Position numbers and translations under genes: made by a program. The notes beneath the pieces were generated by a model, which was not told the origin of the DNA, searched no databases, and saw only the letters and a program-made list of their open reading frames with translations. From an uncultured bacterium (GTDB lineage Bacteria > Electryoneota > Electryoneia > Electryoneales > Electryoneaceae), in the NCBI GenBank assembly GCA_964552465.1, contig CAZKGR010000018.1, positions 6,097 through 70,096 on the forward strand: 64,000 nucleotides of DNA, read 5' to 3'. Shown piece by piece: positions 1 to 64,000 of the stretch. How positions within the stretch are numbered: position 1 is the first letter of the stretch; each line of letters begins with the position of its first letter.

Positions 1-1
1 T

Positions 2-814
2 GTTGTTGTAACCACGATGACGATGGAATTCTTGTGGGATAGAGAATTGTATCATGATAATGCTGGTATGATTCTCGAAAACACAATCAACTACATGGCC
101 AACCGTCCACCAAGTGGTCCTGTTCAAATCGAGATTATACCAGACAATCCTCCTGTATCGATACCACAGGGAGGAACATTCACTTTCGGTGTTCACATCA
201 CTTCAGAGTTCCCGCCAACTGTGCAGGCCTGGTTCTGGACATTGATCGAATTCCCCAATGGTCAGATGTTCGGTCCGATGGCGCAAGCGCGCATTGCCGT
301 TTCCAACGGGATGGATTTATGGGTAAACAACATCTCGCAGACCATGCCGATCAACTCGCCAGTTGGTCAATACAGGTACTATTTCCACGCTGGTCTGAAC
401 CTGGGTAACTCAATGCTGTACGATTATTTCCGCTTCGATGTAACCCCTGCAGTCGCAGGCGCTGAAGGTGGATATGAATACACGGTAACCGGCTTCGACA
501 AGTTGAACAACATCACTGGCGAAAATGCTGGAGTTGTCAACGTTCCGGCTGAGTTCGAGCTCGTGCAGGTGTATCCGAATCCGTTCAATCCGACCACGAA
601 TGTCAGTATCACACTGCCTGAAGCGACTGACCTGAAGGTCGCAGTGTATAACACGACGGGTCAGCAGGTCGCCGAACTGACCAATGGTCATCACTCCGCC
701 GGAATGCACAATTTCGTGTTGGATGGTAGCAGCCTTTCCAGCGGCGTGTACTTTGTGCGGGCAGTGACCAGCGATGGCGATGCGGGCATGCAGAAAGTCA
801 TGTTGATGAAGTGA
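2..814 (+). CDS. T9SS type A sorting domain protein, 5'-truncated by the window edge; paralog of the next gene
   Basis: The frame is open from base 2 (VVVTTMTMEF), matching NVVVTTMVMEY of the downstream paralog. It ends in a YPNPFNPTT...LSSGVYFVRA...KVMLMK sorting domain. Confidence 0.9.
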   Translation, partial: VVVTTMTMEFLWDRELYHDNAGMILENTINYMANRPPSGPVQIEIIPDNPPVSIPQGGTFTFGVHITSEFPPTVQAWFWTLIEFPNGQMFGPMAQARIAVSNGMDLWVNNISQTMPINSPVGQYRYYFHAGLNLGNSMLYDYFRFDVTPAVAGAEGGYEYTVTGFDKLNNITGENAGVVNVPAEFELVQVYPNPFNPTTNVSITLPEATDLKVAVYNTTGQQVAELTNGHHSAGMHNFVLDGSSLSSGVYFVRAVTSDGDAGMQKVMLMK

Positions 815-867
815 TTTTCATGACTAATGGATGCCGTATGCAATAACGTTCAAAAAACAGACACTCA

Positions 868-897
868 TTCGAGGGGATGCATCTGCATCCCCTCGAA
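868..897. terminator. 13-bp stem-loop between the tandem T9SS paralogs
   Basis: ttcgaggggatgc-atct-gcatcccctcgaa. No clear T-tract on +, so it may be a terminator or an mRNA-stabilising hairpin. Confidence 0.5.
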
Positions 898-959
898 CAG
901 GCAGCACCCCATATTATTGACCACGAAGTGGCATGCCAAGAAAACCAAGAGGAGGTAGT

Positions 960-2405
960 ATGCGGAGTATTGCAACGATGGTCTTGATCCTGATACTCGC
1001 TTGTACAATTTCAGCTTTTGCCAGTACGGTTCCGAGTGATCATCCATCCATGGTTGGAGGAACACCAGTCCAGGCGCATATCAACGAGCTTGACGAAGCT
1101 TATGTCCTATTGATTCAAGACCTAGTGTCATTCTGGGGAAATTCCAACCAGGAAATCCTTGACACGATGGCTCCGGACGTGACCTACGATCTCATCAACT
1201 CATCGATGATTCCGGCAACTGATTTCAATAACTATACCTTCGTGCTTGTCGAGGGAAACCAACCGACGACCTTCAACCAGAACGTGCTCGACAACATGGC
1301 GCAGTTCGAGGAATACGTTGGTAGTGGTGGCTGGTTACAGTTCCACATGGGGACGAACACCCATACACCGAGGTTGACACTGTGGGATGGAACCACTTAC
1401 ATCTGGGAAAATAACGAAAGCTCGAACTTCATGGGTCCTGATGGCCTTGGACATCCGGCGCTTGAAGGGGTGTCTGAGCCTTATCTGGGCAACGGTACGA
1501 ATCACGGTTACTTGTCGGATTACCCTCCCGAGGCTGCTCTAATTGTTGAGACTTCACTTGGAAACCCAACATATGCTGAATATGGATACGGCCAGGGTAA
1601 CGTTGTAGTCACCACCATGGTGATGGAATATCTGTATCACAACAACTACAACTCCGGCCAGATCTTGGTCAACACGATCAACTACATGGCTAACCGTCCT
1701 CCGAGTGGCCCGGTGCAGATCGAGATTATTCCCGACAATCCGCCTGTGTCAATTCCGCAGGGTGGCACTTTAACGTTCGGCGTGCACGTCACTTCCGAGT
1801 ATCCACCGACTGTGCAGGCGTGGTTCTGGACGGAGATCGAGTTCCCGAACGGCCAGATATTCGGACCGATGGCTCAGGCACGAACCAACGTTTACAACGG
1901 AATGGATCTCTGGGTGACAAACCTCTCGCAGACCATGCCGATCAACACACCGGTTGGCGAATATCGGTACTACTTCCATGCCGGCCTGAATCTGGGTTAC
2001 TCGTTACTGTACGACTACTTCCGGTTTGATGTGACGCCGGCAGTCGCAGGCGCTGAGGGAGGATATGAATACACCATCACCGGCTTCGAGAAGTTGAACA
2101 ACATCGCGGGCGAAGATGCTGCGACAGTGATAGTGCCAACTGAGTTTGCGATGGCGGAAGTCTATCCGAACCCATTCAACCCGACGGCCAATGTGAGCAT
2201 CACATTGCCGAATGCGACGCAGTTGACCGTTGGCGTATACAACGTCATGGGCCAGCAGGTAGCCGAGCTGACCAATGGTCAGCACAGCGCCGGAATGCAC
2301 AGCTTCGTGCTTGATGGCAGCAACCTGTCCAGCGGCGTGTACTTTGTGCGGGCACTGACCAGTGATGGCGATGCAGGCATGCAAAAAGTCATGTTGATGA
2401 AATGA
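960..2405 (+). CDS. Secreted T9SS cargo: signal peptide, glutamine-amidotransferase-like/unknown domain, Ig-like domain, CTD
   Basis: GGAGG RBS at 951-955 before ATG 960; hydrophobic signal (MRSIATMVLILILACTISAFA); C-terminal YPNPFNPT...KVMLMK. The middle-domain call is tentative. Confidence 0.85.
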   Translation: MRSIATMVLILILACTISAFASTVPSDHPSMVGGTPVQAHINELDEAYVLLIQDLVSFWGNSNQEILDTMAPDVTYDLINSSMIPATDFNNYTFVLVEGNQPTTFNQNVLDNMAQFEEYVGSGGWLQFHMGTNTHTPRLTLWDGTTYIWENNESSNFMGPDGLGHPALEGVSEPYLGNGTNHGYLSDYPPEAALIVETSLGNPTYAEYGYGQGNVVVTTMVMEYLYHNNYNSGQILVNTINYMANRPPSGPVQIEIIPDNPPVSIPQGGTLTFGVHVTSEYPPTVQAWFWTEIEFPNGQIFGPMAQARTNVYNGMDLWVTNLSQTMPINTPVGEYRYYFHAGLNLGYSLLYDYFRFDVTPAVAGAEGGYEYTITGFEKLNNIAGEDAATVIVPTEFAMAEVYPNPFNPTANVSITLPNATQLTVGVYNVMGQQVAELTNGQHSAGMHSFVLDGSNLSSGVYFVRALTSDGDAGMQKVMLMK

Positions 2406-2408
2406 GAT

Positions 2409-2436
2409 GAGTCTGGAGACTGGAGTAAGGAGCAAA
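2409..2436. repeat. Degenerate heptamer tandem repeat, 4 units
   Basis: gagtctg gagactg gagtaag gagcaaa, just after the stop codon at 2405. Confidence 0.55.
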
Positions 2437-2441
2437 ACAAC

Positions 2442-2470
2442 ACAGCCACGGACGTTCATCCGTGGCTGTT
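2442..2470 (+). terminator. Intrinsic terminator between convergent genes
   Basis: acagccacgga-cgttca-tccgtggctgt (11-bp stem) followed by tctct; A-rich flank on the other side. Confidence 0.75.
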
Positions 2471-2515
2471 CTCTATACCTCAAACTGTGCTAAGGAGATG
2501 AGATACCGTAATTGA

Positions 2516-3109
2516 TTAAACGTTTCCGGCTTGAAATACATCATCCGCCCACCAATGTTCGAGCGCTGCAGTCAGCTCGACAATTCCCTCACGCTTCGTA
2601 GCACTGACTGGGAATATTTGCACTTTATCACCTACTGAGTGTTGCACTTGCCGAATTATCTTTGTCCGCTCGCCCCGTTTTATCTTGTCAATCTTGGTGA
2701 GCACGATAGATGCACCCACCCGCTCTTCGATGGCCCATTGCAGCATTTCGTTGTCGAGTTCGACCAGCCCGCGACGGCTGTCAACCAGGATTAGCAGCTG
2801 GCTCAAGTTGCCGTGTCCAACCAGGAAATCGCTGACCATCTGACGCCATTTCGCACGCAGATCCTCACCGACCTTGGCGAATCCATACCCCGGCAAATCA
2901 ACCAGATCCCAACGTTCGTTGACAAGGAAACGGTGCACGCCTCGTGTGCGTCCGGGTTGTTTCGAGGTTGCTGCCACCTTGCGGTTGAGTATCAGGTTGA
3001 TCAATGTGGATTTTCCCACATTTGAGCGGCCCGCTACAGCAATCGCCGGACGGGGTGTGCCTTTGTAAACTGGGGGCAGCTTCTTGACTGTGTGTACGTG
3101 AAATGCCAT
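2516..3109 (-). CDS. engB: Ribosome biogenesis GTP-binding protein YihA/YsxC (EngB)
   Basis: GRSNVGKS (G1), PGRT, DLPGYG (G3), TKIDK (G4). Start moved to the MAFHVH ATG at 3109. Confidence 0.95.
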   Translation of the reverse strand: MAFHVHTVKKLPPVYKGTPRPAIAVAGRSNVGKSTLINLILNRKVAATSKQPGRTRGVHRFLVNERWDLVDLPGYGFAKVGEDLRAKWRQMVSDFLVGHGNLSQLLILVDSRRGLVELDNEMLQWAIEERVGASIVLTKIDKIKRGERTKIIRQVQHSVGDKVQIFPVSATKREGIVELTAALEHWWADDVFQAGNV

Positions 3110-3149
3110 GCGAGAAGGTAGTTGATTGGAATGCGCAGATCTAGACAAC

Positions 3150-3181
3150 GAGGGGACACTTACGGAGTAAGTGTCCCCCTC
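3150..3181. repeat. GGGGACAC-type palindrome
   Basis: ggggacacttac-gga-gtaagtgtcccc, a 12-bp perfect stem in the hmgA-engB spacer. A half copy (ggtgtcccct) lies at 16471-16480. Confidence 0.6.
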
Positions 3182-3198
3182 AGCAATTACCTCGACAA

Positions 3199-4362
3199 TC
3201 AATCGTTATCGTTGCTCCAAGAACGCCCGTATTCCTTATCCTCAACCATTGTTACCGCTTTCGCAATGTTGATCGGATCGAATGTATCCAGCATGACTGC
3301 CAGCTCTTCCGTGCGTTCAACACCGACACTGCCCTCGTACTTGCCTGGCTGAGGACCGTGTGGGTGTCCGGCGGGATGCAAAGTCATCGAACCCATCTCA
3401 ATGCCCTTGCGACTCATGAACTCGTCGTTCGCGTAGAAAAGCATCTCGTCGCTCATCACGTTCGAGTGGTTGTAAGGAGCCGGGATCGCCTGCGGGTGAT
3501 AGTCGAACATGCGCGGCACGAACGCGCACATGACAAAACGTTCGCACTCAAAACTCTGGTGAATCGGTGGTGGCAGATGCACACTGCCGGTAATCGGTTC
3601 AAAGTCCTTGATGTTGAACGCCCACGGGTAATAATAACCGTCCCAGCCAACGACATCGAATGGGTGATTTCCCTGGATAGCCTCTGTCAGCACATTCTGC
3701 CGCTTGACTACCAGCTTGAATTCGCCCTTTTCGTCATGAACAGGTAGCGAACTCGGACGACGAATATCACGTTCACAATACGGGCTGTGCTCAAGCAGTT
3801 GACCCTTATCGTTCTGGTAACGTTTCGGATAACGGAAATAACCGGTTCCCTCGATCACCATGTATCGGTGTGGCCCTTTGCCCAGACGCATTCGATGTAG
3901 TATGCCTCGGTGAATCACCACGTGATCGCCCTGATGATACGGCAGTTCGCCGTACACTGATTCCAGCACGCCTTCGCCTTCAGCGATGTAGATCAGCTCG
4001 TCGCTCTGACTGTTGCGGAAGAAGAAATCGTCAGTCTGATCCGGCTGGACGAAACTGACTGAGACATGGTTGTTAAACATCACCGGCACGCGGTTCAACA
4101 CCGGACTGCCGCCCATCGGGAGGTCAAACAGACGGAAATGGCGCATCCGCAAATGTGCTTCAGGATCTGGTTCCCAATCGACAGTTTGTAGCTTGCGCTC
4201 ACCGAGAATGTCAGTCGGCGGGTGCAAATGGTAGAGCAGGGAAGAGGCACCATCGAATCCGTATGTACCCATCAACTCTTCGTTGTGGATTCCACCGCCG
4301 GATTTTGGGAAGACGGTGTGACGTTTAGGCGGGATGTCGCCTAATGTGTGGTAGATCGGCAT
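3199..4362 (-). CDS. hmgA: Homogentisate 1,2-dioxygenase
   Basis: PPKRHT, EELMGT.GF, SLLYH, HPFDVVGWDG, HLPPP.H, HSNVMSDE, TLHP.G.PHGP motifs; adjacent to hppD. Confidence 0.93.
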   Translation of the reverse strand: MPIYHTLGDIPPKRHTVFPKSGGGIHNEELMGTYGFDGASSLLYHLHPPTDILGERKLQTVDWEPDPEAHLRMRHFRLFDLPMGGSPVLNRVPVMFNNHVSVSFVQPDQTDDFFFRNSQSDELIYIAEGEGVLESVYGELPYHQGDHVVIHRGILHRMRLGKGPHRYMVIEGTGYFRYPKRYQNDKGQLLEHSPYCERDIRRPSSLPVHDEKGEFKLVVKRQNVLTEAIQGNHPFDVVGWDGYYYPWAFNIKDFEPITGSVHLPPPIHQSFECERFVMCAFVPRMFDYHPQAIPAPYNHSNVMSDEMLFYANDEFMSRKGIEMGSMTLHPAGHPHGPQPGKYEGSVGVERTEELAVMLDTFDPINIAKAVTMVEDKEYGRSWSNDND

Positions 4363-4393
4363 TTTCTATTCCTGATGTGTTCACAGCTATAAA

Positions 4394-5482
4394 CTACAAG
4401 TTACCGCGACGACCCTGCTCGCGTTCAATCGACTCGAACAACGCTTTGAAATTCCCCTTGCCGAAGCCTGTAGCGCCCCGGCGCTGGATCACTTCGTAGA
4501 ACAGTGTCGGACGGTCTTCCACCGGCTTGGTAAACAGTTGGAGTAAGTATCCCTTATCGTCACGGTCGACAAGCACTTTCAGCTCACGCAGCGCGCTGAT
4601 GTCTTCTTCGATGACTCCAACACGATCCTGCAGGTCATCATAGTATGAATTTGGAACTTCGAGGAACTCGACACCCATCTCCTTCATGGTAGAAATGGTG
4701 TCAATGATGTCGTCCGTGAGTAACGCAATATGCTGAACACCCGGGCCATTGTTGAACTCAACATATTCCTGAATCTGGCTTTTCTTCAAACCCGGCGCAG
4801 GTTCATTGATCGGCATCTTGATCCGGAAATTGTCCGACGCCATGACCGTGCTGCGCAGGGACGAGTGCTCAGTTGAAATGTCCTTATCATCGAATGTAAT
4901 GAACGGCTCAAATCCCAGCACTTGACGATACCAATCAACCCAGGTATTCATCTGCTGGTCTTCGACGTTGCCCACCATGTGGTCGAATGACCGCAATCCG
5001 TTCGCACGGCCCTTGATCTCCCACGGTTCGAAATTTGGCAGAAACAGCCCGTTGTAGTCGTCTGAGTTGATGAACGTGTGGACTACGTCGCCGTACGTGT
5101 GAATTGCTGCGCGGCGAACATCTCCATGCTTGTCAGACATTGTTTCAGGTTCACCCGCTGGCTTCGCGCCGCGCGATACAGCGGCTGCATGATCAGCATC
5201 CACATCGTTTACGCGAAACGCGATATCGGTAACGCCGTCACCGTGTGTTTTCAGGAAATCCATCAACGGATCATCGCTGAAAATCGGAGTCGTCAGAATG
5301 ACATGCGCGTTGCCCTGCCTGAGTAGGTAGGACGCTCGATCACGTTGCCCGGTTTCCGGACCGGCATAACCTACCTGGTCAAATCCAAACGCGTTCCGGT
5401 AATAATAGGATGCTTGCTTGGCATTTCCCACAGCGATTTCTACATGGTGAACGTGACTGATGGGAATGGGTGGCGCTTTCAT
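4394..5482 (-). CDS. hppD: 4-hydroxyphenylpyruvate dioxygenase
   Basis: [68 protein letters not shown]. Confidence 0.97.
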
Positions 5483-5760
5483 GTAATCACTCTCCTCGAT
5501 TGTCTTCTAAAATCTGAGCTTCTGACGATGAGCCACAAAGTTAAGTGATCCTAACACTGAAGGCAAGCGCGAGATTGCGAACCGAGTTGTGGTGTGTTCT
5601 GAATGAACAAGTCATTTCAATCAACGAATACTTATAATCAGAACTTAGGACTCTCATCGGAGCCGCGCAAGTTTGTTGGCTAATGATAGCATTACGCAGC
5701 GATAACTCAACATTACTCTTGTGTTGGGGAAGGACGATAGTGATCCGTGATGGGGGAAAA

Positions 5761-5979
5761 ATGAATAAACCAACTCAAGTCTTTCGTGTGTATCAGGATG
5801 GAGACAGGATTTGGTTGGTGCAATCGTTGGCAGGTCGAATACATGCCCGGTCACCATTCAAGGACACCGCCATTGACCTCGCGCGATTCGTTGCACGTCT
5901 ACGGGCACCCAGTGATGTCCACATCCATTCAAAAAACGGCAATCCTCCGAAAATCATGTCGTATCGCAATGCGCGTTAG
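5761..5979 (+). CDS. Small protein, DUF2188-like
   Basis: Pattern V...D..W.V......A...F.....AI..AR..AR......V.IH..NG......SY; purine-rich RBS before ATG 5761. Confidence 0.55.
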   Translation: MNKPTQVFRVYQDGDRIWLVQSLAGRIHARSPFKDTAIDLARFVARLRAPSDVHIHSKNGNPPKIMSYRNAR

Positions 5980-6006
5980 ATAGCAATTACATACCCGCGC
6001 CCGAAT

Positions 6007-6038
6007 AAAAAAGAGCCGTCCGGAAATCCGGACGGCTC
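6007..6038 (-). terminator. Intrinsic terminator of the 6069-8627 gene
   Basis: gagccgtccgg-aaat-ccggacggctc stem preceded by aaaaaa (T-tract on minus). Confidence 0.85.
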
Positions 6039-6068
6039 GTCTGTATTGACAAAACAGCTATCTACAGA

Positions 6069-8627
6069 TTAACGGACAAGCATGACCTTCTGAACCTGGC
6101 TCAGGTGATCCGGAACCGTAGCGTGGATGAAGTACAAACCACTCGCCATGCCGCTCGCGTCAAAGGTCAAAGCGTGACGTCCGGCGTTCATCCGATCGTT
6201 CGCCAACACCGCGACCTGCTGGCCGAGGACGTTGAACACACTAACCGTCAGATCAGCCGCTTCCGGCAGACCAACATAGACAGTAGTGGATGGGTTGAAC
6301 GGGTTCGGATATGCTGCTTCCAAAGCGTATTCCAATGGAATCGCGACCGCTTCCCCTTTATTGACTGGATCAAACGTCTCACCGCCAGTAATCCAATTAC
6401 CATCACCACCAGCGAGCTGACCAGTTTTGGTGAATGTGAAGGTGCCTTGCAGATAGTCAACCTGCGGATAGAATCCCACATGACCAATGAAAATGTACTC
6501 GCCAGCCGGCGCATTGCCTGGGACTGCGACCGAACGAGCAAGTGTCACATTATAGAACGGGCTGACGTTGAACGTCAGTGGTGCGGCCCATGGTCCATAA
6601 TGAGTACCGTTCGGAAGAAGAGCTGTTTCCCAATAATCCACGCCGTTGTATGGCTGCGGAATAAAGGTCTGGATGTGTGTGTCGTAGGTGATTGTACCAC
6701 CACCAGCCGGGAGCTCGGTCGAAGACGTCGGGGTCAAGGTAAGGGTCGCCGGAGCGTTATTACCGAGGCCACTCGTGTCAAACAGTAACATGAATCCGTT
6801 ATCTGCGACATAAGCGGTGTTACCAAACACGCAAACGTTATTTGTTGTACCCGGTGTCAACGAATATCCAGCCTGAGTTGCGTTACTTGGATCTGTAACA
6901 TCGTAAACATAGAATCCGTCGGTGTACTCAGCGACAAACAACCAGTTGTCAGCCAAAGCCAGCTGCTTTGCACGACCTGTAGCCACTATCTGAGAAACCA
7001 GAGTTGGACTTGCCGGATTCGACACATCGAGAACCGCTACACCCTGAGTGTCATCAGCGATGAAGGCTGTTGTGCCACTGAATTCAATACCGCCAGCATA
7101 ACCTGGGGTATCGAGATTACTCATCACTACCGGTGCTGATGGAGTGCTGATGTCAATGATGCTTATACCAGAGGCACCATCAGCGACCAACGCGTAGTTT
7201 CCGGAAATAACTACATCGCGGGCAAATCCAGGTGTATCAAACTCGATGACGAGCGAAGGACTCGTAGGAGTCGAAACGTCAACGATTACCAAGCCCAAAC
7301 TCGCTGCAGATGCGTACAGATAGTCGCCAGACTTGGCCACGTTGTAGCAAGACGATGTAGTGGTCACCGCGCCCTCTTCAACAGGAGCGGCTGGGTTCGC
7401 AATATCGACCACATGGATGCCATTCGCGCAAGACACATATGCGTAACTACCGTCGACAACTACATCTTCGGCATCGGCAAGGAGGTCAAGCGTACCAAGG
7501 ACTGTCGGATTGGCCGGATCAGTCACATCGGCAATTGTCAAGCCATCCCAACCCATTGCCATGTATGCTGTGTTGTTGACTTCGAAAGCGCCCATGGCAT
7601 TGTCACTACCGCCAACGGCACCAACCATGTCTATAGCATTATGCTCGTTGATGATCGCCATGTCTACAGTATGACTACCATAAGCGAAGAACTGTGGATC
7701 GGTGGTCAGCTGTTCGTAGCCAGCCATGTAAACATCGAAGTAATGGTCGCCTTCGACCAGGCCGCTGAAACTATAGCTGCCATCCTGGCCAGTAAGGTCC
7801 TGCGCTTCGCCACCATCCAACTCAACAACCGCCATCCACATCGGCGTGCCAGTAATTGCGTGAGTAACTGTACCGTCGATAATGACTTCCGGGGAAGACA
7901 GGTAACGTGACTGGAAAATCTCACTCGTGGAGTAGTTCTGCACGTATGCTACTACACCCAGATTGCCAAAAGTGTTGTTGTTCGGGATGTCGAAGGTGAA
8001 GTTGAAAACCAGCTGTTCGTTACCACCTGCGGACGTGAAGACCTGACCCTGATATCCGTAGGCCATGTCGAGCATGTTGTACTTGTAATCATCGATCCCG
8101 TTCGAGCCAGGCGGAACCACTTGCATCTTGTCAACAAGCACGATATTGAAGCGCATGTCGCCCTGTGTAGCTTCAGCGCAGGTTAAAGTTGCCGTAACCG
8201 GCACATCTACGCCAGGTTCCGGCCACGCGTCAAACTCAATCTGGTACGGTGTGTACGTGCCGATGCGCGGAGTCACAAAAGGCAGCAGATTGTTCAATTG
8301 AGACTGATCGCCCCACAGACCTTCACCCTGGAACCACGGGACGTAGTTCACGCCGTAATAAGTCCAGCGACCGGTGTTCTCAGGAACATTGCCCTGATAG
8401 TAGCCATCGCTACCACTCGGCCATGAAGTATGATAGCAGATATAAGCGATTTCGTCACGCGAGTAGTTGTTCAGCATGTTCTCAATGGGATCATGCTGAC
8501 CAGCACATGGACCGCATCCTGTGTTTGTGAAGTACTCAACGAGAATCGTTTTCTCGAATGCTTGTGCGCCCACAACCATGGACAACAGCAGAGCTCCAAT
8601 CAAAAGTAGGCTGAAATGCTTCATCAT
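6069..8627 (-). CDS. Multidomain T9SS cargo: Omp28-like thioredoxin fold (CGPC), carboxypeptidase-regulatory-like domain, LVIVD repeats, Ig-like domain, CTD
   Basis: VEYFTNTGCGPC; repeated A(Y/F)VAD...GL.I.DVS.P..P units; YPNPFNPST...VQKVMLVR; GGAGA RBS before ATG 8627 (MMKHFSLLLIG). Confidence 0.85.
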   Translation of the reverse strand: MMKHFSLLLIGALLLSMVVGAQAFEKTILVEYFTNTGCGPCAGQHDPIENMLNNYSRDEIAYICYHTSWPSGSDGYYQGNVPENTGRWTYYGVNYVPWFQGEGLWGDQSQLNNLLPFVTPRIGTYTPYQIEFDAWPEPGVDVPVTATLTCAEATQGDMRFNIVLVDKMQVVPPGSNGIDDYKYNMLDMAYGYQGQVFTSAGGNEQLVFNFTFDIPNNNTFGNLGVVAYVQNYSTSEIFQSRYLSSPEVIIDGTVTHAITGTPMWMAVVELDGGEAQDLTGQDGSYSFSGLVEGDHYFDVYMAGYEQLTTDPQFFAYGSHTVDMAIINEHNAIDMVGAVGGSDNAMGAFEVNNTAYMAMGWDGLTIADVTDPANPTVLGTLDLLADAEDVVVDGSYAYVSCANGIHVVDIANPAAPVEEGAVTTTSSCYNVAKSGDYLYASAASLGLVIVDVSTPTSPSLVIEFDTPGFARDVVISGNYALVADGASGISIIDISTPSAPVVMSNLDTPGYAGGIEFSGTTAFIADDTQGVAVLDVSNPASPTLVSQIVATGRAKQLALADNWLFVAEYTDGFYVYDVTDPSNATQAGYSLTPGTTNNVCVFGNTAYVADNGFMLLFDTSGLGNNAPATLTLTPTSSTELPAGGGTITYDTHIQTFIPQPYNGVDYWETALLPNGTHYGPWAAPLTFNVSPFYNVTLARSVAVPGNAPAGEYIFIGHVGFYPQVDYLQGTFTFTKTGQLAGGDGNWITGGETFDPVNKGEAVAIPLEYALEAAYPNPFNPSTTVYVGLPEAADLTVSVFNVLGQQVAVLANDRMNAGRHALTFDASGMASGLYFIHATVPDHLSQVQKVMLVR

Positions 8628-8882
8628 CGTTCTCCGTTCTGGTTGTACCTTCCCCAATATCGTTTCAACATCTTTGGTATTTTACAAGTCGCTATGCCTT
8701 AAAAAGCTGAATTTCACAAATGGCAAACCGAAAGATAGTCTCCCGGTTCTACTCCCACCATAGCTAAACATAAATCAACTAAAATTGAGTGTTGTCTTTC
8801 CGCCAGATAACTCCGAGAGGCCTGGGGCAAAATAGAGCTTACAGGATTGCTCCGCGCCGTGCTGAAACCTACAATATGTTCC

Positions 8883-9461
8883 ATGAGTCGAATCCAACCT
8901 AAACCGTTATTCTCACTGTTGCACCAACCTCTTTTCAGGTGGAAACTGAAACGTATGCGAGGCGTGCATGGCCGAACTGAGTCGTCCGCCACAGATAGAG
9001 GAAGGATCATTCTGGTTACAAGTAGCGATTCAAAACTCGCCACACAAGAGCTCCGGTTTGCCAGAGCTAACTTTTTTGGATCAGACTACCAGAACGTGCT
9101 CTGCATAACGCCACTGGTCGCGTGGAATGAACTGGATGACCTACCTGCCAACTGGACACCCCTTTCATACAGCATCGAGCAGATCACACGATTCGGGTTT
9201 CCAACACTATCGTTCACAAAACAGGTCGAGAGAAATAAAGCAGTGGTCAGTGTGTTGCTAAGTATCGAATCTGACCCGTTTTCGGAATTACTGTTCGTCC
9301 ACACTCAATGTCCACAACGAGTTGCCTTCCATCAAGCAACCATGTACAACTACACAACATTGCTGGTATCGCCAAAGTCAACGAACGACCTGACATCCTC
9401 GCTGCACAACCTGTTCGCCACTATCCAAACCTATCTGCCGCCTGACAAAGAACTCGTATAG
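8883..9461 (+). CDS. Hypothetical protein (DUF6913-like)
   Basis: Long ORF filling the intergenic gap. The C-terminal half (ITRFGFP...VLLSIESDPFSELLF...RVAF) resembles a Bacteroidota DUF; tentative. Confidence 0.5.
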   Translation: MSRIQPKPLFSLLHQPLFRWKLKRMRGVHGRTESSATDRGRIILVTSSDSKLATQELRFARANFFGSDYQNVLCITPLVAWNELDDLPANWTPLSYSIEQITRFGFPTLSFTKQVERNKAVVSVLLSIESDPFSELLFVHTQCPQRVAFHQATMYNYTTLLVSPKSTNDLTSSLHNLFATIQTYLPPDKELV

Positions 9462-9633
9462 CACTATCAATGTCTACTGAAATCCCAAAATCACTATATA
9501 CGCTCAATAGACGAATCTGATATTAATATCTAATATAAGTAATATTTTCATCAAATGCTACACTATTATTTCAATTATTTGAGTGACTGGAATCACACGA
9601 GAGTCGCGGTATCTCTCTCTGCTGCAAAAAATG

Positions 9634-9661
9634 AAAAGGGCACATGAGATTCATGTGCCCT
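9634..9661 (-). terminator. Intrinsic terminator of the ECF operon
   Basis: agggcacatga-gat-tcatgtgccct with aaaa/aaaaaa on the left (T-tract on minus). Confidence 0.75.
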
Positions 9662-9741
9662 GAATATCTGAATATATCGTAAGTTAGTTCGGTAAGACCA
9701 CCTCGTCATGATGACTCAACTACGTCGTGAATCGCAGTGAA

Positions 9742-10350
9742 TTACCTGCCTCGGCCTGGACGACCGGGCTCTGATCCCGGATCCCGCTCAGGTCCACCAC
9801 GTTGACGGACTCCGGGACCTGGATTTTCATCCCATTTACCGCGGAATTGCCCTGGTGGACCCATGTCTCGTTGGATTTCCATCATCATCTCTCGCAGACG
9901 CTGGTGATATCGCATCTCAAACAGGTGTAACGCGGCCTGTTCCTGTTCGTTCAGCATGTCAGCGGAGTGGCGCACGAGCTCCTGATTCAACTCGAGCCGA
10001 CGTTTTTCCAGTGCAAAGGTCTTGTCCAGCAGGTCAGCGTAGTTAACATTCTCGCCCCGCAATCCCTGCTCTATGATCTGATGAATATCGCGAATCTGCC
10101 GGTCGAGGGAATCGACTTCCGACAGATGGACTCGGTAACGTGGGAAAAATTCAGTGGCACGCTCCTCATCCAAGTGGAGCAGTTCAGTGAGCTTCCAGAT
10201 GCGCATCATCTCAACGCGACGACGCAATTCTTCCTGCCGTTCCACGTCCTCCATCGGGGGGCTGTCGGGCTGTGCGATAGCCACAGAGCCTAAGACGAAG
10301 AATGTTAGTAACGATGCAACGACCGCTGTTTTGAGCTTGGATATATTCAT
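9742..10350 (-). CDS. Exported helical protein, Spy/CpxP-like
   Basis: Signal peptide (AIA|QPD); L.E.L.LDEE.A..F and L...QQAAL..FE helical motifs; Gly/Pro/Arg-rich tail; third gene of an ECF operon. Confidence 0.65.
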   Translation of the reverse strand: MNISKLKTAVVASLLTFFVLGSVAIAQPDSPPMEDVERQEELRRRVEMMRIWKLTELLHLDEERATEFFPRYRVHLSEVDSLDRQIRDIHQIIEQGLRGENVNYADLLDKTFALEKRRLELNQELVRHSADMLNEQEQAALHLFEMRYHQRLREMMMEIQRDMGPPGQFRGKWDENPGPGVRQRGGPERDPGSEPGRPGRGR

Positions 10351-10868
10351 CAGATTTCTCCCCTTCCAGTGGAAGGACTTTCAATCGGTGTATCGAAAAT
10401 GCTGAACTCTTTCAACTGTTCGAGGACTTGTTCCTGCACCTCGTCATCGTACATCGCAAGGTAGTCAACCGGGTCGTAGATCGGGTCATCATCAAATAAA
10501 ATGCTCATTTCGGACGAAATACGCTCGGTCAGATCATCTTCACCACTATCAAACGAGAACAATTCATCGTAGTAAGTAGTCACATCAGCCAGCTCATCGT
10601 CGGTCCACCCCAGGTAGGCCATATTATCTTCGTTCAACAACTGGCCGTATTCAGGACCAAACAAGTTACTCTGGTTGACAATTGCAACGATCAGCACAAC
10701 AACCGCCAGTGACGACACCACACTGGTGCGGATCGTTCGATGGTGACGTCGAACAGTCACTCGATGACGAACCGTACTGAGAAACTCGTGATCATCGCTG
10801 TCGGGCGCGAAATGCACTTCCCGCAACGGTGTCAGTAATTCCCTGTCCCTAGCATTATCATCGTTCAT
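10350..10868 (-). CDS. Putative membrane anti-sigma factor
   Basis: Directly after the ECF sigma; short cytoplasmic N-terminus, one TM helix (VVSSLAVVVLIVAIV), acidic periplasmic part; stop overlaps the next start. Confidence 0.65.
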   Translation of the reverse strand: MNDDNARDRELLTPLREVHFAPDSDDHEFLSTVRHRVTVRRHHRTIRTSVVSSLAVVVLIVAIVNQSNLFGPEYGQLLNEDNMAYLGWTDDELADVTTYYDELFSFDSGEDDLTERISSEMSILFDDDPIYDPVDYLAMYDDEVQEQVLEQLKEFSIFDTPIESPSTGRGEI

Positions 10869-10885
10869 CTTCAACTCCCCCGGGT

Positions 10886-11482
10886 TCAGAGTAACAAAGC
10901 GCCAGGCTTGGTTTCAATGACCGGTTGTTCATCATCCAGGGCTTCGCGCAATTTACGAATTCCCTGGTGGACATTTGCTTTTGCTCCACCGACTGAGATG
11001 CCCATGATCCTGGCGATCTCTGCGTAGGATAATTCTTTCACCATGCGCAGAATCACAGCGGTTCGTTGACGTACCGGCAGGTTTTTTAACTCCCCGAATG
11101 CTTGTTCCGCCAGATCTTTACGCTCAAGCGCAAGCTCACTTGACTCGACACTTAACGCAATTTCAGTTTCAAAGATGTCATTCTCATCATCAACTCGCGT
11201 CATTCGCCAGCGCTTCATCTTGCGCTTGAATGACACACTCTGGTTGAATGCGATACGATACAACCACGTCTTTGGGGATGCTTCCCCACGAAACTTGCCC
11301 AGGTTTTCGTACGCCTTGATGAATGTTTCTTGGGCAAGATCCTCAGCTTCGGTGGCATTGCCGGAGATCCGAACGCAGAGATCGTAGATCTCGCGTCGGT
11401 AGTTGCGCACAAGCACTTCCAGCGCTTGGTCGCGGTTGAGCCTGGCAAGCTCAACCAACTCTTCTCCGGTTAATTCAGCCAC
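10886..11482 (-). CDS. ECF RNA polymerase sigma-70 factor
   Basis: AEDLAQETFIKAY..L.KFRG...KTWLYRIA.N (region 2) and LP.RQR...ILR..KELSY.EIA..MG.S.G..K..VH (region 4). Confidence 0.95.
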   Translation of the reverse strand: MAELTGEELVELARLNRDQALEVLVRNYRREIYDLCVRISGNATEAEDLAQETFIKAYENLGKFRGEASPKTWLYRIAFNQSVSFKRKMKRWRMTRVDDENDIFETEIALSVESSELALERKDLAEQAFGELKNLPVRQRTAVILRMVKELSYAEIARIMGISVGGAKANVHQGIRKLREALDDEQPVIETKPGALLL

Positions 11483-11551
11483 CCCAACTCCCGTTTCAAC
11501 CTCCCGTAGTCTGGAGCGACCTGTATCCGTGGCTCCATCAGCCTGTACTTC

Positions 11552-11580
11552 TTAGACGCTTGACTACGACCTGAGTTTAA
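11552..11580 (-). promoter_or_regulatory. Putative ECF autoregulatory promoter
   Basis: The minus strand reads TAAAC-N16-CGTCTA about 70 nt upstream of the sigma start, matching the AAC-N16/17-CGT consensus of SigW/SigM-type ECF promoters. Confidence 0.5.
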
Positions 11581-11663
11581 GTCCGTGACTCTCCTAACGG
11601 CAGCCATAGGAATGAGAAAATCCGACCCCAGGGCCGGATTTAAACGATAAACATGCCTCAGAA

Positions 11664-12602
11664 TCAGAACTTGTAGCCGATCCCGATTCGATGGACTTGC
11701 CCGATTGCACCCTGCGAATAGAATGCGTAGTCCAGGTTAGTGTCGAAGTAGTGAAGTCCCAGTCCAGCTGAAATACCGGAGATGGCGTCCTGAGATCCTC
11801 CGACATGATAATTCGGTGCGAATGTCGTATAACCTGCGCGAAGCTGAAGTATCGGTGAAACAGTAAACTCGCCTGCCAAGGCACCCCAATACTCGCTATT
11901 TATGTCTATATGTCCCGTCAAACTCAGTTTCACTGGCAGGTGTTCGAGCTGTTTTGCAACTCCGAGATGAGCTGCGGTTGGCAGATCCTCTTTCGTCTCA
12001 CCATAACTCTGCAACTGGGTGCCGATATTCGTGATCCCGGCTGCGAGTTCGATCCATCTGAAACCCGTGTCCCAGTGAACTGATATATCAGCGGCGATCG
12101 CAGTGGATGTGTACGATTCAATCTGACCGGTAATGAACTTCACGGTGTGGCCAATACCAACTCGCTCCACTATTTCAAGTCCGAATCCAGTAGTGATCAA
12201 CATGTCAGACGCTGAAAAGGTACCCGTTGGATCTTCTCCGATCTCGCTACTTTGATCAAACGAACCATAGTTCAGGTAGTTCAAGCCCAATGCAAAGTAT
12301 CCGTAATCTGAGGGGAAACCGAAACTGAAAAATCCACCGCTGACATCCAGAGGGTGGTCAGCGTATGACAGGTTTACCAGCCGTTGATCCAGCATCGCAA
12401 GACCGCCAGGATGCATGTTCAAGGCATTCAAATCACTGTTCATCAACGCGATCGAATTGCCCGCCATCGCCGCGCCGCGAGGAGTCGGATCCATACGCAG
12501 CAGATCAAATGTTGTTGCTGCATTCGATGGGGGTGAGGTCAACGTCAGCACCAGGAAAAGTGCGACGAAAAATGCGATAGGGTTGCGGAGCGTAGTGCTC
12601 AT
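11664..12602 (-). CDS. PorV/PorQ family outer-membrane barrel (T9SS)
   Basis: LLR.DPTPRGAAMAG, NALN.HPGGLA, G.F.A.D, LRAGY, LDYA....G.IG.VHRIGI.YKF; start moved to MSTTLRN. Confidence 0.85.
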   Translation of the reverse strand: MSTTLRNPIAFFVALFLVLTLTSPPSNAATTFDLLRMDPTPRGAAMAGNSIALMNSDLNALNMHPGGLAMLDQRLVNLSYADHPLDVSGGFFSFGFPSDYGYFALGLNYLNYGSFDQSSEIGEDPTGTFSASDMLITTGFGLEIVERVGIGHTVKFITGQIESYTSTAIAADISVHWDTGFRWIELAAGITNIGTQLQSYGETKEDLPTAAHLGVAKQLEHLPVKLSLTGHIDINSEYWGALAGEFTVSPILQLRAGYTTFAPNYHVGGSQDAISGISAGLGLHYFDTNLDYAFYSQGAIGQVHRIGIGYKF

Positions 12603-12744
12603 ACGATCTCCAGTCTGCGAATAATCAAGTGTTGAATGACCGTGAGCAAGTAGAATTTTCTGCCTCCGACAGTTGTGATCATGTGGTTCAATAATATGGG
12701 TTAACTTGATCGAAAAGGAAAGTGGCCTCAGAATATGCACCTCT

Positions 12745-13794
12745 TCATTTCCACGGTTCGTCGTCTTCCAGATTCTCATTTCCATGAGCTGAATCGTCAT
12801 CATCCCACAACGGATCACCTTCGTACAGACTCGGATCAGTCAGGGATTCGTCGATGTCGTAGCTGTCATCTGAGTGCAGCTCACGTCGTCGACGGATAAT
12901 CACATTCATTCCAACAACCATGACCAGAATAGATGCACCGGACCACACCAAGGTATCGAAATTCAACCACGTCAGCAGGTTGAACCAACGGTACTTGTCC
13001 GCCAGTTTCTGATGATACGCGACTTCGATATCGAAGAACGACCGTCCAGTGATCTCACGCATCACCTCATCTGGATCACGACTTTCCTGATATCCATGAA
13101 GCAAGGCTGAGACTGCATCCCAGCCGTAGTGATCGACAAGAAACTCAATGAAGCTGATCGATTGCATATACGCAACCCGCGCCTGCTCTGGCCCGAGTGC
13201 CATCATGTTGTCAATTCCATCCAACGTGTAGGTTTGACCAAATACAACTGCCCGGCCAAGCGGTGTACGGTTCTTGTACATCGTTTCGCCACTGAGGTAC
13301 ATCGCCAGTCCTTCGCTGAACCAACGGGGAAGGAATCCAGGTTTTTCATGACTGGTGATGATGTGTACCAGTTCGTGCAGCGCCGTTACCGAGAACTGAC
13401 CACGGCTTGGCATGACGCGCGGCGACTGCAAAATGATGATCCTCTGAGAAGGTTTAGCGAGACCACCAGTCCAGTGCGGCATGCCGCTTGTCAGGTAACG
13501 GAACCGGCCTTCGGTTGGCGCGATAAAGACTCGCACGCCGCGAGGTTTTTCAACTCCCAACTTACCCGCAAAGTCATCGTCGAATCGTGTGAACATGACG
13601 AGCAGATCGTTTGCTGCTGACTGATCAGCACCCTCATGATAGATGAGGTAACCTTCTTTCGCGAGCATTAACCATTCGCCCGGTGGCAGGTTCTGTGTAG
13701 CTGGTGCCGGGATCGACTGGCTGTAAAGCGGGGTCACCAGCCCGATGATGGTTAGCAGAGCAACCAGTAGTGCAATGAATGTTCCCTTCATCAC
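12745..13794 (-). CDS. Peptidase MA-like zinc metallopeptidase with C-terminal TM anchor
   Basis: HELVH...PRWFSEGLA gluzincin motif; signal peptide; TM helix near the C-terminus; acidic tail. Confidence 0.85.
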   Translation of the reverse strand: MMKGTFIALLVALLTIIGLVTPLYSQSIPAPATQNLPPGEWLMLAKEGYLIYHEGADQSAANDLLVMFTRFDDDFAGKLGVEKPRGVRVFIAPTEGRFRYLTSGMPHWTGGLAKPSQRIIILQSPRVMPSRGQFSVTALHELVHIITSHEKPGFLPRWFSEGLAMYLSGETMYKNRTPLGRAVVFGQTYTLDGIDNMMALGPEQARVAYMQSISFIEFLVDHYGWDAVSALLHGYQESRDPDEVMREITGRSFFDIEVAYHQKLADKYRWFNLLTWLNFDTLVWSGASILVMVVGMNVIIRRRRELHSDDSYDIDESLTDPSLYEGDPLWDDDDSAHGNENLEDDEPWK

Positions 13795-16277
13795 GCTACC
13801 TCCGTCGGATCGACATCGACACTTACCCGTATGCCGGACTCGAACTTCACCCGATCCATCATCTCACGTAGTACTGAACGCATGCGTTCTCCGTTGCCAT
13901 CCACCGTCTTGCTCGATTTAACCAGCAACCGCCAGCGGTACTTCCGTTTTACCCGCCGAACGTGCGCAGGTTCCGGACCGAGCACCTGCAACTTACCCGG
14001 ATAGTTGCGCAGGAAGCTCGACGCCTGCATCGCAGATGCTCGAACCTGATCCTCATTGTTCCCTGAGAAGGTGAGCACTGTCATATGCGCGAATGGAGGA
14101 TAGTCAAGGTTTCTGCGCCGTTCCAGCTCGCTCTCGATGAACGCATCCCGCGCCGGTTTCGCCAGATACTGGAATAGCGCATGCTCGGGACGCAGGGTCT
14201 GGATGATTACCTCGCCGTCCTTCTCGCCGCGTCCAGCCCGACCCGCCGCCTGTACAAGTAATCTGAATGTCCGTTCCGACGCACGGAAGTCCGGCTGGTT
14301 CAACGATGGGTCAGCGTTGATCACGCCGACTAGCGTAACGTGTGAGAAGTCGTGACCTTTGGCTACAAGCTGGGTGCCGAGCAGAATCTGCGAATCACCC
14401 GCAGCAAAGTCACGGAGGATGCGTTCCTGTTCGCCGACTCGTTTAAGTGTGTCACGATCCATTCGCGCGGGCTGTAGATCCGGGAAGCGTTGCTGAATCT
14501 CATCTTCGATGCGTTGTGTACCCACTCCAAATGCACGTAGGTCACTCGCCCCACATATCCCGCAATCGTCCGGGACACGGCGGTTGTATCCGCACAGATG
14601 GCAACGCAGCGCCGGCTCGTTTCGACGGCTGCTCTTCGCGTGATAGGTTAGGGGGATATCACAATTCGGGCAGCCCTGGGTGTCGCCGCAGTTGTTGCAT
14701 TGCAGCACGGGGGCGAACCCACGGCGGGTGATCAACAGGATGACACCGCCGCCATTATTCGTGTGCGTGGTGATCGCTTCGGCCAGTTGCGGACCGATGT
14801 ACGGCGCGTCCTCAGCTTCACGACGTCGGTCGAGCACGCGCAAAGACGGCCAGCTCGCACCGAAACGTTGCGTCAGCGGCAGACGAATAGCCCGCTTTCG
14901 TTCAAGCACGAGATGCATTGTTTCGAGGCTGGGCGTTGCTGATGCCAGAAGCACGGGTGCGTTCGCCATCCAACCACGGGCGGCGGCGAGGTCACGTCCC
15001 TGGTAACGTGGGGAGGGGTCCTGCTGCTTGTACGCTTCCTCGTGTTCTTCGTCTACGATGACCAGCCCCAGCTCGTGTACCGGTGCGAACACGGCGCTGC
15101 GTGGCCCAACGACGATGTGCGCTTCACCACGATGCAACGCCCGCCACGCTGCCATGCGCTGGCCTTTGTTCAATGCCGAATGCATGACCACGACTGGCTC
15201 ATGGATCACCTGGCGGATGCGGGCAACAACCTGCGGCGTTAACGATATTTCCGGGGCCAGCACCAGCACACCCTTGCCAGCAGCGCGCGCCTTCGCGATC
15301 AGCTCGACGTACACCCGCGTTTTACCTGTGCCGGGCAGCCCATCAAGCAGGAAGACTTCACGTTCTCCAGCTTCAATGCGTTGGGAGACTTCGTTGACCG
15401 CATGAGCCTGTTCCTCCGTCAGTGGGGGAGGAGTGCCTTCCGGCGCACGTGGATCAAAGCCGAGGCCGATGACGTCACGTGTTCGTGCTTCGATACGAAC
15501 CAGCTTCGTCGTGACCAACTGATTAAGCACCGTGCGCGAGACATTCGCCCGATCCTTCAGCTCCGGCCACGGCGCTTCACGATCCAACTCGATCAGTGCG
15601 GATAACAGGCGCCTTCGTGCCGTCGCACGCATCGGAATGTCGTCAACCGAAGCCGCAGGTTCAGAGATTACCCAGTCAACTGTCGCTTTGGACTCCGCGT
15701 CCGCAAGCTGCTCGGTTCGTTCGATCAAACCAAGACCTGCCAGTTCGATCAATGCAGCGTCAACGGGGAGGCGTGGGAAACGTTTGCGAAGGACTGATGC
15801 TGACACCGTTCCCTCACCAGCGAGAAAGCGGCTTAATGTAAACTGAGAAGTGTTGCTCGTAACCTCCTCTGGCCACTGACCTTCCAGCTCCGGACCTATC
15901 CATCGGACAGTCACATTTGGCGGCTTGAGTAGATCCGCCGGCAAAGTCGCCTGAATCACCTCACCCCAGTCGGCGAGGTAACGCTTGACCACATGAGCAC
16001 ATAGAGAGATCAGTTCACCCGGCAACGCAGGTGAATCATGATCGAGGAGTGCCTGCACGGTCTTGAGTTTGTCAGTTTCAAGTGATCCGTCAGCATTCGA
16101 TGGTCCGGACGGTACCACCACTCCGACCCGTGTTCGGTTGTGAAATGGGACTAATACCCTTCGTCCTGACACTTCGATTCCTACCCACTCATCTGGAACA
16201 CGATAGAGGTACGCTTCGCCCGGCGTGCCGGGTATGGCGACGTGAACAAGCGGTGATTTTTTGCGTGCGGCTGGCAT
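13791..16277 (-). CDS. priA: Primosomal protein N'
   Basis: GLPGTGKT, PEISLTPQ, GPRSAVFAP, VDEEHE..YKQ, two CxxC pairs, ILLGTQLVAKGHDF, QAAGRAGR, PPF. Confidence 0.97.
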   Translation of the reverse strand: MPAARKKSPLVHVAIPGTPGEAYLYRVPDEWVGIEVSGRRVLVPFHNRTRVGVVVPSGPSNADGSLETDKLKTVQALLDHDSPALPGELISLCAHVVKRYLADWGEVIQATLPADLLKPPNVTVRWIGPELEGQWPEEVTSNTSQFTLSRFLAGEGTVSASVLRKRFPRLPVDAALIELAGLGLIERTEQLADAESKATVDWVISEPAASVDDIPMRATARRRLLSALIELDREAPWPELKDRANVSRTVLNQLVTTKLVRIEARTRDVIGLGFDPRAPEGTPPPLTEEQAHAVNEVSQRIEAGEREVFLLDGLPGTGKTRVYVELIAKARAAGKGVLVLAPEISLTPQVVARIRQVIHEPVVVMHSALNKGQRMAAWRALHRGEAHIVVGPRSAVFAPVHELGLVIVDEEHEEAYKQQDPSPRYQGRDLAAARGWMANAPVLLASATPSLETMHLVLERKRAIRLPLTQRFGASWPSLRVLDRRREAEDAPYIGPQLAEAITTHTNNGGGVILLITRRGFAPVLQCNNCGDTQGCPNCDIPLTYHAKSSRRNEPALRCHLCGYNRRVPDDCGICGASDLRAFGVGTQRIEDEIQQRFPDLQPARMDRDTLKRVGEQERILRDFAAGDSQILLGTQLVAKGHDFSHVTLVGVINADPSLNQPDFRASERTFRLLVQAAGRAGRGEKDGEVIIQTLRPEHALFQYLAKPARDAFIESELERRRNLDYPPFAHMTVLTFSGNNEDQVRASAMQASSFLRNYPGKLQVLGPEPAHVRRVKRKYRWRLLVKSSKTVDGNGERMRSVLREMMDRVKFESGIRVSVDVDPTEVA

Positions 16278-16487
16278 GGATGGAAGGTAGGGCTGAGCAG
16301 ACTAGGTTGCTACGATGAAATGGGAAGCAATTGTACCCCAGACATAAATGTCTGGCGCATAGTTCAACTCAGAATTTGACACCTTACCCCATACACAAGT
16401 CAATTGAAGTCGTAATCAGAACAAAGCGCTGGAGAGTGGTACAACAAATAACTCTTTTCGAATGGGATTAGGTGTCCCCTTATTTAC

Positions 16488-17804
16488 TTATTTCTTCCTG
16501 AGCACAATCCGCACCGGGACACCCTCAAATCCGTATTCCTCACGGAAGCGACGCTCGAGGAAACGCTTGTACGCATCCGGCATCAATTCCGGATAATTCA
16601 GGAAGAACGAGACAATCGGCGGATTCGATGAGACCTGGCTCAAATACTTCATCCGCAGCCACTTGCCCTTGATCGATGGCGGCGGGGTACGTTCGAAAAC
16701 CGTCTCGAAGAACTTGTTGAGTTGCGACGTCGAGATACGTTGCGCGCGACGTTCGGCGATCTCCAACGCCCGGTCGAGCACGATCTGGGTGCGCTTTCCG
16801 GTCAGCGCCGAGATGAATTCCATCGGGACGAAGCTGAGGTCTGGCAGATCATCACGGAAATCGTCCAGCACCCGCTTATAGGTCATCTCATCCTTCTCGA
16901 CCAGATCCCACTTGTTGTACAGGGCGAGCATGCCCTTGCCCTTCTGACGGACCTCGTCGAAGAGACGGCGTTCGTACTGGGTAAGGCCATCCTGCGAGTC
17001 GATCAGGATCGCGGCAACATGGCAGCGTTCGAGTGCACGGATGGTCCGCAACGCGGTGTAATAGTCCAGATCTTCGGACCGGCCGGTGATGTGCTTGCGA
17101 CGCATGCCGGCCGTATCGACCAGCACGATCTTCTTGTCTTTGTAGATCAGGCTGTAGTCAATCGCGTCGCGGGTTGTGCCCGGAATATCGGTCACAATCT
17201 GGACATCCTGACCGAGCAACTTGTTGACCAACGATGATTTTCCGACGTTCGGACGTCCGAGAATCGCCAACCGGATCTCGTCCTCGTCCTCCTCAGGCAT
17301 GCCCAGTTCAAATCCCTTGACCATCGCATCAAGCAGATCGCCGGTGTTCAATCCGGACGTACCGCTGACCGGAATCGGATCGCCTAGCCCGAGGGTATAG
17401 TAGTCGTAGATGTCCTGAATATCATTCAATGTGTCGATCTTGGTCACGGCGAGTATGACGTCTTTCCCATGACGCTGGACCTTACGCGCGATCTGGGTGT
17501 CGAGTTCGCTCAGGCCGCGTTTGCCGTCGGCGATAAACACGACACGGTCGGCAGTCTCAATCGCAGCTTCGGCAGCAGCTGAGACGAGGGCGTCCATCTC
17601 CTCCTGCTGACCGGTCATCAGGCCGCCAGTGTCAACGAGAGTGAACGCGACACCGTTCCACTCGAGATCGCCGTGCAGACGGTCACGGGTCACGCCGGGG
17701 ACATCATGCTCAATCGCCACACGCTTACGCAGGAGACGATTGAACAGGGTGGACTTGCCGACATTCGGCCGTCCGACAATCGCGATCATGGGTTTGGTGG
17801 ACAT
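16488..17804 (-). CDS. der: Ribosome biogenesis GTPase Der (EngA)
   Basis: Two GTPase domains (GRPNVGKS twice, PGVTRD/PGTTRD, DTGG/DTAG) and a C-terminal KH-like domain. Confidence 0.98.
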   Translation of the reverse strand: MSTKPMIAIVGRPNVGKSTLFNRLLRKRVAIEHDVPGVTRDRLHGDLEWNGVAFTLVDTGGLMTGQQEEMDALVSAAAEAAIETADRVVFIADGKRGLSELDTQIARKVQRHGKDVILAVTKIDTLNDIQDIYDYYTLGLGDPIPVSGTSGLNTGDLLDAMVKGFELGMPEEDEDEIRLAILGRPNVGKSSLVNKLLGQDVQIVTDIPGTTRDAIDYSLIYKDKKIVLVDTAGMRRKHITGRSEDLDYYTALRTIRALERCHVAAILIDSQDGLTQYERRLFDEVRQKGKGMLALYNKWDLVEKDEMTYKRVLDDFRDDLPDLSFVPMEFISALTGKRTQIVLDRALEIAERRAQRISTSQLNKFFETVFERTPPPSIKGKWLRMKYLSQVSSNPPIVSFFLNYPELMPDAYKRFLERRFREEYGFEGVPVRIVLRKK

Positions 17805-17917
17805 CTGGGATTCGTCTTTCGTCTCACGTCTTTCGGGACGTCCATGCCCCTGTTTGCTTGTCAAACAGGGTATTGTTGGGTTGACTGGAAAATCACATCA
17901 AGACCAACACAAATATA

Positions 17918-17939
17918 CCCCGTTAGCAAGCTAACGGGG
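17918..17939 (-). terminator. Hairpin downstream of tRNA-Gly
   Basis: ccccgttagc-aa-gctaacgggg followed on minus by tatatttg. Confidence 0.6.
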
Positions 17940-17956
17940 GCATACCTTCGTCGAAG

Positions 17957-18029
17957 AGCGGCGGACGGGAATCGAACCCGCGACATCCAGCTTGGGAAGC
18001 TGGTGCTCTACCAATTGAGCTACCACCGC
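17957..18029 (-). tRNA. tRNA-Gly (anticodon CCC), CCA not encoded
   Basis: GCGGTGG/CCGCCGC acceptor stem, AGCTCAATTGGTAGAGC D-arm, CCAGC-TT-CCC-AA-GCTGG anticodon arm, GGTTCGATTCC T-arm, U73; followed by CTT. Confidence 0.97.
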
Positions 18030-18179
18030 GAACAGAAGGCCAATGTAGCCGCCTAGCTCACGAACACGCAAGGTGGATTCCGGAGACGTTTGCGCTAATT
18101 CATGAATGCGCTTACGTTACCGCCGCAGATGAGCCGCGGTAACCGTCTTCGACGGATTACCACGGGCACCATAGTTTCG

Positions 18180-18224
18180 ACCTTGGATGAGCCCGACTTG
18201 CAAGCAAGTCGGGGCAAACACATA
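18180..18224 (+). repeat. Short palindromic element, copy 1
   Basis: accttggatgagcccgacttgcaagcaagtcggggcaaacacat with internal stem cccgacttgc/gcaagtcggg; near-identical copy on minus at 21422-21465. Confidence 0.75.
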
Positions 18225-18240
18225 TGATTTTGATGAGACG

Positions 18241-19710
18241 ATGATGAGCGATACGACATACGAGATTAAAGCAACCGGTTCCATCGCTAAAGGGGTTGAA
18301 CTACCGCCCGTCGATCCGGATCAGGATTTCAAGGGATACCGCGGTTTCAGCCGCGCCGTTCTCGAAAAAACCGGCGCACGCGTCTGGTGTTCGATCAAGA
18401 TGGACACCGACCAGGGCGACTTCGTCGGCACACTATTACCACGCAGCGAAACCGCCGATGACCGCCATTTCGTGATGAAGCTGACCCATAACGGATACAA
18501 CATAGGCGTTCGCGCGGATACCGTCACCCATATCGAGGTGCAGGGCTACAAAAAAGCGGTCTACGCAATCCCGGAGAAGGAATTCCCGAAAGATCCGGCC
18601 AAACCGAACGTCATCCTGCTCGGCACCGGCGGAACCATTGCCAGCCGCTTGGATTACCGGACTGGTGCAGTGATTCCGGCGTTTAGCCCCGGTGAGCTGT
18701 ACGGTGCTGTGCCGGAGCTGGCTGACATCGCGAACATGAACACGAAGAAGATCTTCGGCGAGTTCAGTGAGAACATCGGCCCAATGCACTGGGCGAAAGT
18801 CGCCGAAGCGGTCGTTGATGAGATCGAGAATTCAAATGTGGCTGGCGTAGTCGTCGGACATGGTACCGACACCATGCACTACACCGCCGCCGCGCTGACC
18901 TTCATGGTCCAGAACCTGCCGTGCCCGGTTGTTGTTGTCGGATCGCAGCGCAGCTCGGATCGACCGTCATCAGACGCAGCGTTTAACCTGCTCCGTGCAG
19001 TAAAGACTGCGTCCGAAGGTGATTTCGGAGAGGTGATGGTCTGCATGTATGGTCCGACCTCAGACAACTACGGCCTGCTGCACCGCGGAACACGGGTCCG
19101 CAAGATGCATTCGTCATACCGCAGCACCTTCCGCACCCTGTCCGACACACCAATCGCACGTGTCAGCCAAGACGGTTTCGTCCCGATCAAGAATGACGAC
19201 GCCTACATCCACCGTGACATGACACGTAAGCCGGTGCTGAACACGTCATTCGAGGAAAAAGTCACCCTGCTGTGGTACTATCCGAACATGCAGCCGGACA
19301 TTCTGGATGCCATGGTTGACGCTGGCTACAAGGGAATCGTGATCGCCGGAACCGGACTCGGGCATGTGAACAAGCCGTTGTATCCCGCGCTGCGACGTGC
19401 GGTCGAGAAGGGCGTGCAGATCTTCATGACCGTGCAGACCTTGTGGGGATATGTGCAGATGTATGTCTATGACACTGGACGCGATATCATGGAAATAGGT
19501 GTTACCCCGCTGGCGAACATGCTGCCGGAAGTCGCATACGTGAAGCTCGGCTGGGTGATGGGTCAGACCAACGACCCCGCCGAAATCAAACGTATGATGA
19601 CAACACCGGTCAACGGCGAGACTACTGAACGCGAACCGTTCGATGGCTACCTCGTCTTCCAAGGTGGCCTACCCGAATTCGAGGATCACTTTAAACATCA
19701 TCAGATGTGA
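18241..19710 (+). CDS. gatD: Glu-tRNA(Gln) amidotransferase subunit D (archaeal-type GatD)
   Basis: N-terminal GatD domain (GTLLPRSE..DD.H.VMKL..GYNIGV), then asparaginase core GTGGTIASRLDYRTGAV, HGTDTMHY, GSQRSSDRPSSD, HRGTRVRKMH.SYR..FR, MLPEVAYVKL.W. Confidence 0.9.
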   Translation: MMSDTTYEIKATGSIAKGVELPPVDPDQDFKGYRGFSRAVLEKTGARVWCSIKMDTDQGDFVGTLLPRSETADDRHFVMKLTHNGYNIGVRADTVTHIEVQGYKKAVYAIPEKEFPKDPAKPNVILLGTGGTIASRLDYRTGAVIPAFSPGELYGAVPELADIANMNTKKIFGEFSENIGPMHWAKVAEAVVDEIENSNVAGVVVGHGTDTMHYTAAALTFMVQNLPCPVVVVGSQRSSDRPSSDAAFNLLRAVKTASEGDFGEVMVCMYGPTSDNYGLLHRGTRVRKMHSSYRSTFRTLSDTPIARVSQDGFVPIKNDDAYIHRDMTRKPVLNTSFEEKVTLLWYYPNMQPDILDAMVDAGYKGIVIAGTGLGHVNKPLYPALRRAVEKGVQIFMTVQTLWGYVQMYVYDTGRDIMEIGVTPLANMLPEVAYVKLGWVMGQTNDPAEIKRMMTTPVNGETTEREPFDGYLVFQGGLPEFEDHFKHHQM

Positions 19711-19715
19711 AAAAT

Positions 19716-19750
19716 CAGTCCTGAGTCTTGAGTCTACAGTCCTGAGTACA
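19716..19750. repeat. Degenerate heptamer tandem repeat, 5 units
   Basis: cagtcct gagtctt gagtcta cagtcct gagtaca, right after the gatD stop. Confidence 0.75.
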
Positions 19751-19755
19751 GAAAG

Positions 19756-19783
19756 AGGGCACTTTCGAACGAAAGTGCCCTTT
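19756..19783. terminator. Terminator between convergent gatD and ORF6N gene
   Basis: agggcactttcg-aa-cgaaagtgccct followed by tt. Confidence 0.75.
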
Positions 19784-19815
19784 GAAATTGTTTATAACCC
19801 GGCTGGAACTAAACA

Positions 19816-20379
19816 CTATTCTCCAGGTTCGTTATTTGGTTCGTCGTCAACGCCGAAGCCGATCCTTCTTTTCTTAGGAACAGGTACTTCTTTCGCTGGC
19901 GAGAGAATGTCCTTGATCATCGCAAGAAGCATAAGTTGCTGCTTTTCTGTCTGTTCCATCCGCTGATGGAGAAACTCAACCCCCGTTGTCAATTCCGAGG
20001 TTGTCAGCGCCTGGTCACGCATTTGCACAAATGAACGGATCATCATCACCATGGCGTGTTCGGCAGATTCTGAATCCAGCACCGTGGCTGCCATCAACGC
20101 ACCCCTTTCAGTGTATGCCAAGGGTAAAGATGATGAATATTTCAACGGTTGCAGATGTTCCGCCGCTTCCAGAACAAGGTCCTTCTCCTCTTTGGTTAAC
20201 CGGAAAACAAAATCGGCAGGGAATCGATTCTCGTTGCGACGTATCTGCTCGTTCAGACGGCGAGTTTCAACACCATACAATTCCGCCAGATCCCGGTCAA
20301 CTATGACACGTGTACCGCGGATTATGAATAGACGGCTTTGAATCTGACTTGGCGACACAATCAGGTTAGTCTCTTCCAT
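19816..20379 (-). CDS. ORF6N domain DNA-binding protein (phage antirepressor-like)
   Basis: IRG.RVIVDRDLAELYGVETRRLNEQIRRN..RFP.DF.FRLT.EE, LP.AYTE.G..M.ATVL.S, C-terminal KRRIGF. Confidence 0.92.
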   Translation of the reverse strand: MEETNLIVSPSQIQSRLFIIRGTRVIVDRDLAELYGVETRRLNEQIRRNENRFPADFVFRLTKEEKDLVLEAAEHLQPLKYSSSLPLAYTERGALMAATVLDSESAEHAMVMMIRSFVQMRDQALTTSELTTGVEFLHQRMEQTEKQQLMLLAMIKDILSPAKEVPVPKKRRIGFGVDDEPNNEPGE

Positions 20380-20513
20380 GCGAAACTCCGCTCAATCTGT
20401 AACGAATCTTCTGATTTTGCAAAGATAGGATGTGGTTCAGCACTTCGTGGTTTATTGAGAGCGGAAATGCCAAATCGTAATTGAAAATATGTCATTCCTT
20501 GAACCGACACTCA

Positions 20514-21371
20514 TCATAACCGTTCGAGCAGCAACTCGACGAAGCGATCAGCATGATCAAGCATCGTCCAGTGACCAGCTCCTTCAACCACATGTGTTGC
20601 TAGTTGGTTACGTTCAAGAAAATCGAGTGTGATCTCGGGGATCGATTCAGTGCCATAGACATACAGCTTCGGCGCACGGATCTTCAAGTATTCGCCACCA
20701 GCTTCATTCTCGCCGCTGCCATCATCAGTACGGCTTTTCAGATCGACCATCTCGTGGCAATCCTTGAGAAATGCTTGCGGGTCGCACATGCGCAACGAAT
20801 CCGGGTAGTGCTTCAGGTGCGGGTTTGCTTCAGCCCACAGACCCTCATAGCTGGTGCGCACGAACGCCGCGTACCATTCGGCAAAGTGACCACGATGGTC
20901 TGCTTTCACCGCCCGTGACGAGATGAACGCGTCCGCGCCGGTCAGGTTGCCTTCGATATTAATCAGGCCGAGCAGACGGACAGTTTCATGTGTCTTTTCT
21001 GCGCTCGGCTTGACTTCTTCCTGCTCAATCGCACGCACGAGATAAGTCGCGATCAGTCCGCCCAACGAGTGCCCGACCACGAGTAATGGCCCGCCGACTG
21101 TCTCCTCGATCAGAGCGTGCAGGTGCTGCACATGCTGCTGAATTTCGCCGCCCTTGCCCTTGTGCATCCGTGTACGACCATATCCGGGCAGATCTGGCGC
21201 GAGCAGGGTGAAGTCACCAAGACGATCATTAGCGAAGAACGGTTTCCAGCATAACGATGAGTCGCCGAGGCCGTGGATGAACAGGATGGTCGGTTGCGCG
21301 TAGTCGCCTTGCTGCGAGCGGACGCACAGTTCGATGTCGGGTGATGTGGCGATGTGGATCAGGTTTGACAT
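20514..21371 (-). CDS. Alpha/beta fold hydrolase
   Basis: ILFIHGLG, APDLPGYG, GHSLGG nucleophile elbow, GAGHW catalytic His. Confidence 0.9.
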   Translation of the reverse strand: MSNLIHIATSPDIELCVRSQQGDYAQPTILFIHGLGDSSLCWKPFFANDRLGDFTLLAPDLPGYGRTRMHKGKGGEIQQHVQHLHALIEETVGGPLLVVGHSLGGLIATYLVRAIEQEEVKPSAEKTHETVRLLGLINIEGNLTGADAFISSRAVKADHRGHFAEWYAAFVRTSYEGLWAEANPHLKHYPDSLRMCDPQAFLKDCHEMVDLKSRTDDGSGENEAGGEYLKIRAPKLYVYGTESIPEITLDFLERNQLATHVVEGAGHWTMLDHADRFVELLLERL

Positions 21372-21419
21372 GAGTTATGAATCATGAGTTGTGAGCAATG
21401 AGCTGTAAGCTATGAGCAA
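21371..21419. repeat. Degenerate heptamer tandem repeat, 7 units
   Basis: tgagtta tgaatca tgagttg tgagcaa tgagctg taagcta tgagcaa, abutting the hydrolase start. Confidence 0.8.
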
Positions 21420-21421
21420 AG

Positions 21422-21465
21422 ATGTGGTTTGCCCCAACAGCTCGCAAGTCGGGCTCATTGAAGGT
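21422..21465 (-). repeat. Short palindromic element, copy 2
   Basis: Minus strand reads accttcaatgagcccgacttgcgagctgttggggcaaaccacat, matching 18180-18224. Confidence 0.75.
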
Positions 21466-21559
21466 TTATCCCTGCGAACCGCATACGGACGCGGGTCACA
21501 GGGGCATATTTAGCGTTCGGTTATCCGCGCTTGCTAGCAAGCACGGGCCTGTTATTTTT

Positions 21560-21601
21560 CTCCAGTCTCCAGTCTCCAGTCTCCAGTCTCCAGTCTCCAG
21601 T
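21560..21601. repeat. Perfect (CTCCAGT)6 tandem repeat
   Basis: Six exact copies counted, ending 9 nt from the comEC stop codon. Confidence 0.97.
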
Positions 21602-21609
21602 CTGAGTTA

Positions 21610-23958
21610 CTACCACCACTGAGAGTGAGATATGGGAACGAGTTGCCCATCACGCAACTCAAACAACAGCGCCCCCTGCTGATCGGTACGCATGATCGTT
21701 GCATCGGCTTCATCCGCACGGTCCAGGACTTCACGTGTCGGATGACCGTAAGGATTATTTCGACCGCAGGAAATCGCCAGATACTGCGGATTCAGGATCT
21801 GCAACCATTCAGTCGACGTCGAGCTGCGGCTACCGTGATGACCAGCTACCAGCAGGTCGATCTCGGTGAACGAGAAGGAATCTAGCAGACCGAGCTCGAC
21901 CTCATTAGGCGCGTCACCGGGAAACACCCCGGACACAGAACCGGCATGCCATACCCAGACCAAAGATTGCTCGTTGTCGCTGAGGGCTGGATCAGCTTCA
22001 GCTGTAGCAGGATACAGGCACAGCAGTTTGCCCCACGGTCCGCTTACGGTCAACTGAGCACTTCCGATACGTACATCGGTACCCGATTCACGTAGCGCGT
22101 GAATCGCAGCCGCGCCAGCCCGATCCCGAGCCGTCCCCGGTCCAACCAGCGCCGCCTTCACATTCACCTGCCGCACGAGTTCGGGGACCGCACCGCAATG
22201 GTCAGCGTCACCGTGTGAGATCAGCAGCAGGTCAAGATCACGTATCCCCAGCCGTCGCAATTGATCAACCGCCGCACTTGAGTATTCGGGTCCGGAATCA
22301 ATCAAAACCGCCCGCTGCCCGGACCGGATCAAGACCGCATCTCCCTGCCCGACATCGATCACGGCCAGCTTGATCCGGTTGTCAGGCAACCACAAGGAAC
22401 CAAACACAACAATCACCAACGCCGCCACTCCAATAAGAACTGCGCCGGATGATGCTTGCCTGGCTATCCGCCTGGTTCCGAAGGCGACTACCAGCAGCAC
22501 GATTCCCGCGATAATCCCGAACGACACCGGCATATGGTTCAGCGATGGTAAATTCACCGCTGCTGTGTCTGCCAGGCCAGCCGTCGCGCGTAGCAGGATA
22601 TCCATGGATTCGCCGAACACACTCGCCAGCCACGGCCACCATCCGACAAATACCATTACCCATCCCGCGGTCAACGCGAGTGTGACAGTCAGAAGCGCTG
22701 GTAATGTTATCAGCGGACCGAGCAGCGGCAATCGTCCGAAATGCACTGCCAGCACGGGTGCGGTGAACAGCCATGCGTAAACTGAGACGACAAATGCGAG
22801 CATGATCCGACGTGACCACAGGTGAATGAACCTGCGACGTTGGGTTGCATATTTCCTTTGCGGTGAACCGAGGTCGCGGAAATACTGCGCAGCGAAAACC
22901 GATCCAAATGTACCCGCGAAACTGAGTTGAAAGCCGACATCATACAGTCCTGTTGGACGTATGAACAGCATGATCAGGTATGCGAGCGCGAGGATGTGAA
23001 ACGGGTCGCTGTTTCGTTGGATGGCGCGTCCGATCACCGCCACGCTGATGATGATCGCAGCACGAACCACCGGTGGATTGGCACCAGTCAACGGTACCAA
23101 CACTATCAATACAGGCAAGGCGAGCAGCGAAGTTATCCGTGGCCCGAATCCCAGCCATGACAACGCGCTGATCACAATCGCGATGATTAACGCAACATGC
23201 ATTCCCGAAATCGCGAACAGGTGCATCAGGCCGGATAACGCCACTCGATCACGTAGCTCATCCTCCCAACGTGAACGGTCACCAATGAGCAGCGCCTGCG
23301 CCAAGGGTTGAGTTGTGGGGGAGAGGTAGCTGTGGATAGCGTGGTCAATTCCGATCCGCCATTCGCCAACAATTTGACGTGTCCACCCACCCCAAAATCG
23401 TTGGACACCGAGCGGTTCAACATGACGAACCGAGCGCAGCATGGTGTGTACATCCCGGTTCGCCCAATAGCCGCGCCAGTCAATGTCGCCTGGATTACGT
23501 GGACCAACAAAGGTTTCCATGCGCGCGATCATCCGCACGTATTCACCCGGTTGTAAACGCACACCCAGAGAATCGGATAGATACACAACTGCACCCGCAT
23601 CTAGTTCGCCGCCACGTTCTCCTGCCCACCAGCGATGCATGCTGACCCGGTACCGCAGACGGTCATCATAGCGCTCTATCGGAATGCGCACCGTGCCTTC
23701 AACCCAGACCCGGCCTTCGGGAAGCGTGGGAGGTGGTTCAGGCACGCCGAGTAACCAGCCAAGACTCGCAAACGTTGCGAGCAAAAGCAGGATCTTAAAT
23801 GTTGATGGGGCTTTGAAGCGGAGAAAAATCCCCGTCAGCATCAGCAAACCGACGGGGACAAACAAGTATACACGTGATATTACTGCGTCCGGAGCGAGCA
23901 GCAAGCCGATGGTAAAAGCAATTGCTGCGAAGACTGTTCCACGCCCCGGCGGATTCAT
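21610..23958 (-). CDS. comEC: DNA internalisation competence protein ComEC/Rec2
   Basis: OB-like N-domain (PRNPG..D), SGL.HLFAISGMHV, GFQLSF, multiple TMs, MBL domain (DVGQGD, SHGDADH, GHHGS, N.YGHP). Confidence 0.95.
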   Translation of the reverse strand: MNPPGRGTVFAAIAFTIGLLLAPDAVISRVYLFVPVGLLMLTGIFLRFKAPSTFKILLLLATFASLGWLLGVPEPPPTLPEGRVWVEGTVRIPIERYDDRLRYRVSMHRWWAGERGGELDAGAVVYLSDSLGVRLQPGEYVRMIARMETFVGPRNPGDIDWRGYWANRDVHTMLRSVRHVEPLGVQRFWGGWTRQIVGEWRIGIDHAIHSYLSPTTQPLAQALLIGDRSRWEDELRDRVALSGLMHLFAISGMHVALIIAIVISALSWLGFGPRITSLLALPVLIVLVPLTGANPPVVRAAIIISVAVIGRAIQRNSDPFHILALAYLIMLFIRPTGLYDVGFQLSFAGTFGSVFAAQYFRDLGSPQRKYATQRRRFIHLWSRRIMLAFVVSVYAWLFTAPVLAVHFGRLPLLGPLITLPALLTVTLALTAGWVMVFVGWWPWLASVFGESMDILLRATAGLADTAAVNLPSLNHMPVSFGIIAGIVLLVVAFGTRRIARQASSGAVLIGVAALVIVVFGSLWLPDNRIKLAVIDVGQGDAVLIRSGQRAVLIDSGPEYSSAAVDQLRRLGIRDLDLLLISHGDADHCGAVPELVRQVNVKAALVGPGTARDRAGAAAIHALRESGTDVRIGSAQLTVSGPWGKLLCLYPATAEADPALSDNEQSLVWVWHAGSVSGVFPGDAPNEVELGLLDSFSFTEIDLLVAGHHGSRSSTSTEWLQILNPQYLAISCGRNNPYGHPTREVLDRADEADATIMRTDQQGALLFELRDGQLVPISHSQWW

Positions 23959-23959
23959 C

Positions 23960-25336
23960 TCAGCTCACTCGTTTCACCTTTACTACAAGACGGGTGGCTT
24001 CAGTAACTACGATTTCATCACCCTCAGAAATCGTTTCGCCGCCAACTGCTTCCGCCTTCCAGTATTCGCCACCGATCTTTACTTTGCCCCGCGGATCGAG
24101 ATTATTGACTACCGTGCCGTGTTCGCCGACAAGGCCTTCATGACCGGTAGTCACCTTGTTCTTTTGCGCACGGAGCGCCATTGTCAAGGCGAATGTGAAG
24201 AACGCCACCGTGACAACTACCGTCGGGATAATCACACCCCACGATACCTGCATATCCGGCACATCCGTGTCAATCAGCAGTACTGATCCCATGATTAACG
24301 AGACAGTCCCGCCAAAAGTGAGAAATCCAAAGCTGGTCACATACACCTCCAGCACAAACATGACAATCGCAAGCACGATCAGCAGCAAACCTGCCCAACT
24401 GATCGGAAGGGTTTGCAACGCAAAGAACGCGAGGATCAACGCGATCACACCGACCACACCGGGGATGATCGCCCCAGGATTGTAAAGTTCAAATATTAGA
24501 CCGTAAAAGCCAATGAGCATCAGGATATACGCGAGATTTGGATTCGCGAGTGTGCTGAGGAAATCCTCACGCCAGGTCGCTTCAAACTCCTCGACGTGGG
24601 CATCCTTCGTGTCGAGAATCTGTTCATGAGTTCCGACCTCGACGATCATACCGTCCATCTGCTCGAGCAAATCGTCCACATCGTCCGCAATGAACTCGAT
24701 GACATTCAACTCGAGCGCTTTCGTCGCAGTGATCGAAGCTGCTTCAACCACCGCCTGCTCGGCCCAGTCGGCGTTACGGTTCCGTTTCTCCGCCATCGCA
24801 CGGACATTCGCGATCGCGTCATTGGTCACTTTACGGCGCATCGCCTCGGCATCCGACTGTGCGACTTCGCTCGTATCGGTAGTCGTCGGAGTGTCACCCA
24901 TTCCGACTGGTGTTGCAGCGCCGATGTTGGTTGAGGGTGCCATTGCCGCAACATGCGCGGACATCGTGATGAATACCCCGGCAGAACCCGCGCGAGCACC
25001 ATCCGGAGCCACATAAACCACAACCGGTACTGGACTGTTGAGAATCGTCTTGGTAATGTCGTGCGTCGATTCCAGCAGACCGCCAGGCGTGTCGAGTCGA
25101 ATGATCAATGCTTCCGCAACAGCATCGTCAGCACGCTCGATGGCACGTTCCAACCGCTGAGTAACTATCGAGTGAATCGCACCTTCGACAGTCATCAAGT
25201 GGACAATCGCGCGACTGTCCTCACGATCAGCGACTTGAGCAGTATCGTTCTCAGTCGCAGTGCTGTCAGTCTGTGCAATGACGAAACCCGTTATCAGCAG
25301 GCACGCAAACAACATTATGAATATCAGGCGTTTCAT
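23960..25336 (-). CDS. NfeD family membrane-bound serine protease (long form)
   Basis: LDTPGGL, ARAGSAG.FI, AAMAPSTNIGAATPV ClpP-like domain; TM bundle; C-terminal OB fold (G.VKIGGEYW.A). Confidence 0.93.
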   Translation of the reverse strand: MKRLIFIMLFACLLITGFVIAQTDSTATENDTAQVADREDSRAIVHLMTVEGAIHSIVTQRLERAIERADDAVAEALIIRLDTPGGLLESTHDITKTILNSPVPVVVYVAPDGARAGSAGVFITMSAHVAAMAPSTNIGAATPVGMGDTPTTTDTSEVAQSDAEAMRRKVTNDAIANVRAMAEKRNRNADWAEQAVVEAASITATKALELNVIEFIADDVDDLLEQMDGMIVEVGTHEQILDTKDAHVEEFEATWREDFLSTLANPNLAYILMLIGFYGLIFELYNPGAIIPGVVGVIALILAFFALQTLPISWAGLLLIVLAIVMFVLEVYVTSFGFLTFGGTVSLIMGSVLLIDTDVPDMQVSWGVIIPTVVVTVAFFTFALTMALRAQKNKVTTGHEGLVGEHGTVVNNLDPRGKVKIGGEYWKAEAVGGETISEGDEIVVTEATRLVVKVKRVS

Positions 25337-26745
25337 GATTCAGCATCCTCCAGTCCCGCACTCAGCAACTTAATTACTTCGTCGCGAGATTCGATGGATA
25401 GAGTGCGGGCATCCAGATGAAACCCGCCATCTTTAAGATACCCGATCAATGGGACATCCGCGAGCCTTAAAGCGGTTTGTAACGTCTTCAAGCGACCCTG
25501 TGAACCGGTGAACACTATCGCACAGCTTGGTAATTCTTCCTCAGGCAGACTACCTCCGCCGACGTAGGAGGTAGATGGTTGAATCGAGACATTTAGCTTG
25601 CAGGATCTGGTAACTGGTGCTACGGAATCCAGTACCGGCTGCAGCCAGGATTCCAGATTTGCAACGGATTTGCCAAGCATCTCCCACACGGGGAGGTTCT
25701 GCTTGTGTGTACCGGTCAGATATTCGCGCAACGTAGCCGACAATGCCGCAAACGTCAGCTTGTCCGGACGCACGGCCCGCATTAATGGATGCTTGCGCAT
25801 CTTCTCAATTGTAGTAGCTTTACCCACCGTTATTCCTGCCTGCGGCCCGCCAAGCAGCTTGTCACCACTGAGGGTGACCACATCAGCACCTGCGTCAACG
25901 CTATCGCGGACAAGCGCTTCAGGTGGTAATCCGGCGAGAGCGCTAACGTCATCAAGCGCACCGCTACCCAAATCATCAACTACGGGCACACCATGCTCGG
26001 CACCAAGCGCCACCAGTTGATCGAGTGATGTATCCTCGGTGAATCCAATCACCCGGAAGTTCGACGGATGCACTCGCAGCAGTAAGCCTGTTTTTGATGA
26101 GATCGCTTCTGAGAAATCCGACAGGCGGGTGCGGTTTGTGGTGCCAACCTCGTGGAGTTTCGCACCCGACACCTTGCATATGTCCGGAATGCGGAAACTG
26201 CCGCCGATCTCGACAAGCTGGCCGCGGCTGACAATTACTTCTTTCCGTTTCGCAAGCGTGGTCAAGGCAAGCAGCACTGCGGAGGCGTTGTTATTGGTAA
26301 CCAGTGCATCTTCTGCGCCAGTCAGAGCGAGCAACATCTCGCGGACCAAGTTGTGACGCGACCCGCGCCGACCCCGTTCGAGATCGTATTCCAGGGTGGA
26401 ATAACCGCTTGCTACCGCGTTCATTTCGACAATTGCAGCTTCGCTGAGCGGTGCACGACCGAGATTGGTGTGGATGATGACACCGGTGCCGTTTAGCACA
26501 CGGCGGAGTGGCGAACGGAACCGCTTTTCGAGTTCATCATGAGCAATACGGGCGAGGTCAGAGGCGTCTGGAATGATGCTGTCCGCATCATCGAGAACCA
26601 TTTGACGAGTTTCGTCCAGCAGCTCACGGATTGTCTCTACCACGAGCGTTGAGTTACGCCATACCCCAAGTTCATCTCGATTCAATACAAGATCAACTTT
26701 TGGGAGGTGACGTAGTCGTTCGTTATGTGAAGAGTTATTAGTCAT
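25333..26745 (-). CDS. selA: L-seryl-tRNA(Sec) selenium transferase
   Basis: VLNGTGVIIHTNLGRAPL, LEYDL..G.RGSR, VTNNNASAVLL, SRGQLVEIGGSFRIP, EVGTTNRT, SGDKLLGGPQAGI. Confidence 0.97.
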   Translation of the reverse strand: MTNNSSHNERLRHLPKVDLVLNRDELGVWRNSTLVVETIRELLDETRQMVLDDADSIIPDASDLARIAHDELEKRFRSPLRRVLNGTGVIIHTNLGRAPLSEAAIVEMNAVASGYSTLEYDLERGRRGSRHNLVREMLLALTGAEDALVTNNNASAVLLALTTLAKRKEVIVSRGQLVEIGGSFRIPDICKVSGAKLHEVGTTNRTRLSDFSEAISSKTGLLLRVHPSNFRVIGFTEDTSLDQLVALGAEHGVPVVDDLGSGALDDVSALAGLPPEALVRDSVDAGADVVTLSGDKLLGGPQAGITVGKATTIEKMRKHPLMRAVRPDKLTFAALSATLREYLTGTHKQNLPVWEMLGKSVANLESWLQPVLDSVAPVTRSCKLNVSIQPSTSYVGGGSLPEEELPSCAIVFTGSQGRLKTLQTALRLADVPLIGYLKDGGFHLDARTLSIESRDEVIKLLSAGLEDAES

Positions 26746-26769
26746 GTAGTCGTAGCGATGAGTTGTGGT

Positions 26770-29700
26770 TCAACTCTGACCTTTTGTGCGACCGAACGGA
26801 ATCTGCTTGGCGGCATCAGTGACAGCCCCGATCTTGACCGCATAGCTGCTACGGTTCTGGATATCTTCATCAGTCACAAAATGTACGTCGAGCAAGCCGT
26901 CTGTGCGGTATCCAGTGCGCAGATAGTTCATCTCAGCCAATGCAGCCGACCACCCCTCGAGCCATCTGAGCAGAGCTTTCCGATCCTTGGAATCCTCGGT
27001 TACATGCAGCAGTAGGTCTATGTCGCTGCCCGCAGCAGCGGTGCCGTTTTTCGTACTGCCGAAGATGTAAAACGCCTTGATGCCAAACTCACCAGGTTCG
27101 AGACGGCTGGCGATACGTTCCGACATCCGGTATCTCCAACGCCAATGGTCATCATCAACACTTGTGTCGACGGGAATCTCGTCTGTGTATTGAGCTGTCA
27201 TTGCTTCAGGATCGAGTTCTTGCGTTGGAGTAGTGAAAACAGCCACCGCCTGCTCGAGATCAGCATTCATGAACACTTTCAATATTTTACCGCCAACCGA
27301 GTGTTGCACGTCAATCACACGAACTACCTTTTCCAGATCCTCAAACTCTGGTAGCATTTGAGAAAGGATGTTTGCGCTCTTGGTCAGGATACGTTCATTG
27401 AACGCATTGTTTGCTTCATCGGGATACAACGGGAGATAACGGATTGACGATTCGACCAGATCCTGGAAGAAATGGGTACCAAAAGACAGGTCGGGGACAT
27501 AATTGCCCTTCTTGCGAGCGATCTCGATCAACATCGCTGTGTTGTTAATGTCGCTGTAGGTGATGCTCACGCCGAGCTTGATGTCACCACGACTGCCCCA
27601 ACGTCCCGGCCCCATCAGAATGAACTGGCGTTTCGGAAGCAACTTGTTCAACGCTCCCACCGCTCGCGCTACTCGCAGCATTTTTTTCTTGTCTTCAAGA
27701 TCGCCGTACGCCGATGGATCAACATATACGACATATTGAATGTCCGGCACCCAGCCGTTGGAAACGAATTTGCTCGCTGAGAAGAGGATCGCACTTTCAG
27801 GGATGTCGGTTGGAATTGGCTGTGGCCGAGTGTATTCTCCGTGGCTTTGTGGGCGACATTGCAACAAGTAGAAAAACTTACCGTCATGTGCAAATTCAAT
27901 GTCTACCGGTACTTTGAATGACTCTTCAAGCGTGGTCATTACATTGCGCATGTGCTGCATGAACGGTGAATTGTGGATCAAGCCCTCAAACGTGACCGCG
28001 TATTCCTTCTCTGCGAAATCGAGATTGAAAAGGTTCGGCTGACGCATGTAATCCCCTTCAATCTCGGAAACGATTTCAGTGATCCGCGGGAATGCGTCTC
28101 CGTGCTCATGCAGAAAATCCTTGATTGCAACTGTGACAAATTCATTGCGGTCAAGATCAATTACATCCATGTTGCGGGGCGCGTAACGGACATTCTCTTC
28201 GACTGTTGCGTTAACGCGTAACGATGGTTGACCCGGAGTCGCGAGAATGCAATAATCGTCACTGAGTCGATCGACCGCACGTGTCCCCAAGCCCGGCACC
28301 AATCGGATCAATCCATCCTCACGTTTGATCCGGGGAGACCAACGAAACTCGTTGTTGCTGAATGCGACACCGGCAAACGCAGGCAGATAGTATTTACCTA
28401 CCTGTGTACCTACCACCTCCTGGATCAGGATGCCCATCTCCTCATGGAAGTCGAGAAGACCACGCTCAGCCCGGTACTCAATCGGATCGCTGCCGAAGGT
28501 GGATGAATACACCTCCGCAATCGCATCCATCAGTGCTTCCAGACGGTCATTCTTGCTGCCACGGTTGGCGAGGAACAAACTGGTGTATTTGCCGGAAAAC
28601 GCAGAACCCAGCCGATCCTCCAGCAAACTGGAACTGCGGACGATGATCGGACTGTCGCCGAAATCGTCCAAAGCCATGGACAGACCGGGAATAATCTCCG
28701 GCGGTACATGCGAGACCTTGAACAGGTGCACAATGTGGGGATACTCCTGACGGGCCTGCTCGATGTCTTTGTACTTCTGTTCGGTGACTTCTTCGAGATT
28801 GTTGTGATGCAAGAAGCTATGCAGGCCATCCGAGGTGATATACCACGTTTTCGGCAGCTTAACCTCAGCGTACTCCGGGAATTCATCTATGGCACGTTGG
28901 ATCATTTTCCACGCGAGATACATTCCGGCACCTTTACCGCCGAGCTTGCCGTGGCTGTTTACCGGGTGAATTAACCTTGGAATCAACTGAATGAAATCCT
29001 TGATCTCGACATAGTGTTTCGCAATCTGAATGAAGTCCAGCTGATCACTAAGGAATCGACGCGCCATCGCCACCTTTACACCTTTGCGCGTGGATTCTGG
29101 CAGTTCTATGGTGTCCAGCGACAGGTGATGAAAGCGACGGATAGCGTCCGAGATGTCGGTGAGGGTACTGTTAAGGTTGATCAACGTCCGCACGAGAAAA
29201 CTAGCACGGTTTTCCTGAAGATATTTCTGCACTAGCTCGAATATTTCAAGGTCCGAGAGATTCTCTTCCGCGACCCGGAATATCTCATCGCTCAAGGCCA
29301 AAATGTCGAATGTCTTTGACTGGTGAACAGGACGGTTTGGATCGTCATCAATCTCATTGCGACGGACACTCGATCCCAGAGTGGCCAGGATTTCGTCCGC
29401 TTCAACAACGCCCTTCCAACACAGATGATTCATCATTTTTCGAGCAACTACAAGGAACAACTCCTGATCAGTTCGGCGTAACAGATCGACAACGACCTGC
29501 CACTCACCCTCGCGCTTTATCTCCTTGCGGGCAGAATCCCAATCTACAACAACTAATTTCAATTGCTTGTGTAGCAGGAAGTGACCGATACGTTCAGCGA
29601 TAGTGTCGAGCAGCTTGATCTCTTCCTTGAGGAATGGTCCTTGATCTTCGTTAGGCATTTCACGCGTGTAGAATACCTCGATGTGGCCAAGTGTGCTGTC

Positions 29701-29970
29701 ATGAACTTCAATCGGCGCGCGCAACACCCAATTCGTTGGACGCATCCCATCAGGGCCGTAAACTTCACCGTCATACAAGATACGAGCGAAGCAATAGTCG
29801 GGGTATTGCCAGCCGGGAGGGATAACCTGCGTGACACCCTGGAACACATCTTCGACATTCGAGTCGCTGTCGTTAAGAAGCTCCTCGATCTCGTATAGAC
29901 AGCTCAACTCTTTCGCACGTTCCTGCAATGCTTCAATCAAGTGTTCTACTGATTTTGTTTTATCAGCCAT
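26770..29970 (-). CDS. PEP/pyruvate-binding (PPDK_N ATP-grasp) protein with N-terminal sensor-like region and C-terminal minimal nucleotidyltransferase domain
   Basis: GKLGGKGAG, IVRSSSLLED, AFSGKY.S, MGILIQEVVG, DIEFA, LLQCRPQ; GPGRWG...LSFGTHFF swivel; FGS......GSDIDLL tail. Confidence 0.85.
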   Translation of the reverse strand: MADKTKSVEHLIEALQERAKELSCLYEIEELLNDSDSNVEDVFQGVTQVIPPGWQYPDYCFARILYDGEVYGPDGMRPTNWVLRAPIEVHDSTLGHIEVFYTREMPNEDQGPFLKEEIKLLDTIAERIGHFLLHKQLKLVVVDWDSARKEIKREGEWQVVVDLLRRTDQELFLVVARKMMNHLCWKGVVEADEILATLGSSVRRNEIDDDPNRPVHQSKTFDILALSDEIFRVAEENLSDLEIFELVQKYLQENRASFLVRTLINLNSTLTDISDAIRRFHHLSLDTIELPESTRKGVKVAMARRFLSDQLDFIQIAKHYVEIKDFIQLIPRLIHPVNSHGKLGGKGAGMYLAWKMIQRAIDEFPEYAEVKLPKTWYITSDGLHSFLHHNNLEEVTEQKYKDIEQARQEYPHIVHLFKVSHVPPEIIPGLSMALDDFGDSPIIVRSSSLLEDRLGSAFSGKYTSLFLANRGSKNDRLEALMDAIAEVYSSTFGSDPIEYRAERGLLDFHEEMGILIQEVVGTQVGKYYLPAFAGVAFSNNEFRWSPRIKREDGLIRLVPGLGTRAVDRLSDDYCILATPGQPSLRVNATVEENVRYAPRNMDVIDLDRNEFVTVAIKDFLHEHGDAFPRITEIVSEIEGDYMRQPNLFNLDFAEKEYAVTFEGLIHNSPFMQHMRNVMTTLEESFKVPVDIEFAHDGKFFYLLQCRPQSHGEYTRPQPIPTDIPESAILFSASKFVSNGWVPDIQYVVYVDPSAYGDLEDKKKMLRVARAVGALNKLLPKRQFILMGPGRWGSRGDIKLGVSITYSDINNTAMLIEIARKKGNYVPDLSFGTHFFQDLVESSIRYLPLYPDEANNAFNERILTKSANILSQMLPEFEDLEKVVRVIDVQHSVGGKILKVFMNADLEQAVAVFTTPTQELDPEAMTAQYTDEIPVDTSVDDDHWRWRYRMSERIASRLEPGEFGIKAFYIFGSTKNGTAAAGSDIDLLLHVTEDSKDRKALLRWLEGWSAALAEMNYLRTGYRTDGLLDVHFVTDEDIQNRSSYAVKIGAVTDAAKQIPFGRTKGQS

Positions 29971-31714
29971 GAATGATTACTCCACGCGCGCTGCGCCCGT
30001 CAACCTTGACAAGTAATGGTTTCAATAGACGGACATGACGAAGGTACTCTGTTTCCTGAACGAGTGGACGACGACTCAACCACTCGAAATCTATTGTGTT
30101 TGGACTGTCATGCGAAACCGCAAAGTAATTTACCTGGAACGATGACAGGTTATGAAAGAAATGTGATCCTTGGCTAAGATCAACATTCATCTCAGGAGTT
30201 GTGACTTCTACAATGCTCGATGCAGCTGAAATCTGACTCCAGACTACCGGTATGCCAAGCCACGGATCGCTCGTTCCCCAACGTCCAAATCCGATCAACA
30301 AACAAGGACGATTCTCACGCAGCAACGACAAGTTGATTGGCTCCAATTCCTGGGCGATCTGTGGTGTTTTCGCGGCGTTAAAGGATTCCGGCTTGAGATA
30401 GATAATATCGAGTAATTGTTGATCTATGCCGTTGCCTAAAGCACGGTCGGATGAGAGTAGCAGGTCACGGTTTTCATAATCTGCTTCTGTGAGGGTCACA
30501 TTCTCCTCAAACGCCACCATTGGACGAACCTGAAGAAAGCTGAATTTCGCCATGTCTTCAGATGATTTCGGGAGTTCAACGGCAAATTCGATCTCAACTT
30601 CTTGTCCAATCTCTTCTTCACATAACTTGAGAAGTCGTTGGACCAGTTTGTTTAATGGAAACAAACTGAATTGGAGCGTCGGACCAAAGTCAATTACACG
30701 CGGACCATCGCGACCGATCCCTGGTTGCAAACGGTCTGATTGAGCATCGTAGGTCGAGGCAATGTGATTAAGGCTACCATCCTCTTCCGCCACATCGAGT
30801 CCTGCTTTAACCAGGTATTCTGCTTCCTGCAATGGATCAAATGTTGGAATATTACCGAGATTCACTGACCAGAAATCTGTCTGAGTGGTTTTGAGCAGAT
30901 CCTGCATCGATCCCACTGGAGGAGGTAGCTTGGGGTAAGATGGGCAATAAGTCCATACCAAACCGCCGTCCACGATGTGCTTTCCCAGACCCAGCGCGAG
31001 ATCAACCACGCCTTGTTCCGGACGAGCGCGTCCGAATGCATAGTAGTTGAAGGAACGCCCAACGCCGGACAAAGTCGGATAGAAACGATCACCATGTTCA
31101 CTGCCAGCGACTACCTGAATGATTACTGCCATCTCTTCATCGGCAGGATCAACATGTGCCTTTTCCATGTACAACCGCGCTTCACGGAACCATGTCGATG
31201 CCCAAACGAACTTGATCGCCTCAATCAATTTGTGAAACCGAGCAGTCGTGTCACTAAGGTTGTTTGGTATCATCTTGGTCGCGTAGACACCGGCGAACGG
31301 CTGGAACATGGCGTCTTCAAGTCGACTCGATGACCGAACTGCCAGCGGACCCTTCAACGTATCCGCAAGCGACATCAAGTCTCCAACATGCTTGCCGGGA
31401 AAGGTTGCTTTCTGAAATGCGCGACCGATGCGTTCGTCGGAAGGTGGATCGTCCAACAGCTCCTGCAACTTATTGAACTCGACGAAATCGCGAAACATCG
31501 AGGAACGAAGCACTACCATTTCCGGAATGGTTACGTCAATGCTGGGAAATTCTCTTGGATCAAAGCGATCACGAAGAAGTTCGTCCATGAACGCTAATCC
31601 CAATGCCTTGCCGCCAAATTCACCCGCACCAATAAACCGGTAGCGCTGTTCCGCCGTGTTTTGATGACGATGGAACGGGGTGGCATATGTGGCATCCTTG
31701 CCCAGCGTAGCCAT
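29963..31714 (-). CDS. PEP/pyruvate-binding (PPDK_N ATP-grasp) protein
   Basis: GEFGGKALG, AVRSSSRLED, PFAGVY.T, MAVIIQ, EIEFA, FLQVRPM; GFGRWG...LSQGSHFF. Start moved to MATLGK; 8-nt overlap with the next gene. Confidence 0.85.
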   Translation of the reverse strand: MATLGKDATYATPFHRHQNTAEQRYRFIGAGEFGGKALGLAFMDELLRDRFDPREFPSIDVTIPEMVVLRSSMFRDFVEFNKLQELLDDPPSDERIGRAFQKATFPGKHVGDLMSLADTLKGPLAVRSSSRLEDAMFQPFAGVYATKMIPNNLSDTTARFHKLIEAIKFVWASTWFREARLYMEKAHVDPADEEMAVIIQVVAGSEHGDRFYPTLSGVGRSFNYYAFGRARPEQGVVDLALGLGKHIVDGGLVWTYCPSYPKLPPPVGSMQDLLKTTQTDFWSVNLGNIPTFDPLQEAEYLVKAGLDVAEEDGSLNHIASTYDAQSDRLQPGIGRDGPRVIDFGPTLQFSLFPLNKLVQRLLKLCEEEIGQEVEIEFAVELPKSSEDMAKFSFLQVRPMVAFEENVTLTEADYENRDLLLSSDRALGNGIDQQLLDIIYLKPESFNAAKTPQIAQELEPINLSLLRENRPCLLIGFGRWGTSDPWLGIPVVWSQISAASSIVEVTTPEMNVDLSQGSHFFHNLSSFQVNYFAVSHDSPNTIDFEWLSRRPLVQETEYLRHVRLLKPLLVKVDGRSARGVIIHG

Positions 31715-31802
31715 TGCTTCATCCTCGCTTGTTGAGTGAGATAATCCGCTAACCTCAAAGGTACCGAGGGATTGAGAAAACGACAATGGCAGGAGAGAGC
31801 GC

Positions 31803-32654
31803 TTACATACGATATGCAATGCCCAAATAGAACGAGGAAGGCCAACGGCGATCCAGGAAATCGTCATGAGGATGATGCCCGGCAAACACTGAGAAATTGC
31901 CGCCAGACCGTTGAATTATAAGGCTCAAGCGTACATCACCCCGGTGACGCCAACGTTCATCCGCACTCTCACGCAGTAGCATCAGGTCCCATTGTACCCG
32001 AGCTTCGACCAACAGAGATTTGTACACCGGCCACACTCCAGCTACATATCCCTCTGCCTGCCCTTGCTGCAATGGATGGTTGCCAAGAATGGTTGCGGGA
32101 CCGCCGTGTATGAACGGTCCTGCGAATACATACATATCCCAAGTCGGTCGATTTTCCCACCACGCGCGCATCGTGGTCGAACCATAAACATCGACCGGTG
32201 ATGTTGTCCCGAACCCAAATCCCGCCTGCGTGAAGAATGTGCTCATCGGTGAACGGATGTCGATCTCGTGATAGCACCACCGTTCCCAGTGTGAGAACAC
32301 AGCAATTCTGTTCGCGAGTTGCCAGCGCCAGCTGAGAAACTGGGCGCTGTCAATGTGACGCGGGTTGAACGGTGTGATCGAGGCGCTATGATCAAATCCA
32401 GCCGCTTCACGATATCCCGCGCCGAACCAGACCGCATGACCATATCCTTCACCAATCTGGAACAGAAGCTCCGCACCGTAGTCCCAGGTGGCGGTTGGAT
32501 CTTTTTCCGTATGCTGGTACGCCCAGGTGTGCCCGGCCGGGGAGAAAGTCCAGTCCCAGCCAGCAGTCTCAAAGGCTTCCTGGGCTGGAGCTGGTGTGAA
32601 GAATGCAAATGAGAAGACAGTCACTAATGCAATCAGAAGGTGGGTGAACCGCAT
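31803..32654 (-). CDS. Hypothetical exported protein, probable outer-membrane beta-barrel
   Basis: Signal peptide (APA|QE); Trp/aromatic-rich alternating strands; terminal FYLGIAYRM. Confidence 0.6.
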   Translation of the reverse strand: MRFTHLLIALVTVFSFAFFTPAPAQEAFETAGWDWTFSPAGHTWAYQHTEKDPTATWDYGAELLFQIGEGYGHAVWFGAGYREAAGFDHSASITPFNPRHIDSAQFLSWRWQLANRIAVFSHWERWCYHEIDIRSPMSTFFTQAGFGFGTTSPVDVYGSTTMRAWWENRPTWDMYVFAGPFIHGGPATILGNHPLQQGQAEGYVAGVWPVYKSLLVEARVQWDLMLLRESADERWRHRGDVRLSLIIQRSGGNFSVFAGHHPHDDFLDRRWPSSFYLGIAYRM

Positions 32655-32790
32655 CGCCAGAACCTCGCGCGTGAACGTCATAGGTGAACAGGGCAGTATC
32701 ACGTCGGTCGAGACAAACTACGGTTTTGCTGTGCTTCAGGGAACAGTATACCTTCCTGTTTCACAGTGAACGGGATCAACCGAGACGACG

Positions 32791-33276
32791 ATGATCGATC
32801 TGGATCGTATATACATGGAAATGGCGCTGCACCTCGCCGAAGAAGCGGCCCGTGCGGACGAAGTCCCTATCGGCGCAGTGATCGTCAAGGACGGCAAGGT
32901 GATCGGCAAGGGCCGCAATCGCACGATGGCGCTGAACGATCCCACAGCGCACGCCGAGATGGACGCGATAACTGCCGCGACGAACACACTGGGCGAGCGT
33001 TACCTCAACGGTGCGACGATGTATGTCACCCTCGAGCCGTGCCCAATGTGCGCGGGCGCGTTGTGGCTGGCGCGAATCGAACGACTGGTCTACGCCGCCG
33101 CTGACCCGAAAGCGGGCGCCATCGAGTCGCTGTACCGTCTTCACGACGATCCCCGCCTCAATCACCAATACCCCATAACCACCGGTGTGCTCGAAGATCA
33201 AGCAGGTGAGCTGCTGCGAACCTACTTCCAGAGGAAAAGACAGGAAAAGAGAGAAAAAGACAGTAACGGACAGTAA
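32791..33276 (+). CDS. tadA: tRNA adenosine(34) deaminase
   Basis: EVPIGAVIV, DPTAHAE, TLEPCPMC.GA, DPKAGA, FQRKR. Confidence 0.95.
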   Translation: MIDLDRIYMEMALHLAEEAARADEVPIGAVIVKDGKVIGKGRNRTMALNDPTAHAEMDAITAATNTLGERYLNGATMYVTLEPCPMCAGALWLARIERLVYAAADPKAGAIESLYRLHDDPRLNHQYPITTGVLEDQAGELLRTYFQRKRQEKREKDSNGQ

Positions 33277-33286
33277 AAGACAGTAA
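33259..33286. repeat. 10-nt period repeat (GACAGTAA x3) over the tadA stop
   Basis: gacagtaa at 33259, 33269 and 33279; the second copy supplies the TAA stop. Confidence 0.75.
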
Positions 33287-33298
33287 CCGCAAGATCCA

Positions 33299-34303
33299 TC
33301 AATCTGGTGGTGAGCTGGAATCTATCCCACCCCTGTAGATATGCCGCCCGAGCAGGTTGACCCACTCGGTGAAGTCGCTGTCTGATCCCTCATTCTTCTT
33401 CAGGATGCGGTCGAGGGCGTTGAGCTTGCTGTCGATCTCGTCGAGGAAATACAGCACGAACGCTTCACGGGTCTTTGGAACTACCGGGCTGCTCTGTTCG
33501 AGCAAACCCTGATGGCTAAGCACTAGGTGCTTGAGCTGCACGGCGGTCGCGTCGTCCAATTCCTCGACATCATCCATACGCCGTTGCAGGTACTCCGCGC
33601 CGATGACGATGTGGCCTTCCAAGCGTCCACGAGTAGTGTAATCGATCACCGTGTCCGCCCGCAATTCCCACAATTTGCCGACATCGTGGAAGATCGCACC
33701 TGCGATCAACAGGTCGCGGTTCAGGTCAGGATAATGCGCGCACATCTTCTCAATCAATCCGACGATTGACGCTGTGTGTTCGAGCAGGCCGCCGACGTAG
33801 CCGTGATGCCACATCTTGCCCGCCGGGGAACGTGTGAACCCAGCGACAAACTCGTCGTCCTCGAGTAAATGGTCGAGTAATGTTTTCAAGCCGGAGTGGG
33901 TGATTTCCTCAACGGCAGCCCGGATGATATCCCAATCCTGTTCCGGATCACGGTCACTGGTAGGAATGAATCGATCTTCATCGACTTCATCGCCGTCGTT
34001 CACCAGACGGATCTGATGCAGTTTCAGCTCGAGATTACCCTGATACTCCTGCGGTGTGGCACGGACTTTGACCAGTGAACCAACCGAAAACACCTTGTGG
34101 AAAGTATCCGCTTCATCCCACAGGTTAGCCTTGATATGCCCGGTTCGATCACCCAGATCGAGATAGAGATACGGTTTATTGTCGCGGGTGGTTCGTAATT
34201 CAGACTTACGTACTGCGAGGAAAGTGTCTAACTGTTCTCCGGGGGCGAATTCATCTATGAACGGCCACACATAGTGCGGGCCATCAGCGGAATTAGTTGT
34301 CAT
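33299..34303 (-). CDS. yhaM: 3'-5' exoribonuclease YhaM family (OB fold + HD)
   Basis: L.LGDRTG.I.A.LW OB fold; SPAGKMWHH..GGLLEHT, FHDVGK, GHI.IG, HLVLSHQG, DEIDSK. Confidence 0.9.
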   Translation of the reverse strand: MTTNSADGPHYVWPFIDEFAPGEQLDTFLAVRKSELRTTRDNKPYLYLDLGDRTGHIKANLWDEADTFHKVFSVGSLVKVRATPQEYQGNLELKLHQIRLVNDGDEVDEDRFIPTSDRDPEQDWDIIRAAVEEITHSGLKTLLDHLLEDDEFVAGFTRSPAGKMWHHGYVGGLLEHTASIVGLIEKMCAHYPDLNRDLLIAGAIFHDVGKLWELRADTVIDYTTRGRLEGHIVIGAEYLQRRMDDVEELDDATAVQLKHLVLSHQGLLEQSSPVVPKTREAFVLYFLDEIDSKLNALDRILKKNEGSDSDFTEWVNLLGRHIYRGGIDSSSPPD

Positions 34304-34333
34304 CTTGCACCCGGTGCGTTTAGGTGGGAAACC

Positions 34334-34507
34334 TCATTCTTCCAGCTTGTCCAACTGATCCATCATCGCTTCGAGATCTTCAATTGTTTGTTCCGGATCA
34401 TCTAACTCGCGTTCAATGGCCGCGTTCAACTCCTTCAGCATGCGAAGCAGTGTGAAGAGGGTCGCCAGCGACACGAGCAGTGCAATGATGAGGACGAGTA
34501 TATCCAT
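34334..34507 (-). CDS. 57-aa single-pass membrane protein absent from the ORF track
   Basis: Translated by hand: MDILVLIIALLVSLATLFTLLRMLKELNAAIERELDDPEQTIEDLEAMMDQLDKLEE. Starts 2 nt after the ltaE stop and fills the gap to yhaM. Confidence 0.75.
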   Translation of the reverse strand: MDILVLIIALLVSLATLFTLLRMLKELNAAIERELDDPEQTIEDLEAMMDQLDKLEE

Positions 34508-34509
34508 AA

Positions 34510-35541
34510 TCACGCCGGTATCAGTTCGTGAAACGCTTGCAAAGTTTCGTCAATGCCGGAATCATCTACGTCCATGTGAGTAACCAGACGCATACGGCCG
34601 GCATCGAACGAAATCGTACCGATTCCACGCTCATTAAGCTTATCCATCAGCTCGAGCGCCGAACCGTCCTTGAAAGTTAACCACACGATGTTCGTATGCA
34701 ACCCTTCCAAGTCAACATCTATCGTATCGAAGCGGTTCAGTTCTTCGCCGAGTTGCTTTGCGCGACGGTGGTCGTCATGCAATTTGGAACGATGATTATT
34801 AATCGCATACAACGCGCCCGCCGCGATGATCCCCGCCTGACGCATGCCGCCGCCTAAGCGTTTCCGCCATCGATGTGCTTCGTCAATGAACTCAGCTGAA
34901 CCCGCGACTGCGCTGCCTACAGGTGCGCCCAATCCCTTGCTGAAGCACACGGAGACGGTGTCAGCATACGATGCCCACACCTTTTCTTCGATTCCACTTC
35001 CGGCTGTAGCATTCCACAAGCGTGCACCGTCGAGATGGATCAGCAGATCGTGCTCATCAGCCAGTTTGCGATGCTCTTTAACAATATCCAACGGCCAGAT
35101 CGCGCCGCCGCCGCCGTTGGACGTGTTTTCAATCTCGATGATGCGGGAAGGGGGGAAGTGGTGATCAGCCGGACGCAGTCGTTTGGCAATATCATCCGCC
35201 GTGAAAATACCGCGATCACCAGGCAATGGCCAAAGTTGTGCACGTGTGATTACTGGAACCGCCGCAGCTTCGTAGTTGAAGATGTGCGCTTTTTCGCTGC
35301 AGTAGATCTCGGTGCCGGTACCCGCGTTAACCGCCAACGCAAGCTGGTTGGCCATCGTACCGGATGGGACATACAAGGCTGCTTCCTTGCCGAGCACATC
35401 AGCAACACGTTCTTCCAGTGCATGGATCGTAGGATCTTCGGAAAACACATCATCGCCGACTTCGGCCTCAGCCATTACACGACGCATCTCCGGGGTCGGC
35501 TTGGTCACCGTATCACTACGTAAATCAACACGAAACATCAC
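34510..35541 (-). CDS. ltaE: Low-specificity L-threonine aldolase
   Basis: DLRSDTVTKPT, GDDVF.EDPT, PSGTMANQ, IENT.N..GG, HLDGARLWNA, CFSKGLGAPVGS, GGGMRQAG. Confidence 0.96.
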   Translation of the reverse strand: MMFRVDLRSDTVTKPTPEMRRVMAEAEVGDDVFSEDPTIHALEERVADVLGKEAALYVPSGTMANQLALAVNAGTGTEIYCSEKAHIFNYEAAAVPVITRAQLWPLPGDRGIFTADDIAKRLRPADHHFPPSRIIEIENTSNGGGGAIWPLDIVKEHRKLADEHDLLIHLDGARLWNATAGSGIEEKVWASYADTVSVCFSKGLGAPVGSAVAGSAEFIDEAHRWRKRLGGGMRQAGIIAAGALYAINNHRSKLHDDHRRAKQLGEELNRFDTIDVDLEGLHTNIVWLTFKDGSALELMDKLNERGIGTISFDAGRMRLVTHMDVDDSGIDETLQAFHELIPA

Positions 35542-35555
35542 GGCTCCACATTATA

Positions 35556-36650
35556 TCATTCAGGTTCGTTATGGAATATCACGCCTGCACGCAATATATA
35601 TGGGACAACATCATCATAGACTGTCCGCGTGATTTCATCGCCAGTATGGAGCAATATGCCTGCAGCTGTATAGGCGATAAGCTCTTCGCTTAAAATGTAC
35701 GATCCACCAATTCCGAGCTGGGTAAAAGTTAAATCTTCAGGATCAGAAATACGGTAACGAACGCCAGTTCGCAGGCTGATCAACTCATTGATTTGCAGGA
35801 ATCCTGAAACTCCGGTACTAATCAAGTTGGTTGTGAGATCGGTGCTGACGCCATCGATTTGGATCATATCCGTTTTATAGATAAGCAAATCTGCTTCGAC
35901 ACCTGCAAATGAATTTGCCCAACCGATCCCGGCCCGCACGCCCGGCGCACCGCTGTAACTGATGTAGTTCTTGTTGCGCAAAGATCCTAACACAGGCTGT
36001 TCTATCGTGAATTGGCCCGTCGCAGGGGTTTCTAACGACACACCCCACCGCCAGTTTTCCATTGATTTCTTAATTCCCAGGCGGGCAAACCACAGCAATG
36101 GCGTATAAAGCGTATCCTGCGCGGACTCGTTTTCAAGAACACCATCCCTGGCTCGACCAAGAATCGGTCCAGCGCTGATGCCCAGGGAATACCCGTTGCC
36201 GAGAGTGTGAGCATAGGATGCGGAAATTTCCGAATACGAAATCGAATTTCGCGTCTCGCCTATGCGTGAGTACTTGGCGCTCGACTCTTCCACATTTCGT
36301 CCAATGAATCCCAGTCCGATCGCGCTGTTTTTCAGAGAATACAAGTATCCGAACATTCCTAAACCGGCCTTGTATTCAGATGGGGAAACGCGGGCTTCAG
36401 TGGCGTAGGAGCTGGTTAGAATCGAACCAGCGTAGATTTGATGGTGTTCGGTGAGTAAACCGCCGGGATTGGTCCACATGGACATTACGCCGTCGTCCAG
36501 TACCATCATGCTGTTTGCACTGGCAGTATTCAGAGTCGTTCCGGCGGACAGAAAACTGTTGTACACACTCAAGTCATCTGCTTTCACGATTCCAATTGAC
36601 AGCAAGTATGCAGCAATGGAGGTGACAAATATGCGTAGTGAAATACTCAT
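35556..36650 (-). CDS. Hypothetical outer-membrane barrel (PorV/FadL-like)
   Basis: Signal peptide (VKA|DD); ..SMWTNPGGL motif; amphipathic beta strands. Confidence 0.55.
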   Translation of the reverse strand: MSISLRIFVTSIAAYLLSIGIVKADDLSVYNSFLSAGTTLNTASANSMMVLDDGVMSMWTNPGGLLTEHHQIYAGSILTSSYATEARVSPSEYKAGLGMFGYLYSLKNSAIGLGFIGRNVEESSAKYSRIGETRNSISYSEISASYAHTLGNGYSLGISAGPILGRARDGVLENESAQDTLYTPLLWFARLGIKKSMENWRWGVSLETPATGQFTIEQPVLGSLRNKNYISYSGAPGVRAGIGWANSFAGVEADLLIYKTDMIQIDGVSTDLTTNLISTGVSGFLQINELISLRTGVRYRISDPEDLTFTQLGIGGSYILSEELIAYTAAGILLHTGDEITRTVYDDVVPYILRAGVIFHNEPE

Positions 36651-36668
36651 GAAATAAGCAGACCAGGG

Positions 36669-37448
36669 TTAGAGCGAGAAGGTTTCGACGTAGACGATTT
36701 TCAGCGAACGTCCGAAGCCTTCTGTGTTGTCAGAAGTATTCAACAGGTCATATGCATCAAACTGAATCGCCAGCGCCTTGGCAAATGAGAACCTGACCGC
36801 AGCGTTCAAGTAACCGTATTCGCCTTCACCGAATTTATTTTCGAGGATGTTGTCATCCAATGTGAGATCATACTCGCCGATGATCGTCAATTGTTCATTC
36901 AGGCTGAAGTCCACTCCCAGGTACCCATCCCAACCACGCTGTTCCTGAACTTCAATTGTGTTGTAATTGACACCTGCGTGGATTCCGAATCCCCCATACG
37001 CTGACCGAAAATTGCGCGACACCGCCGCGAATGCGCCCGGTGCCTTGTACAAATAACGCTCTTCTTCCTCAAACCATGGACCTGATCCCTGCATCTCGAA
37101 GCCGATTGTTATTGCGGGGAGAGTCATTGACTCTTCAATCAGACGATACTTGACCAGAACACCTGGAAGCTCATTTCCACCAAACTCATCGTAACCTAGA
37201 ATTTGCTCGCCGCCGTAGGAGATGCCGAACATGAAACGGTGGAAGAGGCCAACACTAACCCCGGCAAGCAATCCGCCATTGCCATATGCGCTAACGTTGA
37301 GACCATACTGACCTTGTTTCAACGTGCCCGCCGTTGGATTGACAACGAGGTGCTGCATTTCGAGTGCGGAAGTGTTATCAGGAACCTGTGAAAACACTGG
37401 TGATGAACAAATCAGGATGGTCAAGAAGCATGGTAAGAGGAATCGCAT
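36669..37448 (-). CDS. YjbH-like outer-membrane protein
   Basis: LV.NPTAG.L, G.SYGG...G, KYRLIEES...PAITIGF, EYDL.LDD, GYLNAAVRF, terminal F; start moved to MRFLL. Confidence 0.65.
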   Translation of the reverse strand: MRFLLPCFLTILICSSPVFSQVPDNTSALEMQHLVVNPTAGTLKQGQYGLNVSAYGNGGLLAGVSVGLFHRFMFGISYGGEQILGYDEFGGNELPGVLVKYRLIEESMTLPAITIGFEMQGSGPWFEEEERYLYKAPGAFAAVSRNFRSAYGGFGIHAGVNYNTIEVQEQRGWDGYLGVDFSLNEQLTIIGEYDLTLDDNILENKFGEGEYGYLNAAVRFSFAKALAIQFDAYDLLNTSDNTEGFGRSLKIVYVETFSL

Positions 37449-37774
37449 TCCGCAGCGTGGCATGGATGAGCTCCATCGTAGGATTGCGCGGTAAACAGGA
37501 ACCGCTGACGATGTATGAATATAGTGAACGTGGGAGAGCCCGTGGAAACTGTCTTTCATCAAATGAGTGGTATGTTGGTACCGCTCAAAGTGGAGGTAAG
37601 TGCAGCTTGCACCCGGGTGGGGGTGAGGCTACCTTCACGCGCTAACGTAAAAAAGCTTTCACACACAAACGTTGTTCCCCTCCGGAGGGAGAGCTGCGCG
37701 AATCTTCGAACGATGCCAGGTGGCAATCAATGGATTCTGTCGCAGACTGGGGATACGCAGGAGATGGATACGAG

Positions 37775-39526
37775 ATGAAGATTAAACTGATGACGCTGTT
37801 TCTCGCCCTGGTAGCGTTGGGAATGCTCTGGGGTTGTGGTGAACGGCTTGGCGACGACGTTGTAATGGTTGTCGATGGTGATGAAATGAGTACCGAAGAG
37901 TTCCGCAACATGGCGCTGCGCAGATTCGGTGGCGAAATGATGTTGGAAACTCAGACCCAGGAAACTATGGACGGATATGTCAATACCGTTCTCGAATCTG
38001 AGTTAATTGCGGTGGACGGGCGTGCGAAAGGCTATGCCAATCGTCCAGAAGTCCTGACCGCATATGAAGAAGCTCGCAACATGGCAGCTATCGGTGAACT
38101 GTACACTCGAGTGATCGTTGACTCGCTGCTGCCGGAAGATTCGCTGAAGGTCTTTTACGAACGCGATGGTTTCGAAATCAACGCATCCCATATCCTAGTT
38201 CGTATTGACGCCGACACAGACTCCGTAGGTGCCTACGAAGAAATCGTTAGCATTCGCAAAACGATTGTTGACGAGAATGAAGTTGTTGATAGCACGGCGT
38301 TTTCCAACGCGGCCGTCAAGTACAGCGAAGACACATCTTCACAAGATGGTAACCTCGGATTTTTCCGGCGTGGTGAGATGGTACCGACATTTGAGAATGT
38401 CGCCTTTGTTACCTCTCCAAATACCATGTCCGAACCAGTATATACCCCGTTTGGCTGGCACCTGATCTTCACCCATGAGATCAATGCCATCGAAGATCGC
38501 CCGACTTTTGAAGAGGATCGGGATCGCATCCAGCAGCTTGCCATGCGTGAACATGGCCAACGACTGGTGACTGCCGCGCGTGAATATGTGTTCGCTCTGG
38601 AAGACTCGCGCGAAGTTGACTTCCAGATGGACAACATCACAACCATCTTTAATACTATTAATCCAAAGCTACCTAATACTGACCCGTTCAGCCTGCTTAC
38701 CGAAGATCAGCTTGAACTGGTGATGGTGACCTACGATACGGGTGAGTACACAGCGGGCGACCTGCGCGAATACGTCCGCCGACATATGAGCAATCGCAAG
38801 TTTGACGATACGGCTATGGTCCGGGCAATAGTTGAGAACTGGATCACAGAAAAAGTACTGCTGCCGGGCGATGCTGAAGCGCGTGGTTTCCTTAGCCTGC
38901 CGATAGTAATGGATCAAGCAAAAGAAGCCTCCGACAATAGAATCCGCCAGATTGTTAATCAGGAATTGAACCAGCTACCCGAGGCGACTGACGAAGAACT
39001 GGTTTCGTACTACGGAGACCACGCTGAAGAGTACATGCTGGATGCGCAGTACACATTGATTGAAGTGCTGGTGTCTGATCGCGAATTAGCCGACAGCATC
39101 AAGGAAATGGCAGAGAGCGGCGAAGAGTCGTTGAAGGATCTGGCTGTTGAGCACACCGAACGTCCTGGAGTACAGGAAAAGGAAGGTATCTTCGGACCCA
39201 TTCGTAAAGCACAATACGGCGCGATTGGTCGGAATGCTGCAACCGCAGAAATAGGCACCGTTGTCGGGCCGCTGCGGGTGCAGGATAAATGGTCGGTGTT
39301 TAAGGTAATCTCGAAGGAAGAGCCGCGTCCAGATGAGTTCGACAACGTTCGCGACAAAGTGAATGTGGACTGGCGTTCATGGGCACGTGATCAGCGTAAG
39401 GAAGCCTACATGGACAGCCTGTTGAACACGATCGATCATACAGTCAACAAGCGTGCGCTGGAAATCACATTCCCGCACACGGTTTGGGCTGGTGAAGGGG
39501 ATGCAGGCGATCAGTCAGATTCGTAA
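37775..39526 (+). CDS. Lipoprotein peptidyl-prolyl isomerase (PrsA/SurA-like, two parvulin domains)
   Basis: Lipobox LWGC; ASHILV, F...A.KYSED..S..GNLG.F.RG.MV..FE..AF, TPFGWHLI. Confidence 0.9.
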   Translation: MKIKLMTLFLALVALGMLWGCGERLGDDVVMVVDGDEMSTEEFRNMALRRFGGEMMLETQTQETMDGYVNTVLESELIAVDGRAKGYANRPEVLTAYEEARNMAAIGELYTRVIVDSLLPEDSLKVFYERDGFEINASHILVRIDADTDSVGAYEEIVSIRKTIVDENEVVDSTAFSNAAVKYSEDTSSQDGNLGFFRRGEMVPTFENVAFVTSPNTMSEPVYTPFGWHLIFTHEINAIEDRPTFEEDRDRIQQLAMREHGQRLVTAAREYVFALEDSREVDFQMDNITTIFNTINPKLPNTDPFSLLTEDQLELVMVTYDTGEYTAGDLREYVRRHMSNRKFDDTAMVRAIVENWITEKVLLPGDAEARGFLSLPIVMDQAKEASDNRIRQIVNQELNQLPEATDEELVSYYGDHAEEYMLDAQYTLIEVLVSDRELADSIKEMAESGEESLKDLAVEHTERPGVQEKEGIFGPIRKAQYGAIGRNAATAEIGTVVGPLRVQDKWSVFKVISKEEPRPDEFDNVRDKVNVDWRSWARDQRKEAYMDSLLNTIDHTVNKRALEITFPHTVWAGEGDAGDQSDS

Positions 39527-40445
39527 CATATCGCTCGTGATAAAGACGGCCGGCTTTCTGCTGGCCGTCTCTCTCATATTGATCCTGGTCGGGTGCGGAC
39601 TAATCAAAAAGGAAGCGCCTGAAGATGCGATTGCAGTTGTGGGCGACACGTGGATCACACAGGAAGATGTTGCAGAGGAACTCGAGTTCCGAGGCCTGAA
39701 TCCTGATGATGAACGCGAGTTCGCACGCTATGTCAACAAGTGGATCGACACTCAACTTCTGCTACATGAAGCATACGAACTTCGACTGCACAAAAACTCA
39801 GAGCTGGTACAACGGATAAGCGACCTTGAAACTGAACTGCTGATCAACAGCTTGCTAGATAGCAATACCGTCGTCGAACCGCCGAACTCGCAAGCCGTCA
39901 TTGATTACTGGAAAGATCACACCGGCGAGTACACCCGCGTCGCAAATGAAGTATCTCTCATCGTGGCATATGTGGAAACGCGAAATCAGGCTTGGCGGCT
40001 GCGGGAAGCGTTTGATCAGTCATCACCGGTCTCGCAAATGCGTGACGAAATTGGTCTGACACGGATTGACACATTGCGACACCTTAGTGTTGATCGTCTA
40101 CCAAATGAGATTTCGACCGGCATCGAGCCTCTACGTTCGGGACACTCCAGCCTGCCGATCGAGTATAACGGTGAGTGGCTGATTGTGAAGCTGGTGGAAC
40201 GCTTTCGAGCTGGTCGACCACGAAGCATAGAAGAAGTTGAATCGCTGGTTGAGGCCAGGATGATTGCGGAACAACGTAGTCGGCTGAAACTGGATTATAT
40301 TGAAGCTCTGCGACGGGAAGCGCGTCAGAGTGGATTTGTTCGCATCCGATTTGCTGACATAGTTTCTGGGAACGAAATAGTACCCGGCGAGATCAGCAAC
40401 GATAGTCTTGAGTCTGGATCAGCTGTCCAGACCACGGAGGAGTAG
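39501..40445 (+). CDS. Lipoprotein PPIase/SurA-N-like foldase
   Basis: Lipobox LVGC; AVVGD..IT, YVNKWID.QLL..EA helical domain; degenerate parvulin (S.PIEY.G.W.IVK). Start uncertain. Confidence 0.8.
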   Translation: MQAISQIRNISLVIKTAGFLLAVSLILILVGCGLIKKEAPEDAIAVVGDTWITQEDVAEELEFRGLNPDDEREFARYVNKWIDTQLLLHEAYELRLHKNSELVQRISDLETELLINSLLDSNTVVEPPNSQAVIDYWKDHTGEYTRVANEVSLIVAYVETRNQAWRLREAFDQSSPVSQMRDEIGLTRIDTLRHLSVDRLPNEISTGIEPLRSGHSSLPIEYNGEWLIVKLVERFRAGRPRSIEEVESLVEARMIAEQRSRLKLDYIEALRREARQSGFVRIRFADIVSGNEIVPGEISNDSLESGSAVQTTEE

Positions 40446-40450
40446 TACAC

Positions 40451-41740
40451 GTGAAATATTTTCATATATCAGCACTTATCATCTTGTTGGCGATGACCGT
40501 TCCATTCGTTCATGCGCAGGACATGCAGGTGGTGGATCGGATTATCGCGGCTGTCGATGACGAGATTATCCTCGAGTCAGAAGTCTTGCAGTATGTGCAG
40601 GATATTGTGCTCCGCAACCGTGATGCCTATCGATCTGAAGAGAGCATCCTGGCACTACAGGCGCAAGTGCTCGACGAATTAATCAACCAGAAGATCCTAC
40701 TATCGATCGCAGAAAATGACACGAATATCGTCGTTGAAGACCGTCAGGTTGACCTGACCCTCGATGACCGAATCAATCAGGTTGTGCGTGAGGTCGGTGG
40801 GGAAGAGGCACTGGAAGAGTATTATGGCAAGCCAATTCGTCAGATCCGTCGTGATTTTCGTGATCAAGTGAGAAACAGCTTGCTCATTGAACGTGTTCGC
40901 AACTACCAGATTAGGTCAACGTCGATCACACGTGCGGAAGTTGAGGGATTTTATGATGAGGTGAAGCAAGAGTTGCCGGCAATCCCGGAACGTGTTCGAC
41001 TGGCACACATCCTGATCGAAATTGAACCAGCAGAGGATGCCCGCAATCAGGCAAAGACACGGGCCGACAGCCTGTTCAATCTCATTGCACAAGGTGCGGA
41101 TTTCGATTCGGTGGCGATGGAATTCTCTGACGACCGCGTAAGTGCGGCCAAGGGTGGATTACTGGGAACGACTCAACGCGGAGATCTCGTCCCCGATTTT
41201 GAAGCTGTCGCATATAATCTGGAAGAAGGCGAGATAAGTGAACCGATTCGCTCCAGATTTGGATTCCACATCATCCGATTGAATTGGCGACGTGGAGAAA
41301 AGATCAACACTCACCACATACTGGTTATGTTGCAAGCTACAGAAAGCGACAAGCAACGAGCAGTTGAAGAAGCACGTCTGCTGCGAGATCGTGCGTTGGC
41401 GGACGAAGAGTTTGCCGAAATCGCGAAAGAGCATTCCGCTGATGATGAAACTGCCAGACTCGGTGGTGATCTAGGGTGGTTTGATTTGGAATCCATCCCG
41501 GAACAGTTCCAACAGGTTGCTCGTGGCTTGGAGACTGGAGATGTAAGCGAACCATTCGAATCGCGCATCGGAATTCACCTGTTGACCGTCAGTCAACGGG
41601 ATGCAACCCGCGAATTTAACTTGATCAACGATTGGGACAGGATCAGCCGGATGGCGTTGCAGGAGAAGCAGGATCGCGAGTATTTCATGTGGTTGGAAGA
41701 ACAGCGCGAAACTGTTTACATCGAATTGATGATGGAATAA
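40451..41740 (+). CDS. surA: SurA-like periplasmic chaperone/PPIase
   Basis: VDRIIA.VDDEIIL.SEV; two parvulin domains (LAHIL, GG.LG...RG..VP.FE, SRFGFHII; HSAD..A..GGDLGW). Confidence 0.9.
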   Translation: MKYFHISALIILLAMTVPFVHAQDMQVVDRIIAAVDDEIILESEVLQYVQDIVLRNRDAYRSEESILALQAQVLDELINQKILLSIAENDTNIVVEDRQVDLTLDDRINQVVREVGGEEALEEYYGKPIRQIRRDFRDQVRNSLLIERVRNYQIRSTSITRAEVEGFYDEVKQELPAIPERVRLAHILIEIEPAEDARNQAKTRADSLFNLIAQGADFDSVAMEFSDDRVSAAKGGLLGTTQRGDLVPDFEAVAYNLEEGEISEPIRSRFGFHIIRLNWRRGEKINTHHILVMLQATESDKQRAVEEARLLRDRALADEEFAEIAKEHSADDETARLGGDLGWFDLESIPEQFQQVARGLETGDVSEPFESRIGIHLLTVSQRDATREFNLINDWDRISRMALQEKQDREYFMWLEEQRETVYIELMME

Positions 41741-41778
41741 CCAGCTACAATCTGTAGCTGGAAAAGATACTTTGAATC

Positions 41779-41799
41779 CCCGCATTTGCGGGTTTTTTT
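41779..41799 (+). terminator. Intrinsic terminator of the PPIase operon
   Basis: cccgca-tt-tgcggg followed by T7; a second hairpin ccagctaca-atc-tgtagctgg lies at 41741-41761. Confidence 0.8.
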
Positions 41800-41831
41800 A
41801 TTTGTCACCTTCCACCGGAAATGATAGTGAA

Positions 41832-43643
41832 TTATTGCGTAGAAGATGTAGAATCGAGCAATTCAAGCAATGAGCTTTCACCTGCAAGCAGCTCGTCTGG
41901 TGTGCCAATCTGCGCAACGCGCCCTTGGTCCAAAACAAGCACACGATCGGCCGCTCGAATTGTCGAGAGGCGGTGACTGATTAAAACTGCTGTACGACCG
42001 TTGAGCACGTTTTGTAAACGTGAAACGAGCGCGTGTTCGCTCTTGACATCAAGCGAGCTCGAAGGTTCATCAAGAATGACTACCTGTGAGGGTCTGACCA
42101 GAGCACGTGCGAGTGATAAGCGTTGCCACTGACCCTCGCTGAGATCGACGCTATGATCGAACCAGGTACCGAGCAAAGTGTCATAGCCGTGCGGCAAGCG
42201 GGGGATGAACTCGTCAACGCCTGCATCTTGGGCCGCTCGTAAGATTGCTTCCTCTGATGGCTGATGAGCGGTGTCACCGAGGGCGATATTTTCGCGCACT
42301 GAAGCGTGAAACCTGGCGAAGTCCTGGAAGATCACACTGTACAAACGGCGCAACTGATCCGGGTCGAAGTCACGAAGATCATGTCCATCCAGCGAGATAT
42401 TGCCAGATGTCGGGTCATGGAGCCGTGTCAGCAACTTAACGAGAGTTGTTTTACCTGATCCATTTGCACCAACGATGGCGAGAACTTCCGATGGCTTCAG
42501 ATCGAAAGACACATCCTGCAGCGCCCAGTCCTGGCGGTTCGGATAGCGGAAGGACACATTTTCAACCTTTATCCCAGTGATTAGGTCAGTGGGAACGGCT
42601 GCGGGAAGTGGTGGTGCTGTGATCTGAGGTTCACAGTCAAAGAACTCGAACAGGTTGCCGAGGAACAAGTTGTTCTGATACATGGCCGCGACACCGGTAA
42701 GAATTCGCTGGATCATCGAACCGCCTCGCGCCAGACCCTGAATTACAAGCACCAGCGAACCGATAGTGATCGAACCAACTACCGCATGCCACGATATGAA
42801 TGCATACAATCCGAGAATCACACTAGCGGAAATCGTCTTTGCAATCAATTCAAACCATGACTGCCGTGAGACAATATTCAGCTTTTCCTGCCGCAGTTTG
42901 TCCCGTTGCTGTTTGAACCGATCGCTGAACAACCCACCAAGACCGTAGAGGATCAGCTCTTTTGCGTAGTAAGTGCTGGTCAACACCCAGCTTGAATAAC
43001 GGGCTTGCCGCTCATCCTGGGTACGGCTGCGTTCCCATGCATACCAGCGACGTGAGTAATGCAAACGAATGAAGACGTCTGGCAGAACGGCAATAACGAG
43101 CGCCGGTCCGAGCACCCAATTAACCGAGATCAGCAAACCCGCCACGCCAGTGATCGCGATCAGGTTCTGAAACAGGCTGCCTGCCTCCTGGATCAAACGT
43201 CCGGGACGGGACAAAGCTTCCCGTTGAGCGCGGTGCAAGCTGTCGCGGAACTCGCTGTTCTCGTAGTAAGCAAGCCCGACTGTTATCGATTTACGATGGA
43301 TGCTGTCAAACAGATGGTCAGTAAACTTCTGGACGAGGTGTTGGCGCAACCAACCATCAACTGTTCCCGAACTGATCAGCAGCCAATAGGTTACACCCGC
43401 AGCTATCACGTACCGCATCACCTGGCTCAATCCTTGAGTCGGGTCGGGTAGCTCGATGGCCAGCACAATACTATCGACAATCCACTTGAACAACAGTAAC
43501 TGTACCAGCGGCAAAATGCCACGGAAGATGGAGAAAATCGTGTAGGCTGTGGCCTGCTGCGGGGCGTGCAGCCACAGCATGCGAAGCAGCCGTCCGAGTG
43601 GACGTGCATTTGATGATTTGATTTGCTCAGTATCGAGTGTCAT
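41832..43643 (-). CDS. ABC exporter (TMD+NBD), peptide/RiPP-export type
   Basis: Six-TM domain; GANGSGKT, IFQDF, LSEGQWQRL.LAR, ILDEPSSSLD, ISHRLST. Confidence 0.92.
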   Translation of the reverse strand: MTLDTEQIKSSNARPLGRLLRMLWLHAPQQATAYTIFSIFRGILPLVQLLLFKWIVDSIVLAIELPDPTQGLSQVMRYVIAAGVTYWLLISSGTVDGWLRQHLVQKFTDHLFDSIHRKSITVGLAYYENSEFRDSLHRAQREALSRPGRLIQEAGSLFQNLIAITGVAGLLISVNWVLGPALVIAVLPDVFIRLHYSRRWYAWERSRTQDERQARYSSWVLTSTYYAKELILYGLGGLFSDRFKQQRDKLRQEKLNIVSRQSWFELIAKTISASVILGLYAFISWHAVVGSITIGSLVLVIQGLARGGSMIQRILTGVAAMYQNNLFLGNLFEFFDCEPQITAPPLPAAVPTDLITGIKVENVSFRYPNRQDWALQDVSFDLKPSEVLAIVGANGSGKTTLVKLLTRLHDPTSGNISLDGHDLRDFDPDQLRRLYSVIFQDFARFHASVRENIALGDTAHQPSEEAILRAAQDAGVDEFIPRLPHGYDTLLGTWFDHSVDLSEGQWQRLSLARALVRPSQVVILDEPSSSLDVKSEHALVSRLQNVLNGRTAVLISHRLSTIRAADRVLVLDQGRVAQIGTPDELLAGESSLLELLDSTSSTQ

Positions 43644-43750
43644 GCGACTCCAGCGGACTTCAGTATTCCTTGATCACAACGCGAACAAGGTACAACAACT
43701 GATATTCAATCGCGACAGGTGAGAACAACAAACAGGTTTACTTGATTCTG

Positions 43751-44644
43751 CTAACGTGAGGGTACATCAAGGTATGGCTGCAGTATTTCCCAGAATGGAT
43801 CCTCGAGGGTCAAGTCAAGTAGAATCCCCCTCAACGAACGTGAGTACCGTTCAGATTGCTCAAATACTCGTTTCCGAACTTGAGTGAGATCTGGAGGAGG
43901 CAATGATGTCCAGGCTCGACGGAATATTTGTTCGCACGCTTGCTTCAGATAGTTCGACGTGGCGGCGTGCTGCAATTGTTCGAGCGAAACCTTCTGCGCC
44001 TGACGAAGGAAGACAACAGTATGAATTGGAATTGCGGTTGTTGACGGCCAAACCTGGTCGATATTGCGTAATACCAGATCACTCCATGTCGGCATCGGAT
44101 GAGCGAACAACCCCGCATCAGTCTGCACCAACCAGCACTCATCATCGTTGACCGTTTCCCATTCGGACGGGAGACGTCGCATCGTAGTAGATTTGCCAGT
44201 CCCTCCCGGCGCGGCAAAGAGAACACCTTTTTCACCATACACACCCAGCCCGGCATGGATAGGCAGATTCCCAGCCCGCAAAAGAGCAGGGTAGAGGGGA
44301 TACTGACCGTACCACATACTCATCAACCAATCCTTACGATTGGAACGATCTGGAACCTCATAAACATGTGTTTCTGTCCCTGGGAGTGTGTACACGCGTA
44401 ATGGCCCCAAGTCGAACTCGTTGCACTGAGTTTGATTTGTTCCCAAAAAGGTCAGGCAGGCATCAAGTTCGGTATGCGTGACAACGTATATAGTCCATTT
44501 ATCGGCCTGGTTATTTCCTTCCTCTGACGGCAGAGAGAGAACCGAAGCAAACTTCCGTAGCCAATCAATCCCAGCTGAAACGGCTCGAAAAGTCCAGCGG
44601 GTTTCATCAGCAAGAACAAGTGAAACCGACAAATCAGTCGTCAT
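43751..44644 (-). CDS. SynChlorMet cassette ScmC-like protein (HPr kinase-like P-loop)
   Basis: L.LADETRW N-terminus; PIHAG, GVLFAAPGGTGKST..RRLP..W....DDEC.LV, AHPMPTWSD; adjacent to a PqqD gene. Confidence 0.75.
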   Translation of the reverse strand: MTTDLSVSLVLADETRWTFRAVSAGIDWLRKFASVLSLPSEEGNNQADKWTIYVVTHTELDACLTFLGTNQTQCNEFDLGPLRVYTLPGTETHVYEVPDRSNRKDWLMSMWYGQYPLYPALLRAGNLPIHAGLGVYGEKGVLFAAPGGTGKSTTMRRLPSEWETVNDDECWLVQTDAGLFAHPMPTWSDLVLRNIDQVWPSTTAIPIHTVVFLRQAQKVSLEQLQHAATSNYLKQACEQIFRRAWTSLPPPDLTQVRKRVFEQSERYSRSLRGILLDLTLEDPFWEILQPYLDVPSR

Positions 44645-44915
44645 GGTAAATAAGTTTGTTCTGAATCAGGCTGTCGATGAACTCCTCAACATCCTGCTTG
44701 AGTGTGGTTGGAGGGGGAACAAAAAAAACCTGCAATTGCGCGATGATTTCTTCAGGGGTTATCCCCTCATGAATCATGGCCCAAATGCGGGTTCCAAGAC
44801 TGTTTATGCTGTAGGCCCGGTCTGTTCCGGGGTGGTACAACACTCCACCGCTAGTTGAATCATCGCGAAAAACAACGGAGGATTCTGTCACGAGGACAGA
44901 AGAGTTACCTGGCAT
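44634..44915 (-). CDS. PqqD family RiPP recognition element (ScmD-like)
   Basis: VVFR......GVLYHP.T...YSIN.LG..IW.MI......EEI..L........L..DV.EFI..L....LI. Confidence 0.88.
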   Translation of the reverse strand: MPGNSSVLVTESSVVFRDDSTSGGVLYHPGTDRAYSINSLGTRIWAMIHEGITPEEIIAQLQVFFVPPPTTLKQDVEEFIDSLIQNKLIYHDD

Positions 44916-44930
44916 GGGAACGTCGCCCGA

Positions 44931-45101
44931 TTACAACCACTCAAACGAATCCGACTCCTGCTGTTGATCCTGCCTCTTCTCTTCACCATCCCCCGGATCG
45001 TTCTGCGCCGGTGGGTCCGGTTCAGAAAACCCATGGGCAACGTCGAGGAGCAAGGAAAGCTCAGTAAGCAGGGGTTTATCATATCCCACGCTTTTCTTCA
45101 C
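44931..45101 (-). CDS. Putative RiPP precursor peptide, 56 aa
   Basis: AGGAGG RBS 5 nt before GTG 45101; MKKSVGYDKPLLTELSLLLDVAHG-FSEPDPPAQNDPGDGEEKRQDQQQESDSFEWL; YxxPxL RRE-binding motif; 15 nt upstream of the PqqD gene. Confidence 0.75.
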   Translation of the reverse strand: MKKSVGYDKPLLTELSLLLDVAHGFSEPDPPAQNDPGDGEEKRQDQQQESDSFEWL

Positions 45102-45702
45102 GAGTGCCTCCTGATACAATATCAATTCGAATTCGATGGTGTGAAAGTCGTGCACTAAGAATTGTAACACGCATCAGCACCGAATATGCTGCTAAAATAT
45201 CCTCAATGCACCCCCTAAACACACCAAGAGCTCTCATCTCGGGTGATTTCGCGACTGACAATCGGACCATTGAAAATTGTCGGTGCATCAGATTTTTAAA
45301 AATCCGACATCTGCTCTTCAATAGCAATGACGCAGATCACAGGAAACGTCGATCAAGAGATGTAAAGAGAGGCATGGCCTCAAACGATGGCTCGAGGGTA
45401 CTCTGGAACAATTTCAGAACTATCTTGTTGTGCTTAAGCTCTGGACCGAGTACATTCCGTTGGATGTCGGCGCGAATTTCTAATACTTACTCCGAGTCCG
45501 AAGAATTTGATGCCGATAATGTGTTCTCCAACACAGCAAATTGCAATTCAGGCATGTAGATTTTTGGAATCTTGCTTGAGTAAATTGATGCGATGCACCT
45601 TGTCCGATGTCCAGTGACCGATAACTACATGATGACGGAGTACACTATTTCGTGTTCTACGCGTCGTTTACCTGCTGTTCTAACAATCAGGGAGACTTTA
45701 TC

Positions 45703-48102
45703 ATGAGGTCTTCGATTCTCTTTGTTAGCATTTTGGTCGTCTTCGTTTTGCTGACAGCTATTCCTGTACAGGCACAGATCAACAACGCCGACTTTGAAAA
45801 CTGGACGGGTGATAATCCAGATAGTTGGACGATCGTTGAAACTGGCAACAATGAGGTCCGCGAGGACGCGTTCGCGTACAGCGGATCAGCTTCTGCTGAG
45901 TTGGTGTGCCCGTCATATTCACGTCCGCGATTGGTCCAGTATATCAATGTTGAGGCGAACGAGGCGGTAACGGCCAATTTGTTCGTGTATGACAACGAAG
46001 CATCATACACACGCTTGTATCTAAAAGTGTATGACAATGACGGATTGCTGCTTCTTCAAGATTATGACCAGTCTGCAAACTCTGGAAGCTGGCAGGCGTT
46101 AAACGTTGATCTTGTAACTCCCGCAAGTTCCGCGGAAATCAAATTTGAAGTCATCTATTTCTATGACACAGGCACCCCAGGAACGCAGACGAACTACATC
46201 GACTTTGCAGAAATCACGATTAGCGTTCCGACATTTGCCAACATCGAAAACCCTGGTTTGGAAGATTGGACTGGTGGCGTACCTGACAGCTGGACGGTGA
46301 TCGAACCCCTTAACAGCGATGTTCAGCAGGAAACTGGCACTGTCTACGAGGGTTCGTATTCTGCTTCCGTTACCTCGACAGCCTATGTACGTCCACGAAT
46401 GGTACAATTCCTGGGTGTGTATCCAGGTGACACGGTTACCGGACGTGTACAGATTCTTGATAACGATCCTTCTTTGCCGCGCCTGTATCTGAAAGCTTAC
46501 GACTACGATGGTACACTGATTCAGCAGAGTTTTGCATCTGCGACCAACAATGCTGCATGGCAGAATGTTGAGACAACGTTGGTAACACCATCAACAACGG
46601 CTTATGTCAAATTTGAAATCATCCAATTCTACAACACTACGTCAGGTGGTACACAAACCATCTATGTGGATGCTGCCGAGTACGAAGTAGACACATACAC
46701 ATTCGATGTCAGTACTGCCAACCAGTGGTACTTCATAGGTCCTCCAGTGGACATAACTGACCAGGGGGATAGAAACGCAGACCAGCTGTTCAGCGATGAC
46801 CTCGGCGGAGCGAGTACATCCTCCACATGGGTCATGAGCCGTTGGAACAACACGACTCAAGCGTATGAGCGCTTTGGTAATGGTGATGGCGATCCGCTCA
46901 CGGAACCGCCAGATATTGAACCGGGTATTGGATACTGGTTTGTTCAGGATGTGGAACCTGGAGTTTCCGATCCCTGGCTGGACATCACCAGTGCCCAGAC
47001 ATCAACTGGTGCTCCTTCTTCAGACGTTACCCAAGACATCATTGGGCAGACTGGAGGCGAGAACGGTGTCACCATGTTGGCAAACCCGTTCTACGGTGAT
47101 TTCACTGTCTCAGCGTCGGTTCTGACCGCAAGTGGTTCTCCCTCTGACTGGGGGCAGGACGGAATAAACTCAAACATTTACACGTGGGATGGGTCACAGT
47201 ATCTCATCCAGCTTGCTGAATCTGCCACACTTGGCATGTGGGACGGATTCTGGGTTGTCAAAACGACCACGGGTGATGGTGACATTACATTTACCTACGA
47301 TAGCGGTGACCACGGTCCAGTCATTGATGACTACTTCGTTGAAACCGGTTGGGGATTGCAGCTCTGCGTTGAGTCTCTGGATGGTACATATCTTGATACC
47401 TACAACGAGCTCGGAGTCCGTGATCGTTCGTTAGATGGCTACGATAGCTACGATGCCTTCGAAATGACGCCACCGAGTTCCAGATATGTCAGCCTTGCGT
47501 TTACCCATGAAAACTGGGATGAAGGACGCCGGTTTGCACATGACTATCGTGACAAAGAATTTGATCGGGATAGCTGGAACTTTGAGATAAAAGCCCGTCG
47601 TCTGCCGAACAGCTCATTCAGACTCTATTGGCCTGCGTTGCAAGGAGTCCCAGGAAATATCGAGTTCGAACTGTACCGTTACAATCAACAGAGTATTGTT
47701 CGAGTTGGACTATTGAGTGAGCTCGATGACTACGTCTTCACGGTCGGTGATGAGGATGTTGAGGTCGTTAGATTCCGCATCATTGCCTTAGATCAAGACC
47801 TGGTAGCCAGCGTTGACGAACCTGGTGCTGAACTACCGGTTGAGTTCGGCATACATTCAGCCTATCCGAATCCGTTCAACGCGCAGATATCCATCAAAAT
47901 GGGACTGCCGGATGCGGGTAACGCTACAATGACGGTGTTTGACATTCTGGGTCGCGAGGTCGCCAGCTTACATAACGGACACTTGAACGCTGGTTCCCAT
48001 ACGTTCACGTGGGAAGCGAAAGATCACGCGTCAGGCATCTACTTCCTCCGCTTGTCGTCTGGTGAACAGGTTTCGCATCGCAAAGTGACTCTACTTCAGT
48101 AG
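45703..48102 (+). CDS. T9SS cargo with two tandem CBM4/9-like jelly-roll domains and CTD
   Basis: Signal peptide (VQA|QI); two ~150-aa repeats (N..FE.W.G..PD.W ... YID.AE); AYPNPFNA...SGIYFLRL...RKVTLLQ. Confidence 0.8.
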   Translation: MRSSILFVSILVVFVLLTAIPVQAQINNADFENWTGDNPDSWTIVETGNNEVREDAFAYSGSASAELVCPSYSRPRLVQYINVEANEAVTANLFVYDNEASYTRLYLKVYDNDGLLLLQDYDQSANSGSWQALNVDLVTPASSAEIKFEVIYFYDTGTPGTQTNYIDFAEITISVPTFANIENPGLEDWTGGVPDSWTVIEPLNSDVQQETGTVYEGSYSASVTSTAYVRPRMVQFLGVYPGDTVTGRVQILDNDPSLPRLYLKAYDYDGTLIQQSFASATNNAAWQNVETTLVTPSTTAYVKFEIIQFYNTTSGGTQTIYVDAAEYEVDTYTFDVSTANQWYFIGPPVDITDQGDRNADQLFSDDLGGASTSSTWVMSRWNNTTQAYERFGNGDGDPLTEPPDIEPGIGYWFVQDVEPGVSDPWLDITSAQTSTGAPSSDVTQDIIGQTGGENGVTMLANPFYGDFTVSASVLTASGSPSDWGQDGINSNIYTWDGSQYLIQLAESATLGMWDGFWVVKTTTGDGDITFTYDSGDHGPVIDDYFVETGWGLQLCVESLDGTYLDTYNELGVRDRSLDGYDSYDAFEMTPPSSRYVSLAFTHENWDEGRRFAHDYRDKEFDRDSWNFEIKARRLPNSSFRLYWPALQGVPGNIEFELYRYNQQSIVRVGLLSELDDYVFTVGDEDVEVVRFRIIALDQDLVASVDEPGAELPVEFGIHSAYPNPFNAQISIKMGLPDAGNATMTVFDILGREVASLHNGHLNAGSHTFTWEAKDHASGIYFLRLSSGEQVSHRKVTLLQ

Positions 48103-48126
48103 TCACTGGCGAAAGCTTGAATTTCC

Positions 48127-48159
48127 AAACGCTCATCCCAACTGGGGATGGGCGTTTTT
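48127..48159 (+). terminator. Intrinsic terminator
   Basis: aaacgctcatccc-aactg-gggatgggcgttt plus further T's, after the 48102 stop. Confidence 0.85.
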
Positions 48160-48277
48160 CATCATTTTCGTGTATTGCGCAGCGTCACACATGTATCTAT
48201 TGTATTTTACGAACTTAAGGTAACTATACTCAGACTCATCAGAAGATTCCAATTACGTATGTGTGCATACATGAGGT

Positions 48278-49927
48278 TTGCCAGATATGTTGAACGGTCA
48301 ATCTGAAACGAATATGAGTTCAATGAAACTCACCTATAACGGCGGCAGCATGCGCTCGCTGTTTCGCCAGGGGGATCGTTTACGTGTACAGCCATGTCTG
48401 GTGACCGATGTCCGGGCTGGGGATGTCATTGTTTATCTAAATCGTTCACGAGACAGACATGTTGTGCATAGAGTAATGCACATTCTGTCTAGCGGCTTTG
48501 AGACTAGAGGTGATGATCGAATTACTGCTGACAAGGAACTGGTAATACCCGATCAGTTTGTCGGACGTGTGATAGCAGTCTGGAGATCACATTCATGGAA
48601 ACCTGTACGGGGAGGTATAGTTGGATTAATTCGGTCAAGACTTTGGCAGTCAATGAGAATGGTGCATCATTCTGTACTCACACGCTCCATACGCATGGAG
48701 AGTGCAACTTCACCTGTTTCCAACCCTGATGTCATTTTACTCCCACATTGGCTTCTTCAACTGCTTCAATCTTGCCTCAGAGGTACTCTACAAAGTGAGA
48801 TAAACAAGATTCCAGAGAATGTCTGGCCAAGTCTGGTGGCGCTTGCATCCAGACAAGATCTTGCCCCTTTTATTTATGCCAATCTGAATCAGCAGGATGC
48901 GTTGGACGAGCTTCCAGCAAGCGCACAAAAACAACTTCATCATTTGCACCAGAATTCTTGGATTGCGCAGCAACGTTTAATGACTGCACATACTTCCATC
49001 ACACATGCTCTGAATGAAGCAAGTATCGACAGCATTTCTCTAAAGGGATTGTGGTTTGCGCACTCGCTCTACGAGGATCCAGCATCTCGCCCGATGGTTG
49101 ATATTGATCTGCTTGTCCGTCCTGAACAGCTGACTGCAGCGACCGATGTGTTCATCGAGCTGGGATACGTCTCTATCCAGGAACATGATTCCGTTTCGCT
49201 TGAAAAAGAAATCTGGCTGTATCATCCGGAACGTCGAATCAAGGTTGACCTGCACCAGGATCTGATACCCTATTACTCAGATCTTACGTGGGATACATCA
49301 GAATGCTGGACTCGTGCCATACAAGCGGATTTGGAAGGACAACCGATTCAGGTGTTGAGTCTCGAAGACCAAATGATGCATATAATCCTTCATGGTTCCT
49401 TCGAACACCTGTTTCAGCCGCATAAAGTACTTCTGGATGCATACCTGGCAATTCAGACCTGGGGAGCAGAGGTTGATTGGAAGCGAGTCAGGGAGAGGGC
49501 AGAGACTATTGGACTAGGGCATGCACTTGACCTAATGGTTGTAACTCTACGACGTGCTTTCGACGATCACAGCATGACTCTTCCTGCACCAATCAGACAT
49601 GTTCCTGCTGACGGAGTTCGCTGGTTACTCTATACCGCGCCGATTCTCCATCCACCATCGTTGCTTCATCTGTATGCCGGACGTGACTACTTGTTCTACG
49701 TCCTGAAGCGTGCTCGCCAACTGGCGACCTTCCTTCGAAGTGGGGTACAGTCTCAAGGTGGGATACAGGTTACTCGTTCTAAACCAAAAATGGTTGCCAA
49801 AACTATTATTAGACGGATGTTCACGTTGAGTGGGCTGACCGCAGGATTTCTTTATGGCTCCATTCGCCACCCATCCCGCAAGCAGTTTATCTTCCTCAAG
49901 CTGCTCAATTGGCTGAGTCATCGCTAA
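48278..49927 (+). CDS. Fusion of S24/S26 peptidase domain and RiPP-associated nucleotidyltransferase (NTP_transf_5-like)
   Basis: N-terminal GGSM..F..GD.L.V...GDVIVY...VVHRV......ETRGD; C-terminal W..L...A..Q.L.P, LKG...A..LY.....RPM.DIDLLV, VDLH. One uninterrupted frame; start uncertain (48278/48287/48314). Confidence 0.82.
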   Translation: MPDMLNGQSETNMSSMKLTYNGGSMRSLFRQGDRLRVQPCLVTDVRAGDVIVYLNRSRDRHVVHRVMHILSSGFETRGDDRITADKELVIPDQFVGRVIAVWRSHSWKPVRGGIVGLIRSRLWQSMRMVHHSVLTRSIRMESATSPVSNPDVILLPHWLLQLLQSCLRGTLQSEINKIPENVWPSLVALASRQDLAPFIYANLNQQDALDELPASAQKQLHHLHQNSWIAQQRLMTAHTSITHALNEASIDSISLKGLWFAHSLYEDPASRPMVDIDLLVRPEQLTAATDVFIELGYVSIQEHDSVSLEKEIWLYHPERRIKVDLHQDLIPYYSDLTWDTSECWTRAIQADLEGQPIQVLSLEDQMMHIILHGSFEHLFQPHKVLLDAYLAIQTWGAEVDWKRVRERAETIGLGHALDLMVVTLRRAFDDHSMTLPAPIRHVPADGVRWLLYTAPILHPPSLLHLYAGRDYLFYVLKRARQLATFLRSGVQSQGGIQVTRSKPKMVAKTIIRRMFTLSGLTAGFLYGSIRHPSRKQFIFLKLLNWLSHR

Positions 49928-50009
49928 AATCTGGTGAACTCGGTGACCTATCAGGAAAGTTCTCAGTGCACTATATGGTTACAGTGCATGTTTCATTTCA
50001 TAGTAGCTG

Positions 50010-52253
50010 CTATCCATCCCCAGGTTGGCTTGCATTAAACCGAAGCTCAAGCCGGAAAGTCCGCCCAGGACGTATCGCCTGACCCCAATCCAGATGTTCC
50101 TGATATGCACTATCCAGCAGGTTTTCGATGCCCAGACGGAAGACAAGCATGTCATTGAGTTTCCATTGACCTTGAACGTCGACCACAGCGTAGGCAGGAG
50201 AATGGTTTTCGCCATTTATAATTGATGGATTGTCTCTTTCAAGCGACCCACGTAACCGGAGATTTCCACTAAACGTTAATCCTGTCCAGCGTAACATCAT
50301 ATGACCGCGCAATGGTGAGAGGTTCGGGAGGTTATCATCCTCATCCATTAATCTGCCATGCTGCAGGCTGGCTCCAGCAACTATCAGCCACCTCGAGTAA
50401 ATTGGCTGCAACAAGGATATTTCCATCCCTTGAAGGTAGGCGCGAGAAGCATTGATATACTGTTTCCAACCATTTGCGAATGGAACGGTCACATCAGATT
50501 CAGCAATCTGACCATAGATGTAGTCGGCAAACTGATTGTGGAAAATGGAAACATCAATTCGTGAAGCGTTTACACGAATACTATTTCGCCATTCCCACTG
50601 ATGGGACTGTTCACGCTGAATGTGAGGATTTCCAGAGTACAGGAATCCGTCCGAAGCCACATATAAGTAGTAGCCATATGCTTCTGTGGAATTTGGGGCC
50701 CGCATTGCATACGCATAGCTGAATCCAGTTTCGATCATGCTGGAAATTTGCCAATCCACTCCGAACGAACCACCCGTCAGTGGATCATTTCGCGTGTCCG
50801 GGGCTGACGGATCAGACAACCTAAGTTGCTGAATGCCTTGCTCGTCGTTAGCACTTGTGTTGACATAATCCTGCCGGAATGAACCATGAAACTTATATGG
50901 ACCACGCTGATGCTGCAGACTGAACCACGCACCTGCTGACGAGGTCTGTACATCTGGCCAGGTTACGAGATACATCTCGGCAGATCCATCGGGGTACATC
51001 GTCATATCTGCGAATTGCCGTGTTTGAAACGCTTCGAGTCTCGTCAGCACTTGCCAGCCAGAAGCAGGACGGTGACTGGATTCGATAGTGCCACCTGATG
51101 TTCTGGTCCAACCCGGCATATCCATATGCATGCTCATCAGCAATTCGGTCCGAGTTGCATCATCCATCCAATGATCCACACGGTTGTGATATAAAGAAGC
51201 ACTCAGTTTCTCTATCCAATGCGCAGGTTGCTGAGCGCTCCAACGAGCTGAACCAGCCCTGAAACGTGCATATCCAACGTCCATTGGTAGAGCAGCGTAT
51301 CCCATGTCCCAGGCATCATCCGTCTGAACCAGCAGATCGAGCTGTTGTCGTTGAGTTAATCCAACTCGAACTGTTCCATAAAGGTTGAGTTTCTCATGAC
51401 CGGAGAACGGTTGTGTCCCTTGAGGAGTGCGATAATTACCGGCTTGCTGGTAAGCTGCCCTGAGTCGGTAGGAAATGTGAGATGAAGAACTGCCCAAATA
51501 CGCACTGCCGCGGGTTGATGCGAGAGCGTCAGCGTAAGAAACCGAGGCTCCATAATCAAGTCGCGAGTTTTCAGACAGTGGCTGGGAAACATGATTAAGA
51601 TTGATACTACCCCCAACCATGGCGCCATCTCTGGTATCAACGGCACCCATGCGAAGGGTCGCCTCGCCTAAAGCATCCAGATCAACATAGCTGGTTGCAG
51701 GATCCATTCGATCTGTACAGGCCCCATGAACTCGCATTCCATCCACGAGCAATAGTATCTGACCACCATTCATTCCGCGAATAGAAGGCTCTTGACCAAA
51801 TGCGCCTCGCCGCATCAAGCTTATTCCTTCCACTGATTCAAGAGCTTGTTCAGTGGTGGATATGCCCGTTTGGTAGCGATTAAATCTGAAAGACTCCATG
51901 TTCACGGATTCTCCCAGTACCACAACCTTTTCCAGCTCAAGTCCTCGTATCTGCAAAGCAATTTCAATATCATCACGAAGCTGAGCAGAGTTCAGAGTTA
52001 GTGGCTTGTACCCAAGCAGCGAAAAAGTGACTTGATTCGATGCAGCAGGAAATCTAATCCAGAATTTTCCATCAGAATCAGAGACTGTCCCCCTCGCGCA
52101 TCCGTCAATCATCAGACCGACATGCGCGAGGGGTTCGCCAGTATCTGCATCTACTACTCTTCCACTAACGTGGAACTCGTTTGCGATTAGTGCAGGCGAG
52201 TAGAGTAACAGAAACACTGAAACCAATAGAATATTTCGGATGTTTAGTGGCAC
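50010..52253 (-). CDS. TonB-dependent copper receptor (OprC/NosA-like) with N-terminal carboxypeptidase-regulatory-like domain
   Basis: RRGAFG.EP.IRG, DGMRV.GACTDRMDP.TSY (CxxxM), Met-rich LLMSMHMDMPG, ENLLD..Y.EH, PGR.F.L.L. Confidence 0.85.
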   Translation of the reverse strand: MPLNIRNILLVSVFLLLYSPALIANEFHVSGRVVDADTGEPLAHVGLMIDGCARGTVSDSDGKFWIRFPAASNQVTFSLLGYKPLTLNSAQLRDDIEIALQIRGLELEKVVVLGESVNMESFRFNRYQTGISTTEQALESVEGISLMRRGAFGQEPSIRGMNGGQILLLVDGMRVHGACTDRMDPATSYVDLDALGEATLRMGAVDTRDGAMVGGSINLNHVSQPLSENSRLDYGASVSYADALASTRGSAYLGSSSSHISYRLRAAYQQAGNYRTPQGTQPFSGHEKLNLYGTVRVGLTQRQQLDLLVQTDDAWDMGYAALPMDVGYARFRAGSARWSAQQPAHWIEKLSASLYHNRVDHWMDDATRTELLMSMHMDMPGWTRTSGGTIESSHRPASGWQVLTRLEAFQTRQFADMTMYPDGSAEMYLVTWPDVQTSSAGAWFSLQHQRGPYKFHGSFRQDYVNTSANDEQGIQQLRLSDPSAPDTRNDPLTGGSFGVDWQISSMIETGFSYAYAMRAPNSTEAYGYYLYVASDGFLYSGNPHIQREQSHQWEWRNSIRVNASRIDVSIFHNQFADYIYGQIAESDVTVPFANGWKQYINASRAYLQGMEISLLQPIYSRWLIVAGASLQHGRLMDEDDNLPNLSPLRGHMMLRWTGLTFSGNLRLRGSLERDNPSIINGENHSPAYAVVDVQGQWKLNDMLVFRLGIENLLDSAYQEHLDWGQAIRPGRTFRLELRFNASQPGDG

Positions 52254-52267
52254 AGATTATTCTCAGG

Positions 52268-52516
52268 TTAAAACTCGAATGCGTAAACGATCTGCCCCAA
52301 TTCTACTTCTGAGGCGTCGAAAAAGGTGAAAGTGATTTCCCAGTCACCAGTCATACTTAATCCAACGACTCCCTGATATCGGCCATTACCCACACCAACA
52401 GGTGCCACATTCCCTTCAGAACCGTGTCCCATGGATGGCATCAGGGTCTCGATTTCGGTGGTCAAACCGTCTACGTTCGGAAAGCTCATCATGGATTCTT
52501 TGGCGCCGAAAAGCAA
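52268..52516 (-). pseudogene. C-terminal YtkA/FixH-like domain without signal peptide, probable gene remnant
   Basis: KESMMSFP...MPSMGHGS..N..PV..GNG.Y.G.V.LSMTGDW. An in-frame TAA sits right before the TTG; only ~20 nt from the nosY stop. Confidence 0.55.
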
Positions 52517-52537
52517 TTATCTCGGAATCAATCTTGT

Positions 52538-53362
52538 CTACACATCCTGCTTCCTGAACAGAATGATCGAGGCGAGGATTGGAAGCACAATCCAGGCCAC
52601 CAATGACGCATATCCGATCAGGGTTGCAGTGGTCTCTGATCCGGTCATCTTGATCAATGTCGCGCCTGCCGGTCCGAAGAGGTGCGGCCCGCCGACAGCC
52701 AGAAGTGAGAGAACTCTTGTCAAATCTATCGGATTGAGCAGAAGCCCGACCAGCAGGATGATCTTTAACGCGGACGGTGTGAAATAAAGAGTACTGCCCA
52801 ACATCAGGGTGCCGTATAGCACTTCGAAAAACAACCACACTCCTAACGCAATCCCAAAAGCCACCTGACGTCTGGATGACAGCAACGCGATTAATACAGA
52901 TAACGCAGCAAAAACCACACTCAGCAACGTTGAATGAAGCACGACTTCCAGGTAACGAAGCGCGCCATCAGTTCCCACGCTAATCGCGGTTATCGCACCC
53001 GGTAATCCAAAGCCCAGAATGGACGCGGCGACAATTGTCATAACCAACCCGAGCAATTTTCCCAATAAAACCTGATCGCGGGATATTGGTTGAACGACAA
53101 GAAACTCCAAGTATTGTCGATGTGCGAGAAAGCTGAAAACTCCCACTATCAACGCAAATAACGGCAGCATGAAGCCCGACAGATTTACCAGACTGGCGGC
53201 GGTGCGAATAAAATCCTGTATTCCCACATACCCTGAGGTGACCATTCCCAGATAGGCGATGAGCAGGGTCAACACTGTAAATACTATCGCAAAGGTCAAC
53301 ACCCAGCGGTTGCGAACGTTGATCAGGAATTCCTGACGAGCAATGAGGAGTAGCCCATTCAT
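52538..53362 (-). CDS. nosY: ABC permease NosY
   Basis: IARQEF....RNRW, QPISR..VLLGK..G, LNP.D..R, six TMs; nos context. Confidence 0.88.
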   Translation of the reverse strand: MNGLLLIARQEFLINVRNRWVLTFAIVFTVLTLLIAYLGMVTSGYVGIQDFIRTAASLVNLSGFMLPLFALIVGVFSFLAHRQYLEFLVVQPISRDQVLLGKLLGLVMTIVAASILGFGLPGAITAISVGTDGALRYLEVVLHSTLLSVVFAALSVLIALLSSRRQVAFGIALGVWLFFEVLYGTLMLGSTLYFTPSALKIILLVGLLLNPIDLTRVLSLLAVGGPHLFGPAGATLIKMTGSETTATLIGYASLVAWIVLPILASIILFRKQDV

Positions 53363-54108
53363 AGTTGCCCTTCCTCATCAGTGTGTGCTCCGGCTACACG
53401 TATCATACCATAACTAAATCCAGTTTCATCCACTATTGGAAATCCAGCGCCAGGTAGCGTCAACAGCAGCCTGATTTCAACCATCTCGTCTGCATCGGGA
53501 AGCGTTAAGGCAGCCATGTTCGAGTAACCGCGAACCGACAGCACTTTACCAGCGAGTTCAGGTTCGTATGCGAGGCGCAGCAGCAGCAAATTCCCTTTCT
53601 CCGCTTCGATCAGATCCGGTTGCATGCCGACAGGGGACAGGGAGGCTTCAACGATCAGATCAGGATTTCCTCGCAGCGTCTGAAACCCTATCCAATCGGT
53701 GACGACCTCATCGTCGTATGCTGAAAACGAGTCTGCCGCATCGGTCGATGAAAAGCAAACAACCTGTCCATTCATCACGGTCGGAACGTGGTTCGTCAAA
53801 ACCATCACCACTGAGTCCGCCGAAACAAGCGCGGACGTGTTGTAGTCCGCCAAGTAGATGTCTGAGTCACGTATGACGAAAGACTTGGGAAGAGATTCAA
53901 TGTGTCGAAGCATGCACTTGGGCGAGTCGTAGGTGAGGAACTCACCCCCGACCACCATCCCACTCGCATGATTAACCTGATCGATGTTCATGTTGCAGGT
54001 ATGGCAAACATCAATTCCCGAATAAATTTGAATTCTCGGTTCTGATGCGCAACCAGCCAGCAGGATGGCGAACACGACCACGAGAAATGACTGTTTCATG
54101 GAATTCAT
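53359..54108 (-). CDS. nosL: NosL copper chaperone lipoprotein with ~110-aa C-terminal extension
   Basis: Lipobox LAGC; D.CHTCNMNI, YDSPKCM, VPTVMNG..V.F. Confidence 0.82.
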   Translation of the reverse strand: MNSMKQSFLVVVFAILLAGCASEPRIQIYSGIDVCHTCNMNIDQVNHASGMVVGGEFLTYDSPKCMLRHIESLPKSFVIRDSDIYLADYNTSALVSADSVVMVLTNHVPTVMNGQVVCFSSTDAADSFSAYDDEVVTDWIGFQTLRGNPDLIVEASLSPVGMQPDLIEAEKGNLLLLRLAYEPELAGKVLSVRGYSNMAALTLPDADEMVEIRLLLTLPGAGFPIVDETGFSYGMIRVAGAHTDEEGQL

Positions 54109-55052
54109 GTGCGCTCCAGGTCTTCCTTTGATGTGAATTGGTCAGACAACAGTGAATCCCAATCAGGATTTTCGGTACGGAACTCCTCAATCTGTCCGCC
54201 TGCTGCTTCAATGGCTTTGATCACATGCAGACGCTGCTCAGGATTAGCACGGAAGGACATTCGGTAGCCGTTCTGGTCTGTTAATCTCGCGCCAGCTTCA
54301 CAGGCTGCAGAGATTAATTTCTCTGATGTCTGCTGAAGTACGAGGTGGACCTCCGTTTCATTCTGGACGGCTTCGTAAAAGTCAGGCACAGATTCAACCG
54401 TAGCAATTTTACCGTCGTTCACAATAGCTACTCGATCCGCCAACTGCAGAGCATCTCTAATGATATGCGATGTAAAAAGTATGGTTGCGCCCCGACCTTT
54501 AAGCTGTCCAATCAACTTTCGAAACTGTTCAGTTCCAAGTGGATCAAGGTTCAATGTTGGTTCATCCAAAACGTAAAACGGAACTTCAGGCAGGAAGCAA
54601 ATAGACAAGGCTAATCGTTGAATCATCCCACCCGAATACTCCTGTACACGACGATCAGCGGCATCCTGCAATGAAAAGAAGGTGATCATTTCTTCGACAC
54701 GATCAGCCTTACAATCCCGCAGTTCCGCAGAGAGGAACAGCAATTCACGAGCGGTCAGCATTCCGGGAAAATCAATGCGCTGTGGTAAATATGAAAGAAC
54801 GTGTTTGATCTTATCGACTTGTTTCCGAACGTTCATTCCAGCGACTTCGATCGTCCCGCTAGTCGGGTGGATTGCACCCACAACTGCACGTATGATTGTC
54901 GATTTACCACCGCCATTTGGCCCGAGCAATGCAAGCGCCTCACCCTCAGACACATCCAGGTCGCTGGGTTTTACTGCATGGATCTTCCCAAATCGTTTTT
55001 CAAGCGACTTTATTCTCAGATATGGCATATCCTGGTCTGTTCCCGTCTTCAT
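54105..55052 (-). CDS. nosF: ABC ATP-binding protein NosF
   Basis: GPNGGGKS, YLPQR, YSGGM.QRL, LDEPT..LDP.G, TSH; between nosD and nosL. Confidence 0.88.
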   Translation of the reverse strand: MKTGTDQDMPYLRIKSLEKRFGKIHAVKPSDLDVSEGEALALLGPNGGGKSTIIRAVVGAIHPTSGTIEVAGMNVRKQVDKIKHVLSYLPQRIDFPGMLTARELLFLSAELRDCKADRVEEMITFFSLQDAADRRVQEYSGGMIQRLALSICFLPEVPFYVLDEPTLNLDPLGTEQFRKLIGQLKGRGATILFTSHIIRDALQLADRVAIVNDGKIATVESVPDFYEAVQNETEVHLVLQQTSEKLISAACEAGARLTDQNGYRMSFRANPEQRLHVIKAIEAAGGQIEEFRTENPDWDSLLSDQFTSKEDLERT

Positions 55053-56473
55053 TTGCGCCGTCTCCCAAGCCTGCCCACACTCATCAATCCTCCAAACAAG
55101 CCAAAGCTCACCACAACGTACAGGACGGCAGCCGAATGATTCTGATCACCAAGTTCATCTAACTCTTCCCACGGGACAGCCGAATTCTCTATCGGGCGAA
55201 TGACCGGTTGTTCGTCAACAGCTTCACCAAACTTCAGAATTGGCAAGGTCCTTTCCGCTATCTCGAGAATTGCCGCAGCAGGGCTCAACAGATAGTAACG
55301 TACTTCAGGTACGCTGCCCTCCATCACCTGGAATACGTTCTGAATATCAAATGGAATTTCCCCGATTCCATCACTATCCAAATCATAACCGTCGTAGCTA
55401 CTCCAGTGATTGCCACCATCTGAATCTGACCAGTTTGTTTCGCGGTCGGTCACATCAACAAGTAGTTCACTCAAATTGTTGATGAAATTATTGGATGCGA
55501 ACACATTCCCATCCGACCCACCATTCATCTGGATGGCCAAGTCGTTATCAACCACATCATTACCGACGATCATATTCTGACTGCTATTGTTGACGAAGAT
55601 TCCTCGGCTGTTATCATAGATCAGATTATCATACGCGTAGGTCTTATCCATGGACTGATACAAGATTCCGTATGCCCGGAATCCACGACAATGAGCAAAG
55701 ATGTTACGTTCAAAGAGGATATTGTGCGAGTACATTAGTGCCGCGCCCGCGACGTTCAGAATGAAAGTGTTGTCCTCGAACGTGTTGTAATTGGAGTACA
55801 TGTAGTGAAGGCCATAGCGAACATGATGAATCTTATTGTGTTGAATGTCTGTTGAGTCTGCGAACGAGAAATAGATCCCGTCTCTCACATTTAGGATTTC
55901 ATTGTTCCGAACAAGGTTGTTCTTGGAGTACCAGAGGTGAATTCCATTCCCACGATCCGATTCAATCAAGTCTAATCGACCTTCGATACGGTTGTTTTCG
56001 ATTATTGTACTATTGCCCTGCTTTACATAAATACCGTGAAGCGGCCTGGTGACCTGGCAATTTCTGATCACGACAGAATCAGCTTCAACGAGTATAGCAG
56101 CATGATCTTTGGTCAGCCGTTCTCCCGCTTCAGATATGTGCAAACCATCCAAAACAGCACCCGGGGCAGTCAGGTGGACAACATGACCCACGTAACCACC
56201 CCGGATGTGTGGTAGATCAAAACCAGTTATTACTACAGGTACATCAACAACGATCTGCTCCAAGTATTCACCTGGAGCCAGCCACACAGTGTCACCTGAT
56301 GCAGCTGTACGGATAGCAGAGGAGATGCTTTCGCCGGATTGAACGGAAATTCGCGCGGCTGTTCCATAGGTTGGAACCATCAGAACTGACAACGTGATGG
56401 CTACAGCCAATTGCATAACTCTCAGCCGGTGGAAAGCGCAAACTCCATTCATGAATAGCGATTTCCTCTCCAT
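55049..56473 (-). CDS. nosD: Nitrous oxide reductase maturation protein NosD
   Basis: Right-handed beta-helix (CASH) repeats; RGNGIHLW, RDGIYFSF, VRYGLHYMYS, GGNHWS.Y.G.DLD.DG.G..P. Start uncertain. Confidence 0.92.
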   Translation of the reverse strand: MERKSLFMNGVCAFHRLRVMQLAVAITLSVLMVPTYGTAARISVQSGESISSAIRTAASGDTVWLAPGEYLEQIVVDVPVVITGFDLPHIRGGYVGHVVHLTAPGAVLDGLHISEAGERLTKDHAAILVEADSVVIRNCQVTRPLHGIYVKQGNSTIIENNRIEGRLDLIESDRGNGIHLWYSKNNLVRNNEILNVRDGIYFSFADSTDIQHNKIHHVRYGLHYMYSNYNTFEDNTFILNVAGAALMYSHNILFERNIFAHCRGFRAYGILYQSMDKTYAYDNLIYDNSRGIFVNNSSQNMIVGNDVVDNDLAIQMNGGSDGNVFASNNFINNLSELLVDVTDRETNWSDSDGGNHWSSYDGYDLDSDGIGEIPFDIQNVFQVMEGSVPEVRYYLLSPAAAILEIAERTLPILKFGEAVDEQPVIRPIENSAVPWEELDELGDQNHSAAVLYVVVSFGLFGGLMSVGRLGRRRK

Positions 56474-56480
56474 TACAGGC

Positions 56481-56978
56481 TCATCCAGCGATTCTGCGTA
56501 ATTCTGAATCGACCATGGAATTGGTTCGGACGCCAGCAACACCTGTTTTTACCAGCAGCTGCCAAACTTCTTCCATATCGAGGAAGAGCTGTTTGTCGAA
56601 GTTGCCAGCAGCGCGACGTGTCTTGCAGTCTTCATAAAGTGTCAACGCGGCTGTCAGCTGAACGACGGTATCATCCCACTCCTCGTGAAGTGTCGGGCTG
56701 AAACGGGTACCGTACTGTTCAAATCCTGCTGTTATGTAAGCAGCGATAGGATTGATCACGTTCAGCACTTGCAGGATCTCGATGTCTTTGTTATGAACCT
56801 TGGCTTCCCAATCGGTGACCGAAGACACGTTCATCGGCGCGGGAATTTCAAGCGCAGCAGGTGTCTCGTAAGTAAGAGTAGGAAGCTGTGATGCCGATTC
56901 CTGCGGGGCATCAGCTTGCTGAGTACCGCAGCCCACAAGCAGGCCGAATATCAACAGAAGCAATGTTAATCGAAGCAT
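56481..56978 (-). CDS. Hypothetical helical lipoprotein in the nos operon
   Basis: GGGAGG RBS before ATG 56978; lipobox LVGC; all-helical sequence; no recognisable family. Confidence 0.75.
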   Translation of the reverse strand: MLRLTLLLLIFGLLVGCGTQQADAPQESASQLPTLTYETPAALEIPAPMNVSSVTDWEAKVHNKDIEILQVLNVINPIAAYITAGFEQYGTRFSPTLHEEWDDTVVQLTAALTLYEDCKTRRAAGNFDKQLFLDMEEVWQLLVKTGVAGVRTNSMVDSELRRIAG

Positions 56979-57012
56979 GTAACCTCCCTGTCTGGGGGTA
57001 ATTGCGTAAACT

Positions 57013-57636
57013 TCACGCAACAGATTTTTTTTGCCAGGAGAAGTACAAGGCGGCCAGAAGGCTAAGTCCAAAAACGAGAAAGAAGTATGTACCCAACGCC
57101 GGGTATGACCATACTTCAAACTGGCCGACCAGTTTGTAACCAAACACAGGTGGAGTAAACGGATCCACGGTCACTGAAGCCCTAGGGTCCAGATTATGCC
57201 CGTACTGGTATAGCTTGTACCAGAAGCTCCAGAGTGAGTAGATGGCGAAATAGAGCGCGATTACGATAACATCTACGATAGAACCGACTGTGCCGATTGC
57301 CGCCGCACGCAACGTCATCACCGCAATCAACCCAATTACCAATGGAATCCACTTAAGCTCAGTAAATTCTTCCGCTTTCAGCTCCGCCATCCCGATGTAG
57401 TGATTGAGGACGTTGATCTCGGTAAGATCGTTGCCATCATCACCACCAATCAGGTTGTGGCTGTAAATGTACATGTCCAGACCTTCAGGGTACTGCTGGG
57501 CCCAGAAATTCATGTGCCACAAGGGAACAAAAAAAGTCGGGATCAGAGACAGCGCCGCCAATAACACGAGCAAACGGCTTCGTCCAGACAGCGGCTTGCT
57601 GACGAATGTTGTGATGGCCGCAAATAGTGTGGACAT
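57013..57636 (-). CDS. nosB: Clade II nos membrane protein (NosB-like)
   Basis: P.W.M...A.QYPEGL.M.I, .EIN.LNHYIGM, LY.YGHNLDP.A...V..F.PP..G..; four TMs; directly after nosZ. Confidence 0.8.
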   Translation of the reverse strand: MSTLFAAITTFVSKPLSGRSRLLVLLAALSLIPTFFVPLWHMNFWAQQYPEGLDMYIYSHNLIGGDDGNDLTEINVLNHYIGMAELKAEEFTELKWIPLVIGLIAVMTLRAAAIGTVGSIVDVIVIALYFAIYSLWSFWYKLYQYGHNLDPRASVTVDPFTPPVFGYKLVGQFEVWSYPALGTYFFLVFGLSLLAALYFSWQKKSVA

Positions 57637-57699
57637 GATCACACCTGAGTTGATCTGCCCGGCGAGTTTGGCTAGCTCGCCGGGCAAGAATGAAACAAC

Positions 57700-59601
57700 C
57701 TACTTGACCAGCATGTATCCCTGCATCTCCTGGTGCAAAGCACTGCAGAAGTTGGTGCAGTAGAAGGCGTACACACCACTCTTGTCAGCCTTGAATGTCA
57801 CCGACTTCGTCTCGCCCGGATCAATGACAAGATTGATGTCGTAGTTGTCGATCGCGAAGCCGTGAAGCTCGTCACGAGTCTGCTCGATGTTCGTCACATG
57901 AACCGTGACAGTGTCACCCTTACGCACACGAATTACATCTGGCGCGAAGAAAGAACGGACGGCCATCATCCAGATTTCTACATTGCGACCGCTACGTTCG
58001 ACTCTAGCTTCTTCGGCAGTCCAAATTGCATTCGGATTCTTATGCCAGTATGGATCGTCCTTCTTGTAGACCTCGACCGGGTCCAGCTTGTCGGCCTTGA
58101 TCATCACCGCATAATGCGGTTCCGGTTCGGTGAACGCATCATACAGAAGACTCATCTTTTCGCCGGATATATCAATCAACTGTGCGGATTCCGGAATCGA
58201 CGGACCCACGCTCAGGTGACGACCCTTGGACAACTTGTTGAGAGCGACGAGATAGTTGCCATCCGGCGATCTCGAGTCGCCTTCAGCCGAGACGAGGTGA
58301 CCGATGTTGTAGGCAACCGGGAGCTTATCTAACACGTACTGACTCATGTCCGCGCCTTCCTCGTAGGGCGGAAGCTGCCACTTACAGACGGCGCTTTCGA
58401 CGAACAACGAGGTGTAGGCGTTTCCACGATCATCAAACTGGGTATGGAGTGGGCCGAGACCGACCGGGATTTCCGCTTCACGTACCGACGCGTAGTTCAG
58501 GACTGGAATACCGTCGATGGTTTCCTCGAAATCGCTGGCTGCGATGGCCGCGGAGATCTTCTCCATGTTGTAGACGGTGGTTGTCGGCGAGAGCTTGCCG
58601 GAACCGATGATCCACTGTCCAGACGGGCTGACATCCACGCCGTGCGGGGACTTGGCCAGCGGAATGAAGTAAGCAATACCCTGCGCGGTGAGCGGATCAA
58701 GGACCGGTGCACCGTTAACCATGCGAGACTTACCATCGGCAACAGCCTGCTCGGCAGCACGCCAGTCGACCATCAGGATGTAATCTTTATCGCGCTGGGA
58801 CGCCGTGACTTCAAGCTTTCCGCCTTCGATGAATTCACGCTCGGCATTGTAACATGTCCAGAACATCCAGCCATCACTCATGCCCTTACCGGCGTCGCCG
58901 AGGTCATAGTTGAACGGTGGGCAGAGGATTTCCCAACCGAGGCTCATCTCGCCAGTGGTCGGATGCAACTTGATACCAGCGACTACGCCCTTGTACTTGT
59001 CAGCATATTCATCAACATCGGCGTAAGTACCTTCGGGGAAGGGTACTGACATACGTGTCGCCATGGTGATGTATTCGCTGTTCGGTGTGCAGAACGAGCT
59101 ACCATGGTTTGCCGAGATGTTCGGAATGCTGAGAATCTGCTTGGTTTTGAAATCCTTAAGGTCGATACGTGCGACACGGCCGTTGGCGTTGTCGTTGATA
59201 AACAGCCAGCGACCATCGTACTCACCGTCGGTTTCTGAGAATCCCGGATGGTGTGAATCGCCCCAGGTATAACCCCCGAGCATTTCTTTGCTTTCGTTGT
59301 CGAATCCGTATCCAGTTCCCGGGTAGGGAGTGAATACGGGGATGGTGCAGATGTGACGCATCGAGGGAACGCCCGAAACGAAAATCTGCCCGCTGTGTCC
59401 ACCTGAGTAGAAAAGGTAGTATTCGTCAAGATCGCCAGGTGCAACGTAGGTAGCCAATGCTGCGGATGTTACATCCGAACCACCGCCAGCTTGCCCACGT
59501 CCACCACGTGATGGCTGCTGAGCACATCCGATCATCCCTGCTGCGATCATCATGATCAGCAGAAACGCGATCCTTCGAGTCCACAAGACCCTGTCTTTCA
59601 T
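57700..59601 (-). CDS. nosZ: Sec-dependent (clade II) nitrous-oxide reductase
   Basis: SGGHSGQ, WGDSHHP, NHG, KSPHGVDV, GLGPLHTQFD, YNIGH, EPH, CuA motif FYCTNFCSALH.EM. Sec/lipoprotein signal (MIGC), no Tat motif, no fused cytochrome c. Confidence 0.97.
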   Translation of the reverse strand: MKDRVLWTRRIAFLLIMMIAAGMIGCAQQPSRGGRGQAGGGSDVTSAALATYVAPGDLDEYYLFYSGGHSGQIFVSGVPSMRHICTIPVFTPYPGTGYGFDNESKEMLGGYTWGDSHHPGFSETDGEYDGRWLFINDNANGRVARIDLKDFKTKQILSIPNISANHGSSFCTPNSEYITMATRMSVPFPEGTYADVDEYADKYKGVVAGIKLHPTTGEMSLGWEILCPPFNYDLGDAGKGMSDGWMFWTCYNAEREFIEGGKLEVTASQRDKDYILMVDWRAAEQAVADGKSRMVNGAPVLDPLTAQGIAYFIPLAKSPHGVDVSPSGQWIIGSGKLSPTTTVYNMEKISAAIAASDFEETIDGIPVLNYASVREAEIPVGLGPLHTQFDDRGNAYTSLFVESAVCKWQLPPYEEGADMSQYVLDKLPVAYNIGHLVSAEGDSRSPDGNYLVALNKLSKGRHLSVGPSIPESAQLIDISGEKMSLLYDAFTEPEPHYAVMIKADKLDPVEVYKKDDPYWHKNPNAIWTAEEARVERSGRNVEIWMMAVRSFFAPDVIRVRKGDTVTVHVTNIEQTRDELHGFAIDNYDINLVIDPGETKSVTFKADKSGVYAFYCTNFCSALHQEMQGYMLVK

Positions 59602-59674
59602 CCTTCCGCCTCCCAATGTTTACTATCTTCTGCGTTCACTGTTTGTCGAAAAATGGTACAGACTCATCTATAGA

Positions 59675-60892
59675 CTACTCACTACTACTTATCTGGTCCT
59701 GATTACTCCTGTTCCTCACGATGTCGTATGCCTTGTTGATTTTATCAACAGCTTCCCACTTTTCTTCGTCCGTCAGCGGGATCTGACTATCGAGAATAAT
59801 CTTCATCGTGCCTGTTGGATCAAAGAGGAACTCTTCCACTGTCTTGTTGAACCGAGTTCGGACATCATCTGGTGCCCAGGATAGATCGGGTCCTTTATTG
59901 GTGGGAGATTCGATGTCGAACGCTTCGACACTATGGCAAATGAAACAGGAATGCTCGAAGAAGAAAGCACCGTCACCGTCACGCATCTTGCGCTCACGTT
60001 CGAGTTCTTCAGCAGTCATTTCGTCAAAGAGCTTAACACCCGGCAGGTATGCCCGAGGCAGATCCGCGTTTTCCTTCCAGCTCATCACAAGCATCGACAA
60101 GGCTATGGCGTCCCTGGTCTGGAAATTCATGTCCGGCATGATCGTTCCCGGGACAATGGTTTCTGGCGATTTGAAGTGTTTGATGTGCCAGTTGAACACC
60201 GTCAGCTGCTCAGAGACGAGATTCGAAAAGTCGTATCCTTCAGGGTGTTTATCACCTTCGTGACTCAGGTCAGGACCAAGAATTCCGCCATCTTCGTTAA
60301 CAATGTGGCAGACCTTACAACCCTTCTGATGGAGCAGGTTTTTGCCACGATTGATGAAATCTAAACCAGGCGTACTACGTTCGTATCGATGGCAGTAATT
60401 GCACTGGATCTCATGCATGGGAACGGGATCCCGTGCATCATACTCAGATCCTATGATTGAGCTGAGTAGTGGCTCTTCCCAATGGGTGATGAATCCGTGT
60501 GCCTCATGAGCAGTCAACGCATATCCTTGACCACCGTGACAAATCGTGCAACCATACTCTTCCAGTGGGTGATCAGCGAACAACTCCAAGTCTGGATGTG
60601 TTGCCCAAGGCTGCTCCATGTCTTCAAGACCCGGCCAGGTAATACCCTGGTGACACGTGATGCATCGATCGACGCGGTCCAGTTCATCAACCCAGATCTG
60701 CTGAATACCATAGGATATGGAGGTAGCATCAATGTCGCCGAAGTTCTCAGCGAGGATGAAACGAAACTCTTGTTGGTAATACTTCCACTCCGGAACACCT
60801 TCGCGCACATACACAGCGCCAATGGCCACAACCGTGATCGCTGCTGCAATCAGAAGCAGGAAGAGTTCTTTCTTGGGGATTGGTTTCCTCAT
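59675..60892 (-). CDS. Membrane-anchored pentaheme cytochrome c (c subunit of a Rieske/cytb complex)
   Basis: N-terminal TM; CITCH, CTICH, CNYCH, CKVCH, CFICH. Confidence 0.9.
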   Translation of the reverse strand: MRKPIPKKELFLLLIAAAITVVAIGAVYVREGVPEWKYYQQEFRFILAENFGDIDATSISYGIQQIWVDELDRVDRCITCHQGITWPGLEDMEQPWATHPDLELFADHPLEEYGCTICHGGQGYALTAHEAHGFITHWEEPLLSSIIGSEYDARDPVPMHEIQCNYCHRYERSTPGLDFINRGKNLLHQKGCKVCHIVNEDGGILGPDLSHEGDKHPEGYDFSNLVSEQLTVFNWHIKHFKSPETIVPGTIMPDMNFQTRDAIALSMLVMSWKENADLPRAYLPGVKLFDEMTAEELERERKMRDGDGAFFFEHSCFICHSVEAFDIESPTNKGPDLSWAPDDVRTRFNKTVEEFLFDPTGTMKIILDSQIPLTDEEKWEAVDKINKAYDIVRNRSNQDQISSSE

Positions 60893-60899
60893 CTCTGCC

Positions 60900-62396
60900 T
60901 CAGTAAGTAATTGGATGATGTGGCCATGCCTGCCACGGCCAGTAGAAGTCCCAGTTCGGACCCCGGAGCGCTGTGCCGATGTAGGTCAGAAGCAGGAAGC
61001 CAACAATAAACGCGCAAAAAGTAGCAATAGAAGCGTATCGCTTTGATTTCGTGATCTTGGCAACGACGAAAAACAAAACAGCAAAGAGAACAAGCAGAAG
61101 CGTCGCCGGATTTACGAAATCGAAAAAGAACTGACTTTCTATACCGCTGAACAACTCACGGGTTGGAAATAACAGACTCAGTGTGACGCAAAACGCGGTT
61201 ATAATAATCCCGACTGCGAATCCAAGCATACCGAATGTGCGGCCTTTGCTATCCGTGAACCACAACCCCAAGCCCTTCTGTTCACGATCAACAAACGGAA
61301 TCATGGCCAATCCGAGTACCGCAATCCCGGGAATCAACACACCACCCATCAGCGCTGAATACCCGACCAGCTCCTGTAAACCGAGGAAATACCACGGTGC
61401 CTTCGCAGGGTTGGGTGTCACTTCCGGATTGGCTGCTGCTTCAAGGGGAGCTTGGAAAACGATGGCAAGGATTATTGAAACTGCCAACGTTGTCAGGGAA
61501 ACAAGCAGAATTCGAACTGTCAGGAATGGTGACGACGGGACTGAATTATCGTCGTTCAGCGTCGTAGGATCGCTCACCGCAATACTCGTCCCCTTCGCAA
61601 TCCCGAGAATACTGTAGGTCTTGGACTTCTTCGGGATAGCGGCTGGACGGTTTGCAGCATCCCGGCGCACCTGGTCAATAACTGCCAGACCGCCATCCTT
61701 ACGGATACGCCACATATGCCAGGCGCATAAAGCAAACAGGATAACTGGCAAGAAGAAAACGTGAAGCACGTAGAAACGAATGAGTGTGGGCTGCCCAATC
61801 TCAGTACCGCCGAGCAAGAACTGGCGGATCTGTTCTCCTATCATTGGGACAGCAGCGGCGATGTTCGTCCCGACAGTAATCGCCCAGTAGGCGAGTTGAT
61901 CCCAGGGAAGAAGATAGCCGGTGAAGCTGAGAAGAAGGGTCAGCACAAGCATACCTACACCCATCACCCAGTTCCAATGGCGAGCTGATCGGACCATGTC
62001 TCCTGCCTTGTATGCTCCGGTCAGGAAAACCCGGAACATGTGCACGAAGACGACCGCTACCATAAGGTGAGCGGTCACACGATGTAATCGCCTGAGCAAC
62101 CACCCAAAACTGATCGCGAAATCTATGTCCTTTATGCTCCAATATGCCCGTTCGACAGAAGGCACATAGAAGAACATGAGGATCACACCGGTAACCGTGA
62201 GGATGATGAACAGATTCAACGCAATCGTTCCGAGGTACATCGAGCTCTTAAAGGATAAAGATCGCAACGAAGTGCGGTGCGAAAACCAGTGCAGCAGAAA
62301 GCTGGATACAACTGCAGATCCGGCTTCACGGCTGGATTCTGGTTTCCAAGGCCATGTCAGCCTGTCGAGAAATGAGGATTTTGGCAGGAGGCTCAT
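60900..62396 (-). CDS. Cytochrome b (b6 + subunit IV fused, extra C-terminal TMs)
   Basis: TGVILMFFY.P, GWLLRRLHR..AH.M...V..HMFRVF, SFTGYLLPWDQ.AYWA, RFY.LH, NPAKAPWYFLGLQE. Confidence 0.93.
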   Translation of the reverse strand: MSLLPKSSFLDRLTWPWKPESSREAGSAVVSSFLLHWFSHRTSLRSLSFKSSMYLGTIALNLFIILTVTGVILMFFYVPSVERAYWSIKDIDFAISFGWLLRRLHRVTAHLMVAVVFVHMFRVFLTGAYKAGDMVRSARHWNWVMGVGMLVLTLLLSFTGYLLPWDQLAYWAITVGTNIAAAVPMIGEQIRQFLLGGTEIGQPTLIRFYVLHVFFLPVILFALCAWHMWRIRKDGGLAVIDQVRRDAANRPAAIPKKSKTYSILGIAKGTSIAVSDPTTLNDDNSVPSSPFLTVRILLVSLTTLAVSIILAIVFQAPLEAAANPEVTPNPAKAPWYFLGLQELVGYSALMGGVLIPGIAVLGLAMIPFVDREQKGLGLWFTDSKGRTFGMLGFAVGIIITAFCVTLSLLFPTRELFSGIESQFFFDFVNPATLLLVLFAVLFFVVAKITKSKRYASIATFCAFIVGFLLLTYIGTALRGPNWDFYWPWQAWPHHPITY

Positions 62397-62914
62397 CAGA
62401 CCACCAACCTGAAGTCGCGATCGACTTCCGAAAATAGATCAACGATTAACTGACCATCATCAGGTGCCAGGTTCAAACGATGCCATTTCAATGGTCGCGG
62501 CGCCGGGCCAGAGTAATTCGTCCCCTCAGCATGGAATTTTGAACCATGACAAGGGCAATGGAACTCACCTGGCGCTGAGAACTCTTTGCCACGAACGGTG
62601 ATCTGCTTCTCTTGACTGTAAGGTGAAAATTTCACCGTGCATCCAAGGTGTGTGCAAACACCGGAAATCGCAAAGAATCCATTTCCTTGCTTGAAGATGT
62701 ACACTTTGTGTTCATCCAGGTAGGAAACTCCCGATTGAAAATGGTCTGGAGAGCCAATTTTGAACCGCTTTGGCGGTTCATAAAGGACATTTGGTATCAG
62801 GGATCTCAAAACTACCCACAATCCGCTGAATACGCTCAGACCAACAAATGCGCCAGATAATCGACCCATAAATGATCGACGGGTCTGCGGCGATGCTTTC
62901 GCTTCTTCGTTCAC
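62396..62914 (-). CDS. Rieske 2Fe-2S subunit
   Basis: Tat anchor TRRSFM; CTHLGC and CPCHGS boxes; GPAPRPL. Confidence 0.95.
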   Translation of the reverse strand: MNEEAKASPQTRRSFMGRLSGAFVGLSVFSGLWVVLRSLIPNVLYEPPKRFKIGSPDHFQSGVSYLDEHKVYIFKQGNGFFAISGVCTHLGCTVKFSPYSQEKQITVRGKEFSAPGEFHCPCHGSKFHAEGTNYSGPAPRPLKWHRLNLAPDDGQLIVDLFSEVDRDFRLVV

Positions 62915-63999
62915 TCAACTATCTCCACGAAATTGAACCGTTCCATGGTCATCGCTTCAGTGGGGCAGCGCTGAGCACATAACCCACACCGAATACATGC
63001 TGTGTCATCTTTCAACAACACAGTCAACGTGCTTTCAGCCGGATCAATGCCACTCGCATGCAATGCTGCCTGCCTGTGGTCCTCCGGCATATCCACTTCA
63101 CTTATCGGAACAAAGTGCAGGCATTTCTCAGGACAGACATCTGCACATCGTCCACATAAAACGCAAATCTCGGGGTCGTAAATGGTGTCTATATGACATG
63201 ATAGACAACGTTCGGCCTGTTTCCTTGCAGTACTTTCATCAAGCACAGTCTCAACTTCGGTAATGCCCGTGCGTCGCCCGGCACTAATTGTATCTGGATT
63301 CTTTCGCGTCAGCTTTTCATAAGCTGCGGGCATTTTGTAATCATCAATCGGGACTTTTTCGATCGTCACCTGCATGGAAGTTGAGGTGTCAGTCCCACTC
63401 AGGAATGCGTCAATGGATTTTGCGGCCTTTTTTCCGTTAGCAACGGCTTCGATCAGGATACGTGGACCAAATGCTGCATCGCCGCCTGCAAATACACCTG
63501 GGGCACTTGTTTCAAGCGTTTCAGGATTGATCTTTATTGTTCCGCCGCGGCCTATCTCAATGCCGTCAGAGTCTGAAATGAAATCGAGATCGGGTTGTTG
63601 ACCAATCGCCAGAATCACTGAATCAACATCCAGCTGCATTGTCCTCTGCTCGTCATACTGTGGTGAGAATCGACCCTCTTCGTCAAACACTCGGGTGACA
63701 CCGACAAGCTTCAGACCCTCAACTCGATCCTTGCCGATAATCTCTTTAGGCCCCCATGAGGGGTGGAGTTGAATACCCTCCAAATGAGCTTCATGCAACT
63801 CTTCTTTACCCTGTATTGTTTGGGCGGAAGGCAATTCAGCCAGTGATTCGAGCGAAATGACAAACACTTCGGCGGCGCCAGACCGCATTGCCCCACGTGC
63901 AGCATCCATGGCAGGTTGACCAGCAACAGCCTCTGCCGTTTTCTCAATCTCCTCCATCGGGGAGTAAAAGTCGCGAACCGCTGAACGTGCAGCATCCAT
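62911..63999 (-). CDS. FAD/NAD(P)-dependent oxidoreductase (GltD/NfnB-like) with C-terminal 2x[4Fe-4S]; 5'-truncated by the window edge
   Basis: DAAR.A.R.GA.EV, D.VILAIGQ, GVFAGGD, IEAVANGKKAA.SID, A..QAERCLSC, CVLCGRCADVCP, CIRCGLCAQRCP. Confidence 0.9.
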   Translation of the reverse strand: MDAARSAVRDFYSPMEEIEKTAEAVAGQPAMDAARGAMRSGAAEVFVISLESLAELPSAQTIQGKEELHEAHLEGIQLHPSWGPKEIIGKDRVEGLKLVGVTRVFDEEGRFSPQYDEQRTMQLDVDSVILAIGQQPDLDFISDSDGIEIGRGGTIKINPETLETSAPGVFAGGDAAFGPRILIEAVANGKKAAKSIDAFLSGTDTSTSMQVTIEKVPIDDYKMPAAYEKLTRKNPDTISAGRRTGITEVETVLDESTARKQAERCLSCHIDTIYDPEICVLCGRCADVCPEKCLHFVPISEVDMPEDHRQAALHASGIDPAESTLTVLLKDDTACIRCGLCAQRCPTEAMTMERFNFVEIVE

Positions 64000-64000
64000 G

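Follow-up and report, generated by a model that had tools for sequence, protein, structure and literature searches.

The window, a 64,000-nucleotide stretch of DNA from an uncultured bacterium of the Electryoneaceae, carries two neighboring genes that were originally predicted to encode a coupled, heteromeric pair of dikinase-like proteins with an unknown substrate. On what could such a pair act, if neither protein contains a pyruvate-binding barrel? Both genes exist with the predicted 8-nucleotide overlap (Table 1), the small gene ending in ATT CAT GGC TGA and the big gene starting with ATG GCT GAT. For the small protein, the databases contain an exact copy (P0003) as well as over 7,900 homologues, 575-614 aa in length. 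Its start was placed at the ATG at 31714 because P0003 and its homologues measure 583-595 aa; the TTG at 31885 was ruled out, as it would enter the upstream gene. The big protein also has more than 7,900 homologues, with 55-63% identity across phyla. Since each protein has this many database relatives, the pair is far beyond chance. In a scan for promoters and terminators, sites were not more numerous than in shuffled DNA.

Table 1. Features of the small and big genes (positions in the window)
Feature	Position	Strand	Description	Basis
Small subunit gene	29963-31714	-	583 aa, ATP-grasp and His-bearing C-domain	ORF and translation
Small PPDK_N ATP-grasp	30503-31618	-	residues 33-404	Pfam PF01326, E 4e-31
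Small C-domain	29966-30502	-	residues 405-583, diverged, swivel-like	no Pfam match; AF2 superposition
Small motif SQGSHFF	30155-30175	-		sequence
Small invariant His518 codon	30161-30163	-		homologue alignment
Overlap	29963-29970	-	8 nt, small stop codon and big start codon	sequence read directly
Big subunit gene	26770-29970	-	1066 aa: GAF, helical region, ATP-grasp, His C-domain, nucleotidyltransferase	ORF and translation
Big GAF-fold domain	29527-29943	-	residues 10-148, N-terminal, sensor-like	VIA fold matches
Big all-helical region	28975-29505	-	residues 156-332, partly low confidence	AF2 secondary structure
Big PPDK_N ATP-grasp	27808-28947	-	residues 342-721	Pfam PF01326, E 3e-56
Big C-domain	27232-27789	-	residues 728-913	paralogous to small C-domain
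Big motif SFGTHFF	27466-27486	-		sequence
Big invariant His833 codon	27472-27474	-		homologue alignment
Big minimal nucleotidyltransferase	26830-27147	-	residues 942-1047, C-terminal, GS...DIDLL	Pfam NTP_transf_2

As predicted, each protein contains a PEP synthase-type ATP-grasp domain. In alignments of 36 small and 41 big homologues (51-85% identity), the invariant grasp residues are G34, G35, K36, R127, E374, E376, Q395 and R397 in the small protein and G344, G345, K346, R445, D690, E692, Q704 and R706 in the big protein. Fold searches (VIA) match the small grasp to rifampicin phosphotransferase (RPH; 5hv1, Z 24.3) and PEP synthase (2ols, Z 23.9) and the big grasp to 5hv1 (Z 24.9). A phmmer search of the PDB with both proteins yields a single, marginal match, to the RPH grasp. 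The predicted lack of a PEP/pyruvate TIM barrel was confirmed: neither PF02896 nor the swivel model PF00391 matches either protein in Pfam, and secondary structure and domain matches reveal no barrel hidden in the AF2 models, whose content is limited to GAF, helices, grasp, C-domain and nucleotidyltransferase. NCBIfam equivalog models for PEP synthase and PPDK score 25-51 bits, against cut-offs of 598-883. The two proteins align with each other at 26% identity across the grasp and the C-domain (E 1e-34); they are paralogous barrel-less dikinase-type enzymes in which the set of nucleotide-site residues is intact.

The C-domain that follows the grasp carries the predicted His motif, SQGSHFF or SFGTHFF, whose His is invariant in all 36 small and 41 big homologues. 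Other invariant positions are S514-H518, F520, H521, N522, G475, G477, R478, W479 and G480 in the small C-domain and G787-S793 and S829-L838 in the big one, and the invariant columns of both alignments include the GRWG and G[ST]HFF motifs of the PPDK_N module linked to glutamate dehydrogenase 1 (GDH1), described below. The swivel-like character ascribed to the motif agrees with AF2 superposition, but homology to swivel domains found no support at the sequence level. The isolated C-domains match nothing in Pfam even at E<=10, and an ESM Atlas query returned the family's own unnamed fragments and nothing else. In hhalign comparisons of C-domain profiles (small, big, and both pooled with the system-2 paralogue) with the canonical swivels of PPDK-, enzyme I- and PEP synthase-sized proteins of relatives, similarity was not significant (P 0.055-0.74), the sole common element being a terminal VDG.sG.V-like motif.

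In the AF2 models, the C-domain begins about 5-10 residues past the grasp; His518 is the first residue of a helix (518-525) that comes after a strand (498-504), and His833 lies at the start of helix 832-840, after strand 813-817. Both modeled C-domains superpose on the phospho-His domain of PEP synthase, PPDK and RPH, and do so only for crystal forms in which that domain faces the ATP site (conformers assigned according to PMC5371819). The small model aligns over 338-356 residues with 2ols, 1dik, 2dik, 1kbl, 1ggo and 1jde and over 349 with RPH 5hv3, versus only about 224-233 with 1vbg, 1vbh, 5jvn and 2r82. The big model follows the same conformer pattern, its alignments with 5hv3, 2ols and the NBD-facing PPDK forms reaching across the C-domain. 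As modeled, the strongly diverged C-domain sits where a phospho-His swivel domain would and shares its strand-loop-His-helix-strand arrangement; since its profile shows no similarity to PF00391, the His could serve another role.

The original prediction left out two further domains of the big protein, a GAF-fold domain and a nucleotidyltransferase. In the AF2 model (pLDDT 73.8; pTM 0.59, so that domain packing is uncertain), the additional 340 N-terminal residues form a GAF fold and then helices. The best fold match of the GAF domain (VIA) is 3cit (Z 13.1, rmsd 2.4, 126 residues aligned), and others include NifA (8jrc, Z 11.5), PtsP (3ci6, Z 10.7) and many more at Z 10-12; the Pfam GAF model PF01590 gives 13.7-16.2 bits, under its cut-off of 22.4. 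A profile of these 340 residues found nothing meaningful in the PDB: this GAF fold is visible by fold search, not by PDB profile search. The nucleotidyltransferase contains the motif GS-x(9-13)-DxD (FGSTKNGTAAAGSDIDLL) and scores 28.4-32.2 bits with NTP_transf_2 (PF01909; cut-off 21). In the big homologue alignment, G971 is invariant and S972, D983 and D985 are conserved in at least 90%; some big orthologues lack the domain. Assignment to the MntA antitoxin was rejected (22.9 bits with the MntA equivalog model, cut-off 60), as was a defence system, PADLOC returning nothing but generic nucleotidyltransferase and phosphoesterase motif matches.

The linkage to glutamate dehydrogenase in homologues, suggested earlier as a check, holds true. 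The gdh1 gene is the immediate upstream neighbor at 67 of 71 related loci, the big gene the immediate downstream one at 75 of 77, and a metallophosphoesterase gene is adjacent, usually downstream, in 43 of 60. The canonical order elsewhere in the family and the phylum is gdh1-small-big with the phosphoesterase gene convergent, and the window pair is clearly orthologous to the module members (53-64% identity). The phosphoesterase (about 285 aa) has an intact metal site; its profile finds only weak matches in the PDB, to aq_1956 and YfcE. Carriers of this widespread module include Acidobacteriota, Ignavibacteriota/Bacteroidota, Calditrichota, Planctomycetota, Gemmatimonadota, Zixibacteria and others, and MAGs assigned to Melioribacter roseus are represented in the locus set. 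Each of the GAF domain, the nucleotidyltransferase, the phosphoesterase and the small subunit is absent in some lineages, and therefore a full writer, eraser and sensor picture is not universal.

A survey of 52 genomes of the phylum found big together with GDH1 in 34 (the genome studied here among them), GDH1 only in one, big only in none and neither in 17, with identical counts for the two inside four families; GDH1 is restricted to genomes with big, bar that single genome. In module-less genomes the only GDH is one of 44-46% identity. The phosphoesterase occurs in 22 of the 52 genomes, all 22 with GDH1, and the small protein in 16. That GDH1 occurs only alongside the small protein, as first inferred from four genomes, was ruled out by 19 genomes with GDH1 and no small protein. 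Where the pair lies apart from gdh, GDH1 is still encoded (5 of 5 such genomes checked). Where the original prediction left the substrate unknown, the pair has as conserved partners one GDH orthogroup (GDH1) and the metallophosphoesterase. No publication describing a PPDK_N pair with linkage to GDH turned up in a literature search.

The expectation of a heteromer stood in part. Nine natural fusions of small and big (1629-1648 aa) and the conserved overlap of the gene ends (of a similar few nucleotides in about half of 75 related loci) support physical association of the two proteins. Heteromer formation is not a requirement, however: the small protein is absent from 18 of the 34 phylum genomes that carry big.

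In the genome studied here the module is split. The phosphoesterase gene and gdh1 lie near each other on another contig (C39; locus L120, positions 4008-4874 and 6190-7512, respectively), away from the pair, and no gdh1-type gene or gene for a phosphoesterase of about 285 aa adjoins the pair in the window or in the genus, where the pair belongs to a run with selA-nfeD-comEC. The second GDH paralogue of the genome adjoins its own paralogous, receiver-like PPDK_N protein, and this paralogue-specific pairing of GDH and PPDK_N argues for specificity at the protein level. Three proteins of the genome have a canonical PF00391 swivel (on contigs C25, C41 and C8; the swivel was the only domain tested), and their open-frame lengths would fit a PPDK (915 aa), an enzyme I (591 aa) and a further protein of 924 aa.

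How does the pair compare with characterized systems? The predicted parallel with RPH is borne out, RPH-Lm (5hv1/5hv3) being the best structural match of both proteins (Z 24-25, 286-365 residues aligned) and sharing with them the PPDK_N ATP-grasp, a His-bearing domain docking on the grasp and the lack of a PEP/pyruvate barrel. In RPH, however, a rifampin-binding domain separates the grasp from a canonical PF00391 swivel, whereas here the C-domain comes straight after the grasp, and the pair scores 17.8-29.1 bits with the NCBIfam RPH model NF041857, against a cut-off of 999. PEP synthase (PpsA) and PPDK have the same ATP-grasp fold as the pair, conserved residues included, and the C-domain occupies the position of their central His domain when it faces the NBD; unlike them, the pair lacks the TIM barrel and the GGxTSH swivel signature and falls far under the equivalog cut-offs. 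HpeHI and phenylphosphate synthase are likewise heteromeric dikinase systems, and HpeI (9goj) matches the pair's grasp structurally (Z 17-18), but they carry grasp and His domain on separate subunits and act on phenolic acceptors, while here each subunit has both parts. The closest functional analogy is VadK (Rv1127c) of Mycobacterium tuberculosis, a barrel-less PPDK that, instead of producing PEP, autophosphorylates on His with ATP/Mg and binds enzymes of metabolism (PMC13400623). VadK arose by recent truncation of a PPDK, has a canonical swivel and is connected to the methylcitrate cycle; the pair's family, in contrast, is ancient and has a diverged His domain, added GAF and nucleotidyltransferase domains, a paralogous partner and a link to GDH. 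By analogy only, the pair also resembles GlnE/GlnD, whose nucleotidyltransferase domains control enzymes or signals of nitrogen metabolism, and PtsP (EI-Ntr), in which a GAF domain (3ci6, Z 10.7) is fused to a His-phosphotransfer enzyme. Sequence relationship to these three is limited to the generic nucleotidyltransferase and GAF folds, and instead of glutamine synthetase, PII or PTS-Ntr, the pair would target GDH.

These observations suggest that the pair probably belongs to a so far undescribed system that uses ATP to control GDH1. Its most likely function, tentatively and with somewhat less than an even chance, would be a sensor-controlled switch that acts on GDH1 by covalent modification. 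The His would be autophosphorylated with ATP in dikinase fashion (yielding AMP and Pi) and would hand its phosphate to GDH1; the nucleotidyltransferase may also add a nucleotide to GDH1, the phosphoesterase would remove the mark, and the small protein would dock on the big one as an accessory paralogue. In this way GDH1 activity could be switched by a metabolite sensed through the GAF domain. The 33 invariant positions specific to GDH1, which include H127, Y297, T401 and the W256 insertion, are no more than candidate sites for such a mark. Such a switch is favored by the domains, invariant residues and paralogy, the conformer pattern of the C-domain at the ATP site and the His at a helix start, as well as by gene linkage, co-occurrence in the 52 genomes, paralogue-specific GDH pairing, the small-big fusions and, by analogy, the VadK precedent. 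Against it stands the separation of gdh1 from the pair in this genus, and linkage and co-occurrence could equally reflect a role in the metabolism of glutamate or 2-oxoglutarate.

The pair could instead be a small-molecule dikinase or phosphotransferase of the RPH, HpeHI or phenylphosphate synthase type, its phospho-His donating to a metabolite tied to the GDH reaction, which GDH1 would supply or consume, or to another compound. All characterized relatives with the same ATP-grasp phosphorylate small molecules, the top structural matches are RPH, HpeI and PEP synthase, and linkage of enzymes in an operon often reflects a common pathway. We nevertheless consider this role unlikely, as no acceptor-binding domain was found (no barrel, no RIF-type insert, and a C-domain straight after the grasp), a phosphoesterase at the same locus would create a futile cycle, two GDH paralogues with their own paralogous partners would be needless if a common metabolite were the link, and sensor domains of the GAF or receiver-like kind point to regulation. 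A split PEP synthase or PPDK, with its pyruvate-binding barrel encoded elsewhere, is hardly credible: it is suggested by database entries named, for example, 'pyruvate, water dikinase' and contradicted by equivalog scores of at most 51 bits, the absence of PF02896 and PF00391, and the three canonical-swivel proteins that the genome already has.

Two other explanations keep regulation and change its target or its chemistry. An autophosphorylating sensor might send its output to another protein, or to a nucleotide signal made by the nucleotidyltransferase, with gdh1 merely co-regulated; the pair has indeed moved from gdh1 in the genus, packed with selA-nfeD-comEC, and the phosphoesterase keeps with gdh1 and not with the pair. 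This has a small chance of being correct, given the near-perfect co-occurrence of big and GDH1 over 52 genomes, none with big and no GDH1, and the retention of GDH1 in all five checked genomes with the pair apart from gdh. The pair could also be a non-covalent regulator or scaffold that binds ATP/AMP and the GDH1 hexamer and acts allosterically, its His serving in binding rather than phosphotransfer. The missing sequence match to a phospho-His domain would fit, and Thermus has been reported to possess accessory proteins through which a bacterial GDH responds to nucleotides. That explanation is very unlikely, however, because both paralogues preserve the whole ATP-grasp catalytic-site residue set without variation, the invariant His is modeled at a helix start docked at the ATP site, as a phospho-carrier requires, and the metal site of the associated phosphoesterase is intact.

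The reversible switch on GDH1 would be the GDH counterpart to the control of glutamine synthetase by GlnE/GlnD. GDH works where carbon metabolism and nitrogen metabolism meet, and to our knowledge no post-translational control of GDH is known in most bacteria. In its complete form, as a new reversible covalent GDH switch with a cryptic swivel His, a possible second mark from the nucleotidyltransferase, GAF control and a phosphoesterase eraser in at least eight named phyla, the proposal is conceivable but distinctly short of likely. If control of GDH is true, it would provide a directly testable regulatory mechanism and would extend dikinase chemistry to protein control, beside the single recent precedent of VadK; re-annotation would then be due for the more than 8,000 proteins now labeled 'pyruvate, water dikinase' or 'PEP/pyruvate-binding protein'.

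The small and big dikinase-like proteins are encoded by genes whose ends overlap by 8 nt (ATT CAT GGC TGA vs ATG GCT GAT, read from the sequence). The small gene's open frame extends up to a TTG at 31885, which is ruled out as the start by an exact database copy and by homologues of 583-595 aa; the start is therefore the ATG at 31714. The two proteins align at 26% identity (E 1e-34; big 341-855 vs small 31-540) over the PPDK_N ATP-grasp domain and about 150 further residues, which include GRWG and S[QF]G[ST]HFF, and on this alignment they are paralogues. Each has more than 7,900 database relatives, 50-63% identical across phyla.

Neither protein has a Pfam match to the PEP-utilizers swivel (PF00391) or the PEP/pyruvate barrel (PF02896), and they score 18-51 bits with the NCBIfam models for PEP synthase, PPDK, rifampin phosphotransferase (RPH) and PigC, against cut-offs of 598-1350. 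Within the grasp, GGK, the R of VRSSS, [DE]xE and QxRP do not vary among 36 small and 41 big homologues; both domains are of dikinase type and look catalytically intact. No hidden barrel is present in big, which consists of a GAF fold, helices, the ATP-grasp, the His-bearing C-domain, a linker and a nucleotidyltransferase (NTase). The GAF fold matches 3cit (Z 13.1, rmsd 2.4, 126 residues aligned) and the GAF domains of NifA (Z 11.5) and PtsP (Z 10.7). In P0146, a 1202-aa database homologue of big, the N-terminal GAF-like module is doubled (residues 9-130 and again from 133). Given PPDK_N in both proteins, the lack of PF00391 and PF02896, and the paralogy, the original prediction of paired dikinase-like proteins with overlapping genes and an ATP-grasp without a C-terminal TIM barrel is confirmed.

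Positions of the pair, its domains, its neighbours and its partners (window positions unless a locus is named; domains in residues)
Feature	Location	Strand	Details
Small gene	29963-31714	minus	583 aa
Big gene	26770-29970	minus	1066 aa
selA-nfeD-comEC	21610-26745	minus	tightly packed; selA start 24 nt past big stop
Orphan 299-aa gene	31803-32702	minus	88 nt upstream of small gene
PPDK_N ATP-grasp, small	33-404		Pfam E 4e-31
PPDK_N ATP-grasp, big	342-721		Pfam E 3e-56
GAF fold, big	10-148		structure matches
Helical region (unassigned), big	156-332
Disordered linker, big	914-941
Minimal NTase, big	942-1047		GS...DIDLL; Pfam match at 959-1004
Metallophosphoesterase	contig C39, L120:4008-4874	plus	outside window
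Sulfotransferase between phosphoesterase and GDH1	L120:4871-5980	minus	outside window
GDH1	contig C39, L120:6190-7512	plus	outside window
Second GDH and 1057-aa partner	contig C3, L121:4503-9047		outside window

At the sequence level, the C-domain stands alone. Isolated C-domains have no Pfam match at E<=10, and hhalign gave no signal against canonical swivel domains of PF00391-bearing proteins from this genome and its relatives, with lengths usual for PPDK, enzyme I and PEP synthase; the sole resemblance is a terminal VDGRSxRGV-like motif, similar to the canonical VDG.tG.V ending. In the AF2 model of small (pLDDT 83.7, pTM 0.86), a strand and a loop lead into a helix that opens with His518 and is followed by another strand; in big, the equivalent helix has His833 at its start. 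The canonical TSH of PPDK sits in the same strand-loop-His-helix-strand order. His518 is invariant in the 36 small homologues and His833 in the 41 big ones.

VIA aligned the small model with PEP synthase 2ols over 356 residues (model 4-583, chain 13-466), with Clostridium PPDK structures 1dik, 2dik, 1kbl, 1ggo and 1jde over 338-351 residues (to chain 505-511) and with RPH 5hv3 over 349 residues (reaching chain 866), but with 1vbg, 1vbh, 5jvn and 2r82 over merely ~224-233 residues, stopping at model residue ~401. In the first PPDK group the His-bearing central domain faces the nucleotide-binding domain, whereas in the second it faces the PEP domain or is intermediate (PMC5371819). The big model is of lower quality (pLDDT 73.8, pTM 0.59) and its alignments split by conformer in the same way. 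This split places the C-domain of both models at the phospho-His docking site on the ATP site. The predicted swivel-like nature of the His motif has support from model superposition but none from Pfam or hhalign, and the C-domain is quite probably a strongly diverged swivel domain.

The module, canonically gdh1-small-big with a metallophosphoesterase, is split in this genome: the pair lies in the window, and the phosphoesterase and a glutamate dehydrogenase of the partnered orthogroup (GDH1), 73% identical to a Planctomycetota-linked GDH query, lie on contig C39. Phosphoesterase and gdh1 are direct neighbours in same-genus relatives, and the canonical order, with a convergent phosphoesterase, is found in further genera of the family and phylum. 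The pair is flanked by the orphan 299-aa gene and selA-nfeD-comEC, a layout identical in two same-genus genomes; no functional link between selA-nfeD-comEC and the pair is evident. The orphan matches nothing in Pfam or NCBIfam. Another genus has a homologue with 38% identity, divergent from and adjacent to the gdh1 of a canonical module (L127:3259-4077), so the orphan's position beside the pair could be left over from older synteny.

Contig C3 encodes a GDH 34% identical to the same query, followed after 9 nt by the gene of a 1057-aa protein, 37% identical to small, with PPDK_N, the same His C-domain and, at the N-terminus, a weakly receiver-like region. The arrangement resembles a second version of the system, with a single protein in place of the pair. 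Comparison of the C39 GDH1 and 73 linked GDHs with a small set of 13 others from the same genomes or phylum identified 33 positions at least 95% conserved in GDH1 and different in the others, including H127, Y297, T96, T225, T401, Y423 and a Trp, W256, inside an insertion missing from those 13.

Eighty species-representative loci were surveyed, from Acidobacteriota, Ignavibacteria/Melioribacter, Bacteroidota, Rhodothermales, Calditrichota, Planctomycetota, Gemmatimonadota, Zixibacteria, Eisenbacteria, Krumholzibacteriota and Aminicenantes. Big directly follows small in 75/77 loci with room, with a few-nt overlap in about half. The GDH linkage sought in homologues is present: in 67/71 loci the gene immediately upstream, in the same orientation, encodes a GDH (median gap 82 nt), and these GDHs are 66-78% identical to each other. 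A ~285-aa metallophosphoesterase adjoins the end of big in 43/60 loci, mostly convergently; its metal-site signature is intact but has GNDD instead of GNH[DE], and no close solved relative was found. Collinear fusions of small and big (1629-1648 aa) form nine distinct protein clusters. These fusions and the recurrent coupled gene ends support physical association of small with big.

Among 52 phylum genomes of at least 90% completeness (39 genera, 7 families), GDH1-type genes occur in 35 (E<=1e-170), big in 34 (E<=1e-150), the phosphoesterase in 22 (E<=1e-40) and small in 16 (E<=1e-170). Of the 52 genomes, 34 have both big and GDH1, one has GDH1 alone (its assembly comprises about 390 contigs), none has big alone and 17 have neither (Fisher test, uncorrected p = 8e-13, a figure inflated by kinship). 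The counts of big and GDH1 are equal within trait-polymorphic families (7/10, 4/8, 10/15 and 0/4). The sole GDH type in module-free genomes is 44-46% identical, and GDH1 is still present in 5/5 genomes checked in which the pair is not beside gdh. Phosphoesterase-bearing genomes encode GDH1 in 22/22 cases and big in 21/22.

The heteromer predicted from the gene overlap agrees with the small-big link, but small is absent from 18 of the 34 big-bearing genomes. In one genome without small, gdh1 and big are separated by an open frame of 156 aa with a match to the conserved core of the ATP-grasp (G032:C49:27933-28298). Big orthologues lack the NTase in G030 and G053 (961-964 aa) and the GAF domain in G052 and G027 (916-928 aa). 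The phosphoesterase accompanies NTase-bearing big in 21/31 genomes vs 0/3 for NTase-less big, which weakly suggests an association between phosphoesterase and NTase. Thus, the module's core comprises GDH1 and a protein with the grasp and His domains; small, phosphoesterase, GAF and NTase are frequent accessories.

The evolution of small and big is tightly coupled to one GDH lineage and to the phosphoesterase, and the models show the His-bearing domain docked like a phospho-carrier, with the acceptor-binding barrel absent. In the proposed mechanism, the C-domain His would be autophosphorylated from ATP and would pass the phosphate to GDH1 as a regulatory mark, which the phosphoesterase would remove; the NTase might attach a nucleotide, and the GAF domain would act as metabolite sensor. 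VadK, a dikinase that lacks the barrel and acts on metabolic enzymes as a His autokinase, is a published precedent (PMC13400623). A small-molecule acceptor in place of GDH1 is a serious rival. A protein target is favoured because no acceptor domain was found in the pair, because an eraser-type enzyme is co-located, and because each of two GDH paralogues in the same genome comes with a different partner, the partners being paralogous too.

No paper on a GDH-linked PPDK_N module was found. New here are conformer-dependent structural alignments that point to a cryptic swivel domain in each paralogue, the almost one-to-one pairing of big with GDH1 across genomes, the finding that small is an accessory, the tie of the phosphoesterase to GDH1, and the split arrangement of the module in the source genus.

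Follow-up and report, generated by a model that had tools for sequence, protein, structure and literature searches.

The cassette described here lies in the window (the whole 64-kb stretch of DNA of an uncultured bacterium that was analysed), and it most likely encodes a small peptide destined for export, phosphorylated but left uncyclised. Comparative analysis indicates that the cassette probably directs the synthesis of a linear, leader-cleaved, serine-phosphorylated ribosomal peptide, being of the Linear Polyphosphorylated Peptide (LPP) type in function and a branch of SynChlorMet (SCM) without radical SAM (rSAM) enzymes by descent. Every gene listed in the first-pass annotation of this DNA was recovered in its place (Table 1). 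That annotation had proposed an undescribed RiPP class, a claim overtaken by the publication of LPPs in May 2026 with the domain set TIGR02228, PqqD, TIGR04249/TIGR04352, NTP_transf_5 and TIGR02203/4 (PMC13381572). The product type (a linear phosphopeptide) is therefore already known, having first been described in 2026 in Bacillota. The apparent novelty lies in (i) an LPP-type cassette outside Bacillota, (ii) the fusion of peptidase and NTase in a single polypeptide, (iii) the linkage of a homologous T9SS protein to the rSAM-less variant, and (iv) the relation to canonical SCM cassettes, which add a pair of radical SAM enzymes to this core and have Cys-rich precursors.

Table 1. Features of the cassette and their positions in the window
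Feature	Coordinates	Strand	Description
Complete cassette	41832-49927		precursor, PqqD-type RRE, ScmC-family kinase and ABC exporter (-); T9SS cargo and S26/NTP_transf_5 fusion (+)
MsbA-like ABC half-transporter	41832..43643	-	603 aa; TMD+NBD; LppD-like; ABC_tran PF00005 (8e-31), PF00664
ScmC-family HPr-kinase/PEPCK-like P-loop kinase	43751..44644	-	297 aa; LppK-like; TIGR04249, 147.9 bits
PqqD-type RRE	44634..44915	-	93 aa; discrete; LppB/B1-like; PF05402 (7e-13)
Precursor	44931..45101	-	56 aa; GTG at 45101, stop at 44931; predicted leader MKKSVGYDKPLLTELSLLLDVAHG, predicted core FSEPDPPAQNDPGDGEEKRQDQQQESDSFEWL
Conserved non-coding block	45153..45216	-	upstream of precursor
Candidate extended -10 promoter	45169-45161	-	TGTTACAAT; within the conserved block
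T9SS cargo protein	45703..48102	+	799 aa from ATG 45703; Por_Secre_tail PF18962 (3.8e-12)
S26 peptidase/NTP_transf_5 fusion	48278..49927	+	549 aa from TTG 48278

The precursor gene, whose GTG codon is preceded by an AGGAGG ribosome binding site at a distance of 5 nt, is conserved in all related loci of the window's clade (L001-L009), and related precursors are encoded in the distant loci L012, L014, L071, L088 and L090. Comparison with the relatives revealed 8-13 synonymous and 3-5 non-synonymous differences in the leader codons, and 3-4 and 0-1, respectively, in the last 9 codons. By this codon comparison, the ORF is under purifying selection. Upstream of it, about 60 nt are nearly invariant in five loci, whereas the neighbouring intergenic DNA is variable. 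This block had no match in Rfam and contains a candidate promoter.

The leader carries the YxxPxL motif in the form YDKPLL. Cleavage is predicted after A-H-G, which would release an acidic, Pro-rich core of about 32 aa beginning FSEPDPPAQ. In the T9SS-type precursors the leader ends with [A/V]-x-G in 12 of 12 distinct sequences and, in those from S26-encoding loci, this junction is followed by an aromatic residue or Val and then by Ser at +2 or +3; the junction-proximal Ser of the L071 precursor is the sole Ser or Thr of the entire peptide. The +2/+3 Ser rule is not universal, because a subgroup (L013, L015 and L087) lacks both the S26 gene and a Ser at these positions. Canonical SCM precursors (n=19) also have a small residue, any residue and Gly ahead of their Cys-rich core. 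Type I signal peptidases follow the -3/-1 rule, with which the small-x-Gly junction agrees. The exact cleavage site is ambiguous, as a cut after Ala22 would match the Tyr(-16) spacing of LppA.

The RRE gene overlaps the start of the ScmC gene by 11 nt. The top PDB match of its product was the lasso RRE TbiB1 (5V1U, 2.7e-7), while the LppB structure 9X8Z was absent among the PDB matches. BLASTP aligned the RRE with LppB without gaps (21% identity, E 9e-6) and paired N38, D75 and F79 with LppB N33, D70 and F74, by which LppB holds the leader motif YxxP at its Pro and Tyr (PMC13381572). Against the ScmD model TIGR04248 the RRE reached 29.5 bits (cut-off 100), and its matches to the lasso PqqD models were equally weak. 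The ScmC-family protein, which scores over the curated equivalog cut-off of TIGR04249 (125 bits), is presumed to be the Ser kinase of the precursor. Its invariant or nearly invariant residues are H130, G150, K151 and T153 of the P-loop APGGTGKST, D167-D168-E169 and the H182-P-x-P-T-W-S188 motif. A profile of the kinase family was matched with HPrK/P 1JB1 (E 1.3e-3), the His, P-loop and DD motif being aligned, and the best Foldseek matches of the AF2 model (pLDDT 94) were PEP carboxykinases (E 5e-10, TM ~0.5).

For the fusion protein, a gene caller chose ATG 48287 instead of TTG 48278 as the start. The N-terminus (aa ~13-105) forms an archaeal/ER-type S26 domain, matched by sigpep_I_arch TIGR02228 over aa 17-99 (2e-13) with 50.5 bits, i.e. 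slightly under the cut-off of 51.85. Nine residues of this domain (G22, S24, M25, D49, H64, R65, G78, D79 and D85) are invariant in 65/65 distinct homologues, and S24, H64 and D85 align with S29, H68 and D93 of LppS (BLASTP, E 4e-7, 23% identity). Deletion of lppS abolishes leader cleavage, and LppS requires LppB and is inactivated by S29A, H68A or D93A (PMC13381572). No signal peptide and no N-terminal TM segment were found in the S26 domain of the fusion, which we infer to be an LppS-like leader peptidase acting in the cytoplasm. It belongs to the same fold family as the SipW/Sec11 (archaeal/ER-type) signal peptidases I (1.8e-5 against the SipW model NF046067) and has their catalytic residues Ser, His and Asp; moreover, Sec11 has two Asp 6 residues apart, as are D79 and D85. 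It differs from these enzymes in having neither a membrane anchor nor a signal-peptide substrate, and in being NTase-fused, cytoplasmic and presumably RRE-dependent.

The NTase domain (NTP_transf_5 PF14907, aa 181-428, 3.2e-46) retains G257, D275 and D277 in 42 of 43 sequences. These residues constitute a GS...DxD motif of the same kind as that of PsmN, which is inactivated by a D134A/D136A mutation in this motif. Since both ScmC-S26 and S26-NTP_transf_5 fusions occur in other lineages, a joint function of ScmC, S26 and NTP_transf_5 is suggested. The ABC half-transporter, present in every locus of the window's clade and in most related cassettes, is presumed to export the mature peptide; its top NCBIfam matches were the MsbA models TIGR02204/TIGR02203 (1e-79, well under the equivalog cut-offs), and a domain search did not find a C39 peptidase domain in it.

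The CxxxCxxC motif occurs in no protein of the window, and Pfam scans of its large ORFs revealed no radical SAM, asparagine-synthase-like or transglutaminase domains; the absence of radical SAM enzymes and lasso cyclases claimed in the first-pass annotation thus holds for the full 64 kb, as does that of B2. The cassette nevertheless has much in common with SCM (TIGR04248-TIGR04251: ScmD PqqD, ScmC and the rSAM/SPASM enzymes ScmE and ScmF), for which no product was found described in the searchable literature. Its kinase is a genuine TIGR04249 protein, and SCM precursors share the YEKPxL leader motif and the small-x-Gly junction. The S26, NTase and exporter genes, previously taken for atypical additions to ScmC/ScmD, are also regular partners in the rSAM-containing SCM loci with full context (n=42), being present in 37/42, 23/42 and 23/42 of them, respectively. 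In contrast, the window cassette has neither rSAM/SPASM enzyme, its precursor has lost all Cys, and its PqqD protein falls far under the TIGR04248 cut-off. Could it be an incomplete or split SCM cassette, with rSAM/SPASM enzymes encoded elsewhere cross-linking the peptide as in canonical SCM? The equivalog-level score of ScmC speaks for this, as do the two rSAM genes beside ScmC homologues in 42 of the 60 full-context loci and the range over which relatives were inspected (only 10 kb either side of the cassette). We nevertheless regard it as very unlikely, given that (i) the precursors of the window's clade contain 0 Cys, whereas rSAM-linked precursors are Cys-rich, (ii) rSAM genes were found neither in the window nor within 10 kb in L001-L009, (iii) an HMM search reaching 7 kb from ScmC detected none in L007-L009 and L012-L015, (iv) a single MAG contains two cassettes, a T9SS-type one without rSAM (L013) and, apart from it, a canonical one with rSAM (L045), which differ in their type of precursor, and (v) in the LPP domain table, which includes TIGR04249, TIGR04352 and TIGR04355 kinases, those of TIGR04249 occur in cyclase-free, single-kinase neighbourhoods of Bacillota without rSAM (PMC13381572). 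Relatives whose kinases are 52-76% identical keep the same six genes together, also where the DNA on either side has been rearranged.

Phosphorylated lasso peptides (paeninodin with PadeK; pseudomycoidin with PsmK/PsmN) share with the cassette an HPrK-like kinase, NTP_transf_5, the RRE type and a [Y/W]xxP leader. Lasso HPrK-like kinases put several phosphates on one Ser, and the DxD-bearing NTP_transf_5 enzyme PsmN is required for hexose addition to the phosphate of pseudomycoidin. This combination, together with the YxxPxL leader, is typical of phosphorylated lasso clusters and would be expected of the tailoring part of a paeninodin-type pathway with cyclase and B2 protease elsewhere, but such an origin is hardly credible: no asparagine-synthase-like or transglutaminase-like gene was found in the window or among those called in L001-L006, a dedicated serine S26 enzyme serves as leader peptidase, as in LPPs, in place of the cysteine protease B2 of lasso pathways, and the predicted acceptor Ser is not C-terminal. 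Moreover, the acidic residues among the first 9 of the predicted core occupy positions 3 and 5 only, with no Asp/Glu at 7-9 for ring closure, an outcome that depends on the cleavage site, since a cut after Ala22 would give a core HGFSEPDPP with Asp at position 7. Class III/IV lanthipeptides follow a kinase-then-elimination logic, a precedent for phosphorylation as a transient activation, with elimination to dehydroalanine or another follow-up reaction leading to a non-phosphorylated product. Although the final LPP product is not yet established (PMC13381572), we consider this quite unlikely here, as domain searches of the cassette detected neither a lyase nor a cyclase, the precursor offers no Cys as Michael addition acceptor, and the stable products of LPP and pseudomycoidin are the phosphorylated forms. 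It is highly improbable, finally, that the enzymes modify the T9SS protein or another protein, with the small ORF encoding a regulator or adaptor. The T9SS gene is tightly co-conserved with the cassette and is probably co-transcribed with the fusion gene, because the two lie on the same strand, 175 nt apart, and the interval has no terminator-like site. However, the product of the small ORF shows a canonical leader for RRE binding and the leader/core architecture common to about 30 SCM-type precursors, the S26 domain is devoid of signal peptide and N-terminal TM segment and shares its polypeptide with a cytoplasmic-type NTase, in contrast to the T9SS protein with its Sec signal peptide, and the demonstrated substrate of the LPP system is a small peptide (PMC13381572).

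A linear phosphopeptide of the LPP type remains the preferred reading. LPPs are encoded by lppA-K-B-S-D-N of Paenibacillus alginolyticus DSM5050, in which LppK polyphosphorylates the core Ser3, and are stated to be restricted to Bacillota (Popov et al., Nat Commun 2026, PMC13381572). All LPP core domains have counterparts in the cassette (RRE, HprK-like kinase, TIGR02228-type peptidase, NTP_transf_5 and MsbA-like exporter), which likewise has no macrolactam synthetase or B2 protease (64-kb window; called genes of L001-L006). The catalytic and leader-binding residues tested or structurally described in the LPP system align with identical ones here, and a Ser lies 2-3 residues past the predicted cleavage site, comparable with Ser3 of LPP. 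Of the LPP precursor consensus YxxPxVLxHQxIxFET/xxS (the slash marks the junction), YxxPxL and the near-junction Ser are present, but the HQxIxFET half is absent, with ...LLLDVAHG/FS instead. Further differences are that (i) the cassette comes from a T9SS-bearing lineage, its nearest distant relatives being in Ca. Electryoneota of the FCB group, (ii) the core is acidic and Pro-rich, in contrast to the Gly/Asn/Lys-rich LPP core, (iii) a T9SS cargo gene adjoins it, whereas capsule loci adjoin LPP clusters, (iv) peptidase and NTase are one polypeptide, and (v) sequence identity is low, at ~21-23% (peptidase domain 23%, RRE 21%). Phospeptin of Ca. Eudoremicrobium is reportedly phosphorylated by a lanthipeptide-synthetase-type kinase, in a pathway apparently unrelated to the cassette. 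It resembles the predicted product as a poly-phosphorylated, non-canonical RiPP of an uncultivated marine bacterium (Paoli et al., Nature 2022, PMC9259500), and neither an HPrK-like kinase nor an S26 peptidase nor NTP_transf_5 is mentioned in the accessible part of that description.

For this organism, homology and conservation suggest the following route. The discrete PqqD RRE would bind the 56-aa precursor via YDKPLL, as its conserved binding residues indicate. By analogy with LppK, the ScmC-family kinase would then phosphorylate a core Ser, possibly repeatedly; judging from Ser conservation, the site is most likely Ser26 in G-F-S-E-P, right after the leader. The cytoplasmic S26 domain (Ser24/His64/Asp85) may cut the RRE-presented leader at or near Ala22-His23-Gly24/Phe25, as suggested by LppS and the small-x-Gly junction. 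The NTP_transf_5 domain might add a hexose (cf. PsmN) or a nucleotide onto the phosphate. The MsbA-like half-transporter would carry the acidic core across the inner membrane, and the product could conceivably work with the T9SS-secreted protein at the cell envelope. The linear-peptide route put forward in the first-pass annotation thus agrees, by analogy, with experiments on the same gene set in P. alginolyticus, with the exception of the NTase step, which is its weakest part because LppN was inactive in the published heterologous system (PMC13381572).

The T9SS gene starts at 45703 and not at the listed ORF start 45652, because the ribosome binding site and ATG are conserved there. In its product, a Sec signal peptide and a pair of CBM4/9-like beta-sandwich repeats precede an uncharacterised central domain (~370 aa) and the Por_Secre_tail CTD; CBM_4_9 was recorded in the orthologues of L002 and, faintly, L005. 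Homologues adjoin the cassette in L012-L015 and L071, with matches spanning aa ~350-815 (E 1e-36 to 1e-66; ~505-816 for the truncated L071 copy), and in L088 and L090 (E 1e-44 to 3e-64). Far from being a mere intervening gene, as first assumed, it accompanies the rSAM-less variant as a conserved partner, a homologous protein being linked to 10 of the 18 rSAM-less cassettes and to none of the 63 rSAM-containing ones (0/63).

It is possible, if rather doubtful, that the phosphopeptide and the T9SS protein form a two-part surface system, in which the central domain binds the polyanionic peptide or T9SS sortase-type processing joins the peptide to the cargo. In the covalent-joining version, the free N-terminus of the peptide would be the one created by the S26 domain. 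If such a system exists, the RiPP would act on a secreted protein of the producer itself, as its ligand or anchor, and not as an antibiotic, and the parallel with the Bacillota LPP clusters in capsule/biofilm loci would point to a common envelope or matrix role.

The region 41832-49927 of the window was found to contain exactly the genes that the first-pass annotation had listed for it (see table). The small ORF, the PqqD gene, ScmC and the ABC half-transporter gene are transcribed from the minus strand in this order, with an 11-nt overlap between the PqqD gene and the start of ScmC. [quoted passage not shown] No C39 peptidase domain was detected in the ABC half-transporter, and three small ORFs located upstream of the PqqD gene had no match in Pfam or NCBIfam.

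Genes of the cassette in the window
Feature	Position	Strand	Characteristics
Small ORF (precursor)	GTG 45101 to stop 44931	minus	56 aa; AGGAGG at 5-nt spacing
PqqD domain protein	44634-44915	minus	93 aa; PF05402, 7e-13
ScmC	43751-44644	minus	297 aa; TIGR04249 equivalog model, 147.9 bits against a cut-off of 125
ABC half-transporter	41832-43643	minus	603 aa; MsbA models are the best family matches
T9SS cargo protein	true start 45703	plus	Por_Secre_tail, 3.8e-12; conserved GGAGAC and ATG
S26-NTP_transf_5 fusion	48278-49927	plus	549 aa; 175-nt gap after the T9SS gene

A full HMMER search with the window ScmC yielded ~1,070 clusters (50% identity representatives), among which the window clade is isolated, the next representatives being ~30-35% identical; a metagenome scan revealed no close relative of this clade (best match ~35% identical). 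Loci with ScmC relatives, 80 from genomes and 80 from metagenomes, were then searched, ORF by ORF, with the window proteins and with a radical SAM (rSAM) HMM derived from these same loci (all loci compared are designated L001-L166). This gathering of homologous cassettes, proposed in the first-pass annotation as a check, revealed that the NTase fusion, the T9SS protein(s), the small ORF, PqqD, ScmC and the ABC transporter are all retained in the window clade (L001-L009; ScmC 52-76% identical). In L005 the unit is intact despite rearrangement of the flanking genes. The small ORF has the consensus KSVGY(E/D)KPLLxELS(L/M)LxDxAHGFSEPDPP, followed by a variable acidic stretch and the C-terminal (Q)ESDS(F/Y)(E/D)WL. 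Comparison of the window with its relatives revealed 8-13 synonymous and 3-5 non-synonymous differences in the leader (28 codons), and 3-4 synonymous and 0-1 non-synonymous differences in the last 9 codons. Since the codon differences are mostly synonymous, they indicate that the small ORF is a translated precursor peptide under purifying selection.

The common arrangement in SynChlorMet (SCM) cassettes comprises PqqD, two consecutive rSAM genes, the precursor, ScmC and a free-standing S26-like protein of ~200 aa, often joined by an ABC exporter (~605 aa) and by NTP_transf_5 (~410 aa). Of the 42 rSAM-containing loci whose context was complete, 38 had PqqD, 37 an S26 protein, 23 an NTP_transf_5 protein and 23 an ABC protein. 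The peptidase, NTase and exporter are therefore regular members of SCM cassettes, and not the unusual set that they had been taken for. Likewise, the neighbours of ScmC in the canonical SCM cassettes of L010-L086 and L087-L166 (e.g. L016, L070, L072 of Methanocella, and L086) regularly include NTP_transf_5, an S26-like peptidase and an exporter resembling MsbA. To our knowledge, no product has been assigned to the SynChlorMet cassette since its definition. The terms SynChlorMet, TIGR04249 and NTP_transf_5 were not found in the searched literature, and PF14907 occurred in a single, unrelated paper.

The absence of ring-forming enzymes, on which the first-pass annotation had insisted, was borne out: no radical SAM, asparagine-synthase-like or transglutaminase-like genes were found within the 64-kb window. 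The cognate rSAM genes might simply be encoded elsewhere in the genome; the precursors argue against this. Those of the rSAM loci carry a (Y/F)E(K/R/P)PxL leader, a small-x-Gly junction and a Cys-/Gly-rich core, and those of the window clade retain the leader and have no Cys in the core. Loss of the rSAM genes is thus accompanied by loss of their presumed Cys substrates, which counts against rSAM enzymes acting from another locus. In one MAG an rSAM-less cassette (L013) coexists with a separate rSAM cassette (L045), and the two have precursors of different types.

The first-pass annotation had further considered the cassette to represent an undescribed RiPP class. This view was not supported: the window proteins match the same models as those in the supplementary domain table of the Linear Polyphosphorylated Peptides (LPP), a family studied experimentally with the Paenibacillus alginolyticus gene set, namely TIGR02228, PqqD, NTP_transf_5 and TIGR02203/4 (Popov et al., Nat Commun 2026; PMC13381572). 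The kinases in that table are TIGR04249 (67 occurrences), TIGR04352 (65) and TIGR04355 (11), and it includes cyclase-free, single-kinase neighbourhoods with TIGR04249 as the kinase (PMC13381572). When the system is expressed heterologously, Ser3 of the core receives up to four phosphates from the kinase LppK, deletion of lppS abolishes leader removal, the unphosphorylated precursor is poorly cleaved, and the NTase LppN has no detectable effect (PMC13381572). The cassette is of LPP type, and related by descent to the SCM family. By close analogy with the experimentally studied LPP system, a linear, phosphorylated peptide whose leader is cut off by the S26 domain, as originally proposed, is the best-supported explanation and a probable one; we place less confidence in the exact sites and in the NTase step.

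Residue-level comparisons are consistent with this scheme. The ScmC kinase family conserves H130, the P-loop APGGTGKST, a DDE motif and HPxPTWS, and the top structures retrieved with its profile were those of HPrK/P (1JB1, E 1.3e-3), with the His, P-loop and DD motif aligned. The best structural matches of the ScmC AF2 model (pLDDT 94) were PEP carboxykinases (E 5e-10, TM ~0.5), recognised structural relatives of the HPrK/P catalytic domain. In the NTase domain, G257 and D275-x-D277 are retained in 42 of 43 sequences; the latter resembles the DxD-type motif of the pseudomycoidin NTase PsmN, in which D134A/D136A abolishes hexose addition to phosphorylated pseudomycoidin. In an alignment of 93 residues the window S26 domain is 23% identical to LppS (E 4e-7; LppS, LppB and LppA sequences were taken from Supplementary Data 1 of PMC13381572), and Ser24, His64 and Asp85 of the fusion lie opposite S29, H68 and D93. 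The S29A, H68A and D93A variants of LppS are inactive, and its activity requires the RiPP recognition element (RRE) LppB (PMC13381572). The 65 distinct S26-like sequences collected from the loci show no variation at nine positions (G22, S24, M25, D49, H64, R65, G78, D79 and D85). In the PDB the window RRE is matched best by the lasso RRE TbiB1 (2.7e-7). A gap-free alignment of the window RRE with LppB (E 9e-6, 21% identity) places N38, D75 and F79 opposite N33, D70 and F74, which in the LppB crystal structure hold the kink at the Pro, form a hydrogen bond with the leader Tyr and enclose the Pro from both sides (PMC13381572). Judged from the alignment, these residues would fit the Tyr-type leader YDKPLL of the window precursor.

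The leader ends in [A/V]-x-G (AHG, AKG, ALG, VKG, AQG, ARG or AVG), 18 to 20 residues from the Tyr/Phe, in all 12 distinct precursors of the T9SS-type loci (rSAM-less cassettes with a homologue of the T9SS cargo protein). In 19 canonical SCM precursors a Gly always precedes the Cys-rich core, with Ala, Gly, Thr or Val at -3. Small residues at -3 and -1 are to be expected where a type I signal peptidase cleaves. Where the T9SS-type locus encodes an S26 protein, the junction is followed by an aromatic residue or Val and then by Ser at +2 or +3 (FSEP, YSPEP, WSEPP, FSG, YGSEP, VGSEF), similar to Ser3 of LPP; in the L071 precursor this is the sole Ser/Thr of the entire peptide. In the window precursor it is Ser26, the predicted phosphate acceptor. 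Cleavage is predicted to occur after the [A/V]-x-G junction; if the cut lay after Ala22 instead, the Tyr would be at -16 as in LppA and the Ser at +4. A subgroup without an S26 gene (L013, L015, L087) has the junction ALG↓DTGFGN (in longer form ALG↓DTGFGNEPPPP), without Ser at +2/+3, and the S26 position is occupied by a 160-aa polytopic membrane protein (e.g. L013 10907-11389), which may be an alternative leader protease. Two precursor-PqqD pairs are present in L088. In an rSAM-less ScmC-S26-PqqD locus of an Acidobacteriota MAG (L022, 9434-9694) the precursor core is a (GHSGSS)n repeat, which looks like a candidate substrate for multi-site phosphorylation.

The S26-NTP_transf_5 fusion characterises the window clade and has arisen independently in an Omnitrophica locus (L034, 10840-12831), and ScmC-S26 fusions were identified in L062, L066, L076 and L082. 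These peptidase-NTase and kinase-peptidase fusions suggest that the three enzymes work together as one complex, which would act jointly on the RRE-bound precursor and may help to explain the silence of LppN in heterologous expression. In a Ca. Tariuqbacter arcticus MAG (L012, 11481-12703) two overlapping ORFs take the place of a single NTP_transf_5 gene, which may reflect a frameshift or an assembly error.

The T9SS gene, previously regarded as merely intervening, proved to be a co-conserved member of the cassette. Among 81 cassettes with a PqqD gene, a homologue (threshold E<1e-30) was present in 10 of 18 lacking rSAM genes and in none of 63 containing them (Fisher's exact test, p = 2e-8, uncorrected for phylogeny). 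The homologue immediately precedes the precursor gene in five loci, namely L012 and L014, both from Ca. Electryoneota (FCB group), and L013, L015 and L071, and T9SS-protein homologues with similar scores (E 1e-44 to 3e-64) also flank the cassette in L088 and L090; in all seven loci the gene order is unlike that of the window and the kinases are only 25-30% identical. The matches cover aa ~350-815 of the window protein (L012-L015) or ~505-816 (the truncated L071 copy), with E values of 1e-36 to 1e-66, a span that comprises an uncharacterised central domain and the CTD. On the mature protein the central domain corresponds to aa ~333-708. An all-against-all comparison of 10 T9SS-type loci detected five widespread families (T9SS protein, ScmC, S26/NTP_transf_5, PqqD and ABC), each in 8-10 of the 10. 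Judging from this co-occurrence, we consider the T9SS protein part of the cassette system. Tandem paralogous partner genes, two in each case, occur in L002/L003 (4180-6162 and 6490-8907), L013, L015 and L088. The AF2 model of the protein (4 sequences) had a pLDDT of 49, and below 50 in the central domain; a PDB profile search with 14 homologues gave matches confined to the CTD. Faint Pfam records for the orthologues suggest that the N-terminal repeats resemble CBM4/9. No relevant literature connecting T9SS and RiPPs was found. More speculatively, the phosphopeptide may act with, or on, the T9SS-secreted protein at the cell surface.

Outside the cassette the window carries housekeeping genes, including those for SurA/PpiC chaperones, a TonB receptor, PriA, Der and SelA, and a nosZ-DFYL cluster. 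Recent horizontal acquisition of the cassette was rejected, because the GC content is unremarkable and synteny with relatives extends to the SurA/PpiC flank. The otherwise variable spacer 45102-45702 (both strands, ~600 nt) contains three conserved blocks: (i) ~60 nt on the minus strand (45216-45153) terminating in TGTTACAAT, which probably serve the precursor operon as an extended -10 promoter, (ii) TGTGATCTGCGTCATTGC around positions 45330-45350, resembling a CRP/FNR-type half-palindrome, and (iii) AAAAATCTAC. An Rfam scan of 41000-51000 gave no match at E<=1. A 151-aa ORF in this spacer (45104-45559, plus strand) was rejected as a gene, conservation of the spacer being limited to short blocks interrupted by indels. 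The nitrous-oxide reductase cluster (52538-59616 and 59675-62396, minus strand) encodes a NosZ that ends in a cupredoxin domain, NosD, an ABC ATPase, NosL and an ABC-2 permease, with cytochrome c and cytochrome b genes just beyond; its NosD-to-permease stretch, without nosZ, adjoins the cassette syntenically in L001. Two adjoining large proteins with PPDK_N (PEP/pyruvate-binding) domains (26770-31885, minus strand), one of which (1066 aa) has an additional C-terminal NTP_transf_2 domain, appear unrelated to the cassette. Three more proteins with a T9SS CTD (2-814, 933-2405 and 6069-8657), one with LVIVD repeats, have nothing but the CTD in common with the partner protein of the cassette and show that type IX secretion is in wide use by this organism.

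LPPs have been described as restricted to Bacillota (PMC13381572). The cassette differs from them in its occurrence outside this phylum, its fused peptidase and NTase, its acidic Cys-free core and its co-conserved T9SS partner, and it extends these newly defined RiPPs to uncultivated Gram-negative lineages of FCB type. In gene content, the SCM cassette appears to be an LPP core supplemented with two rSAM/SPASM enzymes, a link absent from the LPP paper, whose main text and supplements make no mention of radical SAM enzymes (PMC13381572). Two previously unconnected annotations are thereby linked, and SCM peptides are consequently predicted to be both phosphorylated and cross-linked, with ScmC as the kinase. 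The pairing with a T9SS cargo protein offers a testable lead to the biological role of these peptides.

Follow-up and report, generated by a model that had tools for sequence, protein, structure and literature searches.

The open reading frame at 45101..44931 on the minus strand of the 64-kb stretch of DNA analysed here (the window) was confirmed, by sequence comparison, to be a real conserved peptide gene, and the first one in an uncharacterised peptide-maturation operon. Genes for a PqqD-family protein, ScmC and an ABC exporter follow it in this order. A gene for a T9SS-sorted protein diverges from the precursor gene, and past it, 3.2 kb from the precursor and on the opposite strand, lies a gene in which an S26-type signal-peptidase-like domain is fused to a nucleotidyltransferase (NTase). 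The features are as follows:

44931..45101, minus strand: precursor peptide gene, 56 aa (translation, orthologues and codon-level selection)
45101-45030, 45029-44934 and 44933-44931, minus strand: leader codons, core codons and stop of the precursor, respectively
45107..45112, minus strand: Shine-Dalgarno sequence AGGAGG, read from the sequence, with a CACTC spacer (5 nt) before GTG
44634..44915, minus strand: PqqD-family protein, putative leader-binding RRE, 93 aa (Pfam PqqD, 7e-13)
43751..44644, minus strand: ScmC, putative ATP-dependent peptide kinase with P-loop GGTGKST, 297 aa (TIGR04249)
41832..43643, minus strand: ABC exporter, 603 aa (Pfam ABC_membrane, residues 33-301; ABC_tran, 375-528)
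45652..48102, plus strand: T9SS-sorted protein, 816 aa, oriented divergently to the precursor gene (Por_Secre_tail, 3.8e-12; module at about 350-727)
48278..49927, plus strand: fusion protein, 549 aa (S26/ER-type signal-peptidase-like domain at about 13-120, putative leader peptidase; NTP_transf_5, 181-428)

Translation of the precursor gene starts at GTG (45101-45099), stops at TAA (44933-44931) and yields VKKSVGYDKPLLTELSLLLDVAHGFSEPDPPAQNDPGDGEEKRQDQQQESDSFEWL, that is, a leader of 24 aa (VKKSVGYDKPLLTELSLLLDVAHG) followed by a core of 32 aa, which runs FSEPDPP...ESDSFEWL and contains 3 Ser, no Cys, 10 Asp or Glu and 2 Lys or Arg. The elements named in the initial annotation, YDKPLL, VAHG, the His that stands in place of Thr at position -2 and the SDSFEWL end, were all borne out by this translation. 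When the entire 64 kb was translated in six frames, the composite motif (leader, then small-x-G) turned up a single time. No Pfam or NCBIfam match was found for the peptide; the Amphi-Trp domain (TIGR04354), considered as a possible relative of its Trp-containing acidic tail, gave no NCBIfam match at E up to 10. An Rfam search of the 41-50.5 kb region returned no match, and the number of sites found in a scan for sigma-70 promoters and terminators did not exceed the chance expectation.

Orthologues of the precursor were found in five related genomes. When small ORFs upstream of related PqqD genes were compared, as had been proposed earlier, similar peptides appeared at an unchanged position in L001, L002, L004 and L008. 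The ScmC proteins of these four share 52-59% identity with that of the window; P0124 and P0126 are additional orthologues. Their linker varies in length by whole codons, and synonymous codon differences far outnumber non-synonymous ones. Between the window and L002, there are 13 synonymous and 3 non-synonymous codon differences in the leader and FSEPDPP, and 3 and 1, respectively, in the final 9 codons. Judged by these codon comparisons, the precursor is under purifying selection. A 448-nt contig from a marine-sediment metatranscriptome, about 91% identical to the window, spans exactly positions 44795-45240, thus containing the 5' UTR, the precursor and the start of PqqD, and between 45007 and 45117 it shows no nucleotide change. 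This one contig, to which the RNA evidence is limited, is weak evidence for transcription in a relative, because it may stem from DNA carry-over.

The precursor family comprises 68 unique peptides, over which motif rules were counted. Their common pattern begins with a Y-E-K-P-x-L leader, continues after a constant spacing with [AS]-x-G and then S/T-E-P-P-P-P, and closes with an acidic tail that varies. Y-x-K-P-x-L is kept in 68/68 of them, and canonical ScmC loci retain it in their Cys-rich precursors; with a PqqD gene beginning 15 nt past the precursor stop, this strengthens the earlier proposal that the leader is of the RRE-binding type. In 59 of the 68 peptides, the spacing between the leader motif and [AS]-x-G is constant. 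The suggestion that the core Ser residues are phospho-acceptors held only in part. Although a kinase-fold protein, ScmC, is indeed encoded, the C-terminal Ser pair is conserved only within the window's own clade, and the hydroxyl conserved family-wide is that of the first core Ser, in FSEP (66/68). In relatives, SDS is replaced (REPFEWL, EEAYDWL, DVPFDWVD), and the family alignment contains no conserved acceptor besides the Ser/Thr next to the cut site. A C-terminal Ser acceptor of the kind used by PadeK and PsmK is not supported, as only 1/56 family members end in Ser and SDS is not retained.

The PqqD gene overlaps the start of ScmC by 11 nt. Its product reaches 49.2 bits against Pfam PqqD (cut-off, 23.4), 29.5 bits against ScmD (TIGR04248; cut-off, 100) and about 30 bits, likewise below the cut-off, against lasso PqqD models. 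ScmC scores 147.9 bits against TIGR04249 (cut-off, 125) and carries a precomputed PF27840 assignment. It models as a PEPCK/HprK-like P-loop fold: in a Foldseek search with the AF2 model (pLDDT 92.8), the top matches were PEP carboxykinases (E 5e-10 to 1e-6, TM about 0.5), hhalign aligned ScmC with HprK-related kinases (probability 94%, E 1e-7) over 58 columns around the P-loop, and a canonical ScmC matched Hpr_kinase_C at 5e-4. Searching the PDB with the ScmC sequence gave nothing meaningful, and its score against HprK_rel_A was only 12.7 bits. The invariant motifs of ScmC are GxxGxGK[ST]T and DD, and its invariant residues H130, G150, K151, T153, D167 and D168. The ABC exporter, which keeps its position in L001, L002, L004, L007 and L008, has no peptidase-domain match in Pfam; removal of the leader by the transporter is therefore unlikely.

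The fusion protein matches TIGR02228 at 2e-13 over residues 17-99 (50.5 bits, slightly below the NCBIfam cut-off of 51.85) and PF14907 at 3.2e-46. Its GGSM, VHRV and TRGDD align with S26 proteins that other ScmC loci encode in genes of their own, and across ten S26 domains from such loci GGSM and VVHRV correspond to a near-invariant Ser and an invariant His, with SMRS in place of SMxP and GDD in place of GDN in the window. ER/archaeal (SipW-like) type I signal peptidases have GxSM, VHRV and GDN/GDD in common with this domain, and the small amino acids that signal peptidases prefer at -3 and -1 agree with the conserved [AS]-x-G. In contrast to them, the window domain has no membrane anchor (no transmembrane segment was predicted in the fusion protein, the top 19-residue mean hydropathy being 0.98) and is predicted to be cytoplasmic. 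It shares one protein with the NTase and presumably acts on a RiPP-type leader, not on a Sec signal peptide. The occurrence of an S26/ER-type domain with conserved Ser/His motifs, along with the fixed spacing of [AS]-x-G, speaks for the idea put forward in the initial annotation that A-x-G may be a signal-peptidase-type site. A literature search for PF14907 brought up only an unrelated study of phosphonate biosynthesis.

Comparison of about 90 ScmC loci revealed that the usual cassette consists of PqqD, two radical-SAM genes, a Cys-rich precursor, ScmC and S26, with NTase and ABC genes in many cases. A first scan of the genome collection with the initial ScmC alignment yielded 6 loci only, the chosen patterns being too narrow; relatives of ScmC number more than 600 in the protein collection and occur in at least 318 metagenomic loci. 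The metagenomic survey covered 80 ScmC loci, and components were counted only in those with enough flanking sequence. S26 directly follows ScmC in 30/49 of them, NTase is present in 16 of the 28 having at least 3 kb downstream, PqqD in 21 of the 24 having at least 3.5 kb upstream, and two radical-SAM/SPASM enzymes (ScmE and ScmF) in 17/24 with enough upstream sequence. ScmC and S26 are fused in L010, as are S26 and NTase in the window clade, while L013, L045 and L093 have PqqD, ScmC and NTase without S26.

The window locus is a radical-SAM-free version of this cassette. No radical-SAM gene was found in the window with Pfam and NCBIfam, CxxxCxxC is absent from the first 200 residues of its ORFs of at least 200 aa, and every Pro-run-type locus examined is devoid of radical-SAM genes, whereas Cys-rich relatives have two. 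These findings fit the previous remark that thioether chemistry is unlikely for a Cys-free core, and a canonical sactipeptide- or ranthipeptide-like SCM product was rejected, the window locus having neither radical-SAM genes nor Cys. The components of the window cassette also recur at a distance: the gene order is precursor-PqqD-ScmC-S26-ABC-NTase in L007 (Ca. Electryonea), precursor-PqqD-NTase-ScmC-S26 in L096 and precursor-PqqD-ScmC-S26-NTase in L101, all three radical-SAM-free and with S26 and NTase as separate, collinear genes. Window ScmC is only 22-29% identical to ScmC proteins outside its own clade, and it branches close to the root of a rough NJ tree.

One of the closest known systems is SynChlorMet, which is defined computationally (TIGR04252 ScmA, TIGR04249 ScmC, TIGR04248 ScmD and two radical-SAM/SPASM enzymes) and for which we found no published chemistry or characterisation. 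Knowledge of this cassette has so far been confined to database annotation, and the window defines a Cys-free branch of it. The window shares with SynChlorMet a ScmC scoring above the curated cut-off, a PqqD partner, and S26 peptidase, NTP_transf_5 and ABC exporter as recurrent neighbours. On the other hand, it has no radical-SAM enzymes, its S26 is fused to NTase and placed on the diverging arm, and its precursor is Cys-free, acidic and Pro-run-bearing rather than Cys/Gly/Ser-rich. The sole shared part of the precursors is the leader, [YW]-E-K-P-x-L-x-[DE]-L, and the ScmA model, which recognises the canonical Cys-rich L011 precursor at 4.7e-5, did not match the window peptide at E up to 10.

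The locus also has the general layout of RiPP clusters, in which a small precursor gene adjoins genes for an RRE and for maturation enzymes, the leader being conserved and the tails variable, and it resembles the pathways of paeninodin and pseudomycoidin. There, a YxxPxL leader is recognised by the RRE (B1/PqqD), the precursor in its linear form is the substrate of an HprK-superfamily P-loop kinase, an uncharacterised NTase extends the phosphate and an ABC exporter is present (PMC8498205, PMC6993621); the window likewise has YxxPxL and PqqD, although ScmC belongs to another family than these kinases. PadeK and PsmK phosphorylate Ser, PsmN puts hexose on the phosphate, and NTases of lasso pathways are occasionally fused to leader peptidase B2 (PMC8498205, PMC6993621). 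PsmK-dependent phosphorylation needs D158/D159, the counterparts of the Asp-Asp pair of ScmC (PMC6993621). The NTase domain of the window matches a Deinococcus NTase-B2 fusion. A Deinococcus psychrotolerans plasmid (L098) encodes a small peptide, PqqD, an HprK-like kinase and an NTase-leader peptidase fusion with no cyclase annotated nearby, and its peptide ends in NNDWEF, aromatic and acidic like that of the window; a Thalassobaculum plasmid (L100) has NTase, ABC transporter, PqqD and B2 protease. These cyclase-less 'HprK-related kinase A/B' cassettes (TIGR04352, TIGR04355) differ from the window in their B2 transglutaminase-like peptidase, another kinase family and unrelated leader and core. 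Plasmid pNP243 of the cultured organism Butyrivibrio fibrisolvens (L099) encodes PqqD, an S24/S26 peptidase, a kinase-like protein that stands between ScmC and HprK_rel_A/B, and a small peptide that combines the leader motif Y-V-K-P-E-L with L-E-G. ABC and NTase genes lie nearby, but this cassette differs in its Cys-rich core, glycosyltransferases and lack of a Pro-run motif.

We lean, with moderate confidence, towards the view that the precursor is the substrate peptide of a radical-SAM-free SynChlorMet (ScmC/ScmD) maturation cassette, and that it is matured in the following way. The adjacent PqqD-family RRE would bind the leader through Y7-D-K-P-L-L...E-L and present the peptide to ScmC, which would phosphorylate a hydroxyl, the best candidate acceptor being core Ser2 within the conserved G-[FW]-S-E-P-P-P-P. 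The NTP_transf_5 domain may then extend that phosphate, by analogy to the action of PsmN after PsmK in pseudomycoidin, and lasso pathways supply a precedent for such a pair of kinase and NTase genes. The leader would be cut off after A22-H-G24 by the soluble, NTase-fused S26-type Ser/His peptidase, and the ABC exporter would release a linear, strongly acidic peptide with an FSEPDPP start and an aromatic F-E-W-L end. Thus, the most likely product, as far as its chemistry can be deduced from the genes, would be a leader-guided linear phosphorylated peptide, perhaps further decorated, which is cut after A-x-G and exported. Two points argue against the kinase step: ScmC is only distant kin of the proven peptide kinases, and the C-terminal Ser targeted by lasso kinases is missing here. 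Other points weigh against the proposal as a whole: the S26 domain departs from SMxP and GDN and scores slightly below its cut-off, its gene lies on the opposite strand past the T9SS gene, the PqqD protein stays below the ScmD cut-off, and the precursor has no ScmA match.

A competing reading, which we consider rather doubtful, is that ScmC is not a tailoring kinase but an ATP-using partner of the S26 leader peptidase, and that PqqD, ScmC, S26 and ABC form a generic module which recognises, cuts and exports. Radical-SAM enzymes would exploit this module in canonical cassettes, and here it would deliver a near-unmodified linear peptide (e.g. a signal) or one modified by the NTase only. The tight pairing of ScmC with S26, which are neighbours in most of the loci counted above and fused in L010, would be explained by participation in leader cleavage no less well than by tailoring. 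ScmC is also retained where two radical-SAM enzymes evidently do the chemistry, a single Ser/Thr beside the cut site is the only conserved acceptor, and PMC9266682 describes lasso leader cleavage as ATP-dependent. However, three loci combine PqqD, ScmC and NTase without S26, the tested relatives of the fold (HprK-type PadeK and PsmK) are phosphotransferases, and the presence of an NTase suggests that there is a phosphate for it to extend, all of which speaks against this reading. A lasso precursor with its cyclase and B2 protease encoded elsewhere has the slightest probability of all the readings weighed here, despite the YxxPxL leader adjoined by a PqqD-like RRE, which is a lasso hallmark, the score of this PqqD against lasso models, and the kinase, NTase and ABC genes, i.e. 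the accessory set of paeninodin and pseudomycoidin clusters. Neither an Asn-synthetase-like macrolactam synthetase (Pfam/NCBIfam, cluster genes and large ORFs of the window) nor a transglutaminase-like B2 leader protease was found among the window ORFs scanned, the S26-type Ser/His domain being supplied in place of the B2 cysteine protease, and no cyclase is annotated in L001, L002, L004, L096 or L101. Apart from His in place of Thr at -2 and the want of a C-terminal Ser, the core would open with Phe instead of Gly, Ala, Ser or Cys, and positions 7-9, one of which should be Asp/Glu, are Pro, Ala and Gln, so that the geometry is wrong and a lasso peptide was rejected; the initial annotation, which spoke of a lasso-like leader lacking Thr(-2), agrees with this. 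It is also very improbable that the ORF arose by chance, or that it encodes a small acidic regulator rather than a maturation substrate. The peptide is short, of low complexity and unmatched in Pfam and NCBIfam, but codon-level purifying selection, a fixed place upstream of PqqD in every related locus and the same leader rules obeyed by 68 family members contradict such an origin.

Somewhat less improbable, yet still unlikely, is that the peptide serves the adjoining surface protein, a T9SS-sorted one or, in one subgroup, one of the PEP-CTERM type, as a ligand, maturation factor, inhibitor or attached moiety, the cassette and this protein forming one functional unit. In blastp comparisons, the 816-aa protein was 28-34% identical over about 450-600 residues, tail included, to precursor-adjacent proteins of L007 (two), L095, L102 and L103. 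The shared module of about 370-470 residues is found directly beside Pro-run-type precursors, in the window clade and in these loci of other lineages, and the remaining T9SS proteins of the window have only the sorting tail in common with the 816-aa protein. In L095, the precursor is flanked by two T9SS genes and there is no ScmC on the contig, and a subgroup of precursors (MKYEKPELVEIEGF...) adjoins exosortase and PEP-CTERM genes. These sequence relationships make it possible that the 816-aa protein is a partner of the precursor system. Against this stands the fact that ancestry and function are confounded, because all these loci stem from T9SS-rich lineages, that a hybrid histidine kinase occupies the position of the T9SS gene in L096, and that a mechanism is not evident. 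The module has no recognisable family, a PDB profile search matched only its FlgD-like tail, and its single-sequence model had a pLDDT of 31.

If maturation by phosphorylation and a role of the surface protein are taken together, a broader and rather speculative proposal, which we hold to be improbable as a whole, would be that Pro-run precursors form a new class of ribosomal peptides which are linear and free of Cys. Maturation by a PEPCK/HprK-fold kinase, NTP_transf_5 and a cytoplasmic signal-peptidase-like protease would leave their new N-terminus with a phospho- or phospho-glycosyl/nucleotidyl-Ser, and they would act together with a surface protein dedicated to them, sorted by T9SS or exosortase and bearing the conserved module, as an undescribed peptide and surface-protein system.

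SynChlorMet has been present in protein-family databases for years without published chemistry that we could find in the literature, and a radical-SAM-free locus with a Cys-free substrate is the simplest setting in which to determine the roles of ScmC, the widespread PF14907 nucleotidyltransferase and the soluble signal-peptidase-like protease. The precursor rules (Y-E-K-P-x-L, 12 residues, [AS]-x-G, S/T-E-P-P-P-P) can be used directly for genome mining. If the proposed maturation is true, the RiPP repertoire would gain an S26 type of leader peptidase and possibly a phospho-based modification, and the accessory genes shared with phosphorylated lasso peptides would be explained. The recurrent pairing with T9SS surface proteins hints at a biological role of these peptides in uncultured marine bacteria of the FCB group.

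The precursor gene is the first of a tight minus-strand operon that continues with genes for a PqqD family protein, ScmC (the P-loop protein of the SynChlorMet, or SCM, cassette) and an ABC exporter. The genes of the cluster and its flank in the window are:

44931-45101, minus: precursor ORF (GTG start at 45101, TAA stop at 44933-44931, AGGAGG 6 nt upstream)
44915-44634, minus: PqqD family protein (Pfam, 7e-13), beginning 15 nt past the precursor stop
44644-43751, minus: ScmC, 297 residues (TIGR04249, 147.9 bits, cut-off 125), with an 11-nt overlap with PqqD
43643-41832, minus: ABC exporter, 603 residues, no peptidase-domain match
45652-48102, plus: T9SS-sorted protein, 816 residues
48278-49927, plus: fusion of a signal-peptidase-like domain (S26) and a nucleotidyltransferase (NTase), 549 residues (TIGR02228 and PF14907)

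The N-terminus of the fusion resembles archaeal/ER-type signal peptidase I (TIGR02228, 2e-13), and its residues 181-428 form an NTP_transf_5 nucleotidyltransferase (PF14907, 3e-46). The remaining content of the window consists of housekeeping genes and a nos cluster (52538-59616, minus strand; NosZ with a cupredoxin domain, NosD, ABC ATPase, NosL and ABC-2 permease); nos accessory genes, from NosD to the ABC-2 permease, also adjoin the S26-NTase gene in L001, a locus of the window clade. Three successive SurA/PPIase-type periplasmic chaperone paralogues of 598, 330 and 429 aa (37730-41740, plus strand) adjoin the exporter gene, and the same trio borders the cluster in the related loci L001, L002 and L004. 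A cytochrome P460 gene lies between the exporter and SurA genes in L001 (13056-14111) and L002 (13132-14115); the window and L004 are free of this insertion.

The initial annotation had described a leader containing YDKPLL and ending in VAHG, devoid of the lasso Thr at -2, followed by a Cys-free acidic core of 32 residues with three Ser. Both motifs are present in the translated ORF, whose product has 56 residues (VKKSVGYDKPLLTELSLLLDVAHG FSEPDPPAQNDPGDGEEKRQDQQQESDSFEWL); position -2 is His, and the 32-residue core lacks Cys and has three Ser, ten acidic residues and two basic ones. Similar peptides, on which that interpretation depended, are encoded by orthologous ORFs at the same location in five related genomes, where ScmC identity is only 52-76%. 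The leader motif followed by small-x-G occurs once in the six-frame translation of the whole 64-kb window. Over the leader and FSEPDPP, pairs of distinct genomes differ by 8-14 synonymous versus 2-5 non-synonymous codons, and differences in the last nine codons are likewise mostly synonymous; the mid-core region is variable, and its length changes by whole codons. A metatranscriptome contig of 448 nt from a relative (marine-sediment run X6, in which DNA carry-over is possible), about 91% identical, runs precisely from the 5' UTR through the precursor to codon 40 of PqqD. On these grounds taken together, the precursor gene is more than a chance ORF; the finding is real, and its initial interpretation is largely backed by the context. 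Between 45007 and 45117 (minus strand), a stretch that takes in the ribosome-binding site and the initial ~32 codons, there are zero nucleotide changes relative to the X6 contig, and differences are frequent on either side. In close relatives, extra constraint may act on synonymous sites of the leader; synonymous changes there do occur in more distant orthologues.

An alignment of the window peptide with its relatives, used as query, retrieved a family of 68 unique peptides. The leader [YFW]-E-K-P-x-L-x-E-[IL]-x-L-L-D-E-S, with Gly exactly 18 residues past the aromatic residue, was found in 57 of the 68, and Ala or Ser precedes this Gly at -3 in 59. A Pro run, typically [FW]-S-E-P-P-P-P, lies no more than 10 residues from the leader Gly (63/68), Ser or Thr is sited between the two (66/68), and the core is Cys-free in 63 peptides. 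Tails are variable, acidic or Gly-rich, with endings such as FEWL, YDWL, FDWVD, PDWP, KWKSRQW and DDALGM; among the 56 peptides whose cores have 18 residues or more, 37 have Trp, Phe or Tyr in the last five positions and one has a C-terminal Ser.

Relatives of ScmC number more than 600 in the protein collection and occur in at least 318 metagenomic loci, 80 of which, with the earlier loci, were annotated with phmmer seeds from Pfam-annotated loci. In the usual arrangement, PqqD is followed by two radical-SAM/SPASM genes, then by one or several precursors, ScmC and an S26-like peptidase; many loci also have the NTase and ABC genes. PqqD lies upstream of ScmC in 21, and radical-SAM genes in 17, of 24 loci with at least 3.5 kb of upstream sequence. 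In the 28 loci with at least 3 kb downstream, S26 follows in 21, NTase in 16 and an ABC exporter in 11; S26 is the gene directly after ScmC in 30 of 49 loci with enough sequence. In a Syntrophorhabdaceae locus (L010, 9710-11218), after two radical-SAM genes, ScmC itself carries a C-terminal S26-like domain, a Rosetta-stone link between the two; together with the S26-NTase fusion of the window clade, it ties the parts of the cassette to one another. The S26 domains of ScmC loci retain a Ser box, GxSMxP, which reads GGSM in the window domain, and a GDN box, which there reads GDD; the His of VHRV is invariant. Because it has no hydrophobic segment, the window fusion is expected to be active in the cytoplasm. 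MKYEKPxLxxL opens the canonical precursors, and Cys/Gly/Ser/Thr-rich repeats follow it; the curated model of the cassette precursor, ScmA, recognises one of these precursors but not the window peptide.

Radical-SAM genes are absent, and the same enzymes present, in every readable Pro-run locus (the window clade, L007 of Ca. Electryonea clarkiae, L096 and L101/L102); they are also absent from three shorter or sparser ones (L016, L103 and L049/L097). A rough neighbour-joining tree without support values places the ScmC proteins of most Pro-run loci close to its root and apart from the main group linked to radical-SAM genes; the radical-SAM-free form thus seems to be an old variant and not the outcome of a recent deletion.

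The HPr kinase catalytic domain belongs to the PEP carboxykinase fold superfamily, and the best PDB matches of a confident AlphaFold model of ScmC (pLDDT 92.8, alignment of 39 family members) are PEP carboxykinases (E 5e-10 to 1e-6, TM ~0.5). One canonical ScmC matches Pfam Hpr_kinase_C (5e-4), ScmC proteins match NCBIfam HprK_rel_A weakly, and, when ScmC was compared profile to profile with the HprK-related kinases that Deinococcus and Butyrivibrio have in PqqD-containing cassettes, the His and P-loop core aligned at 94% probability (E 1e-7). His130, Gly150, Lys151, Thr153 and Asp167-Asp168 are invariant, and the other P-loop glycines nearly so. The model, the HprK-type matches and the invariant P-loop and Asp pair make ScmC very probably an ATP-using phosphotransferase. 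In the lasso kinase PsmK, the equivalent Asp pair is needed for phosphorylation (PMC6993621).

The following pathway is proposed by analogy and from conservation. PqqD would bind the Y-x-K-P-x-L leader, as B1 proteins bind such a leader in lasso pathways, and ScmC would use ATP on the PqqD-bound peptide. The initial annotation had named the three Ser residues, two of them near the C-terminus, as candidate acceptors. As the only hydroxyl kept family-wide is that of the Ser/Thr one to a few residues past A-x-G, Ser2 of the window core is the best candidate; the SDS near the C-terminus is clade-specific, and the family-wide candidate is therefore Ser2 and not that pair. The phosphate made by ScmC may next be extended by the NTase. 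In pseudomycoidin, PsmN adds hexoses and requires the phospho-Ser made by PsmK, and some lasso-cluster NTases form one protein with the leader peptidase B2 (PMC8498205, PMC6993621). The window NTase domain matches an NTase-B2 fusion in Deinococcus, and the S26-NTase protein follows that plan with another protease. The S26 domain would cleave past the small-x-small site A22-H-G24, and the ABC exporter would release the peptide. The main rival to decoration of the product is that ScmC serves the S26 peptidase instead, which would explain both the near-constant pairing of the two and their fusion.

The T9SS-sorted protein has a C-terminal module common to proteins directly beside Pro-run-type precursors elsewhere, namely in Electryonea (twice), one Calditrichota contig (L095), L102 and L103:

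L007, 1633-3801 and 4701-9446: T9SS-module proteins
L095, 1893-4727: T9SS-module protein
L102, 351-2711: T9SS-module protein
L103, 3-1601: T9SS-module protein

In blastp the module, sorting tail included, is 28-34% identical over ~450-600 residues, and we recognised no known family for it. The N-terminal parts are unlike each other (FG-GAP or LVIVD repeats), and three other T9SS proteins of the window have only the sorting tail in common with the precursor-side protein. It is possible that the peptide and a sorted surface protein are functionally linked. In L007 such a protein stands before each of two precursor and PqqD pairs (3894-4374 and 9463-9928), and there is only one ScmC-S26-ABC-NTase set. 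A precursor subgroup with MKYEKPELVEIEGFKxAEG-SPPPPP and ScmC directly after it (L049, 1660-1791; L097, 4295-4435), in whose loci no PqqD, S26 or NTase was detected, lies beside a related protein of ~245 residues; the L097 copy has a PEP-CTERM motif, and exosortase EpsH/EpsI genes adjoin this precursor in place of a T9SS-module gene.

Set against the SCM cassette, the window locus has ScmC but lacks the radical-SAM enzymes and an ScmA precursor, and is best called a new form of this computationally defined system. It would work like the accessory half (RRE, HprK-type kinase, NTase, exporter) of phosphorylated lasso pathways. A lasso pathway proper was rejected, since the large ORFs scanned across the window include no Asn-synthetase-like cyclase and no transglutaminase-like protease; nor do they include a radical-SAM enzyme. 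Our literature search found no paper on SynChlorMet or ScmC, and none in which an RRE is combined with a kinase and a signal-peptidase-type protease. Plasmids of Deinococcus, Thalassobaculum and Butyrivibrio carry cassettes that lack a cyclase but have B2 or S24/S26 peptidases, and such accessory-only sets are therefore widespread. On the Deinococcus psychrotolerans plasmid (L098, 801-7272), genes for PqqD and an HprK_rel_B-like kinase accompany those for a peptide of 63 aa, whose last residues are NNDWEF, and for an NTase-B2 fusion that bears the label 'lasso peptide biosynthesis B2 protein'; the annotation shows no cyclase in the vicinity. Plasmid pNP243 of Butyrivibrio fibrisolvens (L099, 5617-7640) encodes PqqD, an S24/S26 peptidase, a kinase-like protein and a Cys-rich peptide of 57 aa whose leader contains YVKPEL, close to NTase, glycosyltransferase and ABC genes; its host is a cultured rumen bacterium, and could be an experimentally tractable relative.
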